From contig WSZJ01000004.1 of NCBI GenBank assembly GCA_009773755.1, positions 44,475 through 108,474 on the forward strand: a stretch of 64,000 nt of DNA. Direction: 5' to 3'. The notes under the pieces were generated by a model. It saw nothing but the letters and a program-made list of their open reading frames with translations, was not told the origin of the DNA and did no database searches. The DNA is from Planctomycetota bacterium. Lineage in GTDB: Bacteria > Planctomycetota > MHYJ01 > WSZJ01. How positions within the stretch are numbered: position 1 is the stretch's first letter; every line of letters starts with the position of its first letter. The translations under genes and the position numbers were made by a program. Shown here piece after piece: positions 1 to 64,000 of the stretch.

Positions 1-235
1 ATCCCGTCTTCCGCAGGTAGTCGTCGACCCTGCTGCTGAGGTCGGACGGCGGGTGATTCAGGCTGCCTGCCAGCCTGCGCACGACCTCCATGAGATTCGA
101 CTGTTTCGTCCGTCTTGCAGCGGTTCGCGCCAGGCGTTCCCGCGCAACCTCGGACTTCCCGATGCCGCGGCGGCGGCTTTCCGCCTCGATGTCCGCGGCG
201 AGAGAATCGGTAAGGCGGATGGTCAGCGACTTCAT
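1..235 (-). CDS. Ribbon-helix-helix (CopG/VapB-type) antitoxin-like protein, partial (3' end outside window)
   Basis: Manual reverse-strand translation from ATG at 235 gives MKSLTIRLTDSLAADIEAESRRRGIGKSEVARERLARTAARRTKQSNLMEVVRRLAGS... The short beta-strand followed by two helices is typical of RHH antitoxins. The ORF runs off the window start and is not in the ORF track. Confidence 0.5.
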   Translation of the reverse strand, partial: MKSLTIRLTDSLAADIEAESRRRGIGKSEVARERLARTAARRTKQSNLMEVVRRLAGSLNHPPSDLSSRVDDYLRKTG

Positions 236-278
236 GGATGTATTGTAAGACAGGGATGTCATGCGTGCAAGACAACCC

Positions 279-935
279 TCAGTCCCTTCTCGACCGGAAC
301 CTCGCCTTGTCGAGCTTCTTCATCGCCGTCGCCTCCGCCTCGCCGCTCGCCTTCAGGTGCAGGTCCGTGATCAGGCCGTCCTCGATCCCGTAGATCCATC
401 CGTGGACCGTCAGGTCGCGCTTCGCCTTCCACGCCTTGCGGACGACCGGCATCCGGCCCACGTTTCGAACCTGCTCGAGAACGTTGACCTCGCACAAGCG
501 CCGGAACTTCTCGGCGTACGAAGCGATCGCTTCCATCTCCTCAAAATGCGCCTCGTGCGCCTCGCGGATGTGCATGAGCCAGTTTTCCGCGAGCCCGAGC
601 TCCACGTCGTCCAGCGCGGCCTTCACGCCTCCGCAGCCGTAGTGGCCGCAGACGATGATGTGCTTCACCTTGAGCTGTTCCACCGCGTAGTGGATCGCCG
701 AGACGCAGTTCAGGTCGCTGGGGACGATGACGTTGGCGATGTTGCGGTGAACGAACAGCTCGCCGGGCTGCAGGCCGACGATGTCGTTGGCGTCCACGCG
801 CGAATCGGAACACCCGATCCAGAGATACTCGGGATTCTGGTGGTACTGGAGCTTCGCGAAATACTCCGGGTCGTCCTTCTTCTTCTGCGCGGCCCATTCG
901 CGGTTCTTGCGGAGGAGATTCTCGAGGCTTCGCAT
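279..935 (-). CDS. can: Beta-class carbonic anhydrase
   Basis: ORF 279..1031 trimmed to the Met at 935 (MRSLENLL). Carries the beta-CA zinc-ligand motifs GCSDSRV and CGHYGCGG. Lies 37 nt downstream of the heparinase-like gene on the same strand. Confidence 0.88.
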   Translation of the reverse strand: MRSLENLLRKNREWAAQKKKDDPEYFAKLQYHQNPEYLWIGCSDSRVDANDIVGLQPGELFVHRNIANVIVPSDLNCVSAIHYAVEQLKVKHIIVCGHYGCGGVKAALDDVELGLAENWLMHIREAHEAHFEEMEAIASYAEKFRRLCEVNVLEQVRNVGRMPVVRKAWKAKRDLTVHGWIYGIEDGLITDLHLKASGEAEATAMKKLDKARFRSRRD

Positions 936-972
936 GGTTACCCGTGAGTTTAGCGAACTTGCGCGGGAAACG

Positions 973-3768
973 TCACCTTGCCGGCCCCAGCGTCGCCTTG
1001 AAGACCGTCTTTTCGCCGGGCTTGAGCGCAATCCTGCGCGACCACTCCAGCGCGACCGGCTTTCCGCCGTCCGTCACGAACGGGTACCACGGGTAGCCGC
1101 CGCCGTCGAGCGCGTGACCGTCCGCAGGCGCCGGCCCGGCCGACGCGCGGTCGCCGGGCTTCAGCGTCAGTGCGACCGGAAGCACGGCGTCCTTCTGTTC
1201 GACGCGCCACGCGCCGTCCCTGCCTTCAATCTTCCCGAGGAAGCGCAGCCGGAACGTCGCTTCGAACACTCCCGCCTGCTCGGCCACAAGCGTGTCTTCG
1301 ACGACCAGCGGCTGCCCTCCCCCGCCGCTCAGCGTCCGCGTCCAGGTCGCTCCTGCGTAATTCCGGGTGCCGAGCATCACGGAGAATTTTCCGGGCTTCC
1401 CCGGCGTTTTCGGATCCGCCTTCACGACCTCCATCATGTTCGGCCCGGAGCCGAAATCGCCGGAAGCGCCGTCCAGCAACTCCCACGCCGGCTTCCCGTC
1501 GCGCTTCACCTCCAGCGTGCTGTGATGCGCCACGCCCGTGTTCGTGTAGCCGGCGTCGATGATCCAGAGCCGGCCGCCCGCCGCGTAGGACTCGATGGCC
1601 CCGAGATCTTCGTTCCCGTGCGACGCCCAGCCGATACCGTCGACGAGCAGGTACTCGGCGTCGGTCCCCCAGCCCGAGCGGTACTGCACCTTGTCGGCGC
1701 TTCGCTCGTAAGGCGGAGCGAGCGGTTTCGCGTGGCTCGCCCAGAAAACGGCGTTGCCGGTCTTCCCCGAGAGGTAGTCGTAGTACCCCTGCGTCATCGG
1801 GACGGCGGCGAGGCCGAGAAGGGGCTGAAGCGCGACCGATGTTTTTTTTGCGTCCGGCGCCGGAAGGAGGCCGCCCGTCGAAACGGATCCGTGACGGTAC
1901 GCGAACAGCTCGCGCGCGGGGCCGGACGCCGGGTGCGCCACGCGGTACCCCTCGATGAGCCGGTCCGTCAGAAACGTCGCCGGCTCCCACCCCGCGTCCG
2001 CCCGCATCAACTCCCAGAAATCCGCCGCGGTCCATTCCGCCGCGTGCCAGCAGTCGCCGTACGCCGCCGGAAGCATGAACGGATCGCGCACCGCGGCGAA
2101 GCGCAGCGCCGCTTCCGGCCACGCTGCCGCGCCGGGCCAGGTCTTGAGCGAAATTCCCTGTGCGCGGATCGTTTCGGCCGCCTGGAGAAATGTGCGGACC
2201 TCGTAATTCGCCGAGTCCTCCGGCGCGTGCCCCCAGAGCGCCGCGAAGTCCGCGATGTCGTCCACGTACGCCTTCCACGCCGCCGCGCGTCCCAGCCCGT
2301 ACATCCGCGAGTAATAAAGCCACGCCTGCACGAGCCCCGTCCCGAGCGCGGTCTGGTGGTTGTGCCGCATCCCGATCGCGCCGCGGTACGGCAACCCCGG
2401 AAACGCCCGCCCGTACCCCTGCGCCGTCTCGATGCACCTCTTCAGCAGCCCGTTCGCGATCTTCGCCCGGTCCTCCGAAGTCACCGAGGGCGATTCTTCC
2501 ACCTGGTCCCACCCGCGGATCAGCCCGCCCAGCACCATGTGCGTGTCCGCCCCCGACACGTACAAGTCCTCGTCGAACAACTTCAGGATCGAGCGGCGGA
2601 ACAGGTCGGCGAAGCGGTCGTTGCCGGTCCGCCAGTACGCGTCTCCCCATGCGGCAATCTGCTCCGCGAAAAACCTCCCCGAGAGTCCGCCGCCGGGCTT
2701 GTCGAGAAGCGCGATCTGCTCCTGCCAGAACGCGTCCTTGTCGCCGCGGATGTCGGGCCGGAGCTTCGCCCATCGTTCGCCGGGGCGCTCGACGAGGAAC
2801 TCCTCCCACACCAGCTCACCCCCTGCCTGCTTCGGCCGGAACGCATCGGCCGCGCGTGCGAGTCCGGCTTCGTCGGAAGCGGCGACGACGATGACGTTGG
2901 CCTTGCCGCGGAAGGGGCGGGCGAGCGTGCGGACCGCGTGGCCGCCCGGCCCCGGGACGGCGTGGTTTTCGACGATCCATCCGGCGCGGCGAAGCGCCTG
3001 CGCGAGCGGCCCGCCGCGCGCGGCGGTGACGACGATCAGGTTGGTGTCGGGCGGCACTTTATCGACGGCGGGGAATGCGGGAAGCGGTTCCTTGAATTCC
3101 GGCTCCGGGCGCGTCTCAAGCCCCAGCCGCGCCGCGAGCGCCGTCGCTATTTTTTTTTCGGGCTCGCACTCCGGCACCAGCACCACGCACGACGGCCCCT
3201 TCACGGCGCCTGACTTCAGCGCAGTCCGGTACGACGACTCCGCCGCCGCCTTCAGGGCCCCGTCCGCGCCGATCGAGGGGCACACGCCGAAGGCCACGTC
3301 CACCCGGGATAGATACGCTCCGTCTCCCGCCACCCACATCCGCGTCGCGGCCTGCCCTGCGGGCACCAGCACGCGGAAGGCCTTCATTGCCGCCGTCCAC
3401 GCGCCCTTCTCGCGGAATTCCGCAGTCTCGCGGCTCCGTCCCCCCGCTTCGTACCCGAACTTACCGCGCCGGTCGTCCCCGCAGATCATGTGCACGCTCA
3501 CCACGTACTCTCCCGCGCGCGGCGTCGGCGCCACCCACTCGCATTTCGCCCACGCCGACAGCGGCCAGGCCGCCTCCGCCGGCGGTTTGCCGCCGACTTC
3601 CACGCGAAGGCGCCTCATCGCTTCCACCGAAGCCGGCGCGTCGTCGAACGTGAATCCCGCCACCGGTTCGCCCGCGAGCAGCGGAGAAACCTCCTCGGGC
3701 GCGTCGCCGGCGGTCGAGACGCCTGCCAGGATGAATACGGCGATGAGGGGAAGCGCGTGGCGGCCCAT
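973..3768 (-). CDS. Secreted heparinase II/III-like (alginate-lyase-fold) protein
   Basis: ORF 973..3822 trimmed to the Met at 3768, which gives signal peptide MGRHALPLIAVFILAGVSTAG. The C-terminal half has a heparinase II/III-like signature (..WASHGNEDLGAIESYAAGGRLWIIDAGYT..HHSTLEV). Normal amino-acid composition over 930 aa. Confidence 0.7.
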   Translation of the reverse strand: MGRHALPLIAVFILAGVSTAGDAPEEVSPLLAGEPVAGFTFDDAPASVEAMRRLRVEVGGKPPAEAAWPLSAWAKCEWVAPTPRAGEYVVSVHMICGDDRRGKFGYEAGGRSRETAEFREKGAWTAAMKAFRVLVPAGQAATRMWVAGDGAYLSRVDVAFGVCPSIGADGALKAAAESSYRTALKSGAVKGPSCVVLVPECEPEKKIATALAARLGLETRPEPEFKEPLPAFPAVDKVPPDTNLIVVTAARGGPLAQALRRAGWIVENHAVPGPGGHAVRTLARPFRGKANVIVVAASDEAGLARAADAFRPKQAGGELVWEEFLVERPGERWAKLRPDIRGDKDAFWQEQIALLDKPGGGLSGRFFAEQIAAWGDAYWRTGNDRFADLFRRSILKLFDEDLYVSGADTHMVLGGLIRGWDQVEESPSVTSEDRAKIANGLLKRCIETAQGYGRAFPGLPYRGAIGMRHNHQTALGTGLVQAWLYYSRMYGLGRAAAWKAYVDDIADFAALWGHAPEDSANYEVRTFLQAAETIRAQGISLKTWPGAAAWPEAALRFAAVRDPFMLPAAYGDCWHAAEWTAADFWELMRADAGWEPATFLTDRLIEGYRVAHPASGPARELFAYRHGSVSTGGLLPAPDAKKTSVALQPLLGLAAVPMTQGYYDYLSGKTGNAVFWASHAKPLAPPYERSADKVQYRSGWGTDAEYLLVDGIGWASHGNEDLGAIESYAAGGRLWIIDAGYTNTGVAHHSTLEVKRDGKPAWELLDGASGDFGSGPNMMEVVKADPKTPGKPGKFSVMLGTRNYAGATWTRTLSGGGGQPLVVEDTLVAEQAGVFEATFRLRFLGKIEGRDGAWRVEQKDAVLPVALTLKPGDRASAGPAPADGHALDGGGYPWYPFVTDGGKPVALEWSRRIALKPGEKTVFKATLGPAR

Positions 3769-3899
3769 GGGAGTCGGGAGAGCGTATCCGAACGGCAAGC
3801 GCTTTGCTTCTTCTCCCTCCAACCCCGCGCGAACGGCCGACGCCGTCCGCGAACGGGGACAACTGTCCTCATCGCAGGGGTCACTCTTCGGGAGGGAAC

Positions 3900-4907
3900 A
3901 TGCTCCGCTTCAATCGCTGCCTTCAGGCCGCGTTCGCCTGCTCCGCGCTGGTCGCCGCCCTGATCCTCGCCGGGTGCCAACCTCACCATCACGATGACGA
4001 CGACGATGATGGTTCGCACAGCGGCGGGGGTGGAAGCGGTGGCGGCGGGGGCGGCGGGGGCGGGGGTGGCGGCGGCAGCAGCCTTGCTGACCTCGAGGAC
4101 GACGGCGCCTCGTACCAGCACTACGACTCCGAAGCAATCCCCGGTTTCCTTTTCAGCGCCGGCGGCGACGTGCGCAACAGCGGCGGCTCCTGGTCCGGCG
4201 GTTTCTGGGTCGATTTCTACGCTTCGGCGAACTCCACGATCACGACGTCCGACAGCTTCATCGGGTCGGTCTACGTCGGCAGCATCGCGCCGGACTCGTG
4301 GGCGAACGCCGACCTGCTCGTTTCTTTCCCCGACATCCCGCCCGGAATCTACTACGTCGGCTGGATTCTCGACGCTTCCTCGGTCGTCTCCGAGTCCGAC
4401 GAATCCGACAACGACGTCGTCATTTCCGGCTCGGCTCTTCTCGTCGAGGACGAATTCGAGCCCAACGATTCGATGTTCGCAGCCCATTTCCTCGGCGGCC
4501 CGAACACCCTCTACACCCTCGACGCCGCGATCAGCGAAGACGGCGACGAGGACTGGTTCTCGTTCACCCAGGATTTCGGCTTCGCAATCGACATCCTCCT
4601 TTCCGGCCTCCCCGACGATTACGACCTCGAGATCTACGCCGATGACGGTTCCCTGCTCGACTTCTCCAGCAGCGGCGGAACTTCCAGCGAGTCCGTCGGG
4701 TTCTTCGCACCCTACACCGGCTTCTATTTCATCCGCGTTGTCGGGTTCGGAAGCGCGAGAGGGATGGGGTGGGCGAGGGCCGGGGCTGGGGCTCGGGCGC
4801 GAGCCAGAAAATGCGGTGGCCCAATCCCCAGCCCCGGCGCCAGCCCGCCCAATCCCCATCCCGCCCTTCCCGATCCCCTGCCGTTTTTCCCATGTCATAA
4901 TCCGTCC
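3900..4907 (+). CDS. Lipoprotein with CARDB-like and PPC (pre-peptidase C-terminal)-like domains; no stop codon of its own
   Basis: ATG 3900 is preceded by GGAGGGA. Lipobox LILAGC, then HHH-D6 and a long Gly run. CARDB-like segment (..IYYVGWILDASSVVSESDESDNDV) is followed by a PPC-like segment (EFEPNDS..DEDWFSF..DYDLEIY..GFYFIRVVG). The frame stays open into the next gene, so the 3' end given is nominal. Confidence 0.6.
4761..4862. repeat. Imperfect G-rich/C-rich palindrome (terminator-like position, G-quadruplex-capable arm)
   Basis: GGGATGGGG (4761-4769) pairs with CCCCATCCC (4854-4862). GGGCG (4771-4775) pairs with CGCCC (4846-4850). GCCGGGGCTGGGG (4779-4791) pairs with CCCCAGCCCCGGC (4826-4838). 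The loop is ~34 nt. The left arm carries at least 6 runs of G3-G4. Confidence 0.7.
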
Positions 4908-7900
4908 ATGGCGCCCAGAGGCACCGTCACACTCGCCTTCTCAGATATTGAAGGCTCCACCTCCCACTGGGAACGCCTGGGCGAGAAATTCTCCGCTTCC
5001 CTCGCGCGCCATAACGAAATCATCCGCGCGTCCTTCGCCCGATTCCGCGGCTTCGAAGTCAAAACCGAGGGCGATTCGTTCATGGTCACCTTCGCTTCGG
5101 CCGACGACTTCGCGCTGGCCGCCCAGGAAGCGCTGGCGCGCGAGGCGTGGCCCGCGGAGGTCGGCGACGTGCGCGTCCGGATCGGACTGCACGTCGGCGA
5201 GCCTCTCGTCGTCGAGGAGGCGGGGCGCGTCGACTACCTCGGGCCCGTCGTCAACCGCGCCGCGCGGATCGCCCAGGCTGCCCATGGCGGCCAGATCCTC
5301 ATGTCGGAAGCGGCGCGCGCGGCGGCGGCCGGGGGATTGACGGACGCCTCCCTCGTCGATCTCGGGGACCACCGCCTCAGGAGCCTCGAGCGGCGCGAGC
5401 GCCTCTGGCAGGCTCTCCCGAAATCGCTCGCGTCGAGACGCTTTCCTGCCCCGGTCACGCTGACCGGCGCCGCGACAAATCTCCCGGCCCCCGCGAACTC
5501 ATTCGTCGGCCGCGAGCGCGAAGTCCGCGACATCGCCGCTCTCCTCGAAACCGCGCGCCTCGTTTCACTCACGGGCCCCGGCGGCACGGGCAAAACGCGG
5601 CTCGCCCTCCGCGTCGGCGCCGAAGTCCTCGACCGCTTCCCCGCCGGCGTCTGGTTCGTGGATCTCACCGAGACACGCGACGCGGCCGGCGTCTCCCAGT
5701 CGGTCGCCGCCGCCCTCGGCGTGCCGGTCACCGGCTGCTGCCCTCCGGAGGTCTTCGTCGGCGACCTCCTCGAGCTTCGCGGCGAGTTGCTCCTCATCCT
5801 CGACAATTTCGAGCAGGTCGTCGAAGCGGCGCCCGCCACCGTCGCGGCCTGGCTCCGCCGCGCGCCGAAAACGCGCATCCTCGCGACGTCGCGCTTCCTC
5901 CTCAACGTCGCCGGCGAACGCGAAGTCGCGCTCGAGCCGCTTCCCTCCCCGTCGAAACCCGGCGTCACGCCCACCGTCGCCGATGTCGCCGCGCACGACG
6001 CCACGCGGCTCTTTCTGGAGCGGGCGCGCGAGGCCGATCCTTCATTTGCGCTCACCCCGCAGAACGCCCCCGATGTCGCGGCGCTCTGCGCAGACCTCGA
6101 TGGAATGCCTCTCGCGCTCGAGCTCGCCGCGGCCCGCATCCGGATCCTCTCTCCCGCTCAGATCGTCTCCCGACTCGCCGACCGCTTCAAGATCCTCACC
6201 TCGACCCGCCGCGACCAGACCGCCCGCCAGCGTTCGCTCGAGGGCGCCATCGAATGGTCCTGGGCGCTCCTCTCCGACTGGGAACGCTCCGCCTTCAGCC
6301 AGCTCTGCACGTTTCACGGAGGCTTCTTTCTGGAAGCGGCGGAGGCCGTCCTCGACCTGTGCGAGTTCGTGAAGGCGCCGCCGGCCGTCGACGTCGTCCA
6401 GCAGCTCCGGGAAAAGTCGTTCCTGCGCGCCGCGGAGACCCCATTCGGCGTCAGGTACTCCTTCTACGTCGCGCTGCGCGATTTCGGCGAAGCGCGCCTC
6501 GCGCCGGAGGCGAAGCGTTCGCTCGCCGCACGGCGGGGAGGGTGGTTCTGCGACGCCGCGGAACATCTGGTCGCGCGGATTAACACGCCTGACGGCCCCG
6601 GCGCGCTCGTCCGGCTCGAACTCGAGCGGGACAACCTTCTGGCGGTCATCGACGCGGCGATCGCGACGGACGATCCGTCGACAGCGGCCCGCGCGACTCT
6701 TGCTCTCGACGAAGCGTTCGCCGTGCGCGGCCAGGCGAGCCCTCGCGTCGCGCTCCTCGCCCGTGTCCTTGCCTTCCTTCCGCCAGGCCCCGCCGTTCCC
6801 AGCCTCCGGGTCCGCTTCGCCTCGTCTCTCGCCGACGCGGGCGACCCCCGCGCCGCTCGCGAATCGGCGCTTCGCGCGCTTCGCGAAGCGCGCGAGGCAG
6901 GTCCCGCTTCTGCCGACATCCTCAACAGCGCCGCGATCGTGCTCGTCGGCGCCGGCGAGCAGCCCCTCGCGCACGAATTGTGGCGCGAGGCCGCCGTGCG
7001 AAACCGCGCTGAAGGCAACCCGCGTCTCGCCGTCAGCCTCAAGTCGAACGAAGCCGTCACTCTGGAACAGCAGGGAAGGCCGGCCGAAGCGCTCGAGGCC
7101 GCACGCGAGTGCCTCGCGCTCGCGCGCGCCCTCGGCAGTTTTTCTCTCCTCGGCCTGGCCCACTTCACGCTGGGAACCGCGCTCCGGTCATGCGGACGCG
7201 TCTCGGAGGCGCTGGAAAATCTCGCGGAAGCGGCGCGCCAGCAGGAAGCGATGGGCGCGATCGGTCGTGTCTCGCTCTGCCGGACGACAGGAGGCCGTCT
7301 CCTCGCGCACTTCGGCAGGGCCGAAGAAGGGCTCGCGTTGATCCGCCGCGGAATCGACGAATTGGCCCGGACCGGCGACCGGCAGAAACTCCTCTGGGCC
7401 CGGCTCGAAGAAGCCAACGCCCTCTTCCTCCTCGGCCGCAACGCCGAGGCGACCGCCCGCTTCGACGACATTCTCCGCCAGTCGCGTGAAGCCGGCTTTC
7501 CGCGCCTCATGTGCCTGTCGCTTCTCGACTCCGCCTACGCGCTGTTCCGCGCCGGCGATATCGAAGCGGCCGATCGTCGCTTCACGGAGGCGGTCGGGAT
7601 GCCTGAAATGCAGGTCGAGGAGCGGGAGCTCGGTCGCGCGCTCATTGGCCAGGGGCATGTCCTGCATCACCGGCTGCAGTTCGCCGCCGCCTGCGATCGG
7701 TACGCTGCCGCGGAGGCGCTCTTCCGGCGCCGGCACGACCGGCCCAATACCGCCGTCTGCATGATCAATCGAGCGAGCGTGATGGCGGAGGAAGACCGAT
7801 TTGACGAATCGCTTGCGGCGGCGACGGCGGCGCTGGAGATCGTGGGCGAATGGAAGGAGCCGGCGAATGTCCTGCATGCGCGAAACCTCCGCATCCAGGC

Positions 7901-8207
7901 GCTTCTCGGGCTGGGGCGGGCGGGTGAGGCGGAAGTAGAAGCGAGCTCCGCGCTGCCGATGGCAGAAGCGGGAGGCGGGGCGGTTGCCCGGTTCCGCGCG
8001 AGTATCGGCGCCAACCGCGCGGCGGCGCTTGTGGCGCTGGGGCGGAACGCCGAGGCTGTTGCCGAAGCCGCGCGGACGATCGAGGCGGTGCAGACGCTCG
8101 GCTGGCCCGGTCCGGTTGCGGCGCCGGAAGAGCCGCTGCGGCAGAATGAGCCCCCATGCCCTCCGCAGAGTTCTACCTCGACCGTTTCCAGCACCACAAA
8201 GCCGTAG
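4908..8207 (+). CDS. Class III adenylate/guanylate cyclase fused to NB-ARC-like P-loop NTPase and TPR repeats (STAND signalling protein)
   Basis: Starts MAPRGTVTLAFSDIEGSTSHWERLG, a typical cyclase N-terminus, with ..KTEGDSFMVTF..GPVVNRAARI. Walker A is LTGPGGTGKTRLAL (~5572-5596) and Walker B is LLILDNFEQV. Has an NB-ARC-like GMPLALELAA motif. The C-terminal ~500 aa are TPR-like helical repeats. Confidence 0.85.
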   Translation: MAPRGTVTLAFSDIEGSTSHWERLGEKFSASLARHNEIIRASFARFRGFEVKTEGDSFMVTFASADDFALAAQEALAREAWPAEVGDVRVRIGLHVGEPLVVEEAGRVDYLGPVVNRAARIAQAAHGGQILMSEAARAAAAGGLTDASLVDLGDHRLRSLERRERLWQALPKSLASRRFPAPVTLTGAATNLPAPANSFVGREREVRDIAALLETARLVSLTGPGGTGKTRLALRVGAEVLDRFPAGVWFVDLTETRDAAGVSQSVAAALGVPVTGCCPPEVFVGDLLELRGELLLILDNFEQVVEAAPATVAAWLRRAPKTRILATSRFLLNVAGEREVALEPLPSPSKPGVTPTVADVAAHDATRLFLERAREADPSFALTPQNAPDVAALCADLDGMPLALELAAARIRILSPAQIVSRLADRFKILTSTRRDQTARQRSLEGAIEWSWALLSDWERSAFSQLCTFHGGFFLEAAEAVLDLCEFVKAPPAVDVVQQLREKSFLRAAETPFGVRYSFYVALRDFGEARLAPEAKRSLAARRGGWFCDAAEHLVARINTPDGPGALVRLELERDNLLAVIDAAIATDDPSTAARATLALDEAFAVRGQASPRVALLARVLAFLPPGPAVPSLRVRFASSLADAGDPRAARESALRALREAREAGPASADILNSAAIVLVGAGEQPLAHELWREAAVRNRAEGNPRLAVSLKSNEAVTLEQQGRPAEALEAARECLALARALGSFSLLGLAHFTLGTALRSCGRVSEALENLAEAARQQEAMGAIGRVSLCRTTGGRLLAHFGRAEEGLALIRRGIDELARTGDRQKLLWARLEEANALFLLGRNAEATARFDDILRQSREAGFPRLMCLSLLDSAYALFRAGDIEAADRRFTEAVGMPEMQVEERELGRALIGQGHVLHHRLQFAAACDRYAAAEALFRRRHDRPNTAVCMINRASVMAEEDRFDESLAAATAALEIVGEWKEPANVLHARNLRIQALLGLGRAGEAEVEASSALPMAEAGGGAVARFRASIGANRAAALVALGRNAEAVAEAARTIEAVQTLGWPGPVAAPEEPLRQNEPPCPPQSSTSTVSSTTKP

Positions 8208-9316
8208 GACTGACCGCGCGCCGCGCGGGGAACTACAAAGAGGCGCGCTACCAGCTTCTGCGCGCCGCGGAGTACCTCATGCGTCTGGCGACCATGTCCG
8301 ACGGGAAGCTGAAAGAAACGCGCCTCAAGAACGCCCGCGATCTCGTCGATGTGGCGCGAGGCATGCCCGCCGGCGCGGCGGCTGAAGAGGAGCCGCAGGG
8401 CGGAGACGAGGGGGACAGCGGGCCGGGCCGGGAGGCGGCGCCGGCCGAGGGCGCGAAAAAAAAACAAGGAAAGGCAGGCGACTGGATCGTCCGCGAGAAG
8501 CCGAAGGTCAAGTTCGACGACATCGCGGGGCTGGAGGAAGCGAAGAAGCAGATCCGCATCAAGATGATCTACCCGTTCACGCACGCCGAAAAAGCAAAGA
8601 AGTACGGAGTGCAGAAAGGCGGCGGCATCCTGCTCTACGGCCCGCCCGGCACGGGGAAGACGATGATGGCCCGCGCGGTCGCCGCCGAGCTCGAGGCGAC
8701 CTTCTTCGTCGTCACTCCCTCGCGCATCCTGTCGAAATGGGTCGGCGAAGCCGAGAAGAACATCTCCAACCTCTTCACCGAGGCGCGCGGCATCGGCCGC
8801 TCGATCGTCTTCATCGACGAGATCGAATCGCTGCTGCCGTCCCGCCGCGACCAGGAATCCAACGTCATGCAGCGCCTCGTCCCCTCCATCCTCGGCGAGA
8901 TGGACGGCTTCGCCGGCAAGTCCGACGATCGCTCGATCCTGTTCATGGGCGCCACAAACGAACCCTGGGCCCTCGACTACGCCGCCATGCGCCCGGGCCG
9001 CTTCGACGAGAAGATCTTCATCGACCTCCCCGACGTCGCCGCGCGGCACCAGATCCTCAAGCTGAACCTCAAGGACGCCCCCGTCGCCGGCGGCCTCGAC
9101 CTCGGCGAACTCGCCAAGTGGCTCGAGGGGTACAGCGGCGCGGACATCGCGTACCTCGTGCGCAAGGTAAAGGAAGAACTGTTCGAGGACTCGGTCGAAG
9201 AAGGCGCCGACCGCGAGATGAGCCTCGCGGCGTTCCAGCAGGCGCTGGCGACCTTGAAGCCTAGCGTGGCGAAGGAAGACCTGAAGCGGTTCGAGGAGTT
9301 CAGGAAGAAATCGTGA
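8156..9316 (+). CDS. Vps4-like AAA ATPase with N-terminal MIT domain (meiotic-clade AAA)
   Basis: The N-terminus RAGNYKEARYQLLRAAEYLMRLA..KLKETRLKNARDLVDVARG resembles the human VPS4 MIT domain ([20 protein letters not shown]..). Walker A is GPPGTGKT, Walker B is IVFIDEIE, and pore loop 1 is SKWVGEAEK. Vps4/spastin-type C-terminus LKPSVAKEDLKRFEEF. Start overlaps the upstream gene by 52 nt. Confidence 0.85.
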   Translation: MPSAEFYLDRFQHHKAVGLTARRAGNYKEARYQLLRAAEYLMRLATMSDGKLKETRLKNARDLVDVARGMPAGAAAEEEPQGGDEGDSGPGREAAPAEGAKKKQGKAGDWIVREKPKVKFDDIAGLEEAKKQIRIKMIYPFTHAEKAKKYGVQKGGGILLYGPPGTGKTMMARAVAAELEATFFVVTPSRILSKWVGEAEKNISNLFTEARGIGRSIVFIDEIESLLPSRRDQESNVMQRLVPSILGEMDGFAGKSDDRSILFMGATNEPWALDYAAMRPGRFDEKIFIDLPDVAARHQILKLNLKDAPVAGGLDLGELAKWLEGYSGADIAYLVRKVKEELFEDSVEEGADREMSLAAFQQALATLKPSVAKEDLKRFEEFRKKS

Positions 9317-9813
9317 GCGAAAGTCCCGCGGAATCGAACGTGGCTCCGCAGCCGTTTCCCCGACTCCCCTGGGGTGTCGCGGCGGCCTTTGTAATCTTTC
9401 TTGCTTCGCTTGCCATGCCGGCCTGGGACAGCGGCTGGTCCACGACACCGGCGGGGGCCGAGCGGTTCCTGGGCTGGCAATGTGCCCAGTGGTCGGCCAC
9501 ATTCCTGTGGGAGGTTCTCAAGGGCGGAGACGATGACCTCCTGGAGGCTTCGTTCACGATCCCCAACCTCCTGATGCTCTGCGTCCCCGGACTCCCCTTG
9601 ATACGCCCCGTCCGGCGCCGGCTCTGGCCGGCCGTGGCCGCTACAGTGGCCACCTTGCACGTCATGTACTGGCGGGTCGCAAAACACGAGCCCGACGAGC
9701 ACATTCTGATCGGGTATTGGTTCTGGCTTGGCTCGTTCGCGACGCTGGCGTGCGCCCTCTGGCTCTGGGAAGCACGAGTCCACAAGGCCGATCGCCTCAT
9801 TCACAGCGAATGA
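9313..9813 (+). CDS. Multi-pass membrane protein, paralog 1 (no family recognised)
   Basis: The GTG start shares GTGA with the AAA stop (9313-9316). There are 4-5 hydrophobic segments (WGVAAAFVIFLASLAMPAW, IPNLLMLCVPGLPLI, LWPAVAATVATLHVMYW, ILIGYWFWLGSFATLACALWLW). Clearly paralogous to the next gene. Confidence 0.7.
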   Translation: MSESPAESNVAPQPFPRLPWGVAAAFVIFLASLAMPAWDSGWSTTPAGAERFLGWQCAQWSATFLWEVLKGGDDDLLEASFTIPNLLMLCVPGLPLIRPVRRRLWPAVAATVATLHVMYWRVAKHEPDEHILIGYWFWLGSFATLACALWLWEARVHKADRLIHSE

Positions 9814-10304
9814 ACCCCGACCGCGAAACTTCGACGGCCGATGCCTCAAGCTTGCCCCGGGCGCCGTGGGGTGTCTGGATCGCATTCGCCATGTTCCTCG
9901 TCGCCCTCGCCCTGCCGGCATGCGACGTCTATGGCGAAGCGTGGTCCGGGTTCCGTTGCGCGCGCTACATCGCGGAGGCATTCCTCAAGGTCTTACTACT
10001 TCGAAATCCCGGATGGGTTGACCCTATCACGGCCGCGCTCACGGTTCCCAACGTCGTCATGCTCCTCGCTCCCGGCCTGCCGATGCTGCCGTTCCGGAAG
10101 CGCCGGCTCTGGCCGGCGATCGTCGCGACCGCGTGCGTCGGGCAGATTCTCCATTTCCGGTTGCTGGTGGGATTCGACAGGCCGTCCGGCCTTCGTTTTG
10201 GGTTCGTGGTCTGGTTCGCTGCGTTCGCAACGCTGGCTGCTTCGCTCTGGCTCTGGGAAACGCGCGTTCGTCGAGCCGAACAATCCGCTCCGCAGAACGG
10301 ATAA
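9810..10304 (+). CDS. Multi-pass membrane protein, paralog 2 (no family recognised)
   Basis: ORF 9717..10304 trimmed to the ATG at 9810, which shares ATGA with the upstream stop. Blocks are conserved with paralog 1: PWGVWIAFAMFLVALALPA, VPNVVMLLAPGLPMLPFRKRRLWPAIVAT and ASLWLWETRVRRAE. Confidence 0.7.
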   Translation: MNPDRETSTADASSLPRAPWGVWIAFAMFLVALALPACDVYGEAWSGFRCARYIAEAFLKVLLLRNPGWVDPITAALTVPNVVMLLAPGLPMLPFRKRRLWPAIVATACVGQILHFRLLVGFDRPSGLRFGFVVWFAAFATLAASLWLWETRVRRAEQSAPQNG

Positions 10305-10313
10305 GATAATCCT

Positions 10314-12452
10314 GTGCACCGCGCCATCGCATTCGTGCTCCTCGCGCTCCCCGCATTCGCCCAGCTCCCCGACACAGTCCGCGAGCCGCATCGCACCGTC
10401 GTCATTGCCGCGAAGGAGTCGAAGTTCTTTTCGGCGAAGCGCTATGACGCCCTGATTGCGCGCTTCGATGCGCCGCTGGATGCGGAAAGCACCCGGGCGC
10501 TCTTCCGCGACATGGTCCAGCTCGCGTACGACCACGAGAACGGGGACGACTACGTGCAGATGCTCTGCCGCGACCTCGAGCGGGAGGACATGAAGGACAT
10601 CGGGTGGACGGCGATCCCCGAGGAAATCGAGGTCGAGAAGCTCGCGCTGCACGACGGGCGCGTGCTCTTCGGCACCGGCGGGCTGCTCGCCGCGCGCCAC
10701 CCCGAACTCGAACCGCAGGCGCTCGCCGGGCAGCGGCTGCTCTGGCCCTGGATCGGCGTGGGGAGCATCGGCAAATTCTGGGTCGCGAAGGAGCAGTTCA
10801 AGAGCGCCACGCGCGCGAAAGTCAAGATGCCACGGGCGATTCCCGTGGAAATCCGCTCGGAGAGGATTGACGGGAAGGGGCGGCTTGTTCTCGAGGGCGA
10901 GTGGATCCGGCCGGGGAAAGGCCACGTGAAGGAAGCGATCGCGCTGGACGTCGTGGACATCGGCAACGGAGGGACGATTTTCGCCAACGAGGACGAAGGC
11001 CTGCGCACGACGCGCCCGACCGTGCTCTATCCGGACCTCGCGAAGACGCACGAGGCTGCGGAGAACTGGCGCGACGAGCTCGGCTGGAATCCGAAGCCTG
11101 CGGAGCCGGCGGCGGAGAAGTTCGAAGAGCCGAAGTGGATCACGGAGCTGGTTGCGAAAGCGCCCGGCGCCTGGCCGGCGCCCTATGACGGCGAGCGCCG
11201 CTTCATCGACAAGGCAGCCAGCCGTGTTGACCTCGTGGACGCCGATGCGGAAGCCAGCCTGCTGCGGCTGCGCTTTTTCTTCACCTACGGCGACGACCTG
11301 CCGGGGCTGGCGATCGGCGACCCGCGAGCGATGCAGAAGCTTGAGAACGCCGTTCGCGATTTTCTGCGCGGCAAGTCGATCGAGCCGGTGCTGAAGCTGA
11401 AGTCCGACGCAAAGCTCGTCGCCGCCGTGCTGCGCCACCTGCCCGACCTCGATCCCGCGCCGCAGGCCGGCGTCACCGAGGACGACGTCTGGATGCGCTT
11501 CCCGAAAGACTACTCGCCCTGGAAGCGATACCCGCTCCTTGTGGTGCTTCACGGCCAGTACCAGCAGCCTGAATGGGACTACCAGTGCTGGACGTCGATT
11601 CCGGAGGCGGCGGGGATGATTCTTGTCGCGCCGAAGTACGGCTCGACGGCGGGGACGACGCGTTCGCCGAAGGCCGACGACGAGGTGATGCGGGTCGTGC
11701 GGAGGCTGTGCCTCGAGCGGAACGTCGACGCTGACCGCGTGATTCTCACGGGGGTTTCGATGGGCGGCGCGATGACGTGGCGGCTCGCGCAGTCGTACCC
11801 GTCGCGCTGGGCGGCGTGCGGGCCGGAAATTCACGGGCCCAAGCCCTACGACGACAAGTTCCCTCAGTTGCGCAATCTCGCGCGTGTGCCGGTCTTCCAG
11901 ATGGAGGGCGAATTCGACGGGCTGAACACGATCCACTCCCGGCAGGCGGCGGAGCTGCTGAGGAAATGGGAAGCGCCGTTCGTGTACCACGAGCTGCGCA
12001 ACTACGGCCACGACCGGACCGCGTGGCTCTACCCGCAGTTCCTGGAGTGGTCGTCGCGCTGGAAGCGGGACGCGCACCCCTCGAAAGTCGAGCACTGGTG
12101 CCTGAACGCCTGGGAGGGCGAGAGTTCGTGGCTGGCGATCCGGCGGGCGTCGAAGGCGAACGCGTTCGGGATGAAGGACGGCGCGTTCAATCCGGTGGAC
12201 TTGTGCGGAGTGGAGGCGGAGTACAAGGACGGGGTGATTTCTGTGAAGACACTGGGCGGCAAGCCGGCGGAAATCGAGGTGTTCTTCGACGATCGATTGA
12301 TGGATGCCTCGAAGCCGATTCGCATCGAATGGGGAGGCACAAGCACGCTCTGGAAGCCGAAGCCGGACGTGAAGAGGATGTCGGAGCGCGCGAGGGAGCG
12401 CGGGGAACTTGAGGCGGTGTATTCGGACTCGGTGAAGGTCGAGCTGAAGTAG
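10314..12452 (+). CDS. Secreted alpha/beta-hydrolase (esterase/peptidase-like) with large N-terminal and C-terminal extra domains
   Basis: GTG start 9 nt after the previous stop. Signal peptide MHRAIAFVLLALPAFAQ. Hydrolase core has ..YPLLVVLHGQ.. and the nucleophile elbow GVSMGG. Normal composition across 712 aa. Confidence 0.7.
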   Translation: MHRAIAFVLLALPAFAQLPDTVREPHRTVVIAAKESKFFSAKRYDALIARFDAPLDAESTRALFRDMVQLAYDHENGDDYVQMLCRDLEREDMKDIGWTAIPEEIEVEKLALHDGRVLFGTGGLLAARHPELEPQALAGQRLLWPWIGVGSIGKFWVAKEQFKSATRAKVKMPRAIPVEIRSERIDGKGRLVLEGEWIRPGKGHVKEAIALDVVDIGNGGTIFANEDEGLRTTRPTVLYPDLAKTHEAAENWRDELGWNPKPAEPAAEKFEEPKWITELVAKAPGAWPAPYDGERRFIDKAASRVDLVDADAEASLLRLRFFFTYGDDLPGLAIGDPRAMQKLENAVRDFLRGKSIEPVLKLKSDAKLVAAVLRHLPDLDPAPQAGVTEDDVWMRFPKDYSPWKRYPLLVVLHGQYQQPEWDYQCWTSIPEAAGMILVAPKYGSTAGTTRSPKADDEVMRVVRRLCLERNVDADRVILTGVSMGGAMTWRLAQSYPSRWAACGPEIHGPKPYDDKFPQLRNLARVPVFQMEGEFDGLNTIHSRQAAELLRKWEAPFVYHELRNYGHDRTAWLYPQFLEWSSRWKRDAHPSKVEHWCLNAWEGESSWLAIRRASKANAFGMKDGAFNPVDLCGVEAEYKDGVISVKTLGGKPAEIEVFFDDRLMDASKPIRIEWGGTSTLWKPKPDVKRMSERARERGELEAVYSDSVKVELK

Positions 12453-12496
12453 CGGTGAAAGTCCGGGCTGAATCCGCGGCTGCCAGTGTCCTGGCC

Positions 12497-12530
12497 CTAC
12501 CTACCCACTACCTCCTACCAACTACCTACT
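12497..12530. repeat. CTACC-type pyrimidine-rich short tandem repeat in a convergent intergenic gap
   Basis: CTACCTACCCACTACCTCCTACCAACTACCTACT lies between stop 12452 (+) and stop 12526 (-). No complementary arm is present nearby. Confidence 0.6.
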
Positions 12531-14127
12531 TCTTCCGGTAAACCACTTTCCCATCAATCGCGGTCATCACAACCGTCACATCCGCCATCCTCCGCACAGG
12601 GATCTCAATCGGGTCCTCGTTGAACACCATCAGGTCCGCCAGGCAGCCCGGGACCAGCCTCCCGGCGCGATCTTCGATCCCGGACGCCCACGCCGAACCG
12701 CGCGTGTACGCAAGGAACGCGTCCCAGGGCGAAATGCACTCGGCCTCGTTCCACGGCGTCCAGTCCTCTTTCGGCCGCAGCACCGCTCCCTTCAGCACGC
12801 GCCGCGGATCAGGCGGCTCGACCGGCACGTCCGTCCCGAACGCCACCACCGCGCCGCTGGCCATCAGCGACCGGACCGGATAGGCGCGCTTCGATCTCTC
12901 GCCCCCCCAGAGTTTCTCCGCGCTGTCGATGTCGCTCATGATCTGGCAGGGCTGCATCGAAGCGATGACGCCGAGCTGCTTGAAGCGCGGGATGTCCGCC
13001 GCGTCGACGATCTGCGCGTGCTCGATGCGCTGCCTTAGTCCGAACGCGTCGGCCGCGGGCTTCGCCGCCGCGAACGCGTCGAGCGCGTTGCGGACCGCCT
13101 TGTCGCCGATCGCGTGAATCGCGCTCGCGATCCCGTTCTCGGCCGCTTTCTTCACGATCGCCGCCATCTCCGCCGCCGGAATAACCTCGACGCCGCAATC
13201 CTTCGTCCCTTCAAACGGCGCCAGCATCGCCGCCGTCCGCGACCCGAGCGATCCGTCGGCGTACAGTTTAATGCCGCCGAAGCGCAGCCAGTCGCTCCCG
13301 AAGCCGCTTCGGAACCCGCACGCGACAAGCCGGTCGAGGTCGTGCGCCGGAAAATAGATCGTGAGCCGCACGCCGAGTTCCCCCGCGTGCTCCATGTTCT
13401 GGAAGAGCCGGAAGCCCTCTTCCAGCTCGGCGTCGCGTGACATGGCGCCCGCGAAGATGTCCGCGCTGGCGACGCCAAGCGAGTGGAACTGCATCACGGC
13501 GTCGCGAAGCCCGCCGCGCACGGCCTGGGCCGGCGGCGAGCTGATGAACGGTTTAACGAGCTCGAGCGCTTTCTCGCGAAGAATTCCCGTCGGCTCCCCC
13601 GCCGCGTCGCGCTCGATCAGGCCGCCCGCCGGATTCGGAGTAGCCTTCGTAATCCCGGCCGCCGCGAGCGCCTTCGAATTCACCCACCACGCGTGCCCGT
13701 CCTTCGACGACAGCGCAACGGGATTGTTTGGCGCCGCTTCATCGAGCGAAGCGCGCGTCGGCCACTCGTTCACGCCCCAGCGCGAAAGCGCCCAACCGCG
13801 CCCGACGATCCAGTCGCCGGCCGCCGCGCGATCGGCAGTCCCCTTCACTCCCTGGCACGCCGAATGTTCGCTGTGCGAGTCGTCGAGCCGCAGCCGCCGC
13901 AGCGTCAGCGCGTAGTGATAGAAATGAGTGTGCGCGTCGTGGAACGCCGGAAACACCGAGCGCCCTTCGAGGTCGTGCACCTCGTCGCCGCCCCGGTAAG
14001 CCGACCGCACGGTGAAATCGTCGCCGACGAAAGAGATCTTCCCGTTTTCCGCGATGAGCGCCGTCTGTTCGGGCACATTCGCGTCGAAGGTCCGGATGCG
14101 TGCGTTGACGAGCAGGAGGCGGGCCAT
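12526..14127 (-). CDS. Amidohydrolase family (Amidohydro_3 / YtcJ-like) metal-dependent hydrolase
   Basis: MARLLLVNARIRT.. with the HDAHTHF metal-binding motif near the N-terminus. Also ..GIKLYADGSLGSRTAA.. and ..VAFGTDVPVEP. 533 aa with normal composition. Confidence 0.85.
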   Translation of the reverse strand: MARLLLVNARIRTFDANVPEQTALIAENGKISFVGDDFTVRSAYRGGDEVHDLEGRSVFPAFHDAHTHFYHYALTLRRLRLDDSHSEHSACQGVKGTADRAAAGDWIVGRGWALSRWGVNEWPTRASLDEAAPNNPVALSSKDGHAWWVNSKALAAAGITKATPNPAGGLIERDAAGEPTGILREKALELVKPFISSPPAQAVRGGLRDAVMQFHSLGVASADIFAGAMSRDAELEEGFRLFQNMEHAGELGVRLTIYFPAHDLDRLVACGFRSGFGSDWLRFGGIKLYADGSLGSRTAAMLAPFEGTKDCGVEVIPAAEMAAIVKKAAENGIASAIHAIGDKAVRNALDAFAAAKPAADAFGLRQRIEHAQIVDAADIPRFKQLGVIASMQPCQIMSDIDSAEKLWGGERSKRAYPVRSLMASGAVVAFGTDVPVEPPDPRRVLKGAVLRPKEDWTPWNEAECISPWDAFLAYTRGSAWASGIEDRAGRLVPGCLADLMVFNEDPIEIPVRRMADVTVVMTAIDGKVVYRKK

Positions 14128-14174
14128 GCGCCGATTGTAGGGAGAAGTCTTGGGGGGGCAAAAGAATGCAGCCG

Positions 14175-14527
14175 TGCGGAGGCTGCGGAGGCTGCGGAGG
14201 CTGGCGGAGGCTGCGGAGGCTGCGGAGGCTGGCGAAGGCCGCGGAGGCTGGCGGAAGCTGCGGAGGCTGCGAAGGCTGAGTGGGATCCATGGCTGTACCG
14301 CATGGGAACCACAAACAGCCTATTCCCGATTCCTCGAGGGTGCGACACTACCCAAGCCCCGCAGTTAGCCTTCGCCAGCCTCCGCCCGCCTCCGCCAGCC
14401 TCCGCAGCCTCCGCAGCCTCCGCAGCTTCCGCCAGCCTCCTCCAGCCTCCGCAGCTTCCGCCAGCTTCCGCAGCCTCCGCCAGCTTCCGCAGCCTCCGCC
14501 AGCTTCCGCAGCCTCCGCCAGCCTCCC
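14175..14527. repeat. Large palindrome whose arms are 9-10-bp tandem repeats (GCGGAGGCT / AGCCTCCGC) around an ~90-bp unique core
   Basis: The left arm (14175-14276) has 11 units of TGCGGAGGC/TGGCGGAGGC variants. The right arm (~14368-14527) has about 17 units of the reverse complement GCCTCCGC(C)A. The unique centre is 14277-14367. The element fills the divergent region between the amidohydrolase start (14127) and the rlmN start (14529). Confidence 0.9.
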
Positions 14528-14528
14528 A

Positions 14529-15605
14529 ATGCCTTCCCTCTTCGACCAGCCCGTCCCGACCCTCCTCGCGCGGCTCGCCGCGGCCGCCGCTCCGCAGAAT
14601 GCCCAGCGCTCGCTGCGCGCCGCCTACGCTCTCGAAGAATCGCCCTGGATCGGGAAGAAATTGCGCGAAGCCGCCGCCGGACTTGAGACCGGATTGCCTC
14701 CTGTCTCGAAGCGCGTCGACGCTTCCGACGGAACTTCCAAGTTGCTGCTGTCGCTCGAGGACGGCCGCGCGGTGGAGTGCGTGCTGATCCCGGGGGTTCG
14801 CGGCGAGTTTTCGCGGAAGCGGATGAGCGCGCGCAACCGGGAAGGCGGGGCGCCGCGGAAGCGCCGGCCGGTGGCGGCGGCTTGCGTGTCGAGCCAGGTC
14901 GGGTGCGCCGCGGGGTGCTCGTTCTGCGCGAGCGGGCTCGGGGGGCTCACTCGAAACCTGACCGCGGGCGAAATCGTCGCGCAGGCGCTGCTGCTCAAGA
15001 AGGAAGCTGCGGCGCGCGGGTTGCGGCTTGCCACGGTCGTCTTCATGGGAATGGGCGAGCCGCTTCATAATGTCGAAAACGTGATCGTCGCCATCCGCAA
15101 TCTGACGCACCGCCACGCGGGCGCGATCCCGCCGTCCGGCGTCACGGTTTCGACGGTCGGGATTGTCTCGGGGATGGAAGCGCTGGCGGCGTCGCACGAG
15201 CCGCCGCACCTTGCGGTGTCGCTCCATGCTCCGGACGACACGACGCGAGCCGCCATTGTCCGCACGGCGCCGCGTCTCTGGACGGTCGGGGAAACGCTCG
15301 ACGCCGCGGAAAAGTACCGGGATGCGACGAAGCGACACGTCACGATCAGCTACGTGCTGCTCGACGGGGTCAACGACGCACCGGAGCAGGCCGGGCGGCT
15401 CGGGGAACTTCTGCGCGGGCGCAAGTTCCACGTCAACCTGATCCCGCACAACACCGTCGACGGCCTCCCGTTCCGCGCGGCGACCAGGGAGCGCGCAGCG
15501 CGATTCTGGGAGATCCTGCGCGAGCGCGGCGCCGTCGTGCACATCCGGAAACAGCGCGGGGCGGAGGAAGACGCGGCGTGCGGGCAGCTCAGGCGAAGGA
15601 ACTGA
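14529..15605 (+). CDS. rlmN: 23S rRNA/tRNA adenine-C2 methyltransferase, radical SAM (RlmN family)
   Basis: ORF 14280..15605 trimmed to the ATG at 14529; the upstream part only translates the repeat. Radical SAM cluster motif SSQVGCAAGCSFCASG, then ..VVFMGMGEPL.., ..TVSTVGI.. and ..LAVSLHAP... C-terminal catalytic Cys in EDAACGQL. Contains a basic ~25-aa insertion before the cluster motif. Confidence 0.88.
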   Translation: MPSLFDQPVPTLLARLAAAAAPQNAQRSLRAAYALEESPWIGKKLREAAAGLETGLPPVSKRVDASDGTSKLLLSLEDGRAVECVLIPGVRGEFSRKRMSARNREGGAPRKRRPVAAACVSSQVGCAAGCSFCASGLGGLTRNLTAGEIVAQALLLKKEAAARGLRLATVVFMGMGEPLHNVENVIVAIRNLTHRHAGAIPPSGVTVSTVGIVSGMEALAASHEPPHLAVSLHAPDDTTRAAIVRTAPRLWTVGETLDAAEKYRDATKRHVTISYVLLDGVNDAPEQAGRLGELLRGRKFHVNLIPHNTVDGLPFRAATRERAARFWEILRERGAVVHIRKQRGAEEDAACGQLRRRN

Positions 15606-15614
15606 AGGCAGCCG

Positions 15615-16400
15615 TCAGTCCTTCTTTTTTCTTCCGACCGTTACATCGCGAGTCAACTCGGACTTCGTGATGAACATCGAGTCCTTCCCCACGATCTTCG
15701 CCTCTTCGGTCCTGTTCTCTTTCCAGTGCTTCAAATGCCCGCCATCGACGTCCCATTCGCCCGAAAACGTCCCGTCGACGCGAAGCGTCGTCTTCAGTTC
15801 GCCTTCGCCGGTGGTTTCGTCCGCTTTCGACTTCCCGCCGAAGACGGCAACCGTCCGGTCTTCTTTCACCTCGAGGCTCTTGATTTCGTAGGTGTCCCTG
15901 TGGCCGTCGACCTCCGCTTCCCAATCCATCGTCGTCGAGACGGGCTCAAGAGGCAGCGCCGGCAGAAGGTGGGCCAGATCCTCGGTCAGGTCGACGCCTT
16001 CGGCTACTTTCCGCACGGCCTCTTCGTCCCAGGTCAACCGACCGAAGCGACTTAGAGTTGCCGTGACCATCTTGCCGAAAACGTCTTCGGGCTTTTCCGC
16101 GATGGGCAACTTCATCCCAAGCGCCTCGACCGTCCCCTCGAGCGTCGCGAACGTGAATTCACACTTTCTCGACCCGTCCTCCGCAGCGGCACGGACCTTC
16201 AGGGTCCCCTTCACCTTGACCTCGAATCTCGTCGCCACCGGCAGGGGCTGTTTGTCGGTCTGGATCTCGGAGCGCCTCTTCGAATGGATCGCGACGATGA
16301 ACTCATCACCGTCGGCGGCTTTCCACGCAAGCGTGACCGGACCTTCCGCGCGCGCCGCTCCGGCGGCCAGGACGAGTGCGATGACAGGAAGCGAACGCAT
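15615..16400 (-). CDS. Secreted hypothetical protein
   Basis: ORF trimmed to the Met at 16400, giving signal peptide MRSLPVIALVLAAGAARAEG. Balanced Lys/Glu/Thr-rich, beta-rich composition unlike shadow ORFs. No family recognised. Confidence 0.65.
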   Translation of the reverse strand: MRSLPVIALVLAAGAARAEGPVTLAWKAADGDEFIVAIHSKRRSEIQTDKQPLPVATRFEVKVKGTLKVRAAAEDGSRKCEFTFATLEGTVEALGMKLPIAEKPEDVFGKMVTATLSRFGRLTWDEEAVRKVAEGVDLTEDLAHLLPALPLEPVSTTMDWEAEVDGHRDTYEIKSLEVKEDRTVAVFGGKSKADETTGEGELKTTLRVDGTFSGEWDVDGGHLKHWKENRTEEAKIVGKDSMFITKSELTRDVTVGRKKKD

Positions 16401-16473
16401 TCCGCAAGTATGCGTCAGGACGCCCCCGGATTCCAGTCGCGCCGCGGCCTTGCCGCCGTGACAATCCCGGGCC

Positions 16474-17781
16474 ATGAAGTGGCCGCCGAGTGAGAAGGCC
16501 CGCTGGATCTCGACGCTGGCGGCGTTCGCGCTGCTGCTCGCGCTCGCGACGATGCGGCGGCTGGAGATCGCGGAGGCGGTGATTGCGGGCGAAATCGAGG
16601 GCGCGACCGCAGAGTTGTCGGGCGACGCCGCGTCGTACTACCGCCTCGCGATGCGCACGCCGCTGCCGGGGTACTCGACCGAGCGCGAGCCGGTGATCGT
16701 CGCCGACGGCCGGATCGCGCTGGTGGTCGCGGGCGACCTCGACGCCGGATTGATGGAAGAGGCTCGCGACGAGGCGGCGCGCAAGCGCGTGCTGGCAAAC
16801 CACGCGATGCTGCGACGCTGGTCCATCGTGCACAGCCTGATGGCCATGGGCGCGCTGTTCGGGTGCGCACTGCTCGTGGCGGGACGCTGCGGCGCGCTCG
16901 TCGCGTCGCTGCTCTGGGCCGACAACCTGTGGCTGTCGCACTACGGAGTCGGATTTCTGCGCGAGGACATCGCGGCGGCCTGCACCCTGGGGCTCGTCGC
17001 CGCGCTCGTCGTGCTGTTTCGCCTGCCGCCTGAGAAACGCCGCGCGCGCCTCCTCCTCGCCGCCGCCGCAGCCGTCGCCGGCTCTCAACTCGCCCTCACG
17101 CGCCTCGAAGGCCTCGGGACCGCCACGCTCCTCGTCGGCCTCTGGGCCGCGACGCGATGGGCCTCGAAGCGCTTCGTCCGCTCCGACGCGTGGCTCGCGC
17201 CGGGGATCGTCGCGGGCGTCTGGCTCCTCGCGTCGCCCTACCTCATCTTCAACGCGGCGAAAACCGGAAGTCCGCTTCACCCGATGCGGAACCACGCGCA
17301 GTTCTGGCGCAATCACGAATTCGCGGGACAGCCCGGCTTCGCGACGCGCGCCGAGGTCGTCGCGAACTCGTACTGCGGCCCGCCCGAGACGCCCTTCCAT
17401 TATGTGTTCGGCCTGCACTCGCTTCCCGAAGTCGCCGGCCGCTATGTCTCCGGCCTCTGGGCCGGGTACACGCGCTACCTCTCGCGGCTGCTCGCGGATC
17501 GCGCGTGGCTCGCGTGGCTTGTCCCCCTCGCGGCCGCGGGGCTCGTGTGGCGAAGGCGATGGGAAGGGGCGTTCGCGATCGGCGCCGGGCTGGTTGCGCT
17601 GCTGCCGTTCGCGTTCATCCTGACGCTCGACACGGTTCTCCCGGACCCGAACCTGAGAGGCGTCGAGCCGCGATTCGCGCTTCCGACGCTTCCGTTCGCG
17701 TTCCTCTGGATCGCGGGGGGCGTCGGCGCGGCGGCCCACTGGTTTGCGTCGCGGAGGGAAGCGGACGCGGCGAAAGCTTGA
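16474..17781 (+). CDS. Polytopic integral membrane protein (possible GT-C/ArnT-PMT-like glycosyltransferase)
   Basis: At least 9 hydrophobic segments across 435 aa. The overall layout is reminiscent of GT-C family glycosyltransferases. The functional call is weak. Confidence 0.6.
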   Translation: MKWPPSEKARWISTLAAFALLLALATMRRLEIAEAVIAGEIEGATAELSGDAASYYRLAMRTPLPGYSTEREPVIVADGRIALVVAGDLDAGLMEEARDEAARKRVLANHAMLRRWSIVHSLMAMGALFGCALLVAGRCGALVASLLWADNLWLSHYGVGFLREDIAAACTLGLVAALVVLFRLPPEKRRARLLLAAAAAVAGSQLALTRLEGLGTATLLVGLWAATRWASKRFVRSDAWLAPGIVAGVWLLASPYLIFNAAKTGSPLHPMRNHAQFWRNHEFAGQPGFATRAEVVANSYCGPPETPFHYVFGLHSLPEVAGRYVSGLWAGYTRYLSRLLADRAWLAWLVPLAAAGLVWRRRWEGAFAIGAGLVALLPFAFILTLDTVLPDPNLRGVEPRFALPTLPFAFLWIAGGVGAAAHWFASRREADAAKA

Positions 17782-17818
17782 GCCGGTTCCCGGCCGCCCG
17801 CAGAATCTCGCGACCGCA

Positions 17819-19859
17819 ATGCCGACGCCTCCCAGCGATCCCGCCCCGAACGACCTGACCGTCCTCAAGACGGCGCTTCGGCAGAATCTGCTCACGCCCG
17901 AACAGGTCGCCACGATTCTGCGCGAAGCGCCCGAGGGCCGGCTCGCGGAGACGATGCGGGCGAAGGGCTGGGTGCGGCCCGAGGCCCTTGAGTCCTTTCT
18001 CAAGAGCGGCGCCGAGCTCGCCGCCCCCTCGGACTCGAACCTTCCGGCGGAAGTTCAGGCCGCGATGCGCGACCCCGAGCGCCGCTTCGGCGAGTTCGTC
18101 CTCGTCTCCCCGCTCGGCAAGGGCGGCATGGGAGAAGTCTGGCGCGCGTGGCAGCCGGCGCTGGGGCGCGTCGTCGCGCTGAAGCGGATGTCGGGAACTT
18201 CCGCGGAGGACGAAGCGCGTTTCCGTCGCGAGGCGCAGATCGTCGCTTCCCTCCAGCATCCGAATGTCCCGGCGGTCTACGAATTCGGCGTGCTCTCGGG
18301 GCGTTTCTACATCGCGATGCAGCTTCTCGAAGGGCGCACGCTCGCGGGAATCAAGGTACCGCTTCGCCGCGCGCTCGAAGTAATCCGGGACGCGGCGGAA
18401 GCGATTCATGCGGCGCATGTGCGCGGCATCGTGCACCGGGACCTGAAGCCGCAGAATCTGATGCTCGACGAATCGGGGAAGCTGTACGTGATGGACTTCG
18501 GCCTGGCGCGGGCGGACGCCGGCTCGGGGAGCGACCGCGGGCTGACTGTGAGCGGCGAGCTGCTGGGGGGAGCAGGCGTGGGGGAAGGCGTACGCGGTCG
18601 GGCCGGCGACGGATGTGTGGTCGCTGGGGGTGACGCTGTACGAGCTGGCGACGGGGCAGCTTCCGTTCAAGGGGCGCCACTATTCCGAAGTGCTCGACGC
18701 GATCCGCACGGCGGACCCGGCGCGGCCCGGTTCGATCGCGGAAGGGGTCGGCCTCGACGTCGAGACGATCATCCTGCACTGCCTGAGGAAGGAGCCGTCG
18801 AAGCGGTATGCGAGCGCGGCGGAGCTGGCGGCGGACATCGCGGCGGTCCTGCGCGGGGAAGCGATCAAGGCGCGGCCGGTCGGGCAGTGGGAGCGGGCGG
18901 GGAGGCGGCTCGTGCGGTACCCGGCGACGTACGCCGCGGTTTTTTTTGCGCTTCTCATGGCGGCGGTCTACACCGCCGTGATTCACGACGCGTCGGAACC
19001 CGTGCAGGACGACGACCTGCGACGCGCCAGGCTCGAGCAGCTCGAGGGTAACGCCGAAGCGCTCGACCAGATCCTGCTCGCGAGTCCGTCGACGGCGCCT
19101 TACGCAAGGCTGGCGCGAGAAAGGCACGATGGGGACTGGATCAGAATCGTATCGGCACAGGAGGCCTCGCGACGCGCGAGAAACGACCCGGCGTTGGAGC
19201 CGATCGAGCGCGCCGTGCTGCTGGCATTCGCCGCGGGAGGGTTCCCGGCGGACTATCAGTCCCTGCGCCAGCTGGAGCCGCTCCTTGGAAACGGTCGCCT
19301 CTCAGCAGAGCTCGGATTCGACGTGCGCCGCTACCGCCTCCATTTCGTGACCGACCCTCCGGACGCCATCCAGGAGAGCTGGCCGCGGCACGAAAATCCC
19401 TACGACGAAGGTTTCCGGAACCTGTTCAGGTTCACCGCCCCGTCCCGTGGCGACGCATGGCTCTACGTCCCTCAGGCCGGAAGACTCGAGTGCGACCTTC
19501 AGGTAAAACTCCCCGCTTCCCCGCCGCCCGGGGGATTCGTCTACATGTCCGACGGGATGGGAAGCGGGATCCTTCTGTCAACCCATTGGATGCGCGAGGG
19601 CAGCACGCCTGATCGTCCCCCGCTGGAATTCACAAACGGCCCGGACGCAGTCGCGGCCACAATCGCGCTCGGCGGCCGACTTCCGACGTTCGCGGAGCTC
19701 GAGATTCTGCGCGCCCTCGCGTCCAGTGGGCTTCCCCTCGAATACGATGCGAAAATCCCGGAGTGGGCAACTCTGCAGGATCCTCCCGCCGGGTCTCCCC
19801 CTGCTCCCCCCGCGCCGAACCTGCGCGGTTACGCCAGGGTCGTCAGGGACGCGCCATGA
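17819..19859 (+). pseudogene. Ser/Thr protein kinase with TM segment and FGE-sulfatase-like C-terminal domain, interrupted by a +1 frameshift at a G6 run (18565-18570)
   Basis: Frame A (17819-~18568) has GKGGMGEVWRA, VALKR, HRDLKPQNLML and DFGLAR. Frame B continues ..EQAWGKAYAVGPATDVWSLGVTLYELATGQLPF..; removing one G joins them as ..SGELLG-EQAWGK... A TM segment follows (YAAVFFALLMAAVYTAVI), then ..GGRLPTFAELEILRA.., which resembles the RLPTEAEWE motif. Confidence 0.75.
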
Positions 19860-20587
19860 ACGAGCAGGGTGCCGAAGCTCTTCTTCAGGTCTCCTCCGGA
19901 AACTTCCGGGCCCTGCGTCCGGTGTACGACGAACAGGCGCCCGCCGCCTGGGGTCTCGCCCTCCTGGTCACTCGTCGCCGCCGGCGCGCGGCGCGGGTCC
20001 TGACCCGGCTCTTCTCCGAAGTCTCGACTTCCCCCGAACGTTTCGCCGACGGCCGCGATTTGCGCGTCTCCATCCTCGCCGCAACCCTCCGGCTCGCTTC
20101 GCTGGAAACACGCCGGAAGCGCTGGCCGTGGCCTCGCCCGGCGAGACGCTCCCGGGCGTTCGAGGGCCCGGTCGACGCTTCGTTCGCGCAGCGAATCGAT
20201 TCGGCGACGGACGAACAGGCTCTCCGGCTCGCGCTGGAAGCGGTGGAGGGGTTGTCGCCGGAGGACCTTGCGGACGCGACCCGCAAGGCTTCCGCGCGTC
20301 CTTCGCCGCCCGCGCCGCGCTGGCGCCATCCGCCCCGCTCGCTCAAGGCGCTTCTGCTCATGAAGGCCACGGAGGCGGCGCGCCCGGAGAGGAAGTACGT
20401 CCGGTGGTTTCTGATCTGGCTGGCCCCGCTCGCGGGACTGGTCCTGGCAAGGTTGAGTGAGCGGACGGCGCCGCGGTTGCCGATCGAACGATATTCGCCG
20501 GCGCCCATCAGGGGAATCGACGATCGGCCTACGGAAGAAGAGAAGTCGAGCCTCAAGCGATTCGTTCTTCAGCCGGAGGGGAAATGA
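19856..20587 (+). CDS. Membrane-anchored hypothetical protein with degenerate ECF-sigma-like N-terminal region
   Basis: ATG 19856 shares ATGA with the kinase stop. N-terminal helices are loosely sigma-70 region-2-like (..WGLALLVTRRRRRAARVLTRLFSEV..RVSILAATLRLA). One TM segment (WFLIWLAPLAGLVLARL). Confidence 0.55.
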   Translation: MNEQGAEALLQVSSGNFRALRPVYDEQAPAAWGLALLVTRRRRRAARVLTRLFSEVSTSPERFADGRDLRVSILAATLRLASLETRRKRWPWPRPARRSRAFEGPVDASFAQRIDSATDEQALRLALEAVEGLSPEDLADATRKASARPSPPAPRWRHPPRSLKALLLMKATEAARPERKYVRWFLIWLAPLAGLVLARLSERTAPRLPIERYSPAPIRGIDDRPTEEEKSSLKRFVLQPEGK

Positions 20588-21831
20588 AGTCCTGGCGCTG
20601 GTGGTTATCGCTGGGCGCGATCCCGCTCTGGATCGCCGTGTTCGAATGTGCCTGGGCGCTGGCGAACTGGGAGGCAAACCGCAGGATCGGGAATCTGATC
20701 TCGGAGGCGAAGAGAACGGGAGTCCTTCCCGACAGCTGGAAGTCGGATTTCGCCGTGACCTCGGCGAGACCGTATGACCCCTGCGTCGTCGCGTGCCGCT
20801 ACGCCGGCTATGCGCCCGACCCCGCGCCTGCCCTGCAGGACTTTGCTTTCCGCTGGGATGTGCCGCCCGAGCGGCTCTGGCTCCCCTTCTTTCGCGGATG
20901 GATCCGGGCCAATCCGGAAGCGCTTGCGGAACTCCGCCGTGGATCGGCGCTCCTGCGCGCCCGGGACCTGTCTGACCCGAGAGGCGTCGAGAACCTGCCC
21001 GATAATTGGTTCGACTCCGACATCAACTACCCCGTCAAGCTGAGCCTGCAGCTGGCGTTCTGCGCCGCGCGCGTGGCGCAGATCGACGGAGACCCGGAAT
21101 GCGGCGCGATCCTCGCCGACGCCTTCGGATTGGTCCGCCTGATGGCGATGCCCGACGGGAGCGCCCCCAATGGCAACCGGCGCGACGTCGCCCTGGGCCC
21201 GCTCCAGGTCCTTCGCTTCCTCATGGAATCGGAAAGCGCCGCGCTGCTGGCCCCCGGACTGCTCGAGTCGCTCCGAACTCTTCAGCCCGGCATTCTTCGA
21301 AAAGTCGCCGTGCGGGAAGCTCGAAGGGTCAATCGCATCCGGTTCCTCCTGTACGTGAACGAGCCGCGTCGATACGCGAAGAATTGCCCGTACCTGGTCT
21401 CGGCCCGGAACTTCGCTGGAATCGATGAGAATGAATTGCACCCCTGGCATGCGAGGCTGATGCTCCTCGACCAGAAGCTCGGCGATTCCGGGCTGCTCAC
21501 GCCTCTGGTCCGGCTCTTCCTGGCCAACGACGCGGAGCAGTGGCTCCGCGATGCAGAGAAGGGGTATTTCCGAAGCGACCAATTCGAGGAAGACGTCTGT
21601 ATTTCCGGAGAGCGGCTCGCCCTGATGCGCGCCGCGGCGCGGATGTACGCGAGGCCGGATGAAGCGGCGCCTGCCGACCCGGAAGCGGTTCGAGACCTGC
21701 CGGAGGAGCTGGCTGCACGCGTGCGGGTGACCCGGGAGGGCTCTTCGATCATTGTGCAGGCAACGGAATGGACGCCCTCTCTGGATTCTTCCGCGCCTGT
21801 GCCGGTGCAGTCCATCCGAGTGAGACGCTGA
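20584..21831 (+). CDS. Hypothetical N-terminally membrane-anchored protein
   Basis: ATG 20584 shares ATGA with the upstream stop. N-terminal TM segment WWLSLGAIPLWIAVFECAWAL. The helical 415-aa body has normal composition. No family recognised. Confidence 0.6.
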   Translation: MKSWRWWLSLGAIPLWIAVFECAWALANWEANRRIGNLISEAKRTGVLPDSWKSDFAVTSARPYDPCVVACRYAGYAPDPAPALQDFAFRWDVPPERLWLPFFRGWIRANPEALAELRRGSALLRARDLSDPRGVENLPDNWFDSDINYPVKLSLQLAFCAARVAQIDGDPECGAILADAFGLVRLMAMPDGSAPNGNRRDVALGPLQVLRFLMESESAALLAPGLLESLRTLQPGILRKVAVREARRVNRIRFLLYVNEPRRYAKNCPYLVSARNFAGIDENELHPWHARLMLLDQKLGDSGLLTPLVRLFLANDAEQWLRDAEKGYFRSDQFEEDVCISGERLALMRAAARMYARPDEAAPADPEAVRDLPEELAARVRVTREGSSIIVQATEWTPSLDSSAPVPVQSIRVRR

Positions 21832-21891
21832 TCGACCGAGCCGCTTGACAGGTTCCAAATCCCCTGGACTGAATGTCCATTTGTTCGTCTG

Positions 21892-22929
21892 ATGTTAGGT
21901 ATGGCCCTGCGCCCCATTGTCAACCCCCCTCACCGCTGGAATGCGCTCCAGCATGAGTTCCTCGACGCTCCTCCCCCGGCAAAACTCGAAGTGTTCGAGG
22001 AGGAAGCGAAATCGGTTCTCGTCGAGAACGAATCTCCCGATGTCGGGTTCCGCTGGTCGGTGAACCCGTACCGCGGCTGCATCCACGGGTGCGCGTACTG
22101 CTACGCGCGGCCGTCGCACCAGTACTGGGACTTCGGAGCCGGAACGGACTTCGAGCGCAAGATCGTGGTGAAGGTCAACGCGCCGGAGAGGCTGCGCGAG
22201 GGATTCCTCAAGCGCTCATGGGCCGGCGACAGCGTCACCTTCAGCGGCAACACGGACTGCTACCAGCCCCTCGAGGCGGAATACCGGATCACGCGACGGT
22301 GCCTTGAGGTGTGCCACGAATTCCGAAATCCCGTGGGGATCATTACCAAGTCCGCGCTGATCCGGCGGGATCAGGATGTGCTCGCTGCGCTGGCGCGCGA
22401 CGCGCGGGCGGCGGTCTACTTCAGCATCCCCTTCGCCGACGCCGCGATGACCCGCAAACTCGAGCCGTGGGCGCCCGCGCCGCAGGCCCGCTGGGACGCG
22501 ATGCGCGCCCTGGCCGGCGCAGGGATTCCCGTCGGAGTTTCGGTCTCCCCGATCATCCCCGGGCTGAATGAGAGCCAGATTCCCGAAATACTGAAGCGCT
22601 CGCACGACGCCGGGGCGCGCTCGGCGTTTCACATCCTGTTGAGGCTTCCCTCCGAGGTGAAAGACATCTTCTTCGAGCGCCTCGCCGCGGAATTGCCGCA
22701 CCGCGTCAATCGCGTCCGGCACGCCGTCGAGGACGTCCGTGGAGGGAAACTCAACGATCCCCGCTTCGGGATGCGCATGCGGGGAACCGGCCCGCGATGG
22801 GAGGCGATCGCCCGGTTGTTCGACGTGTGGCGGCGGAAACTCGGGATGGAACCGTCCGGCCTGGTGGACGCGGCGACGACCTTCCGGCGGCCGTCGATCC
22901 AGGGGGCGCTCTTCCCGGACGGCAAATGA
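21892..22929 (+). CDS. Radical SAM protein (PA0069 / SplB-like 'DNA photolyase-related' family)
   Basis: ..SVNPYRGCIHGCAYCYARPSH.. carries the CxxxCxxC motif. Length and layout are typical of the PA0069 family. An alternative ATG lies at 21901. Confidence 0.8.
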   Translation: MLGMALRPIVNPPHRWNALQHEFLDAPPPAKLEVFEEEAKSVLVENESPDVGFRWSVNPYRGCIHGCAYCYARPSHQYWDFGAGTDFERKIVVKVNAPERLREGFLKRSWAGDSVTFSGNTDCYQPLEAEYRITRRCLEVCHEFRNPVGIITKSALIRRDQDVLAALARDARAAVYFSIPFADAAMTRKLEPWAPAPQARWDAMRALAGAGIPVGVSVSPIIPGLNESQIPEILKRSHDAGARSAFHILLRLPSEVKDIFFERLAAELPHRVNRVRHAVEDVRGGKLNDPRFGMRMRGTGPRWEAIARLFDVWRRKLGMEPSGLVDAATTFRRPSIQGALFPDGK

Positions 22930-22992
22930 CTCGAAACCTCCCCTCCTCGACCGCTGTATAGTAGGAAGCCGCCACAAATCCAGAGGGACTCC

Positions 22993-25900
22993 ATGCCCAC
23001 CGCCCGCTTCCGCGCCCCCATTCTCTTTGCCGCCTCGACCCTGATCGCCGCCCTCGCGGCGCTTCCCCTCCTGCTGCGCGCGGCTCCGCCGGCGGTCAAG
23101 TGGTTCAGCGCGCGGACCGTGGCGGAAGTCGGACGGACGAGGATCATCGCGTTCGGGGTGGAAGCGGCGCCGGAGAAGGATGCGGCGCCTGCGATCGAAA
23201 TCGGCGACGGCGGGTTGCTCGAGGTCGTCGCGCCGCCTGCGGTGCTCAAGGGGCGGACCACGGGGTATCTTCGCGTCCGCGGGCTCAAAGCAGGCGAGAC
23301 CTCCCTGCGCATCGGCGACGCTTCGATCACCGTGAAGGTCGTCAATCCGCGCGTGGTTTCCGCGGCGCGGCCGGAAATCGTCGGCCCGGCCGACGGCGCG
23401 ATCGCGTGGGGCAAGTTCTCGGTCGGCGTCGAAATGGATGCGGAAGCGGGCGGGCCGGGAGCGACGCACGCCCTGCGCCTGAATCCGGGCGGTCAGCGTA
23501 TTCCGAAGCGCGTGAGCGGCACCACCTGGGGGCCGACGCTTCGGGTGCTCTACGAGGTCGACGGCACGGATCTCGCCGAGGGCCCTGTCGAGATCACGCC
23601 GATCCTGCACCGCGCGGACGGCGCGGAAACCGAGGGCGAGACGATCGTCGTCACGCTCCTCAAGCCTTCGGACGAAGACGCGATCGAAATGGAAGCCGAA
23701 GACCAGCGCGAATCGAAGCGGCCGGACCGCTTCAGCAAGGACCCGCTGTTCATCGCTCCGGACGCGAAGGCGAGCGGCGAGGAATACGTGAACCTGTTCG
23801 GCGCGGAGCCGGTTCCGTGCTTCCACCTGACGGTGGAAAGTGCGGGGTGGTACCAGGTGGCGATCCTCGCGAAAGGGTCGTTCGCGGGCGGCGCGTTCCC
23901 GACGGTGGGGCTGTTCATCGACGGCAAGGACCCGCCTTCCACGAATGTGAGGCTGATCGACGAGGACTGGCATCGCGTGCTGCTGGGCGTCCCCGTGCGG
24001 CTCGACAAGGGGGAGCGCGTGCTGACGCCGTACTTCCTCAACGACTTCTATGCGGCCGGCGTGCCGGCCGACCGGAACCTGTTCCTCGACCGCCTGGACA
24101 TCGTGCGCGTCGACCGGCCGAAGGGCGGAGCAGGCGAGGGCAGCGACCCGGGCGGGCCGATGATTCAGCCCGCGGGGATGGCGCCGGGGCGGGACGCGTG
24201 GAGCTCGCTGCGCGTTGCATTCGCGGACAACATCGACGGGAAGCAGATCCCGGGGACGGTCGAGATCAACGGCGTGGCCTGGTGGCGGCGGATGGAGAAG
24301 TCGGCCGGGCCGAAACTCGAGCTCCTCGTGAACGGCGCGGGCATTTCCTCGCAGCATTCCGCAACCCCGAAATGGTGGCTCGACCCCGCGTACCTGAAGG
24401 AAGGCGAGAACACGCTTCAAATCGTCGCGATGCTCGACGACGGAACCACTGTCCGCACGCCGGAGCAGCGCGTGACCTGGCGGCCGCCGTGGAAGGACGC
24501 TGCGGCGCGCAAGCCGATGCCCTTCCTGCGGTTCCCCGTACGCGACCGCGCCTGGGATAACGAGACGCGCAAGGCGCTGACGACGGACGGCGACTGCCCC
24601 GAGAAAGTGTGCGCGCGCTTCGCTTCCAACGGCACCGCGACGCTCACGCTCCCGGAACACATGAGCGGGCCCTTCCTGATCTGGGTTGAGGCGAAGGGCG
24701 ACCACTACGACGGCGCGCCGAAGGCCGAAGTCGTGCTGCGCGCCGGCGGGAAAGAAACGAAAATCAACACGATCGACGTCGGCGGCTGGTGGAACCCGCA
24801 CATGACGGGCATCACCGCGCTCCCCGAGGGGAAGAAAACGCTTTCGATCTCGTTCATCAACGACAAGTACGACGAAGGGAAGGGCGACCGGAATTTCAAC
24901 CTGCAGGGGGTCATCCTCGTCGGCGCGCCGCCGGCGGCGGACGGGCGCGGGCCGCGGGTGAAGATCGCCTGGCCGCTTGAGGGCGCCGAGGTCTGGATGC
25001 AGGACGCCGTGGTCGCAATGCCCGTGGACGACTTCGGCGTCGCGTGGATCGACACCGAGGTCGACGGGAAGCGGACCGGAGTGCGCGGCGAAATGCTCGG
25101 CAAGGTCGGGCGCCTGACGTTGCCGCTTCTGGCCCGCGGTCTCGCTCCGGGCGAGCACAAGCTCGTCGTCATCGCTGCGGACACTTCAGGGCACGAAGGG
25201 CGCTCGAAGGAACGGAAGTTCATGGTCCCGGCGAAAGCGCCGGAAACGCTGACCCGCTACGACCGCGCCGTGCACCTTCTGAACCGCTTCGCCTACGGCC
25301 CGGATTCGGTAGAGCTGGCCGCGGTTCTCACGATGGGCGAAGAGGCGTACATCGAGGACCGCCTCGCCCGCGGCCCGGACGACCCCGGAGACGCGTCCGC
25401 TCTCGCCGCCGCAGGGATCGTCTTCGACGGCCGCAACGACCAGTACGACGTGATGGGCCGCGACGCGTATCACGCGGTCGCTTCGCCGAATCCCGTCCGA
25501 ACCCGCTTCGTCCGCTGGACCGACAACCACTTCAATACCTGGATCCGCAAGACCGGCGGCCGCGCCGAGTGGCAGGAGCGCCGCATTTTCACGCGGCTCG
25601 GCGCCGCGCCGTTCCGCGACCTGCTGTTCGCGTCGGCGACGAGCCCGTGCATGATGCAGTACCTCGACCAGCAGTTCAGCTTCGCTCGGAACCTGAACGA
25701 GAATTACGCGCGCGAAATCTGCGAGCTGCACACCGTCGGCGTGCACGGCGGGTACGCGCAGAAGGACGTGACCGCGCTCGCGAACATCATCACGGGCTGG
25801 ATGTACTCGAACGAGGGCGACGGAAAGAAAGCGGGCTACGCCGACGACTGGAAGTGGCGTTTCGACCCCGCGCTCTGCGACCCGCGCCCGCAACGTTTCT

Positions 25901-26601
25901 TCGGCATGATCTTCCCCAAGGCCGGCCCCGCGGAACGCTTCGACCGCGCGCGCATGGCGGTCGAGCTGCTTGCCGGGCATCCGTCGACGGCGACGTTCGT
26001 CTGCTCGAAGCTCGTAGCGCACTACATCTGCTGGCCGGCGCCCGAGGACGTGACGGCGGACCTGGCGAAGGTCTTCCTCGAGACGGACGGAGACATGAAG
26101 GAAGTGCTGCTGGCGCTGGCGAAACATCCCGCGTTTTTCCGCGAGGGGCTCAAGGAACGCGTCGCCCCGCCGTTCGACCACGCCGCGCGCATCTCCCGCT
26201 GCGTGAATTTCCGGCTCCCCTGGCAGGTCATCGACCTCTGCGCCAGAAGCGGGGCCGGCGTCTACGACCGCCCGACTCCGGACGGCTTCCAGGAAGAAGA
26301 CACGGCCTGGACAAGCACGAACGCGACGCTGCAGCGGTGGAAATTCGCGCGGGAAAACGAGTGGATCCTGTCAACGACCGTCCCGAACCCGTTCCGCTGG
26401 AACAACGAGAAGACGACGACCGAAGAGCAGCGGCAGTTCCTCGTCGACATCGTCGCGGTGAAATTGACCGGAAAGGTGCTGAGCGCCGATTCCAACGAAG
26501 CCGCGATGTCGGTCATGAAGGCGTGCAAGGGCAACCGCGACGACCTGGCGAGGGAGGCGGCGAGTTTCGTCGGGCAGATGCCGGAGATCGGGCTGAAGTA
26601 G
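22993..26601 (+). CDS. Large secreted protein: Ig-like + two CBM-like modules + C-terminal DUF1800 domain
   Basis: Signal peptide MPTARFRAPILFAASTLIAALAALPLLLRA. Big_2-like segment (..YLRVRGLKAGETSLRIGDASITVKVVN). CBM-like segments follow. The C-terminal ~480 aa match the DUF1800 pattern (LLNRFAYGPD.., ..LHTVGVHGGYAQKDV..). Confidence 0.8.
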   Translation: MPTARFRAPILFAASTLIAALAALPLLLRAAPPAVKWFSARTVAEVGRTRIIAFGVEAAPEKDAAPAIEIGDGGLLEVVAPPAVLKGRTTGYLRVRGLKAGETSLRIGDASITVKVVNPRVVSAARPEIVGPADGAIAWGKFSVGVEMDAEAGGPGATHALRLNPGGQRIPKRVSGTTWGPTLRVLYEVDGTDLAEGPVEITPILHRADGAETEGETIVVTLLKPSDEDAIEMEAEDQRESKRPDRFSKDPLFIAPDAKASGEEYVNLFGAEPVPCFHLTVESAGWYQVAILAKGSFAGGAFPTVGLFIDGKDPPSTNVRLIDEDWHRVLLGVPVRLDKGERVLTPYFLNDFYAAGVPADRNLFLDRLDIVRVDRPKGGAGEGSDPGGPMIQPAGMAPGRDAWSSLRVAFADNIDGKQIPGTVEINGVAWWRRMEKSAGPKLELLVNGAGISSQHSATPKWWLDPAYLKEGENTLQIVAMLDDGTTVRTPEQRVTWRPPWKDAAARKPMPFLRFPVRDRAWDNETRKALTTDGDCPEKVCARFASNGTATLTLPEHMSGPFLIWVEAKGDHYDGAPKAEVVLRAGGKETKINTIDVGGWWNPHMTGITALPEGKKTLSISFINDKYDEGKGDRNFNLQGVILVGAPPAADGRGPRVKIAWPLEGAEVWMQDAVVAMPVDDFGVAWIDTEVDGKRTGVRGEMLGKVGRLTLPLLARGLAPGEHKLVVIAADTSGHEGRSKERKFMVPAKAPETLTRYDRAVHLLNRFAYGPDSVELAAVLTMGEEAYIEDRLARGPDDPGDASALAAAGIVFDGRNDQYDVMGRDAYHAVASPNPVRTRFVRWTDNHFNTWIRKTGGRAEWQERRIFTRLGAAPFRDLLFASATSPCMMQYLDQQFSFARNLNENYAREICELHTVGVHGGYAQKDVTALANIITGWMYSNEGDGKKAGYADDWKWRFDPALCDPRPQRFFGMIFPKAGPAERFDRARMAVELLAGHPSTATFVCSKLVAHYICWPAPEDVTADLAKVFLETDGDMKEVLLALAKHPAFFREGLKERVAPPFDHAARISRCVNFRLPWQVIDLCARSGAGVYDRPTPDGFQEEDTAWTSTNATLQRWKFARENEWILSTTVPNPFRWNNEKTTTEEQRQFLVDIVAVKLTGKVLSADSNEAAMSVMKACKGNRDDLAREAASFVGQMPEIGLK

Positions 26602-26636
26602 GGCTGGTGGTTGGTGAGGCCGAGGATAAAAGCAAA

Positions 26637-26726
26637 GACAAATCCCAAATCCCAACTCCAACTCCAAATTCCAACCGACGTCTGCAGAATTGGGATTTGG
26701 AGTTGGAGTTGGCGTTGGGATTTGTC
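26637..26726. repeat. Intergenic hairpin with ~38-bp arms made of AAATCCC/AACTCC tandem units
   Basis: The left arm GACAAATCCCAAATCCCAACTCCAACTCCAAATTCCAA (26637-26674) is nearly the reverse complement of AATTGGGATTTGGAGTTGGAGTTGGCGTTGGGATTTGTC (26688-26726). The loop is CCGACGTCTGCAG. Lies between the DUF1800 stop and the DUF1501 start. Confidence 0.85.
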
Positions 26727-26771
26727 GTGGTCGTTTTCGCAAGCCCCAAAGACAGCTTCAAGGAGTCACGC

Positions 26772-28055
26772 ATGCACCTGACCCGCCGCTACTTCCTGAA
26801 ACTCTCCGGCGCCATCGGCGCCTACCTCGGCGTCACTCCGTTCGATCTCTTCGCCGAGGACGCGGCGCCCGCGGCCGCCCTCAAGCCCGTCAGGAAAGGC
26901 AAGACCCTCGTCCTCGTCTTCATGCGCGGCGGGGTCGACGGCCTCAACCTCGTCATCCCCTGGAAAGACAAGAACTACTCCACTCTCCGCAAGTCCATCC
27001 AGATCCCCTCGCCCTCCCGCGAAAAAAACGACGGCCGCGCCATCGACCTCGACGGCTTCTTCGGCCTCCACCCGCGCCTCGCCGCGCTCCTCCCCTTCTT
27101 CAAGGACGGCACCGCCGCCGCCCTCCACGCCGTCGGCCACGACCGCAACACTCGAAGCCACTTCGAGGAACAGGACGTCTGGGAGACCGGCGTCACCGGC
27201 AACACGATCAATTCCGACGGCTGGGTCAACCGCCACCTTCTCACCTCCACCGGCCACGGCCCGATCCGCGCCGTCGCGATCGGTGAGGCGCTTCCCCGCA
27301 TCATGCACGGCAAGTGCTGCGCCTACGCGGTGCGCGGGATCGACGACCTGAGTCTTCCGGACGGCCGCACGGACCGCGCGACGGTGGGCGCGGCGCTCGA
27401 GCACGCGTACAGGAAGGATGCGAAGAAAAAGGCCGGCGACGCGCGCGACCTTCTTGCGGACACAGGGCAGGCAACGCTCGAAGGAATCGAGAAGCTCCGC
27501 GGGATCGTCGGGCAGAAATACGAGCCGAAGCTGCCCTATCCGCAGACGGACATCGCGCGCCAGCTCATGCAGGCGGCGAGGCTCATCAAGGCCGACGTCG
27601 GCCTCGAAGTCGTCGAAGTCGATTACGGCGGCTGGGACACGCACCAGTTCCAGGGCGCCGCGCAGGGCCCGTACGGCGATCTCGCGCAGGGGCTGGCGGA
27701 AGCGCTGGCCGCGTTCGTCACGGACCTCGGCGAGAAAGCCAACGACGTCATCGTGCTCACCATGTCCGACTTCGGCCGCACGGCCGAGGAGAACGGCACC
27801 GGCGGAACCGATCACGGATGGGGAAACGTGCTCCTCGCGATGAGCCCATCGCTGAAACGCGAAGGTCGCAAGCCGGTCCTCGGCACCTGGCCCGGCCTCG
27901 CCCCCGACCAGCTCCACGACAAGCGCGACCTGATGCACACGACGGATTTCAGGGACGTCATGGCTGAGGTTGTGAAGGGGCATCTCGGGAACGAGACGCT
28001 CGCAAAGGTGCTGCCGGACCATGAATTCAAGGCCGTGGGACTGCTCCAGGCATGA
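26772..28055 (+). CDS. DUF1501 (sulfatase-like fold) protein with Tat-type signal
   Basis: ORF 25044..28055 trimmed to the ATG at 26772, with AGGAG 7 nt upstream. Starts MHLTRRYFLKLSGAIGAYLGV (twin-arginine-like). ..VLVFMRGGVDGLN.. and ..GTDHGWG.. are typical of DUF1501. It is the usual partner of DUF1800. Confidence 0.85.
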   Translation: MHLTRRYFLKLSGAIGAYLGVTPFDLFAEDAAPAAALKPVRKGKTLVLVFMRGGVDGLNLVIPWKDKNYSTLRKSIQIPSPSREKNDGRAIDLDGFFGLHPRLAALLPFFKDGTAAALHAVGHDRNTRSHFEEQDVWETGVTGNTINSDGWVNRHLLTSTGHGPIRAVAIGEALPRIMHGKCCAYAVRGIDDLSLPDGRTDRATVGAALEHAYRKDAKKKAGDARDLLADTGQATLEGIEKLRGIVGQKYEPKLPYPQTDIARQLMQAARLIKADVGLEVVEVDYGGWDTHQFQGAAQGPYGDLAQGLAEALAAFVTDLGEKANDVIVLTMSDFGRTAEENGTGGTDHGWGNVLLAMSPSLKREGRKPVLGTWPGLAPDQLHDKRDLMHTTDFRDVMAEVVKGHLGNETLAKVLPDHEFKAVGLLQA

Positions 28056-28660
28056 TTCCGCCAGGCACTGGCACGTCCGCTCTCGACGCGGCCATCGCAA
28101 ATCACTTTCCAGGCGTCGCACCCGGAATTGCCTTCCCGGTTGGCGACGTGAAGCCGTTCGCCGGCGTGAGAATCTTCCGCGATCCCCAATGCCGTTTCTG
28201 GTTCTACATGACCTACGGGATCAGCGATCTGGTCGAGAAAATGGGGAACCACCCCGCGCTCTCCGGCCGGGGTTACGAATTCACGATGCGCGTTCCCTTC
28301 GAAGCGGAGGCGCCGGTGTGGGTCGCTCCCTTTCTCGGCGAACTGACCCGGATTCTGAAACCGAAGGGCACTTCTCTGTGCGATTCCGAGCCGGTCCTGC
28401 TCGGCCGTCCGCTCACGACGATGGAGCCGACAAGGCTCGACGCCGTTTTTTTCACCGCTGACATCCAGCTCGGCCACGGTATCGACACGCCAAACGGCTA
28501 CGTCTCCTTCCTCCAGGTCGTCGGCATCGACGCAATCGAGGCCGCGGTCCTTTCGTTTACACCGGGCACCACGCTGCCGCTTCTGCGCAAGCTCGGCCCG
28601 GGCAACCCGTTTTTCATGACGATTCTCGACCGCAAGAGTGTGCTGCCGCAAACACAGTGA
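28052..28660 (+). CDS. SUFU (suppressor-of-fused)-like domain protein
   Basis: ATG 28052 shares ATGA with the DUF1501 stop. ..FWFYMTYGISDL..SGRGYEFTMRV..PVWVAPFLGEL..IDTPNGYVSFLQVVGI.. matches the bacterial SUFU-family pattern as I recall it. Confidence 0.7.
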   Translation: MIPPGTGTSALDAAIANHFPGVAPGIAFPVGDVKPFAGVRIFRDPQCRFWFYMTYGISDLVEKMGNHPALSGRGYEFTMRVPFEAEAPVWVAPFLGELTRILKPKGTSLCDSEPVLLGRPLTTMEPTRLDAVFFTADIQLGHGIDTPNGYVSFLQVVGIDAIEAAVLSFTPGTTLPLLRKLGPGNPFFMTILDRKSVLPQTQ

Positions 28661-28789
28661 GGTCATGCGGGGGGCTCTTCGAAGGGCAGGATGCCGCCCT
28701 GAGCGGGCGGAGCGAGTCGAAAGGGGCGTCCACAGCGTGATGGTACCCGGCACCGCTCGAGCGCACTCGCCGGGCCGTGCCCATGTAAG

Positions 28790-29896
28790 ATGCGACGCGT
28801 GCTCCGCTTCTCCACGGCTCTCCTGCTCGCCACAGCCACGGCCTTCGCGGAGGATCCACCCGTCTCCAAGGCCGAGGGTTTTGGCGCCACCTCGAAGGGC
28901 GGCGACGGCGGCGCGGTCGTCAAGGTCACGACCCTCTCAGATTCGGGGGCGGGATCGCTTCGGGAAGCGCTGGCATTCTCCGGCCCGCGCATCATCCGCT
29001 TCGACATTGACGGCACCATCGACCTGAAGTCGCCTCTTCGTTGCACGGAGGGGCGCGTGACAATCGACGGAGCCTCGGCGCCTGGAAAGGGCGTGACGGT
29101 TTTCCGCCATGGGATTCAGTTCCGCGGCGACTGCGACGACATCGTGGTGAAGCAGCTCCGGATCCGCGTGACCGAGGGCGGAGCCGAAGGCGATTGCATC
29201 ACGATGTGGGGGAAGGACGGCGGCACGATCGAGCGCGTCCTCATCGACCACTGTTCGCTCGTCGGCGCGACGGACGAAGGAGTGAATACCTGGGGCGAGG
29301 TGCACGACGTCACGGTGCAGTGGACGATTATTGCGGAGGGGAAGAACAAAGCCGACCACCCAAAGGGGATTCACAACTATGGCTGGCTCTCCGGCGTCGG
29401 CTCCGACCGGATCACGATCCACCACTGCCTCTTCGCGAGCAACATGGACCGGAGCCCGAAAGTGCAGGGCGGCCTCTACGACATCGTGAACAACGTGATC
29501 TACAATTGGAGCGGCAACAACGCTTCCAAGATCGACGAAGGCGCGCGCGCCAATGTTGTCGGAAACTTCTGGATCGCCGGCCCTCGGTCCTCGCCTGACC
29601 GCGGGTGCGTCTTCGTCAACGACGCGGAGAAGGGGACGCGCGTGTTTGCCGAGGGAAACGTGAGCGCGCTGACGCCGAAAGGGACCGAGGACGCCTGGGG
29701 GATCGTGACGTGGTACGAGGGCGCGAAGGCGCACCGGCCCGCGCCGGACGAGTTCCGGGCGAAACTGCGATTCGAGGCTCCGAAAGTAGCGGCGCAGCGC
29801 GCGGCCGAAGCTCGCGAGCTTGTATTGAAGCGAGCCGGCCCGAAGTGGCGGGACGCGGAGGACGAGCGAATCCTGAAGGAAGCAGGAGCCCAATAG
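28790..29896 (+). CDS. Secreted pectate lyase-like protein (PL1-type right-handed beta-helix)
   Basis: Signal peptide MRRVLRFSTALLLATATAFA. N-terminal EGFGATSKGGDGGAVVKVTTLSDSGAGSLREAL is a typical pectate lyase start. Also ..HCSLVGATDEG.. and ..NMDRSPKV.. (Arg-Pro of the catalytic region). Confidence 0.75.
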   Translation: MRRVLRFSTALLLATATAFAEDPPVSKAEGFGATSKGGDGGAVVKVTTLSDSGAGSLREALAFSGPRIIRFDIDGTIDLKSPLRCTEGRVTIDGASAPGKGVTVFRHGIQFRGDCDDIVVKQLRIRVTEGGAEGDCITMWGKDGGTIERVLIDHCSLVGATDEGVNTWGEVHDVTVQWTIIAEGKNKADHPKGIHNYGWLSGVGSDRITIHHCLFASNMDRSPKVQGGLYDIVNNVIYNWSGNNASKIDEGARANVVGNFWIAGPRSSPDRGCVFVNDAEKGTRVFAEGNVSALTPKGTEDAWGIVTWYEGAKAHRPAPDEFRAKLRFEAPKVAAQRAAEARELVLKRAGPKWRDAEDERILKEAGAQ

Positions 29897-30008
29897 GGCA
29901 GCCATCCTGCCGCCCGTCGGGCGGGCGGATCGAGGGCCCGATCGAGGCGATTCCATTGCCGACGGCTTGCTTCCGCGGAACGGAGCTACCGAATCCGTAT
30001 TATCTTCG

Positions 30009-31458
30009 CGTGAATTCTCCCTTCGAATCGCTCAGGGCGGACCAGGCTTACCTCTTCAGACACGCCCTTCTCAGGGACGCCGCGTATCAGCTCCAGCTCC
30101 CCGGCGACCGCGCGCGGCTGCACGCGCTGACATTCGCGGCGATCGAGGCGATCTGTGGTGGGCGGGCGCCCGGGCCGCTGCCCGGCGACTACGACGAGCG
30201 TTCCTTCCAGCCACACCCGACGGATCCGTTTTCGCTCGAACTCGCGGACCACGCGACGGCCGTCGAGTCGCTTCCCGCCTTGCGCGGGGGAAGCGCGAGC
30301 CTCGATGACGCCAGGGGTGCGCGCCGGCTCTACCTGGGCCGCGCGGCGGAAATCGCGGAGAGGAGCTTCCAGAACGACGTCGCGGTGAAATTGTGGGGGG
30401 TTCACGCGGAGACGGTGGAGGGACTTGAGAAAGGCGAATCCCTGCGCCGAGCCGCGATTGTCGCGTTCCGTTCAGGACGGCTGACGACCGCCGAGCCCCT
30501 CTTCGAGCAGGCGCTCGACCTGTTCCGGGAGGGCGGAGACCGGCGTCTCGAAGGCGCGGTCCTCGGCAGCCTGGCAAGCGTGTACAAGGCTTCGGGTCGC
30601 ATGGCGATTGCGGAACGCAGCTATGGACAGGCGCTGGCGCTTCACCGCGAAACCGGAAACCGGAAAGCGGAGGGAGTCGAGATGGAGAATCTGGCGAGCC
30701 TGTGGCACGAAACCGGGAGGATCGAACAGGCCGAGGCATACCACCGGCAGGCGATTCTCATCAGCCGCGAAGCCGGCGACCGTCGCGGAGAGGGAATCGC
30801 CGTGGGCAACCTCGCGATCCTCCTCGACGAAACCGGGAGGTTTCAGGAAGCCGAGCGGTGCTTCGAAAGCGCGCTCGAGATTCACCGGAAGGTCGGCAAT
30901 CGGCGCATGCAGGGGATAAACCTCTGCAATCAGGCCTCGGTTTTCCGCAGGGCCAGACAGTTCGAAGTGGCCAGGCGGAAGTTCGAAGAGGCGCTCGCAA
31001 TCGACCGCGAAGTCGGCAATCGCCAGTCACAGGGGATCGCGCTCGGCAACCTTGCAATCCTGTGCAAGGAGCAGGCTCGATTCGAGGAATCGGAACGTCT
31101 TTACGGCCAGGCGCTCGAGATCCACCGGGAGATCGGCAGCCGTCGCTACGAAGGAATCACGCTGGGCAGCCTGGCGAATCTCCACCTTGGGCTCAGCCGG
31201 CACGGTCTGGCCCGTCCGCTTTTCGAGCAGGCCATTCAGATCGATCGACAGGTCGGCAACAGACGCTTCGAGGGCCTGCACCTCTGCGACCTCGCTCTCC
31301 TTCACCTCGACCTCCAGGAAATCGTTGAAGCGCGGGCGCTGTGGACCGAGGGAACGACCATTCTGCGCGTGCTCGGCGACGTCGGGCAGCTCGAGCTTAA
31401 TTCGGCGGTCATCCGCAAGGCCTGCGAGCTCGCCGGCGTGCCTTGCTTTGAAACATGA
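30009..31458 (+). CDS. TPR-repeat protein resembling the C-terminal part of a STAND NTPase (no NTPase domain); start uncertain
   Basis: ORF 29605..31458; its 5' part overlaps the pectate lyase gene out of frame. The first plausible start after 29896 is GTG 30009. It begins ..AYLFRHALLRDAAYQLQLPGDRARLHALTFAAIE, a motif that normally follows the ATPase/wHTH of AAA_16-type STAND proteins. About eight ~40-aa TPR_12-like repeats follow (..GNRRxEGxxLxNLA..). Confidence 0.65.
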
Positions 31459-31472
31459 GCGGGCGCGGCAAT

Positions 31473-32864
31473 TCAGGCTTTCGACCCGCCGCCGCCCTCG
31501 AGTTCCTCGATGCGCTTCACGTAATACTCCTCCGCCACCACGCGCCTTTCGTGCAGTTCGCGGATCGCCTGGACGCCGATGAGCGGAGAATCGTGGAGAA
31601 GCCGCAACAGGGCGGCCTCGTCGGCGACTTCGATGAGCTCGCAACCTTCGTCGCCCGCGCGAAGCGTCGCGGTGCGCGGCTGGCCGGGCTTCAAGAGCGC
31701 CGCTTCGCCGAAAAAACCCTCGGTGCATTTCTGCGCCCAGCCGGTCTTCTCGATCACGACGACGCCGTGGCCGCGCTCGAGCACGAACATCGTGGTGCTG
31801 GGCCCGCCTTCCCGCGCGATGAGTTCGCCGGGGGCGTAGCGGCGGCGGCCGGAGGGCGGGAGGAGGTCGAGGGCGCCGCGCGGGCTGGAGAGGTAGCTTT
31901 CGAGATCCTCGAGGAGGGCGCGCGCGCCCGAGTAGCGTTCGGCCGGAACCCGGCGAAGGCAGCGGCCGACGATTCCCTCGAGGGCTTTGGGGACCGGGTC
32001 TGCGAAGCGGCGCTTTTCGGGAAGCCGGCCCAGGACTTCGTTCGGCGGCGGCGCGATTTCGCTCACGAGTTTCGAAAGAACCTGCGCTGTGGAGTCGCCG
32101 GAAAACGGAAGCTCGTGCGTGAGAATCTCGTAGAGAACGACCCCCAGCGACCAGACGTCGGCGCGGACGTCGATGCGCTCCAGCGCCCCCGCCGCCTGCT
32201 CCGGGGCCATGTACAAGGGAGTCCCCATGACGGCGCCTTCCATGCTGAGGTACGGGTCCTCCTGCGACGCCGGATCGCCGACAGGCAGGTCCGGCCGCCC
32301 CAGCCATTTCGCCAGCCCGAAGTCCAGCACGCGCGCCCGCGTGTAGTCCGGAACGAGCAGGATGTTCGCGGGCTTCAGGTCGCGGTGCACCACCTTCGCT
32401 TCGTGCGCATACGCCATCCCCTCGCACACCCGGAGGAAATCGCGCAGCAGCCGTGCACGGGAAGCGCTTCGAGTTGAGCTGTCCGAGGCGCGCTCGCCGA
32501 GAAGAACGTCGCTGAGTGAAGTCCCCTGGACCATTTCCTGCACGATGGCGAACGACGTGCGCCCCTCGTGCTTCCACATGCCGAAGTCGTATATGCGGAT
32601 GATGTTGGGGTGCACAAGCCCGGCGAAGGTGGCCTCCCGGCGGAAGCGCTGGAGTCGCTGCATCGAGTTCGCGGTAAGTTCGGTGCCGCCGCCGGAGTCG
32701 AGATCGAGCGGGAACACCTTGAGGGCCACGTGCCTGTCCTGCAGCGTGTCGCGCGCCTGGTAGACGACGCCCATGCCGCCGCGTCCCAGTTCGCGCACGA
32801 CGACATACCGCCCCGGGGTCAGCGGCGGATCGACGAACGCAGTTTTCCCGGAAGGCACGGTCAT
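31473..32864 (-). CDS. Ser/Thr protein kinase with C-terminal cyclic-nucleotide-binding (CNB) domain
   Basis: Trimmed to the Met at 32864 (MTVPSGK). Kinase motifs GRGGMGVVYQA, VALKV, HRDLKPANILL, DFGLAK, GTPLYMAPEQ and DVWSLG. The C-terminal CNB phosphate-binding cassette is FFGEAALLKPGQPRTATLRA. Confidence 0.88.
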   Translation of the reverse strand: MTVPSGKTAFVDPPLTPGRYVVVRELGRGGMGVVYQARDTLQDRHVALKVFPLDLDSGGGTELTANSMQRLQRFRREATFAGLVHPNIIRIYDFGMWKHEGRTSFAIVQEMVQGTSLSDVLLGERASDSSTRSASRARLLRDFLRVCEGMAYAHEAKVVHRDLKPANILLVPDYTRARVLDFGLAKWLGRPDLPVGDPASQEDPYLSMEGAVMGTPLYMAPEQAAGALERIDVRADVWSLGVVLYEILTHELPFSGDSTAQVLSKLVSEIAPPPNEVLGRLPEKRRFADPVPKALEGIVGRCLRRVPAERYSGARALLEDLESYLSSPRGALDLLPPSGRRRYAPGELIAREGGPSTTMFVLERGHGVVVIEKTGWAQKCTEGFFGEAALLKPGQPRTATLRAGDEGCELIEVADEAALLRLLHDSPLIGVQAIRELHERRVVAEEYYVKRIEELEGGGGSKA

Positions 32865-33073
32865 CGACGGTTCCCCTCCTGCGACGGTCAGCGTCCGGCG
32901 CGGGGGTGATGATAACGCAGAATTGGCACCCGCGACTCCGACTCGTCGGGACGGCACCTGAGCGGAAGTCCCGCCCTTCGACGAACCCGCCTCTTCACCT
33001 GTGCCTTGAAATCATCGGGACGCCTGATACAGTCCCCCGGGAAATTTCTCAGGCAAACGGGAGGGACGGCTCA

Positions 33074-35482
33074 ATGCAGAACTTCATTCCGACGTTCATC
33101 GCGGAACAGAACAAGGCGGGGAACAGGAACGGCACGCTCAAGGCGACGGCCCTCTTCGTCGACATCAGCGGATTCACGCCCCTCACGGAGAGGGCTTTCA
33201 AGCTGGGGGACTCGGGCGCGGAAGTCATCTCGCGCGAGCTGACGAGGCTGTTCGACCCGATGGTCGATGCCGTGCACAAGCGCGGCGGGTTCATCGCCGC
33301 GTTCGCGGGCGACGCGTTCATGTCGGTCTTCCCGGAGAGCGGGAAGGACGGCGCCGGCGCGGCCACGAACGCGCGCGACGCGGCGGCGGAGATCATGGAG
33401 TTCGTCAAGAAGCGCGGCACCGCGAAACTGGGGACCAAGAACATCCGGTTCGCCGTGAAGTGCGGACTGGAGCGAGGGAAAGTCGACTGGGGTATTCCCC
33501 TGTCTGAGGACTCAAAGGCCCGGACCTGGTATTTCCGCGGAGACGCCATTGACGGCGCTTCGGTCGCTGAGCACGGCGCGAAGAAGGGTCAGATCAAGCT
33601 GGGGCCGATCGTCGCGAAGGCGCTGAAGGGCGCCGCGAAGGAGGCTGGCAAGGCGACGGCGACGCCGACGACGGCTCCGCCCAAGGGTTTGCTGGAGGCG
33701 TTCTTCCCGAGCGAGATCGTCGAAGCCGGGGACCGGGCGGAACTGCGCCACGTGGCGAGCTGTTTCATGCAGTTCGAGGGCGTGAAAACGCACGAGCAGG
33801 TGCAGGGAGTCTTCCGGGAGCTGGTCACGGGCATCGCGACCAATGGCGGCGTCCTCAACCGGATCATGTTCGGGGACAAGGCCTTTTCTGCGCTCGCGTT
33901 CTTCGGCGCGCCCAAGGCGACCGAGCATTCCGAAAGCAACGCCGTGGCGTTCGCGCAGGCATTCCGGGCGAGCTCGTCGGCCAAGCTGAAGGGAGTCCGT
34001 ACGCGCATCGGGATCGACGCGGGCTTGTGCTACGCGGGGCCTGTCGGCGGCGCGCGGCGCAACGAGTGGTCCTGCCTCGGCGACGCCGTCAACACCAGCG
34101 CACGCCTCATGTCGTCCGCGGATCGCGGCGCCACCCTCGTCAGCGATCGCGTCAAGCACGCGGCAGAGTCCGGCTGGGAACTGAAGTCCCGCGGCAAGTT
34201 CAAGATGAAGGGGAAAGCGAAGAAGGAAGAGGCGTTCGAGCCGGGCGCGAAGCGCGGCTCCTCGCTGGGATTCACATACAAGTACCCGATGCTGGGTCGC
34301 GACAAGGAACTCGCGCAGCTTTCGGACTTCCTCGCACCGATTTTCGCCGCCACGCCGGAATTCGTCGGCGTCGTACGCCTGCTGGGCGAGCCCGGCCTCG
34401 GAAAGACACGCCTGGTCGCGGCCTTGCGCGCGAGCCTCGAAGAAAAAGGCAAGCCCTTCCACTGGATCCACATGCCCTGCGACGGCGTGCACAAGAGCGG
34501 CTGGAATTCCGTGGGCACCTGGCTCCGGAATTTCTTCGCGGTCACGGACGGCATGGAGCAGGGCAAGAAGAAGAAAGCGATCGAGAAGCGCTACGCGGAG
34601 TACTCCGACAACCCGAAAGTCCCCGAGTACACGCGCGGCGAATTGAAGCGCACCCTGAGCTTCGCGGCCGACATGGTCGAATGCCACTGGGAAGGCTCTC
34701 CGTTCGAGAAGCTGGACGACCCGAAGCTGCGCCACGAAAACCGGATCATCGCCGTAAAGGAACTGGTGAGGGCGCTCGCCGCCGTCGCCCCCGTCGTCAT
34801 CGAAGTCGAGGATTCGCACTGGCTGGACGCGTCCTCCGCCGCCTGGCTCACCGCCATGACGCGCAACATCGCCGGCCTTCCCCTCGCCATCGTTTCCACT
34901 TCGCGCTTCGCCGACGACGGCACCAAGCCGCCGCTCGAGCTCGCGCGCGAAACAAAACTCGTCGACGTGGAACTCCAGCCGATCGCCGGCGAGGAATTCA
35001 CGGCCGCCATGGCCCGGGCGCTTCTCGGCGCCGGCGTCGTCCTCGACGCCGAAGCTCTTCGCATGATCACCGCCAAGGCGCGCGGCAACCCGTTCTACAC
35101 CGAGCAACTCCTCCTGCACGTCCACGACACCGGCGAGCTCATCCCCGCCGCTGCCCCCGAAAAGACCGTCGTCCCGACAGGCGGCGGCACTTCGACACGC
35201 GTCATCCGCAGGATGAAACTCAAGAGCGCCGATACCGCCCGCCTCCCCGGCTCCCTGAGCTCCCTCGTCACCGCACGTATCGACCGCCTCTCCCCCGAAG
35301 TCCGCGAAACCGTCAAACACGCCAGCATCCTCGGCGTCCGCTTCCTGGCAAACGTGCTGGGCGAACTTCTGAAGCGGTCGGGCGCCGTGAAGCGGTCTCT
35401 CGACGACCTCCTGCTCGAATCCCAGCGGGAGGGCGTCCTCGTGCCCGCGAGCGGTCCGCAGGAGCCGGCGGCCAAGACGTAG
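33074..35482 (+). CDS. Tandem class III cyclase domains fused to AAA_16-type P-loop ATPase (STAND), apparently lacking a C-terminal repeat region
   Basis: ORF 32906.. trimmed to the ATG at 33074. Cyclase 1 has ATALFVDISGFTPLTE..AFAGDAFMSVF. Cyclase 2 has ASCFMQFEGV..GDKAFSALAFFGAP..LGDAVNTSARLMS. Walker A is LLGEPGLGKTRLV and Walker B is PVVIEVEDSHWLD. The protein ends shortly after the wHTH-like region (..SQREGVLVPASGPQEPAAKT). Confidence 0.85.
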   Translation: MQNFIPTFIAEQNKAGNRNGTLKATALFVDISGFTPLTERAFKLGDSGAEVISRELTRLFDPMVDAVHKRGGFIAAFAGDAFMSVFPESGKDGAGAATNARDAAAEIMEFVKKRGTAKLGTKNIRFAVKCGLERGKVDWGIPLSEDSKARTWYFRGDAIDGASVAEHGAKKGQIKLGPIVAKALKGAAKEAGKATATPTTAPPKGLLEAFFPSEIVEAGDRAELRHVASCFMQFEGVKTHEQVQGVFRELVTGIATNGGVLNRIMFGDKAFSALAFFGAPKATEHSESNAVAFAQAFRASSSAKLKGVRTRIGIDAGLCYAGPVGGARRNEWSCLGDAVNTSARLMSSADRGATLVSDRVKHAAESGWELKSRGKFKMKGKAKKEEAFEPGAKRGSSLGFTYKYPMLGRDKELAQLSDFLAPIFAATPEFVGVVRLLGEPGLGKTRLVAALRASLEEKGKPFHWIHMPCDGVHKSGWNSVGTWLRNFFAVTDGMEQGKKKKAIEKRYAEYSDNPKVPEYTRGELKRTLSFAADMVECHWEGSPFEKLDDPKLRHENRIIAVKELVRALAAVAPVVIEVEDSHWLDASSAAWLTAMTRNIAGLPLAIVSTSRFADDGTKPPLELARETKLVDVELQPIAGEEFTAAMARALLGAGVVLDAEALRMITAKARGNPFYTEQLLLHVHDTGELIPAAAPEKTVVPTGGGTSTRVIRRMKLKSADTARLPGSLSSLVTARIDRLSPEVRETVKHASILGVRFLANVLGELLKRSGAVKRSLDDLLLESQREGVLVPASGPQEPAAKT

Positions 35483-35602
35483 CGCTCACAGGCTTCCTTT
35501 TCCACGGGGAGACCGGGGTTCGGGCCCGCATATCGCTCACCAGCGGAGCCGGAATTCCGGAAATTTGTCGAGGGGATCGCTCCCCCGCGGTGTCTTACCA
35601 TC

Positions 35603-37675
35603 ATGACGACGATGATCCCCTTCGAAACCCTCGTTCGCGACCACCACGCGCTGGTCTGGCGCGTCGCGTTCGGCGTGCTCCGCGAAGCAGCCGCCGCCGA
35701 GGACGTGGCGCAGGACGTCTTCCTGCACCTGCTCGAGCACCCCGCGGCCATTGACGGGGCGCGCAGCATCCGTTCCGTCCTCGCCCGGACGGCGATGAAC
35801 CGGGCGCTGAACGCGAAGCGCGGGGAGAAACGCCGCGAAGAAAGAGAGGTCGCCGTGTCCCAGACGACTCGCGAGGCGCCGGATCCTGCGGAAGCGGCTT
35901 TCCGCGGCGAGGTGCGCGCGAAGGTCGCGGCGCTTCCGGAAGACCAGCGCTCTGCCGTGGACCTGCACTACTTCCAGGGGCTGACGCTTCCGGAGTGCGC
36001 GGCGGCGCTCGAGATCCCCGAAGGCACGGTCTCGAGCCGGATCAGCGCCGCGCTGGCGCGGCTGCGGTCGGCGCTGGCGGGCGCGGCCACGGCGGCGTTG
36101 CTGGCCGCTCTCGAATCGGAGCTGTCGACCTGCGGGGCCGAGGAACCGCCGGCGGGGCTGGAAGAGCGGCTGCGCCGGCTCGAGCGAGGCGGTCGCGCTC
36201 CGCGCCCGGCGCCGGGGGGGACAGCGGGAACGATGAGAGGAGAAGTTGTCGAAGCAGCGAAGGTCGCAAGAAACAGTCGGAGACCGGCGGCCGTTGCCGT
36301 CGCCTCCGCTCTACTCGTGCTGCTCTCGCTCTGGCTCGGATGGAGGTGGGGCGCCGGAAATGAAGGCGGTGAGCACGACAATCCGGCGACGGACGCGGCG
36401 GTCGCTTCCAGAGTTGGCGATCGTGACACCAGGCCCGTCAGCGGGGAGCGAACAACGACCGATCCCGTGAGGGCTCATGCTGTCGGCCCGGTGCGCATCG
36501 CGGACGGATTCCTGATGCGCGACCATGGAGGCCTGACGCTCGCCGAGCCCGACGCCGGCGCCCTGGGCGGCGCGCTTCGCGTCCAGTCCGGCGCCATGCC
36601 GGATTTCCCGGAGCTCGGCCGCGCCGGCGGATGGCGCTTCGTGGACGATCCCCGGCTCGCGGCATTCACACCGGCGGATTCGCTCGAGCTGAAGGCCTTC
36701 CTCCGCGGCGATCCCGAAGCGGCGCTTCCGCCGACCCGGCTTCGTGTCCGCGCCCGTCTCCGGGAAGGAGAAGGCGTGCGGGAAGCGGAGCTGCTGGAGA
36801 TCCTCGAGGCGGAATCGCTTCCGCCTTCCTGGTGGGCCGCCTGGCGCGACCTCCTGCGCATTCGCGGCGAGTTCGACGCGGCCTGGGACACGATTCCCCC
36901 GGGAGCCACGCGGCGCTCGAAGCTGGTGTCTCTGGCGGAGTCGGCAGCGGAAGCTCTTGGTCTGGCGCGGTCTGCGCGGGCGTCCGAGGGCTCGCCGAGG
37001 CGGGCGGCGATGATGGAAAACGATCTTGCGGGCTCGATTTCCGGCCGTCTTCGCCGGGTGGGGCTTGGCGGCCTGATGCGGGCCGAGCCGGATGCGTGGG
37101 ATCTGCATGACGCGCTGATGGAGGCGGAGTCCGCGGAGGCGCTGAAGGCGCGACTTGTCGAGTCCTGGGGGGAAGAAGCGTTGTGGCTGGAAGCGTGGGT
37201 GGTGCGGACGTGGGGGGCTGATGGGGAGGGGATGCAGGGAGCGATTGAAGTGGGCCGGGCGTGCTCGCTCAAAGAGACCGAGTATCGTGCGTTGCGTGCC
37301 GACCTGCAGAAGCACTCGACAAATCGCCGCCGCGCGCCTTCCCCGGATCCTGTCGAGATCGCCGCGCGCCGCGACCTGTACCTGAAGCTCGGCCTGACGG
37401 TCGCCGCGGCCGGCCCGATGGAGCGGGAACGACTTCTGCTCGAGAGTGGCGTGCTGGTGGTTGAGGTTGCGCCGGAAGGCGCGGCGTCGAAAGCCGGATT
37501 GCGCGCCAGCGACGTGATCTGGCGCAGCCGCGGCAGCGAAGGCGCGCCGGAAGTCCTCATGGACGAGCTGGAGGCCGCGGAACTTGCGGAGAGGTGGGCG
37601 GAAGGACGGGCCGAGGGAACGCGGCTCGAGATCGTCCGTGAAGACCGCATTGAAATCATCTCGCTCGGCCGCTGA
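35603..37675 (+). CDS. ECF-type sigma-70 factor fused to a TM segment, long extracytoplasmic region and C-terminal PDZ domain
   Basis: Region 2 is ..AEDVAQDVFLHLLEH... Region 4 is LPEDQRSAVDLHYFQGLTLPECAAALEIPEGTVSSRISAALARLR. TM segment AAVAVASALLVLLSLWLGW. The C-terminus GVLVVEVAPEGAASKAGLRASDVIW..LEIVREDRIEIISLG is PDZ-like. Confidence 0.8.
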   Translation: MTTMIPFETLVRDHHALVWRVAFGVLREAAAAEDVAQDVFLHLLEHPAAIDGARSIRSVLARTAMNRALNAKRGEKRREEREVAVSQTTREAPDPAEAAFRGEVRAKVAALPEDQRSAVDLHYFQGLTLPECAAALEIPEGTVSSRISAALARLRSALAGAATAALLAALESELSTCGAEEPPAGLEERLRRLERGGRAPRPAPGGTAGTMRGEVVEAAKVARNSRRPAAVAVASALLVLLSLWLGWRWGAGNEGGEHDNPATDAAVASRVGDRDTRPVSGERTTTDPVRAHAVGPVRIADGFLMRDHGGLTLAEPDAGALGGALRVQSGAMPDFPELGRAGGWRFVDDPRLAAFTPADSLELKAFLRGDPEAALPPTRLRVRARLREGEGVREAELLEILEAESLPPSWWAAWRDLLRIRGEFDAAWDTIPPGATRRSKLVSLAESAAEALGLARSARASEGSPRRAAMMENDLAGSISGRLRRVGLGGLMRAEPDAWDLHDALMEAESAEALKARLVESWGEEALWLEAWVVRTWGADGEGMQGAIEVGRACSLKETEYRALRADLQKHSTNRRRAPSPDPVEIAARRDLYLKLGLTVAAAGPMERERLLLESGVLVVEVAPEGAASKAGLRASDVIWRSRGSEGAPEVLMDELEAAELAERWAEGRAEGTRLEIVREDRIEIISLGR

Positions 37676-37706
37676 AGCCCGGCGAACTTTTCAAAGGAGA
37701 TCGGAC

Positions 37707-38261
37707 ATGCGCAGGAGACTACCCATCGTGGCGGCGGTGCTCGGAATCGTGATGACGCTTCGCGGAGATTCCGAAGAACCGGGGGGCGAGATCAAGCCGG
37801 GAGCCGAGCACGCAAAGCTCAAGACTCTCGAGGGATCGTGGGAGGCCACTTCAAGATTCTCCAGCATGCCCGGCGCCGAGGGGATGAAGAGCAAGGGGAC
37901 GGCGGAGAACAAGATGCTGGTGTCGGGCCGCTACCTGCAGTCGACGGGCGTCTTCGAGGTCGGCGGCAAGAAGTCCGAAATGATGGGGACACTCGGTTAC
38001 AACCTCTACCTCAAGAAGTACTTCTTCATTTTCTTCATCAGCGATACCGGCGGGTTCGTCGTGACGGAGGGAACGGCCGACAAGGAAGGAAAGGTTCTTA
38101 CGCTCGAGGGCGGCGAAGAACTGCCTGACGGGCAGCAGATGAAAGTGAAGGTGGTCTTCCGCCTGACGAGCGACGACGAGTACACAATGGAATTCTGGTT
38201 CCCCGGCGAAAACGGGAAGCAGTTTCTCGCCGGAGACTACCGGTACACGAGGAAGAAGTAA
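37707..38261 (+). CDS. Secreted DUF1579-like protein
   Basis: ORF trimmed to the ATG at 37707, with AAGGAGA upstream. Signal peptide MRRRLPIVAAVLGIVMTL. ..EHAKLKTLEGSWEA..GYNLYLKKY..EYTMEFW.. matches the pattern of the DUF1579 family. Confidence 0.6.
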   Translation: MRRRLPIVAAVLGIVMTLRGDSEEPGGEIKPGAEHAKLKTLEGSWEATSRFSSMPGAEGMKSKGTAENKMLVSGRYLQSTGVFEVGGKKSEMMGTLGYNLYLKKYFFIFFISDTGGFVVTEGTADKEGKVLTLEGGEELPDGQQMKVKVVFRLTSDDEYTMEFWFPGENGKQFLAGDYRYTRKK

Positions 38262-38304
38262 GCGCGGCGGCCCGCCTGCGATGACCTGGTCGCGGGCGGG
38301 CCGG

Positions 38305-38478
38305 TCAGGTCTTGAGGCGGAGATAGCCTGCGAGCGCTCCGCCGGCCTCGGCGACCCAGGTCTCCCCCGCCGCGACCTTCCGCGCGACGTACTCCGGCGA
38401 AACTCCGGGATCGCAGGTACGGCAGAACGCGCTGTCATCGGCGCGCGCCGCTCGACAAATCACACCGGTTTCCGGCAT
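38305..38478 (-). pseudogene. Possible remnant of a GNAT acetyltransferase N-terminus (57 codons)
   Basis: MPETGVICRAARADDSAFCRTCDPGVSPEYVARKVAAGETWVAEAGGALAGYLRLKT looks like the first beta-alpha-beta of a GNAT and then stops. Weak call. Confidence 0.25.
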
Positions 38479-38484
38479 CCGTTC

Positions 38485-38517
38485 CTCGCAACTCGCAACT
38501 CGCAACCCGCAAATCGC
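38485..38517. repeat. CTCGCAA heptamer tandem repeat immediately downstream of eno
   Basis: CTCGCAACTCGCAACTCGCAACCCGCAAATCGC, adjacent to the eno stop (38519-38521). No complementary arm is seen. Confidence 0.6.
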
Positions 38518-38518
38518 T

Positions 38519-39895
<1,377 letters not shown>

Positions 39896-40261
39896 TCAGA
39901 TCGGCGGGTGGAAGTGGGCGGCGAGAACCATGTAAGTGAGGATGAATGCGAGGGGAAGGGCATTCACGACGAGCGCGATCCACCACTGGCGCCGTCGCGA
40001 CGGTGTGTCGGCAGTTTCGCCGCGAAGCACGGCGACCCCTGCAAGGAGGATTCCGACGATGAACGCATAACCGCAAGTGCTGTAGGCCGGGAAGAGGAAG
40101 AGAAACACGGGGCTGCCGAAGCAGCGGGCGTTCTCTTCCCACGGCGGAACGGAAATGGGAAGCCAGTAGGGCGCGCCCACTGAGATGACGGTGCCTCCGA
40201 GCCCGGCCAGGAGAGACAGGACGGTCCACTTGCCGTCGATGGGGGGACGTGAGGTGGCCAT
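39896..40261 (-). CDS. Small 4-TM membrane protein, hypothetical
   Basis: Hydrophobic segments WTVLSLLAGLGGTVISVGAPYWL, PVFLFLFPAYSTCGYAFIVGILLAGVAVL and WWIALVVNALPLAFILTYMVLAA. Start is ATG 40261, or alternatively GTG 40282. Confidence 0.55.
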   Translation of the reverse strand: MATSRPPIDGKWTVLSLLAGLGGTVISVGAPYWLPISVPPWEENARCFGSPVFLFLFPAYSTCGYAFIVGILLAGVAVLRGETADTPSRRRQWWIALVVNALPLAFILTYMVLAAHFHPPI

Positions 40262-40358
40262 GAGCCCCACGTTAGAAAGCACGCGCGGAAATGCGACACC
40301 GGAAACCCTGTTTTCTGGCGATGCAACCTGGTCGGACGTTTCGAACCGTTCAAATCAG

Positions 40359-40487
40359 GTCGTTTTGCAGCGCTTTTCCTGCATTTTCAGCGCGTTTCAG
40401 CGTCAGGCAGTTTTCTTTTCTGAAAAACGACAACCGCCTGACGCGGAAACGCGCTGAAAGGCGGGAAAGGCGCTGAAAGGCAACGAC
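40359..40487. repeat. Long imperfect hairpin (~50-bp arms) built of TTTCAGCGC-type tandem units; terminator position after pyk-M20 operon
   Basis: The left arm GTCGTTTTGCAGCGCTTTTCCTGCATTTTCAGCGCGTTTCAGCGTCAGG is close to the reverse complement of the right arm CCTGACGCGGAAACGCGCTGAAAGGCGGGAAAGGCGCTGAAAGGCAACGAC. The loop is ~28 nt. Lies 24 nt downstream of the M20 stop on the minus strand. Confidence 0.85.
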
Positions 40488-40510
40488 ATCCTCAGTTCGG
40501 ATGTGAGTCG

Positions 40511-41803
40511 TTACAGCAAAGCGAACCTCTCGACAAACCGAGCCATGTGTTTCTCCGCCGGCTCCAGATCCGCGAGCACCACGTTTTCGTTCGGTGAATG
40601 GATGTTCGCCCCGGGATGCCCGGCCCCGAACGAAACGCACGGCATCAGTGCGCGATAGACATACATCGGCCCGCTCGCCGGCATCAGAGGCAAGAGCCAC
40701 GGCTCCTTGCCGTACGCGTCCCGTGCCGAATCCACCGCGGCCTTCACGACCGGCGCGTCCACCGGTGTCCGCGCCGGCGGATACCCGTGCACGTCGACCA
40801 GTTCCACCCGGTACGGCGCGAGGAATTTCCTGAGCGCCGCTTCGACCTCTTTCGGGTCCTGGTCCGGCACCATCCTCACGTCGAACTTCACGCGCGCTTC
40901 CTTCGGCAGCACCGTCTTCGATCCCGGCCCCTGGTACCCGCCGGTCAGCCCGTTGATGTTGATCGTCGGCTTGAAGACGAGCGCTTCTTTCAGGTCCTCG
41001 CCGCTCAGCCCGCCAAGGAACCCGTCGATGCCGTACAGCTTCTTGCGCGATTCTTCGTCGTACGGCATGGCGGCGAGCGCTTGGCGGTCCGCCTTGTCCG
41101 CACGGCGGACTTTGTCGTAGAAGCCGGGAAGCGTCACGACGCCGTCCGGCGCGCGCAGGCCGGCGAGCGCGTGCACGAGCCGCCACGCGGGGCTCGGCAC
41201 GGCGACGCCGACGGAAGAGTGCAGGTCGCGTGAAGGGCCTCTCGCGACCGCCTCGGCGTGAAGGATGCCTTTCACGCCGCAGATGATGTCGGGCCTTCCC
41301 TGCTCGTCCTTGCCTCCGGTTTCCCAGAGGCATGCGTCGGCGGCGAGCATCTCCCGATTCGAGGCGACGAAGCCGGCGAGCGACGGCGAGCCGATTTCCT
41401 CTTCTCCCTCGACGGTGAACTTGAGATTCACCGGGAGCCGCCCGCCCAACGCCTTCAGCGCCCCCAGCCGCACCGCCAGGTTCGCCTTGTTGTCCGCTAC
41501 TCCGCGCGCGAAGAGCCGTCCGTCGCGCTCGGTGGGGACCCAGGGCTGCGAAATCCACTCCTCGAACGGCTCGGGGGGTTGGACGTCGTAGTGGTTGTAG
41601 ACGAGGAGGGTCTTTTTCGCGCCCGGCGCTTTTTTTTCGGCGAAGACGACCGGATTCCCGGCGGTCTCGATCACGCGCACGTCGCAGTCCAGCTCGCGAA
41701 ACGTCTCGAGGAGCAACGTCACCGCTTCGCGCATCCCGGTTCGTTGCGCGCTGACGCTGGGAATCCGCAGATATCGTTCGAGGAACGCCCGCGCCCAGCT
41801 CAT
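40511..41803 (-). CDS. M20 family metallopeptidase (dipeptidase/deacylase)
   Basis: Trimmed to the Met at 41803 (MSWARAFLERYLRIPSVS), which shares ATGA with the pyk stop. ..LLVYNHYDVQP.., ..GRLFARGVADNKA.. and ..TVEGEEEIGSP.. are M20 metal-ligand and catalytic motifs. Confidence 0.88.
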   Translation of the reverse strand: MSWARAFLERYLRIPSVSAQRTGMREAVTLLLETFRELDCDVRVIETAGNPVVFAEKKAPGAKKTLLVYNHYDVQPPEPFEEWISQPWVPTERDGRLFARGVADNKANLAVRLGALKALGGRLPVNLKFTVEGEEEIGSPSLAGFVASNREMLAADACLWETGGKDEQGRPDIICGVKGILHAEAVARGPSRDLHSSVGVAVPSPAWRLVHALAGLRAPDGVVTLPGFYDKVRRADKADRQALAAMPYDEESRKKLYGIDGFLGGLSGEDLKEALVFKPTININGLTGGYQGPGSKTVLPKEARVKFDVRMVPDQDPKEVEAALRKFLAPYRVELVDVHGYPPARTPVDAPVVKAAVDSARDAYGKEPWLLPLMPASGPMYVYRALMPCVSFGAGHPGANIHSPNENVVLADLEPAEKHMARFVERFALL

Positions 41804-43260
41804 TTCGCGCTGCCCTTCCGCTTCACCATCGTCTCGCGCTCGACGTCGCCGAGGCGGGCAATTTTCACGGAGTTCGTGGCGCCGGGAGCCGTGTTGGTGC
41901 CGAGGACGAAGATGACGGTCTCGCCGGTCTTCGCGAGCCGGTCCTCGAGGAGGCGGCGCTCGCCCAGGGCGAGGACGGCCTCGGTGGATTCCATTTCGCC
42001 GACGATCCGCGGGCGGACGCCCCAGTAGAGCCCTAGGCGGTTGTACGTGTCTTCGCCGGTCGTGAAGGCGACGATCGGCGCCTTCGGGCGCTCGTCCGAG
42101 AGCAGCCGCGCGCTGCGGCCGCTGCGCGTGAAGACCACGATCGCGGCCGGGTCGCACTCGCGCGCGGCGTGGCCGGCGAGGCGGACGACCGAGGGCGTGA
42201 AGTCGCCCTTTTCGGCCGCTCCCGCGGGATGAACCGTCTTCGAATAATCGAACAGGTTGTTCTCAGTGGCATCCGCAATCGCGCCCATCCGCTTCACCGT
42301 CTCGACCGGATACTTCCCCACCGCCGTCTCGCCGCTCAGCATGATGGCGTCGGTCCCGTCGAGAATCGCATTGGCGACGTCGGTGACCTCGGCGCGGGTC
42401 GGAAGCGGATTCTCGGTCATGCTTTCGAGCATCTGCGTCGCGGTGATCACGAGCTTTCCCGCGCGATTTGCGCGCTCGATGATCCGCTTCTGGAAAACCG
42501 GGATCATCTCGAGGCTGACCTCGACGCCGAGGTCGCCGCGCGCGACCATGACGCCGTCGGCGACCGCGATGATCTCGTCGAGTGCGTCCACCGCCTGCGG
42601 CTTCTCGATCTTCGCGACGATCGGCGCCCACTTTCCTTCCTTCTTCATGAGCGCGCGCAATTCCTCGATGTCACGGGCGCTGCGGACGAAGGACAGCGCG
42701 ATGAAGTCGACTCCGAGAGCGAGGCCGAAGCGCGCGTCTTCGCGGTCCTTGGCGGTGAGAGCGCCGGCGGAGAGCGCGGCGCCGGGGACATTGATCCCCT
42801 TGTGGGACTTGAGAAGACCACCCTCGACGACGTCGCAGACGACGTCCTGCGACTTCACCTCGAGAACGCGCAGTTCGAGATTCCCGTCGTCGAGCAGAAT
42901 CCGGTCGCCCTTCTTCACGTCCTTAGGCAAGTCCTCGTACTCCGTCGAGACCAGTCCGTTGGCACCGTCGCACCGCCTCGTCGTGATCGTCAGGCGCGAG
43001 CCCGTCGGCACGTCCATTCCCGGGGCCGCGATGTCCCCGACCCGGATCTTCGGCCCCTGCAGATCCTGCAACACCGCCACCGCCCGCCCCGCCTTCTTCG
43101 CCGCTTCACGTACCAGCCGGTATGCCTCCGCGTGCGAGTCGTGAGTGCCATGGGAAAAATTCAGGCGCACGGCGTCGAGCCCGGCATCGAGAAGCGCTTC
43201 GATGACGAGGGGTTTTGCCGAAGCGGGGCCGATTGTGGCGAGAATTTTCGTGCGGCGCAT
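41800..43260 (-). CDS. pyk: Pyruvate kinase
   Basis: MRRTKILATIGPAS..VRLNFSHG..LQDLQGPKIRVG..MVARGDLGVE..ATQMLESM are canonical PK motifs. 486 aa. Confidence 0.96.
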   Translation of the reverse strand: MRRTKILATIGPASAKPLVIEALLDAGLDAVRLNFSHGTHDSHAEAYRLVREAAKKAGRAVAVLQDLQGPKIRVGDIAAPGMDVPTGSRLTITTRRCDGANGLVSTEYEDLPKDVKKGDRILLDDGNLELRVLEVKSQDVVCDVVEGGLLKSHKGINVPGAALSAGALTAKDREDARFGLALGVDFIALSFVRSARDIEELRALMKKEGKWAPIVAKIEKPQAVDALDEIIAVADGVMVARGDLGVEVSLEMIPVFQKRIIERANRAGKLVITATQMLESMTENPLPTRAEVTDVANAILDGTDAIMLSGETAVGKYPVETVKRMGAIADATENNLFDYSKTVHPAGAAEKGDFTPSVVRLAGHAARECDPAAIVVFTRSGRSARLLSDERPKAPIVAFTTGEDTYNRLGLYWGVRPRIVGEMESTEAVLALGERRLLEDRLAKTGETVIFVLGTNTAPGATNSVKIARLGDVERETMVKRKGSAK

Positions 43261-43347
43261 CGCGACGTTGTAACGCGGCGCGCGACGGAGTGGAAGCGAT
43301 GGACGCCGGCGCGAGGGGAACCAGTCCGCGCGCCGGCGCCTCGCGAC

Positions 43348-43818
43348 CTACTTGACCTCGGATTCGACGGTTTCGGTGAAGTCGACGATTTTCCATCCCG
43401 ACGCGGTCCGCTTCAGCGTCACGGCGTGGCGGTACTTGATGTGCGGGACATTCTTCGGCGCGGAGAGGCCGGAAATGGAAGTGGCGATCGTCATGTGGGT
43501 ATCGAGGAAGACGGTGTCGTCGGCGGGGCTGGACTGGGACAGCTTGTTGTAAGAGATGGCCATGACGGAAGCCATGCTGGCGTCGTGCATGCCGGCTTTG
43601 GCGAGCTGGAAGAAGCGCTGTTCGCGGGCGTCGACGGCCGCTTTCATGGCGGGGCCGTCCGAAAGGGTGCGGCACTCCGCGATGCGGTCGTGGTGGTAGG
43701 CGTCGGCGAAGCGCTGGTACATGGAATAGGCTTCGCTGTACTTGAGGTTGGAGCTGCGAAAGGAGTAACCGGCGACGGCTGCGGGGATGAGGACGACGGC
43801 GGCGATGATGAATTTCAT
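43348..43818 (-). CDS. Secreted/anchored hypothetical protein (possibly NTF2-like fold)
   Basis: N-terminal hydrophobic signal MKFIIAAVVLIPAAVAGY. Composition is unlike shadow ORFs. A GGAGCAC-type purine stretch lies upstream. No family recognised. Confidence 0.6.
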   Translation of the reverse strand: MKFIIAAVVLIPAAVAGYSFRSSNLKYSEAYSMYQRFADAYHHDRIAECRTLSDGPAMKAAVDAREQRFFQLAKAGMHDASMASVMAISYNKLSQSSPADDTVFLDTHMTIATSISGLSAPKNVPHIKYRHAVTLKRTASGWKIVDFTETVESEVK

Positions 43819-43860
43819 GAGTGTGCTCCTGAAGGGGTGTTCAAAGAAGTCGATTCAATT

Positions 43861-43875
43861 GTATTACAGTAATAC
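43861..43875. promoter_or_regulatory. Perfect 7-1-7 palindrome GTATTAC-A-GTAATAC (candidate operator) in an AT-rich promoter island
   Basis: GTATTACAGTAATAC lies 43-57 nt upstream of the start at 43818. A third half-site ATTGTAATAC is at 43902-43911. The local AT-richness is unusual for this window. Confidence 0.45.
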
Positions 43876-43951
43876 GCAAAGTCAAGCGCGGTTCGAGATT
43901 TATTGTAATACTTTGTCTGTGACGCAATACATTTGCCTTTAAGCCTTTGCG

Positions 43952-46900
43952 TCAAATTGCTCCGTCGTCATACCAGCGGTCGCTGAGAAGCGGTCCCGGA
44001 TTCCCGTTGTGCGTCACGCCGACGCCGCAGTGCGCCGCGTACTCCGTAACGAATTCCTCGAACGCCCGGTCGAGCGCAAGGCCATGTCGATTGGTGTAGG
44101 TGCGGAACGTGAGAAGGCCGCCAGGCGTGAGCACAATCAGCCGGCGGCCGACAACATTTCCGCCTGGCTCCTTCGCCCAGATGATCACCTTGTCGATATC
44201 CACCGCGTTCGATACGGCGCTCCAGGCGTTGGACCCGCGGAGCGCGAGGCACGAAGCAAATCCATACTCGCCCATGAACAGAATCTCGAACGGATCCGTC
44301 TCGACACTGAGCGTGATGCGCCCCTCGAAATCCGAATCCGGCGTCTGCTCCGCCAGCCGCACGCGCTCAAGATTCATCTCCGCTTCCTGCAACAGCGCCG
44401 GGTCGGGCTTTTCCTTCTCCTCCTCCTTCTCCTCCTCCTTGCCTTTCTTCCCAGGCGCCTGCAACTCCGCCAACTTCCCCGCCAGCTCGTCGTAAGTCTC
44501 CGCCGCAATTCCCTTCGCCCCCGCCCTCTCCAGAATCTGCCGCGCCTGCGACAGATCCGCCTTGATCCGCCGCTTCTTCTCGGCCAGCGCATCCTTCGGC
44601 CGGTACTGGTACTCCTTCGTGAACGCCGCACGCCACCGGTCCACCATCGCCCCCGGCTGCCCCTTCTTCACCTTCTCAGCCCACTCCAACACCGCCGGCT
44701 CCGTCCGCAGCCATTCGTGCCCCCGCCCGGCAATCCGGTCCTCGATCAGCCGCTTCAGACATTTCGTGTTCTTCGGCATCCCTCCGATCGCCTGGAACCA
44801 CAGGAACGACGGCAGGATCCTCGGCTCCACGGTGGCAATGTCGACGTCATGCCCCAGCACCTCGCGCAGCCGGTTCTGGTAGAGCTCCAGGCGCGATTTC
44901 TCGACGGAAGCGACCGCGATGCGGATCGCCTCGGCGCGCAGGGCGTCGCGCAGGTGCTTGACGAGGTCTTTTTTTTCGCGGCGGAGCAGGGCCTGCGCAG
45001 GCCCGGACAGGCGTTTTTCGGCTTCGGGATCGGACAGCGCGACCGCGTAGGCCGGATTGATCCAGATCGCGACCTGCTTGTTCAGCGTCTTCTGCCGTTC
45101 AAGGAGCTTCTCGCGACGGCCTTTCTCCGCCTTCTCCAGCATGTCGTCGATCGCGCGCAACTCGATTTCCGCATCCTGCAGGCGGCTCGCAAAACCGTCG
45201 AGAGGAGCAATGCGCGGCTGCACGCGAAAATGGCTCCCGAGTTCGATCACGATCGAGAAGAGGCGCGAGATCTCCGGGTCGGCGTCGAGGAATCCCGCGA
45301 CCGCGGGAAACGGATGGGTCGGCGGATAGCCGGTATCGAGCCTGCGCAGAAACTGGTCGTGCTCCGCGCCGGTGCGACAGAGATAGCTGAGCTGGAATGC
45401 GCCTTCGAGGAAGCGCTCCGCCGCGGCCGTGGAAATCGCGTCGTCGCCGCTGTTGTCGATGATGAACATCACGAAATCCCAGACGGGCGAGAACTTCTCG
45501 GACTCTTCCTTGCCACCCGGAGAGGCTGGCGGAATCTTGCGCCAGAGCACGATGCCCCCTGCATACCGAAGAGCTTCGAGCAGCACGTGCCGTCGCGCGC
45601 GCAGCTTCTGCCGGAACATGATCGCCATCAGCGCCCGCGCGCGCCGCTTCCCGACCCGCGGCGGTTCGCGAAGCGCGTTCTCAAGCCCGGTCCTGATATG
45701 CGCGGCCTCCGAAATTGCCATGACGGAAGCGATCTCCTCGGCGCGAGCGTGGCCATGCCGCGCCGGAGTCGCGGCGATGACCTCGAACAACGCGAGGGTC
45801 CCTTCCGGCGTGAACTCGGGTCGCATCTTGAGCAGTTCGCGGAAGAAGTGAAAGTCAGCGGTGGTGTCGTGCGAAATGTTCTGGATCGCCGCGTCCACCT
45901 CCGTTCTGCCGATCAGCTCCGGCCTGTCGAGCAGGCAACGGTGAAGCAACTCGAAGGCGCCGCGCGCGTTCGCTGCGAATCCTTCGCAGACCGCCCTGAC
46001 CAGATCCGGCCGGATCAGCCGGATTTCGTCGCGCTGGAACGCATAACGCACTGCGTCAATTCCCTTCTCAGGGTGCCTCCGGAGCAACGCAACGTAGCGG
46101 TCCATGATCCGCGGGAGCCGGACGACATGCGCGTCCATGATGCGGCGCAGGATCGAGAAGAGCGTCCCGGCCTCCTCCTTCGCCGCGGCGTCGAGCCTGT
46201 CGAGGAGCGCGTCGTCGAAGGCGTCCGGCCGCGCGCGCGCGGCGCCGTCGAAAAACTCCCACCCTTTTTCTGCATTTGCGGACATGTGCCGAAGAACCGC
46301 GTCAATCAGCCGGGGAACCAGAAGCGGCGCTGTGTCCCGGGCGGCCCGCGACGCGCCTTCGACGGCGGCCGCGGGATGTTCGTCGAAATGCCGGAGAACC
46401 CGCTCCAGCAGATGCGACGCTTCCGCCGGCCGGTGCCCCGCGAGACTGAGCATCGTCACGAAATAGTCGACCGGCGCCGCGGCGCGCTTCGCTTCGAACC
46501 AATCCACATGCACCGGCAGGAGAAACTCCGGCTCGTACATCGCCGCCGCTTCGACGATTCCCCACGCGCCCTCGGGATCGGCGTCGAACCATGCGCGAGC
46601 CACAGAGAGCCATTGGTCGTCGATGACGGGATGGCACTCGTGCAGGTGGTAGCCGGCAGCCCCGAGCCCCTGCCCGGCGTTCCGGGCAATGACCTCCCGC
46701 GCTGCCTCGCTCAGCGCAGCCCGACGCCCGAAATCCTGGCGGGCGACCTGCAGGAGCGAAGCGACGACGGAGCCGGGCGACCGGACCGCGTTCGCGACCA
46801 GCCAGCTCACCACCTCCCCGTCGAACTGCCCCGGCGACGAGCGCGCCGTGTCGCACAACTGGTTCCAGGCCTGCTGCCCGGCCTTCTCGAGGTACTCGTC

Positions 46901-46963
46901 GAGCGAAGCGGCCTCGGGCCCGCGCCAGCCGCGCAAATAGGAGATGAGGGACTGTTGCGACAT
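43952..46963 (-). CDS. Large (1003 aa) hypothetical protein: helical-repeat N-terminal two-thirds, coiled-coil/KE-rich linker, conserved-looking C-terminal globular domain
   Basis: ORF 43952..47590 trimmed to the Met at 46963 (MSQQSLISYLRGW); the part upstream is antisense to hrpB. Normal composition throughout. KE-rich linker GKKGKEEEKEEEKEKPD. C-terminus ..FEILFMGEYGFASCLALRGSNAWSAVSNAVDIDKVIIWAKEPGG... No family recognised. Confidence 0.7.
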   Translation of the reverse strand: MSQQSLISYLRGWRGPEAASLDEYLEKAGQQAWNQLCDTARSSPGQFDGEVVSWLVANAVRSPGSVVASLLQVARQDFGRRAALSEAAREVIARNAGQGLGAAGYHLHECHPVIDDQWLSVARAWFDADPEGAWGIVEAAAMYEPEFLLPVHVDWFEAKRAAAPVDYFVTMLSLAGHRPAEASHLLERVLRHFDEHPAAAVEGASRAARDTAPLLVPRLIDAVLRHMSANAEKGWEFFDGAARARPDAFDDALLDRLDAAAKEEAGTLFSILRRIMDAHVVRLPRIMDRYVALLRRHPEKGIDAVRYAFQRDEIRLIRPDLVRAVCEGFAANARGAFELLHRCLLDRPELIGRTEVDAAIQNISHDTTADFHFFRELLKMRPEFTPEGTLALFEVIAATPARHGHARAEEIASVMAISEAAHIRTGLENALREPPRVGKRRARALMAIMFRQKLRARRHVLLEALRYAGGIVLWRKIPPASPGGKEESEKFSPVWDFVMFIIDNSGDDAISTAAAERFLEGAFQLSYLCRTGAEHDQFLRRLDTGYPPTHPFPAVAGFLDADPEISRLFSIVIELGSHFRVQPRIAPLDGFASRLQDAEIELRAIDDMLEKAEKGRREKLLERQKTLNKQVAIWINPAYAVALSDPEAEKRLSGPAQALLRREKKDLVKHLRDALRAEAIRIAVASVEKSRLELYQNRLREVLGHDVDIATVEPRILPSFLWFQAIGGMPKNTKCLKRLIEDRIAGRGHEWLRTEPAVLEWAEKVKKGQPGAMVDRWRAAFTKEYQYRPKDALAEKKRRIKADLSQARQILERAGAKGIAAETYDELAGKLAELQAPGKKGKEEEKEEEKEKPDPALLQEAEMNLERVRLAEQTPDSDFEGRITLSVETDPFEILFMGEYGFASCLALRGSNAWSAVSNAVDIDKVIIWAKEPGGNVVGRRLIVLTPGGLLTFRTYTNRHGLALDRAFEEFVTEYAAHCGVGVTHNGNPGPLLSDRWYDDGAI

Positions 46964-46990
46964 CGGGTGAGATGATACCCGCGGTCCGCG

Positions 46991-49519
46991 GTGACGCTTC
47001 CCCTCCCCATTCTCGAGATTGAATCTTCGCTGATCGCGCGCCTGCGCGAGACTCGGCGCGTCGTCGTGTCGGCCCCGACGGGCTCCGGCAAGTCGACGCA
47101 GGTGCCGAGAATGCTGCTGCGAAGCGGCCTGCTGGGGAACGGGCAGGCGGTCGTCCTTCAGCCGCGGCGGATCGCCGCGCGGATGCTCGCGGCGCGCGTG
47201 GCGGAGGAAGAAGGTTGCACGCTCGGGCGCGAGGTCGGCTACCAGGTGCGGCTCGAGAACGCGAGCGGGCCGGCGACGCGGATCCGGTACGTGACGGAGG
47301 GGATCCTGCTGCGGCAGATGGTCGGCGACGCACGGCTCGCTGGCGTCACTGCGATCGTGTTCGACGAATTCCACGAGCGGCACCTCGAAGGGGATGTTGC
47401 CCTCGCCCGGGCTCTCGACCTGCAGGAGAGCGGCCGGCCCGACCTGCTGATCGTCGTGATGTCCGCGACGCTCGATGGCGAAAAGCTGGAGTCTTATCTG
47501 AAGCCCTGCGCGCATGTTTCCACCGAGGGGCAGATGTTCCCCGTGCGCATCGAGTACGCGCCGCCGGCGACGGCCGACGCTCCCGTTCACGAAGCCGCCG
47601 CCGACGCCGTCGCTACCTGGATCCGCGGCGGCTACGACGGCGACGCCCTCGTCTTCATGCCCGGAGCCTGGGACATTGCCCGCACCCTCGAATTACTCAA
47701 GTCCCGTCCAGAAACCCGCGACGCCGCGCTTCTCCCCCTTCACGGCGAACTCCCCCCGCGCGAACAGGACGCCGCCGTCGCCCGCGCCGACCGCCGCAAG
47801 ATCGTCGTCGCCACCAACGTCGCCGAAACTTCCCTCACCATCGACGGCGTCCGCCTCGTCGTCGACTCCGGCCTCGCCCGCCTCCCACGCCACGACCCGC
47901 GCCGCGGACTCAATACCCTCTTCATCGAGCCCATCTCCCGCGCTTCCGCCGACCAGCGCGCCGGCCGCGCCGGACGCACCGCGCCGGGCACGTGCGTGCG
48001 GCTGTGGAGCGAAGCGGAGCACAAGAAGCGCCCCGCGCGCGAAGAGCCGGAGGTCAAACGCCTGGAGCTTGCGGAAGCGGCGCTGGCGCTGAAAGCGGGG
48101 GGCGTAAAGGAACTGCGGAAGTTCCGGTGGCTCGACGCGCCGGAAGAGAAGGCGCTCGTGCACGCCGAAAACCTGCTCGAGGACCTCGGCGCACTCGACG
48201 GCGAGCAGGAGATCACAGCGCTCGGCCGCCGGCTTCTCGCGTTTCCGGTCCACCCGCGATGGGCCCGCATGCTGCTCGCCGCCGGCGATCTGAAGTGCGT
48301 CCGACTCGCTTGCCTCGTCGCTGCGATCATGCAGGGGCGCGACCTGCTCGTCCGCTCCGCCGACTCAATGGCCGTCGAGTTCCGCAAGGACGTCATCGGC
48401 GATCGCGACACCTCCGACCTCTGGATCCTCGTCCGTGCGTGGGAATTCGCGGCCGACAACGCCTTCCGCTTTGAGGCCTGCCACCGCGCGGGCATCCACG
48501 CGCAGGCCGCCCGCCAGGTCGGCCCCGCCCTCGAGCAATTCCTGCGCATCGCGAAGAAAGAGGGGCTCGACGCCGAGGATCGCGACGTCCCTGAGGAATC
48601 CCTCCGCCGCTGCGTCCTGGCAGGCTTCCCCGACCGCGTCGCCCGCCGTTTCGACGCCGCGACCCTCCGCTGCGAAGTCGTCCACGGCCGCCGCGGCCTC
48701 CTCGCCCGCGAAAGCGCCGTCCGCCGAGCCACGCTCTTCGTCGCCGGGGAAATACGCGAGGTTGAGGGACGCGGCCGGGAGGACAAGACCCTCCTCGGGC
48801 TCGCGACCGCGATCGAGCCGGAGTGGCTGGAAGAGCTGCTCCCGTTCGACCTGACCCGGAAGGTAATAGTGGGATTCGACGCGGAAGCGAAGCGCGTCAC
48901 CGCCGAGGAAGTCACGCGCTTCCGCGACCTCGCGATCGGCAAGCGCGCCGCAGAGCCGCCCGCTGATGAAGCGGCGAAGCGATTCGCCGACGAAGTCCTT
49001 GCGGGGCGGCTGCAATTTCGTGAATGGGACGCGGCAGTGGACCAGTGGCTGCTGCGAGTCGGTTTTCTCGCGAAGACATGCCCCGAACTGGGGTTGAACG
49101 CCCCGGACGAAACGAGTCGTCGCGCAGCAGTCGAACGGCTTTGCGCGGGTTCAACAACGTGGAAAGAACTGCGCGACCGGCCTGTGATGCGCGAATTCCG
49201 CGCGCTCGTCGAGCCGGCGCTGCAATCCCAGGTCGAAAGGCACGCCCCGGAGCGCCTCGAGCTCTCCAACGGCAAGAAGCCGAAGCTCGTCTACGCCGCC
49301 GACGCGCCGCCGCACATTGCGCTTCGCATCCAGGAGCTCTTCGGAGTTGCCCGCATCCCAGCGATCGCCATGGGCCGGGTCGTCCCGGCGCTTCAGATTC
49401 TCGCCCCGAACAACCGCCCCGTGCAGGTCACGCAGGACCTCGCTCGTTTCTGGAGCGAGCACTACCCGAAGGTGAAAAAGGAGATGCAGAGAAAGTATCC
49501 GAAGCACGAGTGGCGATAA
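46991..49519 (+). CDS. hrpB: ATP-dependent RNA helicase HrpB (DEAH-box)
   Basis: GTG start. ..VVVSAPTGSGKSTQVP.., ..IVFDEFHER.., ..VMSATL.., ..VVATNVAETSLTIDGV.. and ..QRAGRAGR... The C-terminal HrpB-specific domain is present. 842 aa. Confidence 0.93.
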   Translation: MTLPLPILEIESSLIARLRETRRVVVSAPTGSGKSTQVPRMLLRSGLLGNGQAVVLQPRRIAARMLAARVAEEEGCTLGREVGYQVRLENASGPATRIRYVTEGILLRQMVGDARLAGVTAIVFDEFHERHLEGDVALARALDLQESGRPDLLIVVMSATLDGEKLESYLKPCAHVSTEGQMFPVRIEYAPPATADAPVHEAAADAVATWIRGGYDGDALVFMPGAWDIARTLELLKSRPETRDAALLPLHGELPPREQDAAVARADRRKIVVATNVAETSLTIDGVRLVVDSGLARLPRHDPRRGLNTLFIEPISRASADQRAGRAGRTAPGTCVRLWSEAEHKKRPAREEPEVKRLELAEAALALKAGGVKELRKFRWLDAPEEKALVHAENLLEDLGALDGEQEITALGRRLLAFPVHPRWARMLLAAGDLKCVRLACLVAAIMQGRDLLVRSADSMAVEFRKDVIGDRDTSDLWILVRAWEFAADNAFRFEACHRAGIHAQAARQVGPALEQFLRIAKKEGLDAEDRDVPEESLRRCVLAGFPDRVARRFDAATLRCEVVHGRRGLLARESAVRRATLFVAGEIREVEGRGREDKTLLGLATAIEPEWLEELLPFDLTRKVIVGFDAEAKRVTAEEVTRFRDLAIGKRAAEPPADEAAKRFADEVLAGRLQFREWDAAVDQWLLRVGFLAKTCPELGLNAPDETSRRAAVERLCAGSTTWKELRDRPVMREFRALVEPALQSQVERHAPERLELSNGKKPKLVYAADAPPHIALRIQELFGVARIPAIAMGRVVPALQILAPNNRPVQVTQDLARFWSEHYPKVKKEMQRKYPKHEWR

Positions 49520-49538
49520 ACTCAGACCGCTACTGTTG

Positions 49539-50033
49539 CTAGGGCGACTGAAGCGATTTCCAGAGTTCCAACACCTGGTGCGGGACGAGCGAGGCTAATC
49601 GCGCGGACCGTGCGCGCTCACCGGCGAGTTCTGAAGCAAGCCGCCCCTCCTCGGTCAAGCGCGTGATTTCCTTAGAGCGTGCTTCCTGCTTCTTCCCCTG
49701 CTCAACTCCGAATTCCTTCATTTCTTCTTCGATGGCGCGCCCGCGCGCCTCGAGCTTTTTCATGCCGTCGGGGTTGGCCGCAGCCCGGAGCGCGGGATCG
49801 GCGCCAGTTTCCAAGGCAACTTGATGGGTCTGCTCCGCTTCGCGCTTCGCCTTCTCGATCGCTCCTGGCTCAACAGAGCGCGGATTTGAGACAGCGTCGC
49901 CGATCTGTTTGACGGCCAGCGCTTTCGCGTGCTCCAGCGCCAGCGGCATTGCTTCCTGCGGACTTACTCCCTCCGCCGTCAACCGGCGGAATTCGTTTTC
50001 CAACCAATTTCCGAAGTCCTCGCGGGATTCCAT
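49539..50033 (-). CDS. Hypothetical helical protein
   Basis: ATG 50033 with GGAGG 5 nt upstream. Charged helical 164-aa product (MESREDFGNWLENEFRRLTAEGVSPQEAM..). No family recognised. Confidence 0.55.
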   Translation of the reverse strand: MESREDFGNWLENEFRRLTAEGVSPQEAMPLALEHAKALAVKQIGDAVSNPRSVEPGAIEKAKREAEQTHQVALETGADPALRAAANPDGMKKLEARGRAIEEEMKEFGVEQGKKQEARSKEITRLTEEGRLASELAGERARSARLASLVPHQVLELWKSLQSP

Positions 50034-50107
50034 CCATACCTCCGGTCAGGATCACTCTTTGGCCGCGGACTCTGGCCCCCCGGCACAGTGGCCCTTCAAT
50101 CTCTCGA

Positions 50108-51931
50108 CTACCTGAGCTTCTCCAGCTGCTCTCGTGCACGGGGCGCGGAAGAGGAGCCGGGAAATCTCTCTACGACTTCTTTGAATGCCGCGCGAGCCTC
50201 TTCCGTCTGCCCGGCGGCCAGGTGGAACTCACCCAGGTAGAACAGGTCCTGCGCCTCGCGCTCCGGCACGGGGATCTTCATGAACCGCTCGCGCGCGGGA
50301 ATAGACCCGACCATGGGCTGCCGGTCGGGGCCGATCGGCGGCCAGGGAAGCTTGCCGAAGAATGCCGGTTTCGCGGGGAGGTAGAGCGAATCGGGGAGCT
50401 TGCGCTCCTTGATGGCCGGATCCCACTGCGTCTGCCGGCTCACATGGTCGAAATTGCCGTGGCGCAGAAGCGTCTTTTTCACTTCCGGATCGTCGGGATG
50501 ACCGAAGCTCCACACCAGCGGCGTCGTGAAGTCTGACCGCCCGTCGCTTTCGGCCTGCCCCTTCATGCCTTCGTGCCCGAGCACATTTCCCAACGCATTG
50601 TTGAAACGGCTGAACTTGTCGAGGCGGAACCCGACGATGTTCCGCGTCATCTGCTGGCCGTCCAGGCGCGGGTTCCGCATGTCGGCGGCGTTGCGGAAGA
50701 GCGTGTTGTGGCTCGAGGAGCCCCAGTAAAAATCGAAGCAGAGGGTGCCGACCTGATTGCCTTCGAAGAGGTTCAGAAACGGGTGCGCGGCGTGCTGGGA
50801 GAGGTCAGAGTGCGCCCAGTCGGTTTTCGGGTAGTCGCGTCCCCAGGTCTGGAAGGAGAAGTTGTAGGCGATGACGTTTCCCGGTCCGCTGCACGAGACC
50901 TGCGGGCCGGTGTTCAAATGGTAGCAGGTGTTGTTCTCGACGAGCGTGTCGGTGCTCTGCGCCGTGAGGAGCACCCCGTACCCGTGCCCCGAGCCGTACG
51001 CGTGGGCGTGATGAAAGTAGCCGTCCCGGATTTCGCAGCCGAGCGATTTCTTGAGCGTGACGTGACCGTCGAACCAGCACCGGCTCGATTCGATGTTCTT
51101 CACCCAGCAGTGGATCGTGTTCCACAACTTGATGGAGGAACTCTGGTCGGTGCGGCGCTTCGTGAGCTCGAGATACAGGTCCTCAACGCCCGCCCGGCGG
51201 ATGATCTTGTCGGAAGTGCGGACGGCCTGCGGTTCGAGCGCGTCCTTGAACGTGATGGCCAGCGGCCGGCTGATCGTGAGCGTGTTTCCGTCCTTCTTCA
51301 CAAGCTCGACCAGTTGCCCCATCGCACGCTTTCCGTCTTCCCGCCCGGCCCACCGGCACAGGCCGCCCTCGCCCTGGATGCTGACGAGATCCGGATCGTT
51401 GAGCTGGTCCACCAGCAGCAGATCTCCGGCCCGGAAGCGCGCGGCGTCCTCAACGGTGATGGACATCGACCCCTTCACGGCGCCCTTGAGGACCTTCGTG
51501 GCGAATTCGTTGTCGTAGTTGCAGAGCGAAATCGCGTGTCCCGAAGCGGCCTCGTTGAAGAGGCGCGTTTTCTCCGGCCCTTCGCCGCGCAAGACCACGC
51601 CCTTCGCGATCGTCAGCTGCGCCGTCAACCGGTACGCCCCCGCGGGAACGAGGACGGCCTTCCCCTCAGGGCAGTCGTCCAGCGCCTTCTGGATCGCCGC
51701 CGTGTCGTCGGCCTTCCCGTCGCCCTTCGCGTTGTAAGGCGCGGCCTTGACGTTCGCGAAGGCGGGGTAGACGGGAATTCCGCCGGGAATCCCCGGATTC
51801 CAGTCCATGCGGCGGTCCTCGGGAATGAGGGAAGCGGCGCGGGCCTGAGCGCTTGCGAAACCGGGGGCAAGCAGGAAGAGAAGTGCCGCGAGCGTTCGAG
51901 CTCGCCCGGCCCAGCCCAGGTTCTGATTCAT
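50108..51931 (-). CDS. Secreted right-handed beta-helix protein (Pectate_lyase_3 / glycoside-hydrolase-28-like) with C-terminal TPR-like tail
   Basis: ORF 50108..53047 trimmed to the Met at 51931, which shares ATGA with the upstream stop. Signal peptide ..TLAALLFLLAPGFASAQA. YNAKGDGKADDTAAIQKALDDC is a typical Pectate_lyase_3 start. Repeated beta-helix turns follow. Confidence 0.75.
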   Translation of the reverse strand: MNQNLGWAGRARTLAALLFLLAPGFASAQARAASLIPEDRRMDWNPGIPGGIPVYPAFANVKAAPYNAKGDGKADDTAAIQKALDDCPEGKAVLVPAGAYRLTAQLTIAKGVVLRGEGPEKTRLFNEAASGHAISLCNYDNEFATKVLKGAVKGSMSITVEDAARFRAGDLLLVDQLNDPDLVSIQGEGGLCRWAGREDGKRAMGQLVELVKKDGNTLTISRPLAITFKDALEPQAVRTSDKIIRRAGVEDLYLELTKRRTDQSSSIKLWNTIHCWVKNIESSRCWFDGHVTLKKSLGCEIRDGYFHHAHAYGSGHGYGVLLTAQSTDTLVENNTCYHLNTGPQVSCSGPGNVIAYNFSFQTWGRDYPKTDWAHSDLSQHAAHPFLNLFEGNQVGTLCFDFYWGSSSHNTLFRNAADMRNPRLDGQQMTRNIVGFRLDKFSRFNNALGNVLGHEGMKGQAESDGRSDFTTPLVWSFGHPDDPEVKKTLLRHGNFDHVSRQTQWDPAIKERKLPDSLYLPAKPAFFGKLPWPPIGPDRQPMVGSIPARERFMKIPVPEREAQDLFYLGEFHLAAGQTEEARAAFKEVVERFPGSSSAPRAREQLEKLR

Positions 51932-53238
51932 CCGTTCGAGCTCCTGTCCTCTTCGGTATCGACCGGCAGATACTTCACATCCTCTCCTTCCATCGTGGCG
52001 ACGGCTACGGCCGCGACCCCATCTCCGACGACGTTGACGACGGTGCGCATCATGTCGAGGGGGCGGTCGACCGCCCAGATGAGGGCGATGCCGGTGAGCG
52101 GGATGCCGAGCGGCTCGAGGATGATGACGAGCATCGCGATCCCGGCGGCGGGGACGGGCGCGGTCCCGACGGCCGCAAGCATCGCGGTGAGAATGACGCC
52201 GATCTGCTGCATGACCGTCAGGTCGATCGCGTAGAGCTGCGCGATGAAGACCGTCGCGACCGTCTGCATGATCGCCGTGCCGTCCATGTTCACCGTCGTG
52301 CCGATCGGCAGCACGAAACTCGTCACGCTCGTTGACACGTTGAGCCGTTTGTTCACGCACTCCATGTTGACCGGGAGCGAAGCGGCGCTGGAGGAGGTCG
52401 AGAACGCCGTGACGAGCGCCGGGCGGCAGGCGCGGATGAAATCGACGAAGCGCAGGCGCGTGAAGAGCCGGATGACGCCGCCGTAGACGACGAAGAACTG
52501 GATGAGCAGCCCGAGCACGACGACGAGGCAATAGAGCGCCATCGCCTTCACGATGGTGATGCCGATCGACGCGGTCGCGACGGCGATAAGGCAGAAGACG
52601 CCGACCGGCGCCGTGAACATCACGACCTGGATCATGCGGACCATGACCAGGCTCAGCGACTCGAACGTGTACGACAGGTGCTCGCGCCGCTTCGCCTCGA
52701 TCATCGCCGCGCACAGGCCGAAGAGCAGCGCGAAGAAGATCACAGGGAGCATCTGCGAGTTGCTGGCCAGCACCGAGAACACATTGTTCGGAACGATCCC
52801 CCGGACGAACGTCCACGGCGTGTGCTCGGTCGTCTTGATCTTGCCGACGATTTCCTTCTGCTTCGCCTCGTGCTCCTTCGCGATGCGGTCGCGGGTCTCC
52901 TTTGGGATCGCCCGGCCCGGCTTGACCGCGTTGACGAGCAGAATGGCCACGATGCAGGCGAGCGCTGCCGTGATGAGGTAGAGCACCAGCGTGCGGCCCG
53001 CAACCCGGCCGAGCTTGCGCAGGTCGCCGATCGACATCATCCCGCAAATGAGCGAGACGAAGACGAGCGGCACGATGACCATGAAGATCAGGCTCTTGAA
53101 GAGGTCGCCGCCGAGCTTGAGAAGCTCAAGGAGAATGCCGGATTCGAGCAGCTTCGCGCTCCCTGCGATCCACCCGAAGATGACGCCGAGCGCCAGGGAG
53201 AGAAGGATGACGTTGGGCAGGCTGAGGAAGCGGCGCAC
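51928..53238 (-). CDS. Dicarboxylate/amino acid:cation symporter (DAACS family)
   Basis: GTG start at 53238. About 8 TM segments plus re-entrant hairpins. ..AFSTSSSAASLPV.. and ..GTTVNMDGTAI.. are DAACS signature regions. Confidence 0.88.
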   Translation of the reverse strand: MRRFLSLPNVILLSLALGVIFGWIAGSAKLLESGILLELLKLGGDLFKSLIFMVIVPLVFVSLICGMMSIGDLRKLGRVAGRTLVLYLITAALACIVAILLVNAVKPGRAIPKETRDRIAKEHEAKQKEIVGKIKTTEHTPWTFVRGIVPNNVFSVLASNSQMLPVIFFALLFGLCAAMIEAKRREHLSYTFESLSLVMVRMIQVVMFTAPVGVFCLIAVATASIGITIVKAMALYCLVVVLGLLIQFFVVYGGVIRLFTRLRFVDFIRACRPALVTAFSTSSSAASLPVNMECVNKRLNVSTSVTSFVLPIGTTVNMDGTAIMQTVATVFIAQLYAIDLTVMQQIGVILTAMLAAVGTAPVPAAGIAMLVIILEPLGIPLTGIALIWAVDRPLDMMRTVVNVVGDGVAAVAVATMEGEDVKYLPVDTEEDRSSNG

Positions 53239-54521
53239 TACTTGTCCTTCGGCGGAGCGTCGACTTCCACCGTGACACGCGCGTGGAAAACGAGCTTCCC
53301 ATCGCGAAACCGCCGCGCTTCTTCCAGCACGGTCCGCGCGTCGGCCACCACCGTCCCCTCGAACGACGGATTCCCGTTCGTCTCGATGACGACGGGCTTC
53401 GCGAAATCCACCATCCCCGGCGCGAGCAGAACCGTGTACTTCGTGATCCCGTTCGTCCGCACCGAAATCCGGTTGCCGTCGCGCGTCGCTTCGATCCGCG
53501 GCAGACCCGCTCGCAAGAGCCCCTTCGACGCGTCCTCAAACGCGTGCTGGCTCTTCGACGTCCCCGCATCCTCGATCCGGATCCATCGGAACGTGTTCGC
53601 CGGGAACTTTACGGCCGTCTCACCTTCATCAAGGTCTACGGTCCAATGCACGGTTTTCGGGAAGGGCTCCCGCGTGTGGGCGGCGAGGAACTTGCGGACG
53701 GCGTCGCCCTGCTCGAGGAAGAGGCGCGGGTCGTGGCCTTTGCCGGCGATCTCGACAAACGTGATGTCGATCCCGGAGGCTTTCATGCCTTCGACGTCCT
53801 TGCGAACTTCGGCGATGGTGAAGAGCCCGTCCTTCTCGCCGTTGATGGCGAGCAGGGAGAGGTTGCGGAGATTGTTGAAGCGCGTGACGCCTCCGGGCGA
53901 GCCGATGACGGGAACGGCGCACGCGAAGGTCCCTGCGAGCGTTTCGAGAATCGCATAGGTTCCGCGGCCCCCGTCCGAGTCGCCGCAGAGGAAGACGCGG
54001 TCGTCGTCGACGCGGAAATTGCGCTTCACGTAGTCGACCGCGTGTCGGACGAGCGCGCGATTCGCGGGCTCGCCCCACTCGACTTTGCTGTGGGTCGAGG
54101 GTCCGACCATGATGGGGCCGAGTTCCTCGACGGCCGCGCCGAATGTCTTTGATTCGTGATGTCCGCCGCCCGGCGGGGGCTGGCTGATGGCGCCGTGAAG
54201 CCACACGACTACGGGGACCGCCTTGTTCGGCGCGTATTTCTTCGGCAGGTAGTACGTAAATTCGCGCGAGACCCCGTCCGGGCATGCGAACGTGAGCGTC
54301 TGTGAATCCTTGAGCCCGGTCGCGTAGAGCCGCTTCTTGCCGATGGTGTCGGCGATGCGAACGGCGTCCTTCGCGGTCAGGGTTTTTTTGAGGAGCTTCT
54401 CGAGCAGAAGCGCCGCCTTCGCTTCGTCCGGCTCGTCGACGTAGTCGATCTCGGGCGGCTGCGGGCCGGCGAGGGCGAGGAGCGGCAAGAGAAGGGCGAT
54501 CAGCGACCACGTGCGTTTCAA
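53238..54521 (-). CDS. Secreted alpha/beta hydrolase (esterase/peptidase-like) with C-terminal beta-rich domain
   Basis: There is no ATG before the signal peptide. TTG at 54521 has GGAGG 6 nt upstream and gives LKRTWSLIALLLPLLALAG. ..VVVWLHGA.. and ..VFLCGDSDGGRGT.. (GxSxG-like elbow). The stop overlaps the symporter start by 1 nt. Confidence 0.7.
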   Translation of the reverse strand: MKRTWSLIALLLPLLALAGPQPPEIDYVDEPDEAKAALLLEKLLKKTLTAKDAVRIADTIGKKRLYATGLKDSQTLTFACPDGVSREFTYYLPKKYAPNKAVPVVVWLHGAISQPPPGGGHHESKTFGAAVEELGPIMVGPSTHSKVEWGEPANRALVRHAVDYVKRNFRVDDDRVFLCGDSDGGRGTYAILETLAGTFACAVPVIGSPGGVTRFNNLRNLSLLAINGEKDGLFTIAEVRKDVEGMKASGIDITFVEIAGKGHDPRLFLEQGDAVRKFLAAHTREPFPKTVHWTVDLDEGETAVKFPANTFRWIRIEDAGTSKSQHAFEDASKGLLRAGLPRIEATRDGNRISVRTNGITKYTVLLAPGMVDFAKPVVIETNGNPSFEGTVVADARTVLEEARRFRDGKLVFHARVTVEVDAPPKDK

Positions 54522-54579
54522 GGAGTGCCTCCGATCCGTGCCCGGCTCATCGGTTCCGCAACGACACCATGCGATCTCG

Positions 54580-56814
54580 TCAGGGGTCAACGTGAATCGG
54601 ACCTGAGTTCGGAGGCTTCTCCAGCCAGGAAGCGATCGCGGCGAGGGTCTCCTCATCTACTTCGGCGAGACGAATCCCGGCGAGCCGGCGAACGCATTCC
54701 GACGCGAGAACGGGGGACAGGTTTTCCGCCGAAGTCACCGTGCGGTAGGTCGCCGAGGAATTGAACGGAAAGTCCCGCTCCTCGACCGTCAGTCGAAGCC
54801 AGCCGGTCCCGGCCCGCCAGAGCACGAAGCGGTCGGAGCCGTCTCTCAGGATGCGTCCGGAAGAGATGATCTCCTCGAGGAGAGCCTTCGTCTCAGGCAC
54901 ATTCTCGAACGGAATCGGCGCGGCGCCGCCGGCCGGCTCAAATCCGAAAACTCGAGAGTAGAACGAGAGCTCGGCCTCGAGCGCCCGGCGGATCGTCTCC
55001 GCGCGGCGGAACCCGTGGCCTTCTTTCTCGAACGCGAGGTAGGCGAAGGGCGCGCCGCGTTTGCGAAGCGCATCGACCACGATTTCCGTCTGGCAGGGCG
55101 GGCAGACGACGTCGTCGAGCCCCTGGAAAAATATGACCGGCGCGACAATGCGATCGGCCTCGTGCACCGGCGAGCGCTCGCGGTACAGGTCGCGGCGCTC
55201 CGGCCAGGGACCGACCAGCCGCACGCTGTATTTCCACTCGAACTTGTGCCCGTAGTCGTCCGCGAGAACTTCGAGGTCTCCGATCCCGTAGTAACTGGCT
55301 CCGGCGCAGAAGACGCGGCTTCGGGTCAGCGCGCGCATGGTCGTGTACCCGCCGGCGCTGCCGCCGCGGATCGCGACCCGCTTCGGATCCGCGAGGCCCC
55401 GCTCGACAAGATGCCGCGCCGCCGCTTCGCAGTCCTCCACGTCCACGATCCCCCACTGGCCGTTCAGGCGCTCGCGATAAGCGCGGCCGTAGCCGGTGCT
55501 CCCGCCGTAGTTCACGTCCACGACGGCGAGTCCGCGGCTGGTCCAGAACTGCGTCTCGAGGTCAAGCGTGCTCGTGGCCGCGCTGGTCGGGCCGCCGTGG
55601 CAGTCGACGAGAAGCGGCGGAAGCTGTCCTGCCGGCGCGGAAAAATCCCGGTTGCGGGGCGCGTAGTAGAGGGCGTGCGCGGTCAGTCCGCGGGCCGTCG
55701 GGAACTCGATCGGCACGGCGGGCGAGAGGTAACCTGCGTCGGCCGCCGAGGCGCTCGAGCGCCGGATCACCTCGGTTCGCCTTGAGGCGAGGTCAAGCAG
55801 CACGAGCGCTTCCGGCTCGCCCGGCGAGCCCGCGAGGAAGAGCGCGCGGCCGGGCGCCGTGCGGAGCGATTTCATCTCGGAATACGGAAGGACGATCTCG
55901 TCGAGTCGTTTCGTCCCGGTATCGAGCAGGCCCAGGCGCCAGACGCCGCGTTCGCAGAAGAGGCACACGATGCGCTGAGCGGAATCGAAGCCGTACGTCG
56001 TGCTGCAGAAGTTCCACTGCGGCCGCCCGAACTCGGCCTGCCGGTCCGTGAGCGCTTCGATGCGGCCATCCCGCTCCCGAAAGATGTTCCAGAAGCCGCT
56101 TCGATCGGACACGAAATGGAGAAGGCCGTCCGGGGACCACTCCGGCTGGTAGATCGATTCCTCCGGGCCGCCCGCGACAAGGCGTGCCTCGCAGAGCGAG
56201 CCGTCCGGTCGGATTTCAGCGACGCGCAGCTCGGTTCCGTCCCAGGGCATGTTGGGATGGTTCCAGGAAAGCCACGCGAGGCGCGAGCCGTCCGGGCTGA
56301 GCCGCGGAGTCGAATAGAAGTCGCTTCCACGAACGAGCACCGTTCCCTCGGATTCCGTTACGAGCGGAAGTGAAGCGAGAGTGGTCTCGGCTTGTGTCCC
56401 CGTGACGTTGTGGTCTTCGCGGACGCAGATGAGCCTCCCGCGCGCGGCGTCGAATTCGAAGTCGGCGAAGCGCATTTTTCCGGCGGGGGTGACGGGCCGC
56501 GGAGGTTGGCCGGGCGAGAGGGCGTAGACGCGGCGGTCACCGTCGTGCGAGAACCAGACCGTGTCCGGACCGGCGAGGTACGCGCCGCCGCCATACTCGT
56601 TGACGCGCGTTCGCACATTGAAAGGCGCCGGCGTCAAATCGGCGCCGCTTCGGACGAGAACCGATCGGCCGCCCTCAGAAGGCCGCGACTCCGTCCACAG
56701 GATTTTGCCGGCGCAGAACGAGGGCTGACCGAGCACGACGGTCTCGCCGACGATGAGGGCGGTGGTGATCGGAGAGGTCCATGAACCGAACGGGGCCGGG
56801 CGGGGGGAGGCCAC
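54580..56814 (-). CDS. S9 family serine peptidase (beta-propeller + prolyl-oligopeptidase-type catalytic domain) with ~110-aa C-terminal extension
   Basis: GTG start. ..PFGSWTSPIT.. is a typical N-terminus. Catalytic GGSAGGY, with ..FFQGLDD.. and ..EGHGF.. completing the triad. The extra C-terminal domain is unassigned. Confidence 0.85.
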   Translation of the reverse strand: MASPRPAPFGSWTSPITTALIVGETVVLGQPSFCAGKILWTESRPSEGGRSVLVRSGADLTPAPFNVRTRVNEYGGGAYLAGPDTVWFSHDGDRRVYALSPGQPPRPVTPAGKMRFADFEFDAARGRLICVREDHNVTGTQAETTLASLPLVTESEGTVLVRGSDFYSTPRLSPDGSRLAWLSWNHPNMPWDGTELRVAEIRPDGSLCEARLVAGGPEESIYQPEWSPDGLLHFVSDRSGFWNIFRERDGRIEALTDRQAEFGRPQWNFCSTTYGFDSAQRIVCLFCERGVWRLGLLDTGTKRLDEIVLPYSEMKSLRTAPGRALFLAGSPGEPEALVLLDLASRRTEVIRRSSASAADAGYLSPAVPIEFPTARGLTAHALYYAPRNRDFSAPAGQLPPLLVDCHGGPTSAATSTLDLETQFWTSRGLAVVDVNYGGSTGYGRAYRERLNGQWGIVDVEDCEAAARHLVERGLADPKRVAIRGGSAGGYTTMRALTRSRVFCAGASYYGIGDLEVLADDYGHKFEWKYSVRLVGPWPERRDLYRERSPVHEADRIVAPVIFFQGLDDVVCPPCQTEIVVDALRKRGAPFAYLAFEKEGHGFRRAETIRRALEAELSFYSRVFGFEPAGGAAPIPFENVPETKALLEEIISSGRILRDGSDRFVLWRAGTGWLRLTVEERDFPFNSSATYRTVTSAENLSPVLASECVRRLAGIRLAEVDEETLAAIASWLEKPPNSGPIHVDP

Positions 56815-56854
56815 GGGGGGTCCTTGAACGTGGGTTGACGAAGGGGCCTGCTCC

Positions 56855-57928
56855 TCACTTCGACGGCGGCCGCGCTGCAGATCCTACCTCAGCGGCGATC
56901 GCGAGCATTTCGGGAAAGGGCAGATTTCCGATCAGTGTCAGCGCCGTGTTGTCGACCGACCAGCTGACAATTGTGAATCCGAAGGCGAAATTCAGGACAC
57001 CGTCATGGTCACCAATCCTCACGGGTATTCCGATCTCCGGCACGCTGGCAGGGCCCGTGTTGCGCATCTCGGACAGGGAAAGCCAGCTCGCCCCCTGCGG
57101 CATTAGAAGGGCCACGATCGGCGCCGCTTCAAGGTCTCCTCCCAGGACAACCTTGCGCAGCTCGTGCCCGGCCGGAAGTTTCGCGGGCTGGAGGATCGGA
57201 AAGGGCACGAGCTCCTCGGCTTCGGTGAGCGTGACCGCGGGACCGGCGAGGTCGCAGTCGAAAACGAGCGCTTCGGCCGGGAACTCGAAGCGAAACGCGC
57301 CGGGAGGAACGGGCACGCCGAACTCGATCGTGTCGAACTCCATCGCGTACCAGTCGTGGCCGGGCGCATCCTGGATCCGCAGCTTCAACGGAACGGAAGT
57401 GCCGGCGTCCATCCAGGCCTGATACGGCCGGACGAACGGCTCTTGGTCGAGAGGCTCGCAATTCCAGAGATCCACTTCGCGCCCGCCGACGACGCCGGAG
57501 CCCTCGTGGTCGAGATCGTAGTGACTGACGATCCAGGAGCAGCCCCGGTACAGGGTCCGGGCGACTTCGCTGCGACTGGGCTGGTCGAGCCCGCGGATCC
57601 GCAGCCCGATGCCGCTTCGCGGCCACCAGATCGACATCGTCGAGCCGTCGGAGACGAAAAGCTCCCCGGCGTGCTCCGCCGGCGCCATGACTTCCGCGCG
57701 CACCTTCCACGGTCTTTCGTAGAGGATCGTCTTTACGACGGCCACTCCCGGCTGGCGGCGGAGAAGGCCGCGCTCCGTGACCTGGGCTTCGTAGCTCTCG
57801 ATCGAGTACAGGCCGTTGGTGATCGCGCGCGCCATCAGGTGCGCCTTGATGTTCGTGCAGGATATGGACAGCAGGGCGCAACTAATCAGGCCGAGAGTGA
57901 CGAAGCGCGGATGTATGTACGCGGACAT
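56855..57928 (-). CDS. Lipoprotein with LolA/RseB-like N-terminal and DUF4367-like C-terminal domains
   Basis: Trimmed to the Met at 57928. Lipobox ..CALLSISC. The N-terminal half (..YEAQVTERGLLRRQPGVAVVKTILYERPWKVRAEV..) resembles the LolA-like fold. The C-terminal half is ..VPFPILQPAKLPAGHEL... Family call is moderate. Confidence 0.6.
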   Translation of the reverse strand: MSAYIHPRFVTLGLISCALLSISCTNIKAHLMARAITNGLYSIESYEAQVTERGLLRRQPGVAVVKTILYERPWKVRAEVMAPAEHAGELFVSDGSTMSIWWPRSGIGLRIRGLDQPSRSEVARTLYRGCSWIVSHYDLDHEGSGVVGGREVDLWNCEPLDQEPFVRPYQAWMDAGTSVPLKLRIQDAPGHDWYAMEFDTIEFGVPVPPGAFRFEFPAEALVFDCDLAGPAVTLTEAEELVPFPILQPAKLPAGHELRKVVLGGDLEAAPIVALLMPQGASWLSLSEMRNTGPASVPEIGIPVRIGDHDGVLNFAFGFTIVSWSVDNTALTLIGNLPFPEMLAIAAEVGSAARPPSK

Positions 57929-58078
57929 GATTCCCCCATCCTGAGCGAACATGGGTAAGTGTTTTCCGACCCGCGCCCTCCCGCATCTTCGGAACCGTTC
58001 GACTCGCCCTTTGGGCTCGCTCACGGTAAGCCGGGCCGATCGAGGCGAAGGCATGAAAACGGACTTACCCGGCCCGGC

Positions 58079-58147
58079 TTAGAGGCAACAACCCAACCAG
58101 AAAAGGCCGATGGCCAGGAAGCCGATCACGACCAGGAATCCCCACAT
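58079..58147 (-). CDS. Putative 22-aa hydrophobic micropeptide
   Basis: Manual translation gives MWGFLVVIGFLAIGLFWLGCCL, with AGGAGG 6 nt upstream of the ATG. The inverted repeat TAAGCCGGGCC/GGCCCGGCTTA (58027-58037 / 58071-58081) overlaps the stop codon. Not in the ORF track because it is too short. Confidence 0.35.
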   Translation of the reverse strand: MWGFLVVIGFLAIGLFWLGCCL

Positions 58148-58159
58148 GAACACCTCCTG

Positions 58160-58261
58160 TCAGGACCGCTTCCAGAAGGACCACAGGGAAGGGAACGCGA
58201 GAACCCGGTCCCAGAAGTACCGAAAGAGGAGCTCAAGTATGAAAGTAAGAAGCACCTCCAT
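58160..58261 (-). CDS. Putative 33-aa hydrophobic micropeptide
   Basis: Internal Met of ORF 58160..58369: MEVLLTFILELLFRYFWDRVLAFPSLWSFWKRS, with GGGAGGGGG directly upstream. Ends 12 nt before the next micropeptide start. Confidence 0.3.
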   Translation of the reverse strand: MEVLLTFILELLFRYFWDRVLAFPSLWSFWKRS

Positions 58262-58438
58262 GGCCCCCTCCCGATGGTTCTGAAGCGGGGCATACCTCAT
58301 TTTCCGTGCCGTTGGGAACCGGGTTCCCGTGCACGTCCCGGGTTCGGCGACGTGCAGCCCCGCCCGCAACTTGTGCGAATTCGAGCGTTGGGCTGGGTCT
58401 AATGCTGTTGCCGCGCTCCGAGGCGCTGCTTGAATTCA

Positions 58439-59401
58439 TTAGCGGGGGCCCTTCCCTCCCGGCCCCGGGTCCGTGTCGGGAATTTCCGTCTTCCAGTCGA
58501 TGCCGAGGCGGCGTCCCTCGCGAATGTGCGCGCCAGGGTCCTTTTCGACGGGCTTGTGGATCAGAGATCCTTTGAGCAGGCCGGCCTCCAGCTCCTTCGG
58601 CGTGGATTTCGCGTCCATTTCGAGGAGCACCTTTCCCGCCACCCCATACGTGTCGGGCTCGATCACGAGAGTGCCGCTCTTCTTCGTCACGCCTTTCACG
58701 ATTTCCAATTCCTTCGGGTCCGTGACGGTCGCGTAGATGAACTTCCCCGCGATCGACTCTTTCCACGCCGCCTGCGCCAGACTCTCCTCCTGCTTCGTCG
58801 CAGCGTCCTTGTCCGGCGCGAGCAAGAGCACGCACGCCAACCCCTCGCACGCCGCAACGTCGAGCGCGAGCCGCGCGTTCTTCATCACGGGCAGCTCCCA
58901 CGATCCGTCCTGCTTCGGCGCGTACTTCGCCGCGACCTCTTTCATCCCCGCCGCCATCGCCGCCGCGTCCGCATACACCGCGCCCGGCGAACGCCCCGCC
59001 CGGCCGATCTTCTTCGCGTCGGGCGTCAGCAGCGCGAACATCGTGTTCTCGAGCTCGCCGGAAGCGCCGACAAAGTACGACTTCATGACTTCTGCCTCTT
59101 CCTTGCTCTCGTACGTCGCGAGCCGGATGCAGACGAAGTTCTTCGAAGCGTCGATGACGGCCGCGTTGGACAGGAAACTCCCGTCCATCTTCTGCTTCCC
59201 GGGTCACCAGAGCCCGGAGATGCCGTGGCACTGCGGCGCAGCGGAAATCAGCAGGATCGGTCGGCCGGTGGCTTTTGCGACGCGGGAGCCGCGCTCCCAG
59301 GTCCCGTACCAGGCGATGCCGGTGCGCGTTCCGGCTTCCTCTGAAGCGGCCGGCAGGACGGTCGAGCACACGACGGCGAACACGAGCGTGGCGATTCTCA
59401 C
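58439..59401 (-). CDS. Secreted thioredoxin-fold protein with in-frame TGA at 59204-59206 (candidate selenocysteine at codon 66)
   Basis: GTG 59401 has AAGGAG 6 nt upstream. Signal peptide VRIATLVFAVVCSTVLPAASE. The tail of ORF 59204..59932 and ORF 58439..59188 are in the same frame and are separated by a single TGA: ..GRPILLISAAPQCHGISGLW[TGA]PGKQKMDGSFLSNAAVIDASKNFVCIRLAT... The layout resembles Thioredoxin_7/DsbD-gamma. Confidence 0.55.
59168..59186 (-). promoter_or_regulatory. SECIS-like stem-loop 17 nt downstream of the in-frame UGA
   Basis: The RNA reads GGACGGG-AGUUU-CCUGUCC: a 7-bp stem including one G.U pair, and a 5-nt loop containing GU. Confidence 0.4.
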
Positions 59402-59476
59402 GGGTTCTCCTTTGAGAGAGAAACGTCCCGCGCTCTCGCATATTGTGGGATTTCCCCCGGCTGGTAGCCTCCCCCC

Positions 59477-59992
59477 ATGCCGATCGTTACCGTCACCGGC
59501 GGCCCCCGCCTCGCCGTCATCCGCCGCCTCTTCCGCGAATACCAGGCCGACCTCGGCGTCGACCTGTGCTTCCAGTCGTTCGAGGAAGAGCTCGCTTCGC
59601 TTCCCGGCCGCTACGGTCCCCCGGACGGAATTCTCCTCCTCGCGCACCATGGCCGCCACACCGCGGGATGCGTCGCGCTTCGCGATCTCGGGAGAGGCGT
59701 GTGCGAAATGAAGCGGATGTTCGTGCGCCCGAAATTTCGCGGTCATGGAATCGGCCGCGCTCTGGCCGAGGCCGTTCTGAAAGCAGGCCGGCGGCTCGGC
59801 TACCGCACGATGAAACTCGACACGGTTTCGAAGTTGAAGGCGGCGCTGGAACTCTATCGGCGGCTCGGCTTCCGCAAAACCGCGCCCTACTGCCACAATC
59901 CGCTCGCCGACGCGATCTTCCTGGCGAAGCAACTGAACCCTACCTCATTGCGAATTCGCCCGACATTCAGCCGCAAGACCCGCAACTCCTGA
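59477..59992 (+). CDS. GNAT family N-acetyltransferase
   Basis: ..GCVALRDLGRGVCEMKRMFVRPKFRGHGIGRALAEAVL..GYRTMKLDT..AALELYRRLGF carries the acetyl-CoA binding motif R-x-x-G-x-G. Confidence 0.85.
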   Translation: MPIVTVTGGPRLAVIRRLFREYQADLGVDLCFQSFEEELASLPGRYGPPDGILLLAHHGRHTAGCVALRDLGRGVCEMKRMFVRPKFRGHGIGRALAEAVLKAGRRLGYRTMKLDTVSKLKAALELYRRLGFRKTAPYCHNPLADAIFLAKQLNPTSLRIRPTFSRKTRNS

Positions 59993-60194
59993 CACCGAAC
60001 CGGGTGCATGGTGGAAGCGCCGACTACCTTGCGGGACTTTCAGAATCGCGGTTTCCACCGGCAAAAACGGCGACCACAGGCGCTGCGGCAAGGGTCGTGG
60101 AGGATTGCAGGACCGGCCATGCCCCCCCCGAACGCCACCTGGAACTCGGAACGCAGATCACATTCTCCGGAACCCTCGACCCTCAACCGCCCCG

Positions 60195-61493
60195 CTAGTT
60201 TCTGAACGCGATCCCGCCGCGCTTCACGACCATCTGAACTTCATCTCCGCGGTGAAACTCTCCGTCGAGAATTCCGTCGGCGAGCGGATTCTCCACGAGG
60301 TCCGTCACCGTCCGCCGCAGCTCCCGCGCCCCGTATTCCGGGCTGAACCCCGCTTCCGCCAGGAACTTCGGCACCGGCGGCGTCCAGGTGAGGCGCAGGT
60401 CGGCGCGCGTGGCGTGATGCACGACCTCGCCGAGGAATTTCTCGACGATGCGGACGCAGTCCTCGAGCCCGAGAGGGTTGAACAGGACGACCTCGTCGAT
60501 CCGGTTCAGGAATTCCGGGCGGAATTCTTTCTTCAGCGCGTCGACCGTGCAGCCGAACAGAGCCTCGCGGTCGAGCCCGGCGCGCTTCGACCGGTCGAAG
60601 CCGATCCGTTCGCGGGCTTCGCGGACTTCTTCGACGCCGACGTTGGAAGTGAGGATGACGATCGCGTCGGCGAACGAGATGCGCGCGCCGTGGGAGTCGG
60701 TGATGAAGCCTTCGTCGAACAGTTGCAGCAGCAGGTTGTGCACTTTGGGATCGGCCTTCTCGATTTCATCGAAGAGGACGACCGCGCGCCCTTTCTTCTT
60801 CATTTCCTCGGTCAAGTACCCGCCCTCGTTGTGGCCGATGTAGCCGGGGGGCGCGCCGATCAGCTTGGCGTACTCATGCGGCAGGCCGTACTCGCTGCAA
60901 TCCACGCGGACCATGTGGGCGCGGTCCTCGAAGACGGTGTCGGTGAGCGCCTTGGCCAGCTCGGTTTTCCCAACACCGGTCTGGCCGATGAAAAAGAACG
61001 TCCCCATCGGCCGCGTCGTGTCGCGCAACCCCGCCGCCGCGCGCCGCACGACCTGCGCGACCGCATGCACCGCGTCCCGCTGCCCGATGACGCGCTCCGC
61101 GAGGCGCTCCTCAAGCCGCGCGACTTTCGCGATCGCCTGGGCCGGCTCCGGCTCCGGCGCCTTGAGCAGGTGCAGCCCGGATTTCGGCTCGGACGCCGCG
61201 GGGAGTACGACCTGCGTGATGTCGAGCGTCGGGTTGACTTCCACGCACAGCCGGTAGAACTCTTCGTCGATCGCCCTCCGGCCGGAAGGAATTCTCTGGG
61301 ATGCCGCGTCGGCGAGAACCGGATAAGAGATGACGCAGGCATTGACGACCAGGCCGCGGTAGGCGTTCTTGTCGGGTACGCGGGCGAAGCGCAGCAACTC
61401 GGCAATTTCGGCGGCGCTGAACGAGCGGATCTTGATGAACTCGTCGAGCAGGGCCGAGAAGCGAAGGACGACGTTGGGTTCCATGCGGATCAT
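60195..61493 (-). CDS. Single-module Clp/Hsp100 D2-type AAA+ ATPase with unassigned ~130-aa N-terminal domain
   Basis: ATG 61493 has GGAGAGG upstream. ..VIGQRDAVHAVAQVVRRAAAGL..FFFIGQTGVGKTELAKAL..VLFDEIEKADPKVHNLLLQLFDEG..ILTSN..FRPEFLNRIDEVVLFNPL..GARELRRTV matches the second nucleotide-binding domain of ClpA/B/C plus the ClpB_D2-small domain. There is no D1 domain, no middle domain, and I did not spot a ClpP-binding loop. Confidence 0.8.
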   Translation of the reverse strand: MIRMEPNVVLRFSALLDEFIKIRSFSAAEIAELLRFARVPDKNAYRGLVVNACVISYPVLADAASQRIPSGRRAIDEEFYRLCVEVNPTLDITQVVLPAASEPKSGLHLLKAPEPEPAQAIAKVARLEERLAERVIGQRDAVHAVAQVVRRAAAGLRDTTRPMGTFFFIGQTGVGKTELAKALTDTVFEDRAHMVRVDCSEYGLPHEYAKLIGAPPGYIGHNEGGYLTEEMKKKGRAVVLFDEIEKADPKVHNLLLQLFDEGFITDSHGARISFADAIVILTSNVGVEEVREARERIGFDRSKRAGLDREALFGCTVDALKKEFRPEFLNRIDEVVLFNPLGLEDCVRIVEKFLGEVVHHATRADLRLTWTPPVPKFLAEAGFSPEYGARELRRTVTDLVENPLADGILDGEFHRGDEVQMVVKRGGIAFRN

Positions 61494-61626
61494 GATGAGC
61501 CTCTCCTTCTCCCCTTTGCCACGTGACGGCTGTGCCGTTCGCCGGACCCCCTGTGTTGTTATCGGACCTTGTGGTACCTAAGGTTCATAAGAATTGTAAA
61601 CGAAGGAGGGTTGCCACCAAAGGAGG

Positions 61627-61658
61627 AAGAAATCGCTGAACGCGACCCGTATTTCTTC
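61627..61658 (-). terminator. Candidate terminator hairpin after rsgA
   Basis: GAAGAAAT (61627-61634) and ATTTCTTC (61651-61658) form an 8-bp stem with a 16-nt loop. It starts 3 nt past the rsgA stop. There is no clear U-tract. Confidence 0.3.
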
Positions 61659-61660
61659 AG

Positions 61661-62575
61661 TCACCTCCGCGGCGCATTCTCCGCCGCCGCCAACTCCCTC
61701 TGCAGCACCTGGTACCCTTCCCACCGCCGCCGCGAAAACGCCCCGCTCTCGACTTCCGCCTTCACCGCGCACCCCGGCTCCGAATCGTGCCTGCAGTCGC
61801 GGTATTTGCACTTTCCCTCGAACGCCCGCATTTCCGGGTAGTACTCCGACAGGTGCGCCGCTTCCAACCCCCACAGCCCGAATGACTCGATTCCGGGCGT
61901 GTCGACGATCCAGCCGCCACCGGGAAGCGGCAGCATCTCGACCCACGTCGTCGTGTGGCGGCCTTCTTCGATCTTTTCGGAAAGCGCGCCGACCTTGCGC
62001 TTCCACTCCGGGTCGATCGCATTCAGGAGACTGGATTTTCCGACGCCGCTGGGACCCATGAGGACCGTCGTCGTACCGGCAATCCAGGCGCGCACCTCGT
62101 CGAGGCCTTTCCCCGTCACCGCGCACGTCTCGAAAACGGGGTACCCCGCGGCGCGGTACGCCACGACCTCGGGCGGCGGCCCGGCGAGGTCCACCTTGTT
62201 GATCGCGATCGCACACTTCATGCGCCCGGCCTCTCCCATCACCAGCGCACGGTCGACCGCGCGGAAATCCGGGTCCGGCGAGCGCGCCGAGAATACCGCC
62301 AGCACCTGCTCGGCGTTCGCGACCAGCACTCCCTCGATCCGACCCTGCGAACCCTTTGCGCGGCAGAGCTTTGTCTTTCGCGGCAGCGTCCGGAGGAACG
62401 TCCCTTCGCCCGCTTCGCCCGGCTCGACCTCGACCTCGTCTCCGACCGCAGCAGGCTTGTTGGCCCCCTCGCGCGAACGGCGCACTTTGTTCGTGAGGCT
62501 GCAGCGAAGGTTTGCCGAAGCCGTCTCGACGTGGAACTCGTTCCCGACGATCCTCACGACGCGCCCCTTTACCAT
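61661..62575 (-). CDS. rsgA: Ribosome small-subunit-dependent GTPase A
   Basis: ORF 61661..63193 trimmed to the Met at 62575 (MVKGRVVRIVGNEFHV, OB-fold). Circularly permuted GTPase motifs NKVDL ... GPSGVGKSSLLN ... DTPG. C-terminal zinc knuckle CKYRDCRHDSEPGCAV. Confidence 0.92.
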   Translation of the reverse strand: MVKGRVVRIVGNEFHVETASANLRCSLTNKVRRSREGANKPAAVGDEVEVEPGEAGEGTFLRTLPRKTKLCRAKGSQGRIEGVLVANAEQVLAVFSARSPDPDFRAVDRALVMGEAGRMKCAIAINKVDLAGPPPEVVAYRAAGYPVFETCAVTGKGLDEVRAWIAGTTTVLMGPSGVGKSSLLNAIDPEWKRKVGALSEKIEEGRHTTTWVEMLPLPGGGWIVDTPGIESFGLWGLEAAHLSEYYPEMRAFEGKCKYRDCRHDSEPGCAVKAEVESGAFSRRRWEGYQVLQRELAAAENAPRR

Positions 62576-63282
62576 CGCTCTCGCTCCCGGGCGCCGCCGT
62601 CGGGCAACATCTTCTGAAGCGGGCACCCATCGCATTTCGGTTTCGCCTTGCAGAATTCCTTCGCGGTCTTCACGAGGAGCGCGTGGGCTTCGTTGTACAG
62701 CGCCGCGTCGCGCGGAAGCGAGTCCATCCACCAGCTGCGCACGTCGTCGTAACCGGACTCCCAGTCGAGCCAGCCGTGGCGCGCGAGAATCCGGTGGGTG
62801 TACGCGTCGGCGACGAATGTCGCCTTCCCCGCCGCATACAGCGCGATCGCATCGGCGGTTTCGGGACCGATGCCGGAGATCTCGAGAAGCGCCTCGCGAA
62901 GCGATTCGGGACCTCGATCGAAGAGTCTCTCGAGCGACCCGCCATGCTCCTCGACAAGCCACTTGCAAAAGCGCATCAACCGCTTCGCCTTGACGCGAAA
63001 AGTCCCCGCCGGCCGAATGACTTCCTCCAATCCAGCGGTGCCCAGACGGACTACGAATTCGGCGTCGAGTCCTTTCCCTCCCGACCCCCGGCTCCCGACT
63101 CCCGACTCGCCGGCCGAAAGCCGTTTGAGATTTGATATCGCCAGTTCGACATTCTTCCAATTCGTGTTCTGCGCCAGGATCGCGCCGACGCACACTTCAA
63201 ACGGCGTCTCGGCAGGCCACCATTTCTGGGGACCGAACGCCGAGAGGAGCGTCTCGACGACTTTCGTGGCGGTCGAGATCAC
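62569..63282 (-). CDS. Endonuclease III-related HhH-GPD domain protein with low-complexity insertion
   Basis: GTG 63282 shares GTGA with the upstream stop. ..WWPAETPFEVCVGAILAQNTNWKNV.., ..EISGIGPETADAIALYA.. (HhH-GPD) and ..FCKAKPKCDGCPL.. (Cys cluster). The insertion SAGESGVGSRGSGGKG is encoded by the CTCCCGACT repeat. Confidence 0.8.
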   Translation of the reverse strand: MISTATKVVETLLSAFGPQKWWPAETPFEVCVGAILAQNTNWKNVELAISNLKRLSAGESGVGSRGSGGKGLDAEFVVRLGTAGLEEVIRPAGTFRVKAKRLMRFCKWLVEEHGGSLERLFDRGPESLREALLEISGIGPETADAIALYAAGKATFVADAYTHRILARHGWLDWESGYDDVRSWWMDSLPRDAALYNEAHALLVKTAKEFCKAKPKCDGCPLQKMLPDGGARERERW

Positions 63283-64000
63283 TCGCTCTCGACCTTCCAG
63301 CGCCGGAAACGCACGGAGCTGTCGTAATTCCCGAATCCCCAGCGCCCGTCGAGCCGGACGTCTTCGTCGGCGACCTCGTGCTCGAGCACGGCCTTGCCGT
63401 CCACGAAGGCGCGTACCGTGCGCCCTTCAATTTCGATTCTCACCGGCTTCCACGTTTCGGCGGGGACCGCGACCGGCGCGCTCTGCGAAAACGCAACCCG
63501 CTCCCAGCGGTCTTCTTTCAGCACCAGCAGGGCGGTCATCCCGCTTTTCATGAAGGCGATTTTCACCATGTTGCGCGCGCGGTCGTCCCACGCGCCGATC
63601 ACGACGTCGGCCTGCGCATTGGCGAGATCCTGGATCCAGACCTCCGCGTCGATCGCAGCATCCCCCTTCAGCTCCTGCTCGTTCAGGATTGCCGAGCCGG
63701 TTTTCATGTACGCGGTTCCCTCCAGTTCCCCGGCGTCAAGCCGCCAGTCGCCGTACTTCATTTCCCACGGGCCGCTCGCGAGGCCGTCGATCCAGTCCGT
63801 CCATTCCTTCTGCACGTCGCGCGGCGAGCCGACACGCTTCCTGAAAAACGTCCGGCCGCGCGCCGCGGCTTCTTCGCGATCCGTGACGCCCGAAAAATCG
63901 TGCACGAGATCGGTCCACGCTTCCGGCCTGGCCTCGACAAGCCACTTCACCAGCGCCCACGACTCCCGGTAATAAAGGTCCCGAAGGAACGCGTCCGGCT
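63279..64000 (-). CDS. Protein with C-terminal DUF1080/LamG-like (concanavalin-type) domain, partial (5' end outside window)
   Basis: The frame remains open upstream of the GTG at 63950 to the window edge (..PDAFLRDLYYRESWALVKWLVEARPEAW..). The C-terminal ~150 aa (..WEMKYGDWRLDAGELEG..VRIEIEGRTVRAFVDGKAVLEH..GFGNYDSSVRFRRWKVE) resemble DUF1080. Confidence 0.65.
   Translation of the reverse strand, partial: PDAFLRDLYYRESWALVKWLVEARPEAWTDLVHDFSGVTDREEAAARGRTFFRKRVGSPRDVQKEWTDWIDGLASGPWEMKYGDWRLDAGELEGTAYMKTGSAILNEQELKGDAAIDAEVWIQDLANAQADVVIGAWDDRARNMVKIAFMKSGMTALLVLKEDRWERVAFSQSAPVAVPAETWKPVRIEIEGRTVRAFVDGKAVLEHEVADEDVRLDGRWGFGNYDSSVRFRRWKVESE

Follow-up and report, generated by a model that had tools for sequence, protein, structure and literature searches.

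A Vps4/CdvC-like ATPase and its patchwork of gene neighbours in a Planctomycetota bacterium

According to recent reviews, bacteria lack a Vps4-like ATPase (PMC7619361) and have no identifiable ESCRT components (PMC10936438). Bacterial VPS4-like AAA+ ATPases were reported in mSystems in 2024, exemplified by ACB74714.1 of Opitutus, in which an MIT domain and a Vps4-type AAA domain are followed by a protein with TPRs and transmembrane (TM) segments (PMC11237479). In such loci snf7 is reported to be displaced by one large TPR+6TM protein, and MIT-Vps4-like ATPases with membrane-protein neighbours are explicitly listed for Planctomycetes (PMC11237479 and its supplement). The window analysed here, a 64-kb stretch of DNA from a Planctomycetota bacterium, carries four consecutive, interlocked plus-strand genes at 4908-10304, encoding a cyclase-STAND protein, a Vps4/CdvC-like ATPase (AAA2) and two small membrane proteins (TM1 and TM2). 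An initial annotation made from this sequence alone read them as one sensor-coupled module and did not recognise the combination as a described system; planctomycete ATPases with membrane-protein neighbours had already been noted in that study.

Gene organization and domain architecture

The open reading frames, coordinates and overlaps of the four genes hold on re-examination as first described (Table 1), including the 52-nt, GTGA and ATGA junctions and the secreted hydrolase, whose GTG start lies 9 nt past TM2 and whose N-terminus resembles a signal peptide. Overlaps of 4 nt are ordinary operon features. The ATPase start is confirmed by an N-terminus, MPSAEFYL, that is conserved in homologues. 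Upstream, the STAND reading frame stays open to 3804 and the CARDB/PPC-like lipoprotein gene is in frame with it, with no stop codon before 4908. Counterparts of this gene at 62-68% identity (tblastn) precede the ATPase or STAND gene in three relatives (L001, L092 and L089), and it belongs to a locus backbone common to them. Two further open reading frames, at 3615-4898 on the minus strand and 781-3213 on the plus strand, were rejected as non-coding by codon-position GC, and a promoter and terminator scan was uninformative.

Table 1. Genes and protein domains of the locus (window coordinates)
Feature	Position	Strand	Remarks
CARDB/PPC-like lipoprotein gene (context)	3897-4907	+	Pfam CARDB 1.2e-5, PPC 1.3e-4; lipobox-like LAGC
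Cyclase-STAND	4908-8207	+	1099 aa; final 52 nt overlap ATPase gene
STAND, class III cyclase domain	4917-5321	+	Pfam Guanylate_cyc 2.6e-15, 56.9 bits, above cut-off
STAND, P-loop NTPase	about 5502-5858	+	AAA_16 27.6 against gathering score 32.6; AAA_22 likewise below
STAND, TPR region	about 7047-8087	+	TPR_12 4e-16, 59.4 bits, above cut-off; TPR_MalT
ATPase AAA2 (Vps4/CdvC-like)	8156-9316	+	386 aa; ATG start at 8156
ATPase, MIT three-helix bundle	8165-8359	+	AF2 model, Foldseek
ATPase, disordered linker	about 8378-8476	+	AF2 models
ATPase, AAA domain	8627-9025	+	Pfam AAA
ATPase, C-terminal Vps4_C helix	9215-9310	+	Pfam Vps4_C
TM1	9313-9813	+	166 aa; 4-TM; GTG start 9313 within GTGA shared with ATPase stop
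TM2	9810-10304	+	164 aa; TM1 paralogue; ATG start 9810 within ATGA shared with TM1 stop
Secreted alpha/beta hydrolase	10314-12452	+	712 aa; PHB-depolymerase-like esterase; Pfam and NCBIfam matches
Amidohydro_3 gene	12526-14127	-	Conserved backbone, synteny with all close relatives
Radical SAM gene	14280-15605		After Amidohydro_3 gene; backbone marking the locus in all close relatives

The domain architectures first proposed also hold, with the MIT domain supported by structure and not seen by Pfam. Profile searches place Guanylate_cyc, TPR, AAA and Vps4_C above their cut-offs, whereas AAA_16 and AAA_22 fall below their gathering scores and MIT gives no match. The STAND protein retains a Walker A motif, GPGGTGKT, and, by uniting a cyclase, a P-loop NTPase and a repeat sensor in a single chain, it conforms to the STAND architecture, as the initial annotation had it.

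The ATPase and an ESCRT-III-like operon

Several lines of sequence and model evidence identify a Vps4/CdvC-like ATPase, namely the MIT fold, a single AAA domain (PF00004, 2.4e-37), a Vps4_C match of 26.1 bits (cut-off 21.3) and grouping with CdvC and not with Cdc48. The catalytic motifs GPPGTGKT, FIDEIE and RPGRFD can be read directly from the protein. Pfam returns no MIT match for the protein, and a sequence profile search of the PDB matches the MIT domain 2mpk at no better than E 0.21. In the AlphaFold (AF2) model, residues 1-75 have a pLDDT of 95.8, and their best Foldseek matches are the MIT domains of Vps4/CdvC from archaea, yeast and human (2w2u, 2v6y, 4u7y and 4niq; TM-score 0.70-0.81). 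A fold search with the whole ATPase returned p97/Cdc48 D2 alone, a result that says nothing on MIT and shows the modelled AAA domain to be close to Cdc48 D2; raw scores to Cdc48 D2 are likewise as high as, or above, those to CdvC. A neighbour-joining tree of AAA domains, small in its sampling and built without eukaryotic Vps4, katanin or spastin, separates AAA2, its paralogue AAA1 and Nitrosopumilus CdvC from Cdc48 D1 and D2 in 100/100 bootstraps (CdvC references verified at 500-506 bits). The earlier identification as Vps4-like is thus borne out: the protein groups with CdvC, away from Cdc48/FtsH-type ATPases, and its N-terminus has the MIT fold even though sequence profiles fail. Its best NCBIfam match is CdvC, at 235 bits against an equivalog cut-off of 650; the protein falls far short of that value and is not an orthologue of archaeal CdvC. 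The ATPase has >4800 homologues (clusters), mostly from Planctomycetota; a genome-contig scan with its alignment recovered mostly Cdc48 genes through the generic YGPPGTGKT motif, along with four full-length relatives.

In Planctomycetota and Chloroflexota, orthologues of the window ATPase (77-79% identity) form the last gene of an operon of ~10 genes. This operon encodes a Snf7/ESCRT-III-like protein, E (~200 aa), several other ~200-aa coiled-coil proteins and a second MIT-AAA paralogue, AAA1. Gene E lies directly upstream of AAA2, and the order A-B-C-D-D-AAA1-E-AAA2 recurs in L006, L007, L008, L091, L096 and the Chloroflexota locus L009; the operon of L012 is shorter and rearranged and is without AAA1 (B/C-D-E-AAA2-A). 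The Snf7-like gene is accordingly linked to an orthologous ATPase in L006-L009, L012 and L091, the last with an in-operon copy that is 77% identical to the window ATPase and also adjoined by the hydrolase. Two related operons (L093 and L095), from assemblies that differ from those of the loci with a detached ATPase, stop at E and are missing AAA2.

The E family is ESCRT-III-like, an assignment made on marginal scores. Pfam Snf7 matches the E protein of L008 at 31.8 bits (cut-off 27.3) and those of L007 and L009 over their full length below threshold, and six of the nine members have no Pfam match. A profile of all nine finds CHMP3, Snf7 and CHMP2A as its sole matches in the PDB (best E 3.7e-4). 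Profile comparison (hhalign) relates the coiled-coil families C and D weakly to each other and found no link from either to E. The window itself holds no homologue of the operon's Snf7-like protein, and ~35 of its larger predicted proteins gave no Snf7 or PspA match in Pfam. The initial annotation's remark that the 64 kb contain no Snf7/ESCRT-III or PspA/Vipp1-like gene is therefore true for the window but misleading, as orthologues of the ATPase follow a Snf7-like gene. In this lineage the operon has probably been split, and the missing ESCRT-III partner is therefore probably encoded elsewhere. The window covers 64 kb of a 413-kb contig, and no FD180-named protein was among the best AAA1 homologues, so AAA1 gives no pointer to the operon in the same genome.

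Variable neighbours of the ATPase

TM1 and TM2 are paralogues, as first noted (36% identity, E 4e-32), each with four hydrophobic segments, the middle two linked by an R-rich loop, a conserved proline-rich N-terminal motif, PxLPWG, and both termini predicted to be cytoplasmic; TM2 is a tandem duplicate. Neither matches a Pfam, NCBIfam or PADLOC family, and the family to which they belong is uncharacterised. Alignment defines it as small 4-TM proteins (130-200 aa) with the motifs LPA, GWxCA, N(L/V)xML and GYYxW, and a search of 1.84 billion proteins gives 78 representatives at E<=1e-3; a metagenome scan with a subset of the family yielded three short contigs. Across three genomes, those of the window, L001 and L004, the ATPase and TM genes keep their GTGA and ATGA overlaps; L004 has a single TM copy. 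In L005, a 208-aa protein encoded two genes upstream of the ATPase matches the family profile (E 3e-8), unlike a BLASTP comparison with TM1 and TM2, which detected no similarity.

The four genes form a patchwork limited to a few close relatives and are not a conserved system. The five-gene order of the window, including the hydrolase, is kept only in L001 (ATPase 93% identical) and is not seen in L092 (92%) and L089 (89%), where the ATPase stands alone without STAND, TM genes or hydrolase. Coupling of the TM genes to the ATPase is borne out in three genomes. At 78-79% ATPase identity, L090 has the hydrolase without the TM pair and L005 the hydrolase with its one distant TM-family gene. Hydrolase orthologues adjoin the ATPase in L001, L005, L090 and L091, and the hydrolase is an ancestral neighbour.

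The cyclase-STAND gene was found only in the window and L001. The two proteins are 52% identical overall, with a conserved N-terminal half and a divergent TPR part, and in L001 a 39-nt spacer takes the place of the overlap with the ATPase gene. In the window that overlap is compatible with co-transcription and counts against independence of the STAND gene. A second cyclase-AAA_16 paralogue lies 24 kb away at 32723-35482, and cyclase-STAND genes are therefore multi-copy here.

Interpretation and comparison with known systems

The account that we favour, and regard as probable when taken as a whole, is that a Vps4-like ATPase has become detached from its ESCRT-III-like operon, with lineage-specific TM partners and an unrelated STAND gene; what the ATPase acts on, what the TM proteins do and that the STAND gene is independent are inferences. 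Ancestrally, the ATPase would have been the last ATPase gene of the operon. After the split it would have stayed beside the hydrolase, amidohydrolase and radical SAM genes while the ESCRT-III-like part ceased to lie upstream. A small 4-TM gene would then have been wedged between ATPase and hydrolase, translationally coupled to the former and later duplicated in tandem, and the cyclase-STAND-TPR gene inserted upstream. Disassembly of ESCRT-III-like polymers most likely remains the task of the ATPase: in the hexamer, the MIT domain would bind the C-terminal tails of ESCRT-III-like subunits whose genes lie elsewhere, and threading of these subunits through the pore would take apart or remodel polymers bound to the membrane. 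The 4-TM proteins, co-translated with the ATPase, may serve as its anchor, adaptor or client, and the cyclase-STAND would be an independent signalling gene of a multi-copy family and not an obligatory sensor.

The single system originally envisaged is very unlikely; spelt out, it would have the STAND protein sense through its TPRs and act, by cAMP or direct contact, on a membrane-directed unfoldase with the TM proteins as its adaptors or substrates. The shared strand, the overlapping or abutting genes, the gene order of L001 and a fast-evolving, sensor-like TPR region all fit it, but the STAND gene is confined to two close genomes and does not overlap in L001, ATPase orthologues at 92% and 89% identity do without STAND and TM genes, Pfam finds no cNMP-binding domain among the products of the ATPase, TM and hydrolase genes, and the second cyclase-STAND of the window has no such partner genes. 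It is doubtful, too, that the ATPase has been rewired away from ESCRT-III altogether to extract or remodel the 4-TM proteins or clients recruited by them, like Msp1 or FtsH; such extraction is speculation. The lack of a nearby ESCRT-III gene, the translational coupling kept in three genomes, the differently placed family member of L005 and the replacement of the snf7 neighbour in other bacterial loci (PMC11237479) would suit this idea. Against it, the ATPase evidently does not co-evolve with the TM proteins, because these are only 61-71% conserved while the ATPase is 92-95% conserved with or without TM genes, and three distant members of the TM family have no AAA neighbour.

A related proposal, which we consider unlikely, assigns MIT-interacting motifs to the proline-rich N-terminal or basic C-terminal tails of the 4-TM pair, so that the uncoupled ATPase and the pair would form a module for membrane remodelling or extraction, which the adjacent cAMP-producing STAND might gate, and credits Planctomycetota and Chloroflexota with genuine Snf7-type ESCRT-III and double-Vps4 machinery. 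There is little probability, finally, that the TM proteins serve the secreted hydrolase (in membrane handling, anchoring or immunity), or that the variable genes are an accessory or defence islet with the ATPase nearby by chance. The TM genes do sit between ATPase and hydrolase, ending 9 nt before the latter, and their presence varies among near relatives; yet it is the ATPase gene, and not that of the hydrolase, with which they share a stop/start overlap, L090 and L091 have the hydrolase but no TM genes, and L005 has only a distant family member. Weak PADLOC matches to IetA, PycC and mad8 reflect generic AAA or cyclase similarity. A defence system was rejected on these grounds: the IetA match (3.6e-34) is weaker than that to CdvC, PycC reaches E 1e-3, PADLOC gives nothing for TM proteins or hydrolase, and neither an IetS protease nor a cNMP-binding effector, the partners expected of IetAS and Pycsar, is present at the locus.

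The cassette itself is best not regarded as a new sensor-unfoldase system. The ATPase is a useful entry point to a mostly planctomycete family that normally comes right after a Snf7/ESCRT-III-like gene, in an operon with a second MIT-AAA paralogue; according to recent reviews, bacteria have no such pairing of ATPase and ESCRT-III-like protein. Should E prove to be ESCRT-III, bacteria known for an elaborate system of internal membranes would possess an ESCRT-III/Vps4 machine driven by ATP, with a bearing on when that partnership arose; a genuine ESCRT-III and double-Vps4 system in Planctomycetota and Chloroflexota would contradict the view that bacteria lack Vps4. The split-operon lineage with its TM partners would offer a natural experiment on how such an ATPase switches partners.

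The cyclase-ATPase-TPR arrangement is the architecture of mycobacterial Rv0386-type adenylyl cyclases. The window protein resembles these in its class III cyclase, with metal-binding Asp residues and an NxxxR motif, followed by P-loop NTPase and TPRs; it differs in having no C-terminal HTH and in an output that nothing links to the adjoining genes. With Msp1/ATAD1 and FtsH the ATPase shares a classical-clade AAA domain and genetic coupling to small membrane proteins with cytoplasm-facing termini, but it has an MIT domain and neither a TM anchor nor a protease domain. Like the ATPases of PVC bacteria read as parts of a membrane-proximal complex (PMC11237479), it is an MIT-AAA protein beside membrane-protein genes; beside it, however, lie a pair of small 4-TM paralogues and a cytosolic cyclase-STAND-TPR protein in place of TPR+6TM, its orthologues have a divergent Snf7-like gene upstream, and the comparison with ACB74714.1 is one of described architecture. 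From Vps4/CdvC it departs in being bacterial, in an MIT domain that escapes sequence profiles, in showing no evident beta-domain and in having no ESCRT-III gene near it in the window. It nevertheless has in common with them an N-terminal MIT three-helix bundle, a flexible linker, one classical AAA domain whose Walker A/B motifs and arginine fingers are intact, an SKWVGE pore loop and a Vps4_C helix at the C-terminus; in the tree it sides with thaumarchaeal CdvC against Cdc48 D1/D2, and its orthologues come right after a Snf7-like gene.

Gene order at the ATPase locus

The initial annotation read four plus-strand genes of this window (GC ~67%; part of a 413-kb contig) as a sensor-coupled, membrane-directed unfoldase module, in which two small membrane proteins served as adaptors or substrates. 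An ORF and junction check bore out its coordinates and all three overlaps, namely 52 nt between the cyclase-STAND-TPR gene (STAND) and the ATPase gene (AAA), and the GTGA and ATGA junctions of the two four-transmembrane (4-TM) protein genes, TM1 and TM2. The AAA start is fixed by an N-terminus conserved among homologues, and the STAND start is consistent with the sole orthologue found. The STAND frame is open 5' as far as 3804, with no stop codon before 4908, and a lipoprotein gene (CARDB/PPC) lies within this stretch. In relatives the two are separate genes; the absent stop points either to fusion through loss of the stop codon or to a mistake in the assembly. An annotated-looking minus-strand ORF over the same region was rejected for its non-coding codon-position GC.

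Coordinates of features in the window and in related loci
Feature	Locus	Position	Strand	Remarks
949-aa ORF	window	973-3822	-	GC3 0.86; no Pfam match
Rejected ORF	window	3615-4898	-	
CARDB/PPC lipoprotein gene	window	3897 to ~4800 (open stretch 3804-4907)	+	same frame as STAND; lipobox LAGC; poly-Asp and poly-Gly stretch
STAND	window	4908-8207	+	ORF
AAA (FD180_258)	window	8156-9316	+	ORF; overlaps STAND
TM1 (FD180_259)	window	9313-9813	+	start within GTGA
TM2	window	9810-10304	+	start within ATGA
Secreted alpha/beta hydrolase	window	10314-12452	+	GTG start, 9 nt past TM2 stop
Large separate TPR protein	window	29599-31455	+	
Second cyclase + AAA_16 STAND-type protein	window	32723-35482	+	919 aa
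1246-aa ORF	window	43952-47692	-	no Pfam match
Adjacent ORF	window	47693-48364	-	no Pfam match
Adjacent ORF	window	48365-49150	-	
Hydrolase-profile ORF	window	53241-54656	-	E 2.8e-19
23S_rRNA_IVP-family genes	L089	1479-1874; 9424-9837		
Operon	L008	1554-9785		~10 genes
Operon ending at E	L093	1001-7421		
Operon ending at E	L095	84-4936		

Contexts in relatives were sampled at graded distance, expressed here as ATPase identity to the window copy. L001 (93%) carries CARDB, STAND, AAA, two TM genes, the hydrolase, an amidohydrolase and a radical SAM gene, with a 39-nt gap between STAND and AAA and both 4-nt overlaps as in the window, while L004 (94.6% over the 148 aa present) has AAA, one TM gene with the GTGA overlap and the hydrolase start. 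L092 (92%; CARDB, AAA, amidohydrolase) and L089 (89%; a 305-aa protein, AAA, a small ORF, amidohydrolase) lack STAND, TM genes and hydrolase alike, and a conserved four-gene module is not supported by this comparison. More distant loci hold AAA and the hydrolase (L090, 79%), a membrane protein of 208 aa that the TM-family profile recognises at E 3e-8, a 192-aa protein, AAA and the hydrolase (L005, 78%), or a full operon, AAA and the hydrolase on the opposite strand (L091, 77%). What is stable is the ATPase with its backbone (Pro_CA, CARDB ... amidohydrolase, radical SAM), which is the same in the window. The hydrolase is an ancestral neighbour with two losses. The TM gene, in contrast to the backbone, is an accessory of this lineage and has a second copy in the window and in L001. 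Rather than a conserved module, the four-gene "system" is a patchwork confined to a handful of close relatives.

In L089 the ATPase locus lies between two small 23S_rRNA_IVP-family genes, which encode four-helix-bundle proteins, and one of these genes occupies the exact site of the window's TM pair and hydrolase, which hints at a gene-turnover hotspot beside the ATPase. Between Pro_CA and CARDB, the 949-aa ORF of the window, with its strong coding signal, occupies the position of a 235-aa HEAT_2 gene of relatives. Elsewhere, the hydrolase-profile ORF matches the profile of the ATPase-adjacent hydrolase family, runs over the end of an ORF called as a sodium:dicarboxylate symporter, and adjoins a Peptidase_S9 gene; it is a possible distant paralogue of the hydrolase. 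First-codon-position GC is unusually high (0.73-0.85) in the 1246-aa ORF and the two ORFs of ~220-260 aa adjacent to it.

STAND itself contains a class III cyclase domain (2.6e-15) and TPR repeats in Pfam, where its P-loop NTPase gives only sub-threshold AAA_16/AAA_22 matches. It was found only in the window genome and L001, and between these two it is 52% identical with a divergent TPR half, compared to 93% for the ATPase. The region 21-24 kb downstream encodes a second cyclase-AAA_16 protein, so that this genome has more than one cyclase-STAND gene; a large separate TPR protein is encoded there as well.

The ATPase and the TM proteins

In Pfam, the AAA protein matches PF00004 (2.4e-37) and Vps4_C (26.1 bits versus a cut-off of 21.3). 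Among NCBIfam models CdvC scores highest, with 235 bits, a near tie with CDC48 at 232 bits and far short of the equivalog cut-off of 650. No sequence method tried (Pfam, PDB sequence profile) detected an MIT domain. AlphaFold predicts a confident three-helix bundle at residues 4-68 (pLDDT 95.8); residues 75-107 after it form a disordered linker. In structure, this bundle best matches MIT domains, namely those of Vps4/CdvC from Sulfolobus (2w2u, 2v6y), of human VPS4A/B and of yeast Vps4, at TM-scores of 0.70-0.81. The E-values are weak (best 8.6e-3), which is normal for a helical domain of 70 residues. Raw HMM scores and a whole-protein fold search point instead to Cdc48 D2. In a bootstrapped neighbour-joining tree of AAA domains, the family of the window ATPase (AAA2) and its paralogue (AAA1) group with two verified CdvC proteins of Thaumarchaeota, apart from Cdc48 D1/D2, in 100/100 replicates. 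The catalytic motifs of the window ATPase are intact. Because of the structural MIT matches, Vps4_C and this split, and despite the scores leaning towards Cdc48 D2, we accept "Vps4-like" for architecture and clade, though not orthology to CdvC. The original MIT plus Vps4-type AAA assignment holds to that extent, its MIT part by structure and not by a sequence profile. The family is large (>4800 clusters), with members mostly ~375-385 aa long and from Planctomycetota.

TM1 and TM2 are paralogues (36% identity, E 4e-32) without a match in Pfam, NCBIfam or PADLOC. Both contain four hydrophobic segments; the loop joining segments 2 and 3 is R-rich, from which a cytoplasmic location of both termini is predicted. 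An index-based search of 5.8 billion proteins returned only three clusters, and an exhaustive profile search found 78 distant representatives, small membrane proteins sharing the motifs LPA, GWxCA, N(L/V)xML and GYYxW. An N-terminal PxLPWG is invariant in the ATPase-linked subgroup. Three distant metagenomic loci of the family, on short contigs, show no AAA neighbour.

A Snf7-like operon around ATPase orthologues

In five Planctomycetota loci (L006, L007, L008, L091, L096) and one from Chloroflexota (L009), a conserved operon has the AAA2 orthologue as its final ATPase gene. The genes comprise A (~610 aa), B (280-340 aa), the coiled-coil proteins C (~220 aa) and D and D' (~205 aa, mutual paralogues), in some cases a small ORF, AAA1 (~405 aa, MIT-like, 31% identical to AAA2), E (~199 aa) and finally AAA2. 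A shorter, rearranged version in L012 (Planctomycetales) lacks AAA1 and reads B/C-D-E-AAA2-A. Protein E of L008 matches Pfam Snf7 at 31.8 against a gathering cut-off of 27.3 (model positions 5-155/171), those of L007 and Chloroflexota match over full length but sub-threshold, and a nine-member E profile searched against all PDB sequences matches only CHMP3 (3.7e-4), Snf7 and CHMP2A. The C-terminal helix of E has the pattern DxxIEKGLKEIxxELGK. On these profile matches, E is classed as ESCRT-III-like, and the operon looks like a bacterial Snf7-type ESCRT-III and double-Vps4 system.

L093 and L095 are related Planctomycetota in which AAA1 shares 83-85% identity with the L091 copy. Their operon stops at E, and unrelated genes come next, among them a B12-binding radical SAM gene. 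AAA2 is absent from the position that it normally takes, which suggests that the operon was split in the wider lineage containing the window. Searches with the A-E and AAA1 families found no homologue within the 64-kb window, in agreement with the earlier reading that it holds no Snf7/ESCRT-III gene.

Interpretation and relation to known systems

Taken together, the window probably retains a Vps4-like ATPase that works on ESCRT-III-like polymers, with optional TM partners, beside an independent STAND. The MIT domain would bind the C-terminal tails of ESCRT-III-like subunits and the ATPase would disassemble membrane-bound polymers, while the TM proteins would be optional, fast-evolving membrane partners, whose PxLPWG motif could, speculatively, be an MIT-interacting proline-rich segment. 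For STAND, the simplest reading is a signalling gene that is independent of the ATPase and came to lie upstream of it. Co-translation signals do link the ATPase to the two TM paralogues, and the window ATPase is orthologous to an enzyme normally partnered with a Snf7-like protein. A genuine rewiring of the enzyme to the TM proteins would fit the coupling, and we regard it as unlikely. The integrated sensor module of the initial annotation has the 52-nt overlap in its favour and the narrow occurrence of STAND against it, and seems very improbable. Its Vps4-like ATPase and coupled TM paralogues stand; the single conserved sensor-unfoldase system does not. We give equally little credence to TM proteins tied to the closely following hydrolase, or forming an accessory islet: L090 and L091 have the hydrolase but no TM gene, and the one, distant TM-family gene of L005 lies upstream of the ATPase.

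VPS4-like AAA+ ATPases have been reported as [quoted passage not shown], with snf7 "displaced" by a TPR+6TM protein and a membrane-proximal complex inferred (PMC11237479 and supplement). The idea of an MIT-AAA protein with a membrane partner is therefore not new. The TM family, the tandem TM pair and the STAND neighbour appear undescribed in the literature searched, as does the linkage, outside the window, in which AAA2-family genes accompany a divergent Snf7-like gene and another MIT-AAA paralogue; the search returned no report combining ESCRT-III, Vps4 and Planctomycetota or Chloroflexota. The value of the locus lies mostly in the bacterial Snf7-like/Vps4-like operon to which its ATPase points, and further in a possible partner switch in the window lineage. 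Recent accounts hold that a Vps4-like ATPase "appears absent in bacteria" (PMC7619361, 2025) and that ESCRT components are not identifiable there (PMC10936438); a Snf7-type ESCRT-III and double-Vps4 operon would run against such reviews.

What the first reader, a model, noticed from the sequence alone, without database searches (positions are those of the whole stretch)
14175..14527. ~350-bp palindrome of 9-10-mer GCGGAGGCT repeats occupying the divergent amidohydrolase/rlmN control region
Seen: the left arm has 11 tandem units (TGCGGAGGC / TGGCGGAGGC and variants, 14175-14276). A ~90-bp unique core follows (14277-14367). Then come about 17 units of the exact reverse-complement type (GCCTCCGCA / GCCTCCGCCA / GCTTCCGCA). 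This right arm ends 1 nt before the rlmN ATG at 14529. Each unit contains GGAGG on one strand and CCTCC on the other.
Inference: if the promoters lie in the unique core, both divergent 5' leaders would carry the CCUCC strand, which is identical to the anti-Shine-Dalgarno core of 16S rRNA. If transcription starts outside, the RNA could fold into a >100-bp hairpin.
The unit length of 9-10 bp is about one helical turn. The element is not a CRISPR array because there are no spacers. The unequal arms (11 versus ~17 units) suggest active expansion and contraction. I do not recognise this element type.
Basis: partly seen in the sequence, partly recalled or inferred. Interest (0 to 1): 0.6.

Follow-up and report, generated by a model that had tools for sequence, protein, structure and literature searches.

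The report
Gene-less tandem-repeat hairpin element
The 350-bp palindrome is real, but it is not a dedicated switch for its two neighbour genes: it is the longest of about 30-40 copies of a hairpin-shaped repeat scattered through this planctomycete genome. Those copies are gene-less relatives of a small cassette that carries a four-helix-bundle protein gene between the same repeat arms.

Summary
The element has 11 G-rich units of (G)GCGGAGGCT at 14176-14277, a unique 89-nt core, and 16 full units plus one partial unit of the reverse complement at 14367-14527. The right arm ends 1 nt before the rlmN-family ATG. Both strands fold far better than shuffled controls (z -13 and -15).

The element is not locus-specific. 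The genome holds 82 such arrays, always ordered G-arm, core, C-arm, and 15 contig ends break inside them. The family occurs in 5 of 8 genomes of the genus and nowhere else that I sampled.

In sister genomes the same arms bracket an intact PF05635 gene (four-helix-bundle, 23S-rRNA-IVS/Avd family). A third such "master" carries this genome's own 9-mer unit variant and lies on sub-kb metagenome contigs. Six of this genome's seven PF05635 genes likewise carry arms whose unit recurs at 16-72 other loci.

Orthologous sites are filled in some species and empty in others, with no target duplication and no Y1 transposase. The anti-Shine-Dalgarno idea is not supported. Sister families lack GGAGG, and a conserved leaderless-type promoter for the amidohydrolase lies outside the element. 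How copies spread, and whether the protein recognises its own unit, remains inferred.

The parts
12526..14127 (-). Amidohydrolase gene (533 aa). This single gene is inverted relative to the ancestral gene order.
   Evidence: PF07969 Amidohydro_3, E 8.5e-109. It is co-directional with rlmN in G002, G005, G006 and G007, and inverted in G000, G001 and G003.
14134..14161 (-). Promoter-like site for the amidohydrolase, lying outside the palindrome: TTGCCC, 16 nt, TACAAT, then 6 nt to the ATG.
   Evidence: Consensus scan found 1 site against 0.0 expected. The roughly 47 nt next to the ATG are conserved in G000, G001 and G003. A TA[CGA]A[AC]T box lies 6-8 nt before the ATG in all 8 genomes (read).
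14176..14277 (+). Left, G-rich arm: 11 tandem units of (G)GCGGAGGCT, eight 9-mers and three 10-mers.
14278..14366 (.). Unique 89-nt core (the loop). Its right end keeps the family's inner-boundary motif GTTAGC.
   Evidence: There is no other copy in G000 or in any of the 8 genomes of the genus. It shows no similarity to the master-cassette interiors.
14367..14527 (+). Right, C-rich arm: 16 complete units plus 1 partial unit of AGCCTCCGC(C) or AGCTTCCGC(C), with a 19-nt higher-order period.
14529..15605 (+). RlmN-family radical-SAM rRNA/tRNA methyltransferase gene. Its start codon is 1 nt after the right arm.
   Evidence: TIGR00048 RlmN scores 275.8 bits (cut-off 290) and PF04055 also matches. 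The N-terminus MPSLFDQP aligns with the orthologues in 7 sister genomes.

Best explanation
The palindrome is one gene-less copy, the longest in this genome, of a dispersed foldback repeat family restricted to one genus. Every copy is ordered G-rich array of (G)GCGGAGGCT units, then a short core, then the C-rich reverse-complement array.

**Shown**
- The family is the satellite population of a small cassette that carries an intact PF05635 gene with its own promoter-like site between arms of the same unit. PF05635 is the four-helix-bundle, 23S-rRNA-IVS-protein/Avd family.
- Cassette and satellites share lineage-specific unit variants.
- Copies are present or absent at orthologous sites.
- Whole elements, and whole gene-plus-arm cassettes, occur at unrelated loci.
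- This copy sits in a spacer that was remodelled after a lineage-specific inversion of the amidohydrolase gene.

**Inferred**
- The element is selfish or near-neutral DNA that spreads and is homogenised at the DNA level. Candidate routes are hairpin or cruciform formation, template switching, slippage and ectopic conversion. The PF05635 protein may help, since it is the only gene product the cassette encodes.
- It is not a dedicated regulator of its neighbours. As a side effect it now forms the whole region upstream of rlmN.
- Any transcript that crosses it would form a double-stranded stem of about 100 bp. That is the kind of substrate RNase III removes from IVS-bearing 23S rRNA.
For: **Dispersal**
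- G000 has 433 exact units and 82 arrays of at least 3 units.
- About 21-25 complete pairs are all ordered G-arm, core, C-arm.
- 15 contig ends lie inside arrays.
- The family is in 5 of 8 genomes of the genus and in 0 of 33 genomes of other genera.

**Cassette**
- In G001:C49, arms of 13 and 19 GGCGGAGGCT units bracket a 119-aa PF05635/TIGR02436 gene with a TTGACT-17-TATGGT site.
- The same layout occurs in G004 and in P0003 and P0004.
- The G001 and G004 proteins are sisters (support 100/99), yet their flanks are not homologous.

**General rule in this genome**
- Each arm unit of six of G000's seven PF05635 genes recurs at 16-72 other loci. Shuffled controls give 0 for three of these units; for the hexamer units some shuffles also recur, up to 32 loci.
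- At least 210 inverted tandem-array pairs fall into about 10 families.

**Variant concordance between master and satellites**
- The ratio of A-variant to G-variant units is 127:24 in G004, whose master has A-variant arms. It is 45:89 in G001, whose master has G-variant arms.
- The 9-mer tandem is found 41 times in G000, never in G001, G002 or G004, and once in G003. The P0004 master carries it.

**Master presence tracks abundance**
- Perfect 15-mer units number 134 and 151 in G001 and G004, which have the master. They number 32 and 32 in G002 and G003, which lack it.

**Filled and empty sites**
- The C18 copy is absent in G002, G003 and G006.
- The C4 copy is absent in G001 and G003, but that site is filled in G002 and G004.
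- The focal site is empty or holds a different element in all 7 sister genomes.

**Whole-element copying**
- One 47-nt core is shared by three loci at 93-96% identity.

**Outside support**
- The closest solved structure, 2gsc, is Xanthomonas campestris XCC0516 (E 5.7e-26).
- The supplement of PMC4692102 lists a GGGAATC repeat overlapping the start of that gene.
Against: - No master gene with these arms is in the G000 assembly. The best G000 hit is 56% identical and has other arms. P0004 cannot be assigned to this organism.
- No enzyme for movement is known. There is no Y1 transposase, and two filled/empty comparisons show no target-site duplication.
- Most cores, including this one, show no similarity to the master interiors. 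Descent by internal deletion is suggested only for C281, C194 and C299b.
- The link between master presence and unit abundance rests on only five genomes, all incomplete MAGs.
- Earlier checks in this scan report that only a minority of PF05635 genes overall have such arms.
- Nothing here shows that the protein binds the unit.
Confidence: 0.72

Rival explanations
1. This is a dedicated regulatory region of the divergent amidohydrolase/rlmN pair. The promoters lie in the core, and both leaders carry CCUCC repeats that act through anti-Shine-Dalgarno mimicry.
For: By symmetry, both outward-reading strands would carry CCUCC. The right arm abuts the rlmN ATG. After the gene inversion rlmN lost its upstream operon partner and needs a new promoter.
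Against: - The arms recur at dozens of unrelated loci.
- About 10 sister families with the same architecture lack GGAGG.
- The conserved promoter-like site for the amidohydrolase lies outside the element.
- No sigma-70-like site was found in the core.
- The element is absent at this site in G001 and G003, which share the divergent arrangement.
Confidence: 0.05
2. This is an RNA-level functional element kept by selection: a bidirectional terminator, an RNase III processing site or a transcript-stabilising hairpin. The repeats are only the building material.
For: The hairpins are extremely stable. Many copies start within 15 nt of a stop codon. RNase III excises the related IVS hairpin in Coxiella (PMC4990558). 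Most Xanthomonas repeats of this type are transcribed (PMC4692102).
Against: - There is no sense-strand bias in folding energy among 85 co-directional sites: 39 favour sense and 45 antisense, p = 0.77. G-U wobble therefore gives no sign of RNA-level selection.
- No U-tract follows the stem.
- The mix of contexts looks like ordinary gene-pair proportions: 85 co-directional, 22 convergent and 18 divergent.
- Copies come and go between close species.
Confidence: 0.13
3. The hairpins arise locally by slippage plus fold-back copying at each site, with no movement. Similar units at different loci would then reflect ectopic gene conversion or convergence.
For: - The arms have independent higher-order periods.
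- Syntenic cassettes in three species carry diverged units: GGTCGAA, GGTTGGA and ..ACCACCA.
- Orthologous sites carry the unit variant typical of their own genome.
Against: - The same 9/10-nt unit occurs at more than 40 loci.
- Identical cores occur at three unrelated loci.
- Homologous gene-plus-arm cassettes have non-homologous flanks.
- Clean empty sites exist in sister species.
Confidence: 0.07
4. This is a classical MITE or REP element moved in trans by a transposase, either an IS family enzyme or a RAYT.
For: The copies are dispersed, intergenic, palindromic, non-coding and variable in number. The REP/RAYT system shows the same logic of a master gene plus satellites.
Against: No Y1 transposase is found in the genome. 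No target-site duplication is seen. The arms are tandem arrays of variable length rather than fixed terminal inverted repeats. The only gene ever found between such arms is PF05635.
Confidence: 0.03

Closest known systems
ORF-bearing intervening sequences (IVS) of 23S rRNA, for example Coxiella burnetii and Leptospira, encoding S23p (PF05635)
   Same: In both, a long inverted-repeat stem encloses a PF05635 gene. The IVS is regarded as a selfish, horizontally acquired element, and RNase III excises its stem (PMC4990558). The master cassettes of this family in G001, G004, P0003 and P0004 have that layout.
   Different: This copy has no ORF. It lies between protein-coding genes, not inside rRNA. 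Its arms are arrays of 11 and 17 units of 9-10 nt, not a short stem. It belongs to a multi-copy family. No processing was tested here.
Dispersed G-rich heptamer repeats: GGGAATC in Xanthomonas, GGGGA(C/T)T in Nostoc, cyanobacterial STRR, and the paired tandem 7-9-mers of Geobacter metallireducens
   Same: These are short tandem units, enriched between genes, variable in copy number and often arranged as convergent pairs on opposite strands. Xanthomonas campestris has 70 such pairs (PMC4692102). In Geobacter the paired sites were listed as putative regulator sites (PMC2700814). One Xanthomonas repeat abuts the PF05635 gene XCC0516.
   Different: The unit here is 9-10 nt with only GG runs, so it has no GGG tracts for the G-quadruplex proposed in those papers. 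The arms are far longer, 102 and 161 nt. The link to a cognate PF05635 cassette is not made in those papers.
REP/REPIN sequences and their RAYT transposases
   Same: The population structure matches: a single-copy gene flanked by its own repeat type, plus many gene-less palindromic copies of that type in intergenic regions, with several such gene and repeat pairs in one genome.
   Different: No Y1 (RAYT) gene is present. The flanked gene is a 120-aa four-helix bundle with no known catalytic activity. The repeats are tandem arrays rather than 20-40-nt palindromes.
Avd, the accessory protein of diversity-generating retroelements (same Pfam family)
   Same: It is a four-helix-bundle protein of the PF05635 family. 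From my own knowledge, bAvd binds nucleic acid and a reverse transcriptase.
   Different: No reverse transcriptase, template repeat or variable repeat lies next to these cassettes in the loci I read.

Membership tests
PF05635-cassette / IVS-type tandem-repeat hairpin elements | Two arms of short tandem units in inverted orientation around a loop | tested here: met
   There are 11 and about 17 units, and the best arm pair is 87% complementary over 76 nt.
PF05635-cassette / IVS-type tandem-repeat hairpin elements | A PF05635 (S23p/four-helix-bundle) ORF in the loop | tested here: not met
   The 89-nt core holds no ORF and has no similarity to master interiors. The feature is met by sister copies with the same arms in G001, G004, P0003 and P0004.
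PF05635-cassette / IVS-type tandem-repeat hairpin elements | Same unit sequence as a gene-bearing cassette in the same lineage | tested here: met
   The P0004 master carries the 9-mer tandem that is otherwise found in G000 (41 hits), never in G001, G002 or G004, and once in G003.
PF05635-cassette / IVS-type tandem-repeat hairpin elements | Excision of the stem from transcripts by RNase III | not testable with these tools
   Only the fold is available.
23S rRNA intervening sequence in the strict sense | Insertion in helix 25 or 45 of 23S rRNA | tested here: not met
   The element lies between an amidohydrolase gene and an rlmN-family gene.
REP/REPIN-RAYT | A cognate Y1 (RAYT) transposase gene in the genome | tested here: not met
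   PF01797 gives 0 hits in G000, while the control genomes do give hits.
MITE | Target-site duplication and fixed terminal inverted repeats derived from an insertion sequence | tested here: not met
   No duplication is seen in the filled/empty comparisons at the C18 and C4 sites. The arms vary from 3 to 18 units.
CRISPR array | Direct repeats of 24-48 nt separated by unique spacers | tested here: not met
   The units are contiguous 9-10-mers with no spacers, and the two arrays are inverted.
Intrinsic terminator | A GC-rich stem followed by a U-tract | tested here: not met
   No T-run follows the large stem. The only terminator-like hit is a 6-bp stem at the left edge, at chance level: 1 found against 0.6 expected.
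Any Rfam RNA family | Score at or above the gathering threshold | tested here: not met
   Only plant miRNA-precursor models match, far below threshold (62.7 bits against 168). These are generic long-hairpin matches.

The most novel reading that the evidence does not exclude
PF05635 four-helix-bundle proteins and tandem-repeat hairpins form cognate master-and-satellite systems, as RAYT and REPIN do but with a non-transposase protein. Under this reading, each protein lineage recognises its own 6-14-nt unit. It drives the spread, the homogenisation, or both, of gene-less hairpins carrying that unit across the genome.

This would explain three things:
- The one-to-one match between genes and repeat families in this genome.
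- The lineage-specific unit variants shared by master and satellites, even at orthologous sites.
- The shorter, degenerate arrays in genomes that lack the master.

It would also give a function to a large orphan protein family and to the STRR, GGGAATC and Geobacter-type repeats.
Probability: 0.3. Interest if true: 0.85.

Novelty: new variant of a known kind. Interest (0 to 1): 0.6.

Why it matters
Short tandem repeats arranged as convergent pairs have been listed for decades as unexplained features of bacterial genomes. Examples are the cyanobacterial STRR, the Xanthomonas GGGAATC repeats and the Geobacter "regulator sites". PF05635 proteins are an abundant family with no known role outside diversity-generating retroelements.

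This locus, read with its genome and seven sister genomes, links the two in a way that can be tested:
- Each PF05635 gene carries arms of one dispersed hairpin family.
- Master and satellites share lineage-specific unit variants.
- Arrays are long and uniform where the master is present.

In practice these elements break MAG assemblies. Fifteen contig ends in this genome lie inside this one family. They also remodel upstream regions of housekeeping genes, and annotation pipelines ignore them.

Tried and rejected
1. **Rfam.** Only sub-threshold miRNA-hairpin models matched.
2. **Reads.** Mis-assembly and start sites are therefore untested.
3. **RNA-level selection, tested through G-U asymmetry.** I folded both strands of 199 gene-less hairpins. 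Among 85 co-directional sites, sense versus antisense gave 39 versus 45 (p = 0.77), so there is no signal.
4. **Context bias.** The proportions of co-directional, convergent and divergent neighbours look ordinary.
5. **Cores as deletion remnants of the master.** Twenty-four cores were compared with four master interiors.
   - Only C281 (19 of 23 positions, with one 4-nt gap, to the DFNHFLGIA-coding region) and C194/C299b (11-12 nt at the concordant 3' end) are suggestive.
   - The 13-mer shared by the C18 core family looks like chance.
   - The focal core gives nothing.
6. **Focal core elsewhere.** It was not found in G000 or in the genus.
7. **Promoter in the core.** No sigma-70-like match was found.
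8. **Y1/RAYT transposase.** None is present.
9. **Target-site duplication.** None is seen.
10. **tblastx synteny test.** It gave spurious full coverage in this high-GC DNA, so I replaced it with blastn.
11. **Literature.** Searches on PF05635, TIGR02436, GxxExxY and STRR found no paper that links the gene family to dispersed repeat families.
12. **G-quadruplex reading.** I set it aside because the unit has only GG runs.
13. **Helical phasing.** The 9-10-bp period matching one helical turn is not general, because sister families have 6-8-nt units.

Full report
**1. The observation**

- Tandem Repeats Finder reports an array at 14175-14278: period 9, 11.2 copies, also fitted as period 28.
- It reports a second array at 14367-14526: period 19, 8.4 copies.
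- Unit parsing gives 11 units on the left, eight 9-mers GCGGAGGCT and three 10-mers GGCGGAGGCT or variants.
- On the right there are 16 complete units plus one partial unit of the reverse complement.
- An 89-nt core lies between the arms.
- The right arm ends 1 nt before the ATG at 14529.
- The arms pair: 76 nt at 87% complementarity, with a 37-nt stretch at 100%.
- A two-unit 17-mer matches 15 times in the window, against 0.07 expected.
- As RNA, both strands fold into one long hairpin. MFE is -257 kcal/mol (z -13.2) on the + strand and -282 (z -15.0) on the - strand.
- Rfam gives only sub-threshold matches to miRNA-precursor models, which are generic long hairpins.

The flanking genes are an Amidohydro_3 amidohydrolase on the - strand (start codon at 14127) and an RlmN-family radical-SAM methyltransferase on the + strand.

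**2. It is a dispersed family, not a local oddity**

The window is part of a 5.78-Mb MAG with 302 contigs and 65.7% GC. The NCBI titles of sister genomes label them Planctomycetia.

- The genome holds 433 exact GCGGAGGCT units and 82 arrays of at least 3 units.
- About 21-25 complete elements have the same order: G-rich arm, then a core of 33-100 nt, then the C-rich arm. This order does not change on reverse-complementing, so it is a real property of the element.
- Fifteen contig ends stop inside such arrays.
- The focal copy is the longest of all tandem-repeat hairpins in the genome.
- A two-unit probe hits 5 of the 8 genomes of the genus and none of 33 genomes from other genera of the order and class.
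- The focal core is unique in the genome and in the genus. Other cores are shared between unrelated loci. One 47-nt core occurs at C18:33989, C299:22938 and C132:6117 with 93-96% identity. Whole elements therefore get copied.
- Many copies share an inner boundary, GCTAACGAC...GTCGTTAGC. The focal copy keeps only the right half, GTTAGC.

**3. The same arms bracket a gene in sister genomes**

In G001:C49, 13 GGCGGAGGCT units and 19 complementary units enclose 487 nt. That interior holds a TTGACT-17-TATGGT site and an intact 119-aa gene. The gene matches PF05635 at E 5.9e-36 and TIGR02436 "four helix bundle protein".

- G004 has a 76%-identical gene between AGGCTGGCGA arms.
- The two proteins are sisters in a tree of 34 genus proteins (support 100/99). 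Their flanks are not homologous. Gene and arms therefore relocated together.
- Two more relatives come from public assemblies.
  - P0003 is 75% identical and syntenic with G001:C49. It has 17 units upstream but only 2 downstream.
  - P0004 is 68% identical. It lies on three ENA contigs of only 506-664 nt, and each contig ends inside arms on both sides.
- The P0004 arms mix 9-mers and 10-mers. The 9-mer tandem GCTGCGGAGGCTGCGGAGGCTG occurs 41 times in G000, never in G001, G002 or G004, and once in G003.
- G000 has no contig shorter than 2566 nt. A master interior of about 0.5 kb between arms that cannot be assembled would have been lost from the bin. The absence of a master in G000 is therefore inconclusive.

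**4. This is the rule in the genome**

- TRF pairing finds at least 210 inverted tandem-array pairs in G000. They fall into about ten multi-copy families: AAACGAA, CCTTTC/GGGAAA, CCAACT/TTGGAG, GGGTAGG/CCTACCC, GGGATG, CACRGAG, GAGTTGC and others.
- G000 has seven PF05635 genes. Six are flanked by arms whose unit recurs as arrays at 16-72 other loci. Shuffled units give 0 for three of these units; some shuffles of the three hexamer units recur (one at 32 loci against 40 for GGGAAA).
- Across the genus, 26 of 34 PF05635 genes have a tandem array on both sides, and sister proteins carry related units.
- Several sister pairs have non-homologous flanks. Three syntenic cassettes carry diverged units. 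Both relocation and in-place unit turnover therefore occur.
- All 49 PF05635 hits in the sister genomes are open frames.
- Among the 60 closest full-length loci from other phyla, 26 have inverted tandem arms, each with its own unit.

**5. Presence, absence and variants**

Six G000 copies were compared with the seven sister genomes.

- The C18 copy (266 nt) is absent in G002, G003 and G006, where the spacers are 23-96 nt.
- The C4 copy is absent in G001 and G003 (18 and 13 nt). The same site is filled in G002 and G004 by the A-variant (GCGAAGGCT).
- The C58 and C96 sites are filled in several species. Each carries the variant that dominates its own genome.
- No target-site duplication is visible.

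Genome-wide counts of A-variant to G-variant units are:

| Genome | A-variant : G-variant |
|---|---|
| G000 | 40 : 123 |
| G001 | 45 : 89 |
| G002 | 25 : 7 |
| G003 | 12 : 20 |
| G004 | 127 : 24 |
| G005-G007 | 0 : 0 |

The master arms follow the dominant variant of their genome. Genomes with a master have 134 and 151 perfect units. G002 and G003 lack a master, have 32 each, and their copies are visibly degenerate. This fits either bursts from a lineage-specific master or homogenisation across loci. It rests on only five incomplete genomes.

**6. The focal locus**

- The ancestral order is abhydrolase, amidohydrolase, rlmN, all co-directional. The amidohydrolase-rlmN spacer is 11 nt in G007 and 30 nt in G005.
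- In G000, G001 and G003 the amidohydrolase gene alone is inverted.
- The new divergent spacer differs in each of the three:
  - 401 nt with this palindrome in G000.
  - 118 nt with five GGCGAGT units in G001.
  - 298 nt with a non-tandem inverted repeat in G003.
- G002 and G006 carry other repeat families in the co-directional spacer. The palindrome at this site is therefore specific to the G000 lineage.
- The roughly 47 nt next to the amidohydrolase ATG are conserved in the three inverted genomes. They hold TTGCCC-16-TACAAT, ending 6 nt before the ATG.
- A TA[CGA]A[AC]T box lies 6-8 nt before the ATG in all eight genomes, which I read from the sequences. This points to a leaderless mRNA that starts outside the element.
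- The rlmN start is conserved. No genome has a GGAGG-type Shine-Dalgarno sequence before it. No promoter-like site was found in the core. How rlmN is transcribed in G000 remains open.

**7. Mechanism**

No Y1 transposase is present. The only gene ever found inside such arms is PF05635.

Folding energies of sense and antisense strands do not differ at 85 co-directional sites: 39 versus 45, p = 0.77. Context proportions look ordinary. Arm complementarity therefore shows no sign of being kept by selection on one RNA strand. This fits generation and maintenance at the DNA level through slippage, fold-back or template switching, and conversion between arms and between copies.

Descent of gene-less copies from masters by internal deletion is suggested for a few cores only. 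The clearest is C281, which matches the DFNHFLGIA-coding segment at 19 of 23 positions.

I commit to this reading: a selfish or near-neutral foldback satellite of a PF05635 cassette. Its effect on rlmN is a by-product. The step "the protein recognises its own unit" is inferred, not shown.

**8. Comparison with what is known**

- The closest described objects are the ORF-bearing 23S rRNA intervening sequences. The Coxiella IVS encloses an S23p (PF05635) ORF, and RNase III excises it (PMC4990558).
- Next are the unexplained convergent pairs of tandem heptamers in Xanthomonas (PMC4692102) and of tandem 7-9-mers in Geobacter (PMC2700814).
- The closest solved structure to the master protein is 2gsc, Xanthomonas campestris XCC0516 (E 5.7e-26). 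The Xanthomonas paper's own supplementary table lists GGGAATC repeat #15 as overlapping the start of XCC0516. The paper calls the gene only "conserved" and draws no link.
- The population structure resembles REP/RAYT, but the defining transposase is absent.
- My literature searches found no paper linking PF05635 genes to dispersed repeat families.
- Earlier notes of this scan reached similar readings in other genomes. I treated them as leads and re-tested the claims here.

**9. Verdict**

The element is a new variant of a known but unexplained kind. It has 9/10-nt units and very long arms, and it is gene-less. Its value lies in making the link between PF05635 genes and repeat families testable.

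Limits:
- All genomes used are MAGs.
- P0004 cannot be assigned to this organism.

Noticed in passing
window 12526-14174, compared with L050-L056: The amidohydrolase gene, together with its 47-nt promoter region, is inverted as a single-gene block in G000, G001 and G003. In G002, G005, G006 and G007 it is co-directional with rlmN. In G000, tandem-repeat arrays abut both junctions of the inverted block.
   Followed up: partly
window 12496-12530: A lone C-rich heptamer array (CCTACYA, about 5 units) directly abuts the amidohydrolase stop codon. It is conserved at the same place in G003. No G-rich partner is visible. The unit belongs to the GGTAGGG/CCTACCC family, whose PF05635 gene lies on contig C47.
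   Followed up: partly
window 26639-26718: A second tandem-repeat hairpin in the window: CAAATTCCAACTC x2.8, then 17 nt, then GGAGTT x4.3. It belongs to the CCAACT/TTGGAG family, which has about 37 gene-less copies. That family's PF05635 gene lies on contig C142.
   Followed up: partly
window 38485-38517, 63078-63108 and 30644-30671: Lone short heptamer arrays: CTCGCAA x4.7, CTCCCGA x4.4 and ACCGGAA x3.9. The first two use units of dispersed hairpin families in this genome. I did not search for their partner arms.
   Followed up: no
window 14128-14140 and the orthologous positions in L050-L056: A -10-like hexamer TA[CGA]A[AC]T lies 6-8 nt upstream of the amidohydrolase ATG in all eight genomes of the genus. 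This suggests a conserved leaderless mRNA.
   Followed up: partly
L042, L043 and L046, about 10-25 nt upstream of the rlmN ATG: A conserved CCGTGCTAAYCT motif precedes rlmN in G002, G004 and G005. In G004 it continues as CTAACCTCCGC, which matches 9 of 12 positions of the family's inner boundary plus first unit (TTAGCCTCCGCC). This may be chance, or a microhomology used at insertion.
   Followed up: no
G000 contig C255:1127-1324 (orthologous to the G001:C49 master site): At the site where G001 carries the gene-bearing GGCGGAGGCT cassette, G000 holds a different AT-rich hairpin (GTGAAATGA / CATTTCATA units). Intergenic slots appear to be re-occupied by different families in different species.
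   Followed up: partly
L074 (G004:C193:2500-3700): The site orthologous to the G000 C58 copy holds 501 nt in G004. There are two successive G-rich arrays (GGCGAAGGCT, then GTGCGAAGGC) before one very long C-rich arm. This looks like a nested or duplicated element.
   Followed up: no
PMC4692102, supplementary file 2, and PDB 2gsc: The Xanthomonas campestris gene XCC0516 is the closest solved structure to the master protein. The published GGGAATC repeat table lists a 4-unit repeat overlapping its start codon. The gene-repeat link is therefore visible in published data, but the authors did not note it.
   Followed up: partly
L164 (P0003 locus): This master cassette has a very lopsided pair of arms, 17 units upstream and only 2 downstream. 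A full hairpin is therefore not needed for the gene to stay intact.
   Followed up: no

Follow-up and report, generated by a model that had tools for sequence, protein, structure and literature searches.

An in-frame UGA in a planctomycete gene annotated as two hypothetical proteins probably encodes selenocysteine in an exported, thioredoxin-fold selenoprotein

The locus and its reading frame

The window, i.e. the whole 64-kb stretch of DNA analysed here, carries on its minus strand a reading frame that opens with GTG (59401-59399), closes with TAA (58441-58439) and contains exactly one internal stop, the TGA at 59206-59204, which is codon 66. Two listed open reading frames (59204..59932 and 58439..59188) occupy this same frame, and GenBank splits the gene into two hypothetical proteins, FD180_296 (65 aa) and FD180_295 (249 aa). 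An earlier, sequence-only reading had joined this pair of ORFs, parted by a single TGA, into one product starting at GTG 59401, and inspection of the frame confirms that arrangement. We hold with high confidence that the FD180_296 and FD180_295 locus is one gene, which encodes an exported selenoprotein with selenocysteine (Sec) at position 66; its features are collected in Table 1.

Table 1. Features of the selenoprotein locus, with positions in the window
Feature	Positions	Strand	Remarks
Predicted selenoprotein gene	58439..59401	minus	320 codons including Sec66, GTG start to TAA stop; one frame, single TGA
Shine-Dalgarno-like AAGGAG	59407..59412	minus	5-nt spacer to GTG start; read directly from sequence
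Predicted signal peptide, residues 1-20	59342..59401	minus	VRIATLVFAVVCSTVLPAAS, then EEAG; sequence pattern only
Thioredoxin-fold domain 1 (~residues 27-165)	58907..59323	minus	Thioredoxin_7/ERp18/AGR-like; active site C58-x7-U66-P-G-K69
Cys58 codon	59228..59230	minus	Invariant; 8 residues before Sec; candidate resolving Cys; C38 in mature numbering
UGA codon 66, read as Sec	59204..59206	minus	TGA in 80/80 loci; TGC in Cys form L081; ERp18 alignment
Bacterial SECIS hairpin	59168..59186	minus	7-bp stem, 59186-59180 with 59174-59168; loop AGUUU 59179-59175; covariation
Thioredoxin-like domain 2 (~residues 171-301)	58499..58891	minus	AF2 models, Foldseek; without active-site Cys
Conserved C-terminal tail (residues 286-314)	58460..58546	minus	Alignments

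The same reading had taken TGA to be a normal stop in the rest of the window, and this holds; since TGA terminates six of the 14 genes in the window that are well supported by Pfam, its genetic code is standard. Within the 64 kb no selA, selB, selD or tRNA-Sec gene was found, nor was a second selenoprotein gene. In one related locus (L028) the homolog has a tRNA-Sec gene (RF01852, 70.2 bits) 1.8 kb upstream of it, and full Sec-insertion gene sets have been reported for planctomycetes, relatives of Gemmata, Isosphaera and Rhodopirellula (PMC4807772).

Conservation of the UGA codon and its flanks

We compared 80 related genome loci, most of them from Planctomycetota and a small number from MAGs of Armatimonadota and Vulcanimicrobiota; they share 37-80% protein identity and are all distinct, i.e. 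they are not assembly artefacts of one sequence. TGA is present at the identical codon in every one of the 80, and the column is never TAA or TAG. The residues around it, SAAPxCxxxxGxW-U-PGKQ, are strongly conserved among the homologs, and dN/dS is 0.07-0.22 upstream of the TGA and 0.16-0.26 downstream, showing that purifying selection acts on the protein on both sides. The Met that follows the TGA, which gene callers take as a start, is missing in 21 of the 80 loci, where Thr, Asn, Ala or other codons occur instead, and the piece downstream of the TGA therefore cannot be an independent gene. Two marks of a selenoprotein gene, a conserved in-frame UGA and coding conservation on both flanks (dN/dS 0.07-0.26 overall), are both seen here, and with them the expectation of the sequence-only reading that the protein would be conserved beyond the TGA.

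That reading had also looked to homologs for Cys or Sec at the aligned column. In the protein databases all homologs but one are truncated at the TGA: the 150 best of 623 cluster representatives start within seven residues of the post-TGA Met, and all 43 N-terminal matches stop at ...GxW. The exception and sole full-length homolog found, P0241/L081, which is known from one metagenome contig, is a single ORF with TGC (Cys) at the Sec column, and its hairpin has decayed, the G of the loop and the uppermost pair of the stem being gone. Together with the TGA loci this one Cys homolog, from one contig, forms the natural Sec/Cys pair that is sought as a sign of selenoproteins, giving a tally of a single Cys form against TGA in 80/80 loci. 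No further full-length form was found among about 130 protein clusters (120 listed), and a metagenome scan for Cys forms with the pattern W-C-P-G-K-Q-x-M-D returned one match, a chance occurrence in AT-rich DNA. Clustering of ORFs over 81 loci gave no partner gene among conserved neighbours, only lineage-local synteny and shadow ORFs.

The hairpin downstream of the UGA

The hairpin GGACGGG-AGUUU-CCUGUCC begins 17 nt past the TGA, with a UGA-to-loop distance of 24 nt and, for the 23-nt hairpin of the window sequence, an MFE of -13.6 kcal/mol. Published rules for bacterial SECIS elements (bSECIS) specify an apical loop of 3-9 nt, a stem of 4-16 bp, a G in the first two loop positions, 16-37 nt from UGA to loop and an MFE <= -7.5 kcal/mol (PMC13188914), and the hairpin satisfies every one of them. 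The 7-bp SECIS-like stem with a GU-containing loop that had been picked out from the sequence at this distance thus stands, both by these rules and by its covariation across the loci. Compensatory changes occur at all seven pairs and 97.3% of cells are paired; none of 500 shuffles matched the observed value, and slid controls were 30-59% paired. The MFE is <= -7.5 in 79 of the 80 loci, and the loop G occupies position 2 in 78 and falls within the first two positions in all 80. Synonymous sites are frozen in the stem-loop only, where Arg is always AGG or AGA (59/59) and Ser always AGT (74/74), while Pro, Val and Ala codons near the hairpin take all four synonyms. Single-sequence folding of a 60-nt stretch around the hairpin was no better than for shuffles (z = -0.49), and a search of Rfam gave no match to the hairpin; its support is comparative, not thermodynamic.

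Domain architecture and active site

The Pfam family Thioredoxin_7 (PF13899) matches the window protein with 24.7-25.0 bits (E 2.2e-5 to 2.6e-5), below the gathering cut-off of 27, and matches 24 of 25 family members at E <= 0.01, the best at 4.8e-7; a likeness to this family seen by eye is borne out at E 2.6e-5 for the window protein itself. Hydrophobic N-termini comparable to its predicted signal peptide occur in nearly all homologs. AF2 models were made from the 249-residue C-terminal ORF and from the natural Cys homolog P0241. In the model of the latter, domain 1 has the order beta-alpha-beta-alpha-beta-beta-alpha, with pLDDT <50 in the active-site loop, and the Foldseek matches of this domain are thioredoxins, AGR2/3 and ERp18. 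Domain 2, for which Pfam gave no match, is modelled with pLDDT >90 and has its best Foldseek matches in PDI b'-a'/a-b, ERp44 and AGR3; it carries a nearly invariant Cys185 in an AACD/E motif. The tail follows the consensus K-x5-H-I-R-x-G-x3-G-x2-W-x-T-x-I-P-x-T-D-P, with W303 and P308 invariant, and model confidence is lower at the extreme C-terminal end. Fusions occur in some homologs, the added part being a PSCyt1 haem-c domain, EF-hands or a region with a weak likeness to LTXXQ/Metal_resist.

The sequence-only reading had placed the UGA on the first Cys of a W-C-x-x-C motif, with Lys at the second Cys and another Cys eight residues upstream, and all three placements agree with the alignments. 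In a HMMER alignment to ERp18/TXNDC12 the first Cys of WCGAC pairs with the Sec column and the second with the Lys, the PDB sequence match of the window protein being weak (E 0.3). Lys69, at Sec +3, occupies the second-Cys position of CxxC, none of the 80 loci encodes a Cys there, and the upstream residue is Cys58. Arg93, Asn119 and Arg137 are invariant in domain 1.

Proposed mechanism

We propose that UGA66 is read as selenocysteine and not as a stop, which would yield a 320-residue precursor; by analogy with the known bacterial pathway, SelB with Sec-tRNA(Sec) would bind the SECIS hairpin lying 17 nt past UGA66. The N-terminal signal peptide would take the protein across the cytoplasmic membrane, leaving a mature protein of ~300 residues made of two tandem thioredoxin-like domains. 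In the first, a putative Thioredoxin_7/ERp18-like catalytic domain, Sec66 would take the place of the nucleophilic first WCxxC Cys at the N-terminus of helix alpha1, with Lys69 in place of the second Cys and an 8-residue insertion supplying the invariant Cys58. Domain 2 is predicted to be redox-inactive and PDI b-like, and the conserved tail would follow it. The most likely chemistry is that of a one-selenol oxidoreductase, in which Sec66 may attack an oxidised substrate, for example a peroxide, an oxyanion or a disulfide (simple or mixed), and be recycled via a Sec66-Cys58 selenenylsulfide. We suggest tentatively, and with rather less than even confidence, that this is an essentially obligate selenoprotein family, whose periplasmic C-x7-U-x-x-K centre does a reaction that Cys cannot sustain and is, in some lineages, wired directly to a fused c-type cytochrome.

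Alternative explanations

A lone in-frame stop in an intact frame resembles a recent nonsense mutation, and the GenBank annotation as two fragments would suit a dead gene in which TGA has replaced a codon for Cys (TGC/TGT) or Trp (TGG). The probability of such a pseudogene is negligible, and the reading is excluded because the TGA and its flanks are conserved across 80 distinct loci, down to 37% identity; purifying selection on both flanks, the covarying hairpin past the TGA and a column that is never TAA or TAG all speak against it as well. It is also very improbable that there are two separate genes, a 65-residue secreted peptide ending at the TGA and a 249-residue cytoplasmic protein from ATG 59188, although gene callers predict exactly such a split in every genome and the window does have an ATG five codons past the TGA. 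That ATG is missing in 21/80 loci, the five codons between TGA and Met (PGKQx) are conserved as protein, the split would divide a thioredoxin fold between strand beta1 and helix alpha1, and one ORF encodes the whole of the Cys form. Stimulatory hairpins are found after leaky stops in other systems and the 64-kb window holds no Sec machinery, both of which would be compatible with UGA read-through without Sec, by near-cognate Trp or Cys insertion or under a reassigned code, where the hairpin stimulates read-through or pausing and does not bind SelB. We give this only a slight chance, a little above that of two genes: the code is standard by the TGA-ended genes of the window (6/14), the hairpin fits the SelB-type bSECIS down to its loop G (position 2 in 78/80, first two positions in 80/80), the UGA falls where a thioredoxin fold has its redox Cys, Cys is the only other state of that column, and a tRNA-Sec gene lies beside one homolog.

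A different question is what the same selenoprotein does. It could act through a single selenothiol that forms mixed Se-S bonds with periplasmic clients, for their folding or retention, in the manner of ERp44 or AGR2, or it could bind or carry selenium or a metal. Structurally it comes closest to tandem-domain PDI, ERp44 and AGR proteins, ERp44 and AGR2 have CxxS-type single-Cys sites, and the fusions to PSCyt1 haem-c, LTXXQ/Metal_resist-like or EF-hand regions in some homologs would also be in keeping with such roles. We consider a non-catalytic role unlikely, though well worth keeping in mind, given that the structural matches are weak (E ~4e-4 to 7e-3; TM <= 0.67 per domain), that near-exclusive use of Sec would fit catalysis better than binding and that the invariant Arg93, Asn119 and Arg137 suggest a predicted catalytic pocket in domain 1.

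Significance

In all genomes seen, annotation has wrongly divided the selenoprotein gene into two hypothetical proteins, and recognising the gene corrects hundreds of records and adds one family to the prokaryotic selenoproteome, for which a 2026 review counted 119 families (PMC13188914). For almost every selenoprotein, Cys homologs greatly outnumber the Sec forms (PMC13188914). With its reversed ratio, this family is well suited to the old question of when nothing can replace selenium, and it reveals what discovery methods based on Sec/Cys pairs can overlook. The periplasm is never mentioned in the same catalogue (PMC13188914), and an extracytoplasmic selenoprotein therefore looks uncommon. 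The family points to selenium-dependent redox chemistry in the planctomycete cell envelope, in marine, freshwater and soil lineages. If the proposal of an essentially obligate selenoprotein is true, this would be a new type of extracytoplasmic selenoenzyme, its chemistry would account for the fact that hundreds of lineages keep the UGA and SECIS and almost none have switched to Cys, and searches for Sec/Cys pairs would have missed the family because its Cys homologs are nearly absent.

Comparison with known families

With Thioredoxin_7, ERp18 and AGR2/AGR3 the window protein shares the same fold, including helix alpha0, strand beta1 and a W-[C/U] that opens helix alpha1, and in the HMMER alignment its Sec falls on the first active-site Cys of the ERp18-type structures 2k8v and 1sen. 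Like AGR2, it has a single redox residue in the xxC position pair. It differs from all of these in having Sec for Cys and Lys for the second Cys, in an 8-residue insertion with an invariant Cys before the active site and in the addition of a second thioredoxin-like domain and a conserved tail, and the cis-Pro position of the ERp18 type aligns with an invariant Asn-Thr of the selenoprotein family. Its motif is U-P-G-K where Thioredoxin_7 has the C-x-x-C dithiol, though the thioredoxin fold is supported, and with a score below the gathering cut-off it is best regarded as a relative of Thioredoxin_7 rather than a curated member.

The order of a catalytic followed by a non-catalytic thioredoxin-like domain recalls the tandem domains of the PDI family (a-b, b'-a') and ERp44, which are the top Foldseek matches for the full-length model. 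This likeness is weak (E 3.6e-4 at best, with 9-14% identity for the tandem-domain matches), and it gives no sign of common descent beyond the fold; PDI and ERp44 are eukaryotic ER proteins.

Among bacterial selenoproteins, the Sec at the N-terminus of helix alpha1 is shared with Sec-Trx (UxxC), DsbA-like, Prx-like, GPx-like (UxxT) and ArsC-like (UxxS) proteins, and the bSECIS within the coding region just past the UGA is likewise a feature of other thioredoxin-fold families. The Trx7/PDZ selenoprotein NF041199 is similar in being a Sec protein built on a Thioredoxin_7-type domain, and is the sole model of NCBIfam release 20 touched by the window protein, at 10.9 bits (E 0.16) against a cut-off of 300. 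That family has CxxU, with Sec at the second position (PMC13188914 Table 1), and a PDZ domain, unlike the window protein, which has UxxK and in Pfam no PDZ domain. Cys forms far outnumber Sec forms in the thioredoxin-fold selenoprotein families of PMC13188914, whereas here the ratio is reversed, with one Cys form and 80/80 TGA loci. The C-x7-U-x-x-K arrangement is absent from the thioredoxin-fold families of its Table 1, where UxxK occurs only for SelD, listed without a thioredoxin link; compared by domain and motif, none of the 119 families of that table combines Trx7 with UxxK or C-x7-U, and a literature search for a UPGK/WUPG motif returned nothing relevant. On these comparisons the window gene appears to found a widespread, mostly planctomycete selenoprotein family, uncatalogued in NCBIfam release 20 and PMC13188914.

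Reading frame and annotation

The gene reads on the minus strand as a single frame of 320 codons, in which codon 66, the sole internal stop, is a TGA. The mechanically called ORFs on either side of it share one frame, and the frame, GTG start, AAGGAG, single TGA and hairpin proposed by an earlier sequence-only reading were all recovered at the positions tabulated here. The product opens with a signal-peptide-like sequence (VRIATLVFAVVCSTVLPAAS, residues 1–20), and the stop lies in the context RPILLISAAPQC58HGISGLW-UGA66-PGK69QKMDGSFLS. In the source genome, the Planctomycetota MAG "FD180", the annotation splits the gene into two hypothetical proteins (249 and 65 residues). An antisense ORF of 324 codons lies opposite, with a third-position GC of 0.82. 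It is no gene but a shadow ORF of the kind typically met in high-GC DNA, and similar antisense ORFs formed clusters across loci.

Positions of the selenoprotein gene features, window genes and features of related loci
Feature	Position	Strand	Detail
AAGGAG	59412-59407	minus	5' of GTG
Start codon GTG	59401-59399	minus
Internal stop TGA	59206-59204	minus	codon 66
Hairpin GGACGGG-AGUUU-CCUGUCC	59186-59168	minus	begins 17 nt after UGA
Terminal stop TAA	58441-58439	minus
Antisense ORF	58737-59711	plus	324 codons
Divergent upstream ORF	59477-59992	plus	171 residues
ClpB-D2-like AAA_2 ATPase	60195-61493	minus	upstream; 432 residues, single AAA module
Large cyclase proteins	3804-8207; 32906-35482	plus	adenylate/guanylate cyclase domain and AAA_16; one also TPR
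Ser/Thr kinase	31473-32957	minus	cyclic-nucleotide-binding domain
DUF1800 protein	22993-26601	plus	1202 residues; CBM60 carbohydrate-binding module
Large ORFs, no Pfam match	973-3822; 10314-12452; 43952-47590; 56855-58054
tRNA-Sec	L028:3098-3197	plus	anticodon TCA
Cys codon TGC	L081:6088-6090		at Sec column
Hairpin GGACAGA-AAUUU-CCUGUCC	L081:6108-6126		Cys-form locus
One-base insertion	L063:4981-5010		~20 nt 3' of TGA; frame shifted

Conservation of the TGA codon

Searching the read-through product, with Sec written as Cys, against 5.8 billion proteins returned 48 homologs (38–100% identity), every one of which covers the post-TGA part only and is called from a Met just after the TGA. Eighty related loci were taken from one-genome-per-species collections; most belong to Planctomycetota (Pirellulaceae, Mariniblastus, Gemmataceae, Isosphaeraceae and Planctomycetaceae), and the few others come from MAGs of Armatimonadota and Vulcanimicrobiota or from bins labelled Burkholderiales. 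TGA stands at the identical codon in all 80 and none has TAA or TAG, and both sides of the stop are kept as protein (SAAPxCxxxxGxW-stop-PGKQ). Calculated over the five closest sequences, dN/dS is 0.07–0.22 upstream of the TGA (45 codons) and 0.16–0.26 downstream (254 codons), so the protein after the TGA is itself conserved.

These data bear on three other ways of reading an in-frame TGA. A nonsense-mutated pseudogene, the alternative named by the sequence-only reading, is ruled out by the presence of TGA in every locus, the conservation of protein on both sides and the dN/dS values. Two adjacent genes are what the gene callers assume, starting the second at the post-TGA Met; this residue is replaced in 21 of the 80 loci (Thr in 11, Asn in 5, Ala in 3, others in 2), therefore the downstream part cannot be a separately initiated gene and this reading is also excluded. 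A reassigned code, already thought unlikely, is excluded because, of 14 genes in the window with Pfam support, 6 end in TGA as a normal stop, which marks the genetic code as standard. In one locus, L063, a one-base insertion shifts the frame; this probably reflects an error in long-read assembly and not a pseudogene.

A covarying hairpin downstream of the UGA

When 80 distinct sequences are aligned from the TGA on, the 7-bp helix (columns 21–27 with 33–39) is paired in 97.3% of cells, and each of its seven pairs shows at least one compensatory (double) change, 24 cells overall. None of 500 shuffles reached the observed helix values on any measure, pairing fell to 30–59% when the 3' partner was slid by 1–3 columns, and RNAalifold independently predicted six of the seven pairs. 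The published consensus rules for bacterial SECIS elements (PMC13188914) call for an apical loop of 3–9 nt (here AGUUU in 67 of 80), a stem of 4–16 bp (7 bp), a G in the first two loop positions, N1-G-[G/U]-N-N2 (80 of 80), a UGA-to-loop distance of 16–37 nt (24 nt) and an MFE of -7.5 kcal/mol or lower (mean -11.0, 79 of 80 at or below -7.5, window sequence -13.6). Agreement with all of these, together with covariation at 7/7 pairs, substantiates the SECIS-like hairpin noticed at the outset, for which Rfam holds no matching family.

Within the stem-loop, Arg is encoded by AGG or AGA in 59 of 59 cases, never by CGN, and Ser by AGT in 74 of 74, whereas all four synonymous codons occur at conserved Pro, Val and Ala positions close by; the structure is thus no by-product of amino-acid conservation. 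The single 60-nt window sequence folds no better than shuffles (z = -0.49), and the case for the hairpin as a putative SECIS element rests on comparative evidence.

Selenocysteine machinery and genomic neighbourhood

The 64-kb window contains no tRNA gene, no Rfam match, no second candidate in-frame TGA and, among its Pfam-annotated large ORFs, no selA, selB or selD. Support for Sec insertion is indirect. A tRNA-Sec was identified by ARAGORN and Rfam (RF01852, 70.2 bits vs cut-off 47) in the Planctomycetota MAG locus L028, 1.8 kb upstream of the selenoprotein homolog, the only Sec-machinery element in any of the 80 flanks. A genome study (PMC4807772) also reports complete gene sets for Sec insertion in planctomycetes related to Gemmata, Isosphaera and Rhodopirellula.

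No conserved neighbouring gene was found beside the homologs, and neither the divergent ORF nor the AAA_2 ATPase is kept next to them. Elsewhere in the window, two cyclase proteins and a kinase form a dense cyclic-nucleotide signalling set within 64 kb, and a DUF1800 protein carries a carbohydrate-binding module.

Rarity of Cys forms

Among 1.84 billion cluster representatives, a profile search recovered 623 relatives, of which 326 lie at E <= 1e-30. In all of the best 150 of the 623 the match starts no more than 7 residues from the protein's own first residue, therefore all 150 are cut at the TGA. A junction-spanning query retrieved 43 proteins, all N-terminal fragments of 52–123 residues ending in GxW. 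With a profile of 25 full-length read-through sequences, 131 clusters were found, and one full-length protein among the 120 listed: P0241, of 298 residues, from an ENA metagenome contig (DNA locus L081). The codon at the Sec column, TGA in all 80 loci and TGC in P0241/L081, bears out the original claim, and the two forms make a classical Sec/Cys pair. In L081 the loop has lost its G (AGT to AAT), the stem lacks its top pair and the MFE stands at -8.4 instead of about -14; a SECIS that is no longer required there has decayed. The LTXXQ-like N-terminal region of L081 is called in another frame, which could reflect a frameshift or an assembly error.

A Cys-form pattern run against 241 million metagenome records gave a single match, judged to be chance. 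Since Cys forms are nearly absent from the cluster and metagenome searches, the family is overwhelmingly Sec-containing. According to a 2026 review, nearly all selenoprotein families have Cys homologs that are far more abundant (PMC13188914), and standard discovery methods depend on Cys homologs (PMC13188914; GOS study PMC2398784), which probably explains why this family was overlooked.

Protein architecture

The proposed likeness to Thioredoxin_7 holds: the Pfam model matches residues 30–103 of the window protein (E 2.6e-5, 24.7 bits, just below the cut-off of 27) and 24 of 25 family members (best E 4.8e-7). The best solved relatives of the family profile are ERp18/TXNDC12 (2k8v, 1sen; E 0.3), and in this weak match W-U-P-G-K falls on W-C-G-A-C, with Sec as the first, nucleophilic Cys and Lys as the second, just as predicted by eye. 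The Cys seen 8 residues upstream of the UGA is the invariant Cys58, carried by an 8-residue insertion relative to ERp18, and an invariant Asn-Thr occupies the cis-Pro position. Also invariant, in the numbering of the precursor, are Sec66, Cys91, Arg93, Thr96-Tyr97-Glu98, Asn119, Arg137, Trp303 and Pro308, and Cys185 is nearly so.

Models of the C-terminal 249 residues (pLDDT 83.8) and of the natural Cys homolog P0241 (pLDDT 83.9, pTM 0.81) both have two tandem thioredoxin-like domains. Domain 1 is a canonical beta-alpha-beta-alpha-beta-beta-alpha fold in which beta1 and alpha1 flank the active site, and domain 2 (pLDDT >90) is without active-site Cys. Foldseek relatives are thioredoxins, AGR2/AGR3 and ERp18 and, for the two-domain model, PDI b'-a'/a-b fragments and ERp44, all weak (best E 3.6e-4).

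Nearly all homologs open with a hydrophobic signal sequence. P0049–P0052, N-terminal fragments, have a fused N-terminal PSCyt1 haem-c domain (CxxCH); ahead of the thioredoxin domain, Gemmataceae members (L007, L044, L073) have a signal peptide, an extension with LTxxQ-type motifs and a linker rich in Pro and Gly, and of two extensions run against Pfam, L073 gave a weak, sub-cut-off LTXXQ/Metal_resist match and L007 nothing. C-terminal EF-hands are well supported in the locus L078 and sub-threshold in the homolog P0293. All of these fused domains are compatible with an extracytoplasmic location.

Proposed mechanism

The locus combines a conserved single frame and UGA with a Sec/Cys pair and a SelB-type hairpin that covaries and keeps the canonical distance, and its product places Sec at the nucleophile position of a thioredoxin fold; we consider it very probably a genuine selenoprotein gene. 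By analogy with the established bacterial Sec pathway, SelB with Sec-tRNA(Sec) would bind the hairpin and decode UGA66. The sequence itself suggests that the signal peptide would direct export. Thioredoxin-fold chemistry suggests that Sec66 would be the attacking selenolate and that Cys58 may resolve oxidised Sec66 as a selenenylsulfide. The alignment lacks coverage at the active-site loop, whose pLDDT is therefore <50, so this bond is something that we infer, and we give the specific redox mechanism an even chance of being right. The substrate might be a peroxide, a disulfide or mixed disulfide of the periplasm (ERp44/AGR2-like) or an oxyanion (domain 1 has invariant Arg residues).

Comparison with known selenoprotein families

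Among the curated selenoprotein models of NCBIfam release 20 (June 2026), the sole touch was NF041199 (Trx7/PDZ selenoprotein; 10.9 bits vs cut-off 300), which differs in having a CxxU motif and a PDZ domain where the window protein, a non-member, has UxxK. In none of the 119 prokaryotic families in Table 1 of PMC13188914 is a Thioredoxin_7-type domain combined with UxxK or C-x7-U; UxxK is given there for SelD only, listed without a thioredoxin link. No counterpart was found in BSepDB (by its description), the GOS paper (PMC2398784) or a motif search. We therefore rate the gene as a new family inside the known class of thioredoxin-fold bacterial selenoproteins, a novelty limited to the literature compared. 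Every annotation pipeline splits the gene in two, and the selenoprotein claim is directly testable. New selenoprotein families turn up regularly, but an abundant, probably exported and almost Cys-free one is unusual, and what sets this family apart from known thioredoxin-fold selenoproteins is UxxK with an upstream Cys, tandem domains, predicted export and an inverted Sec:Cys ratio.
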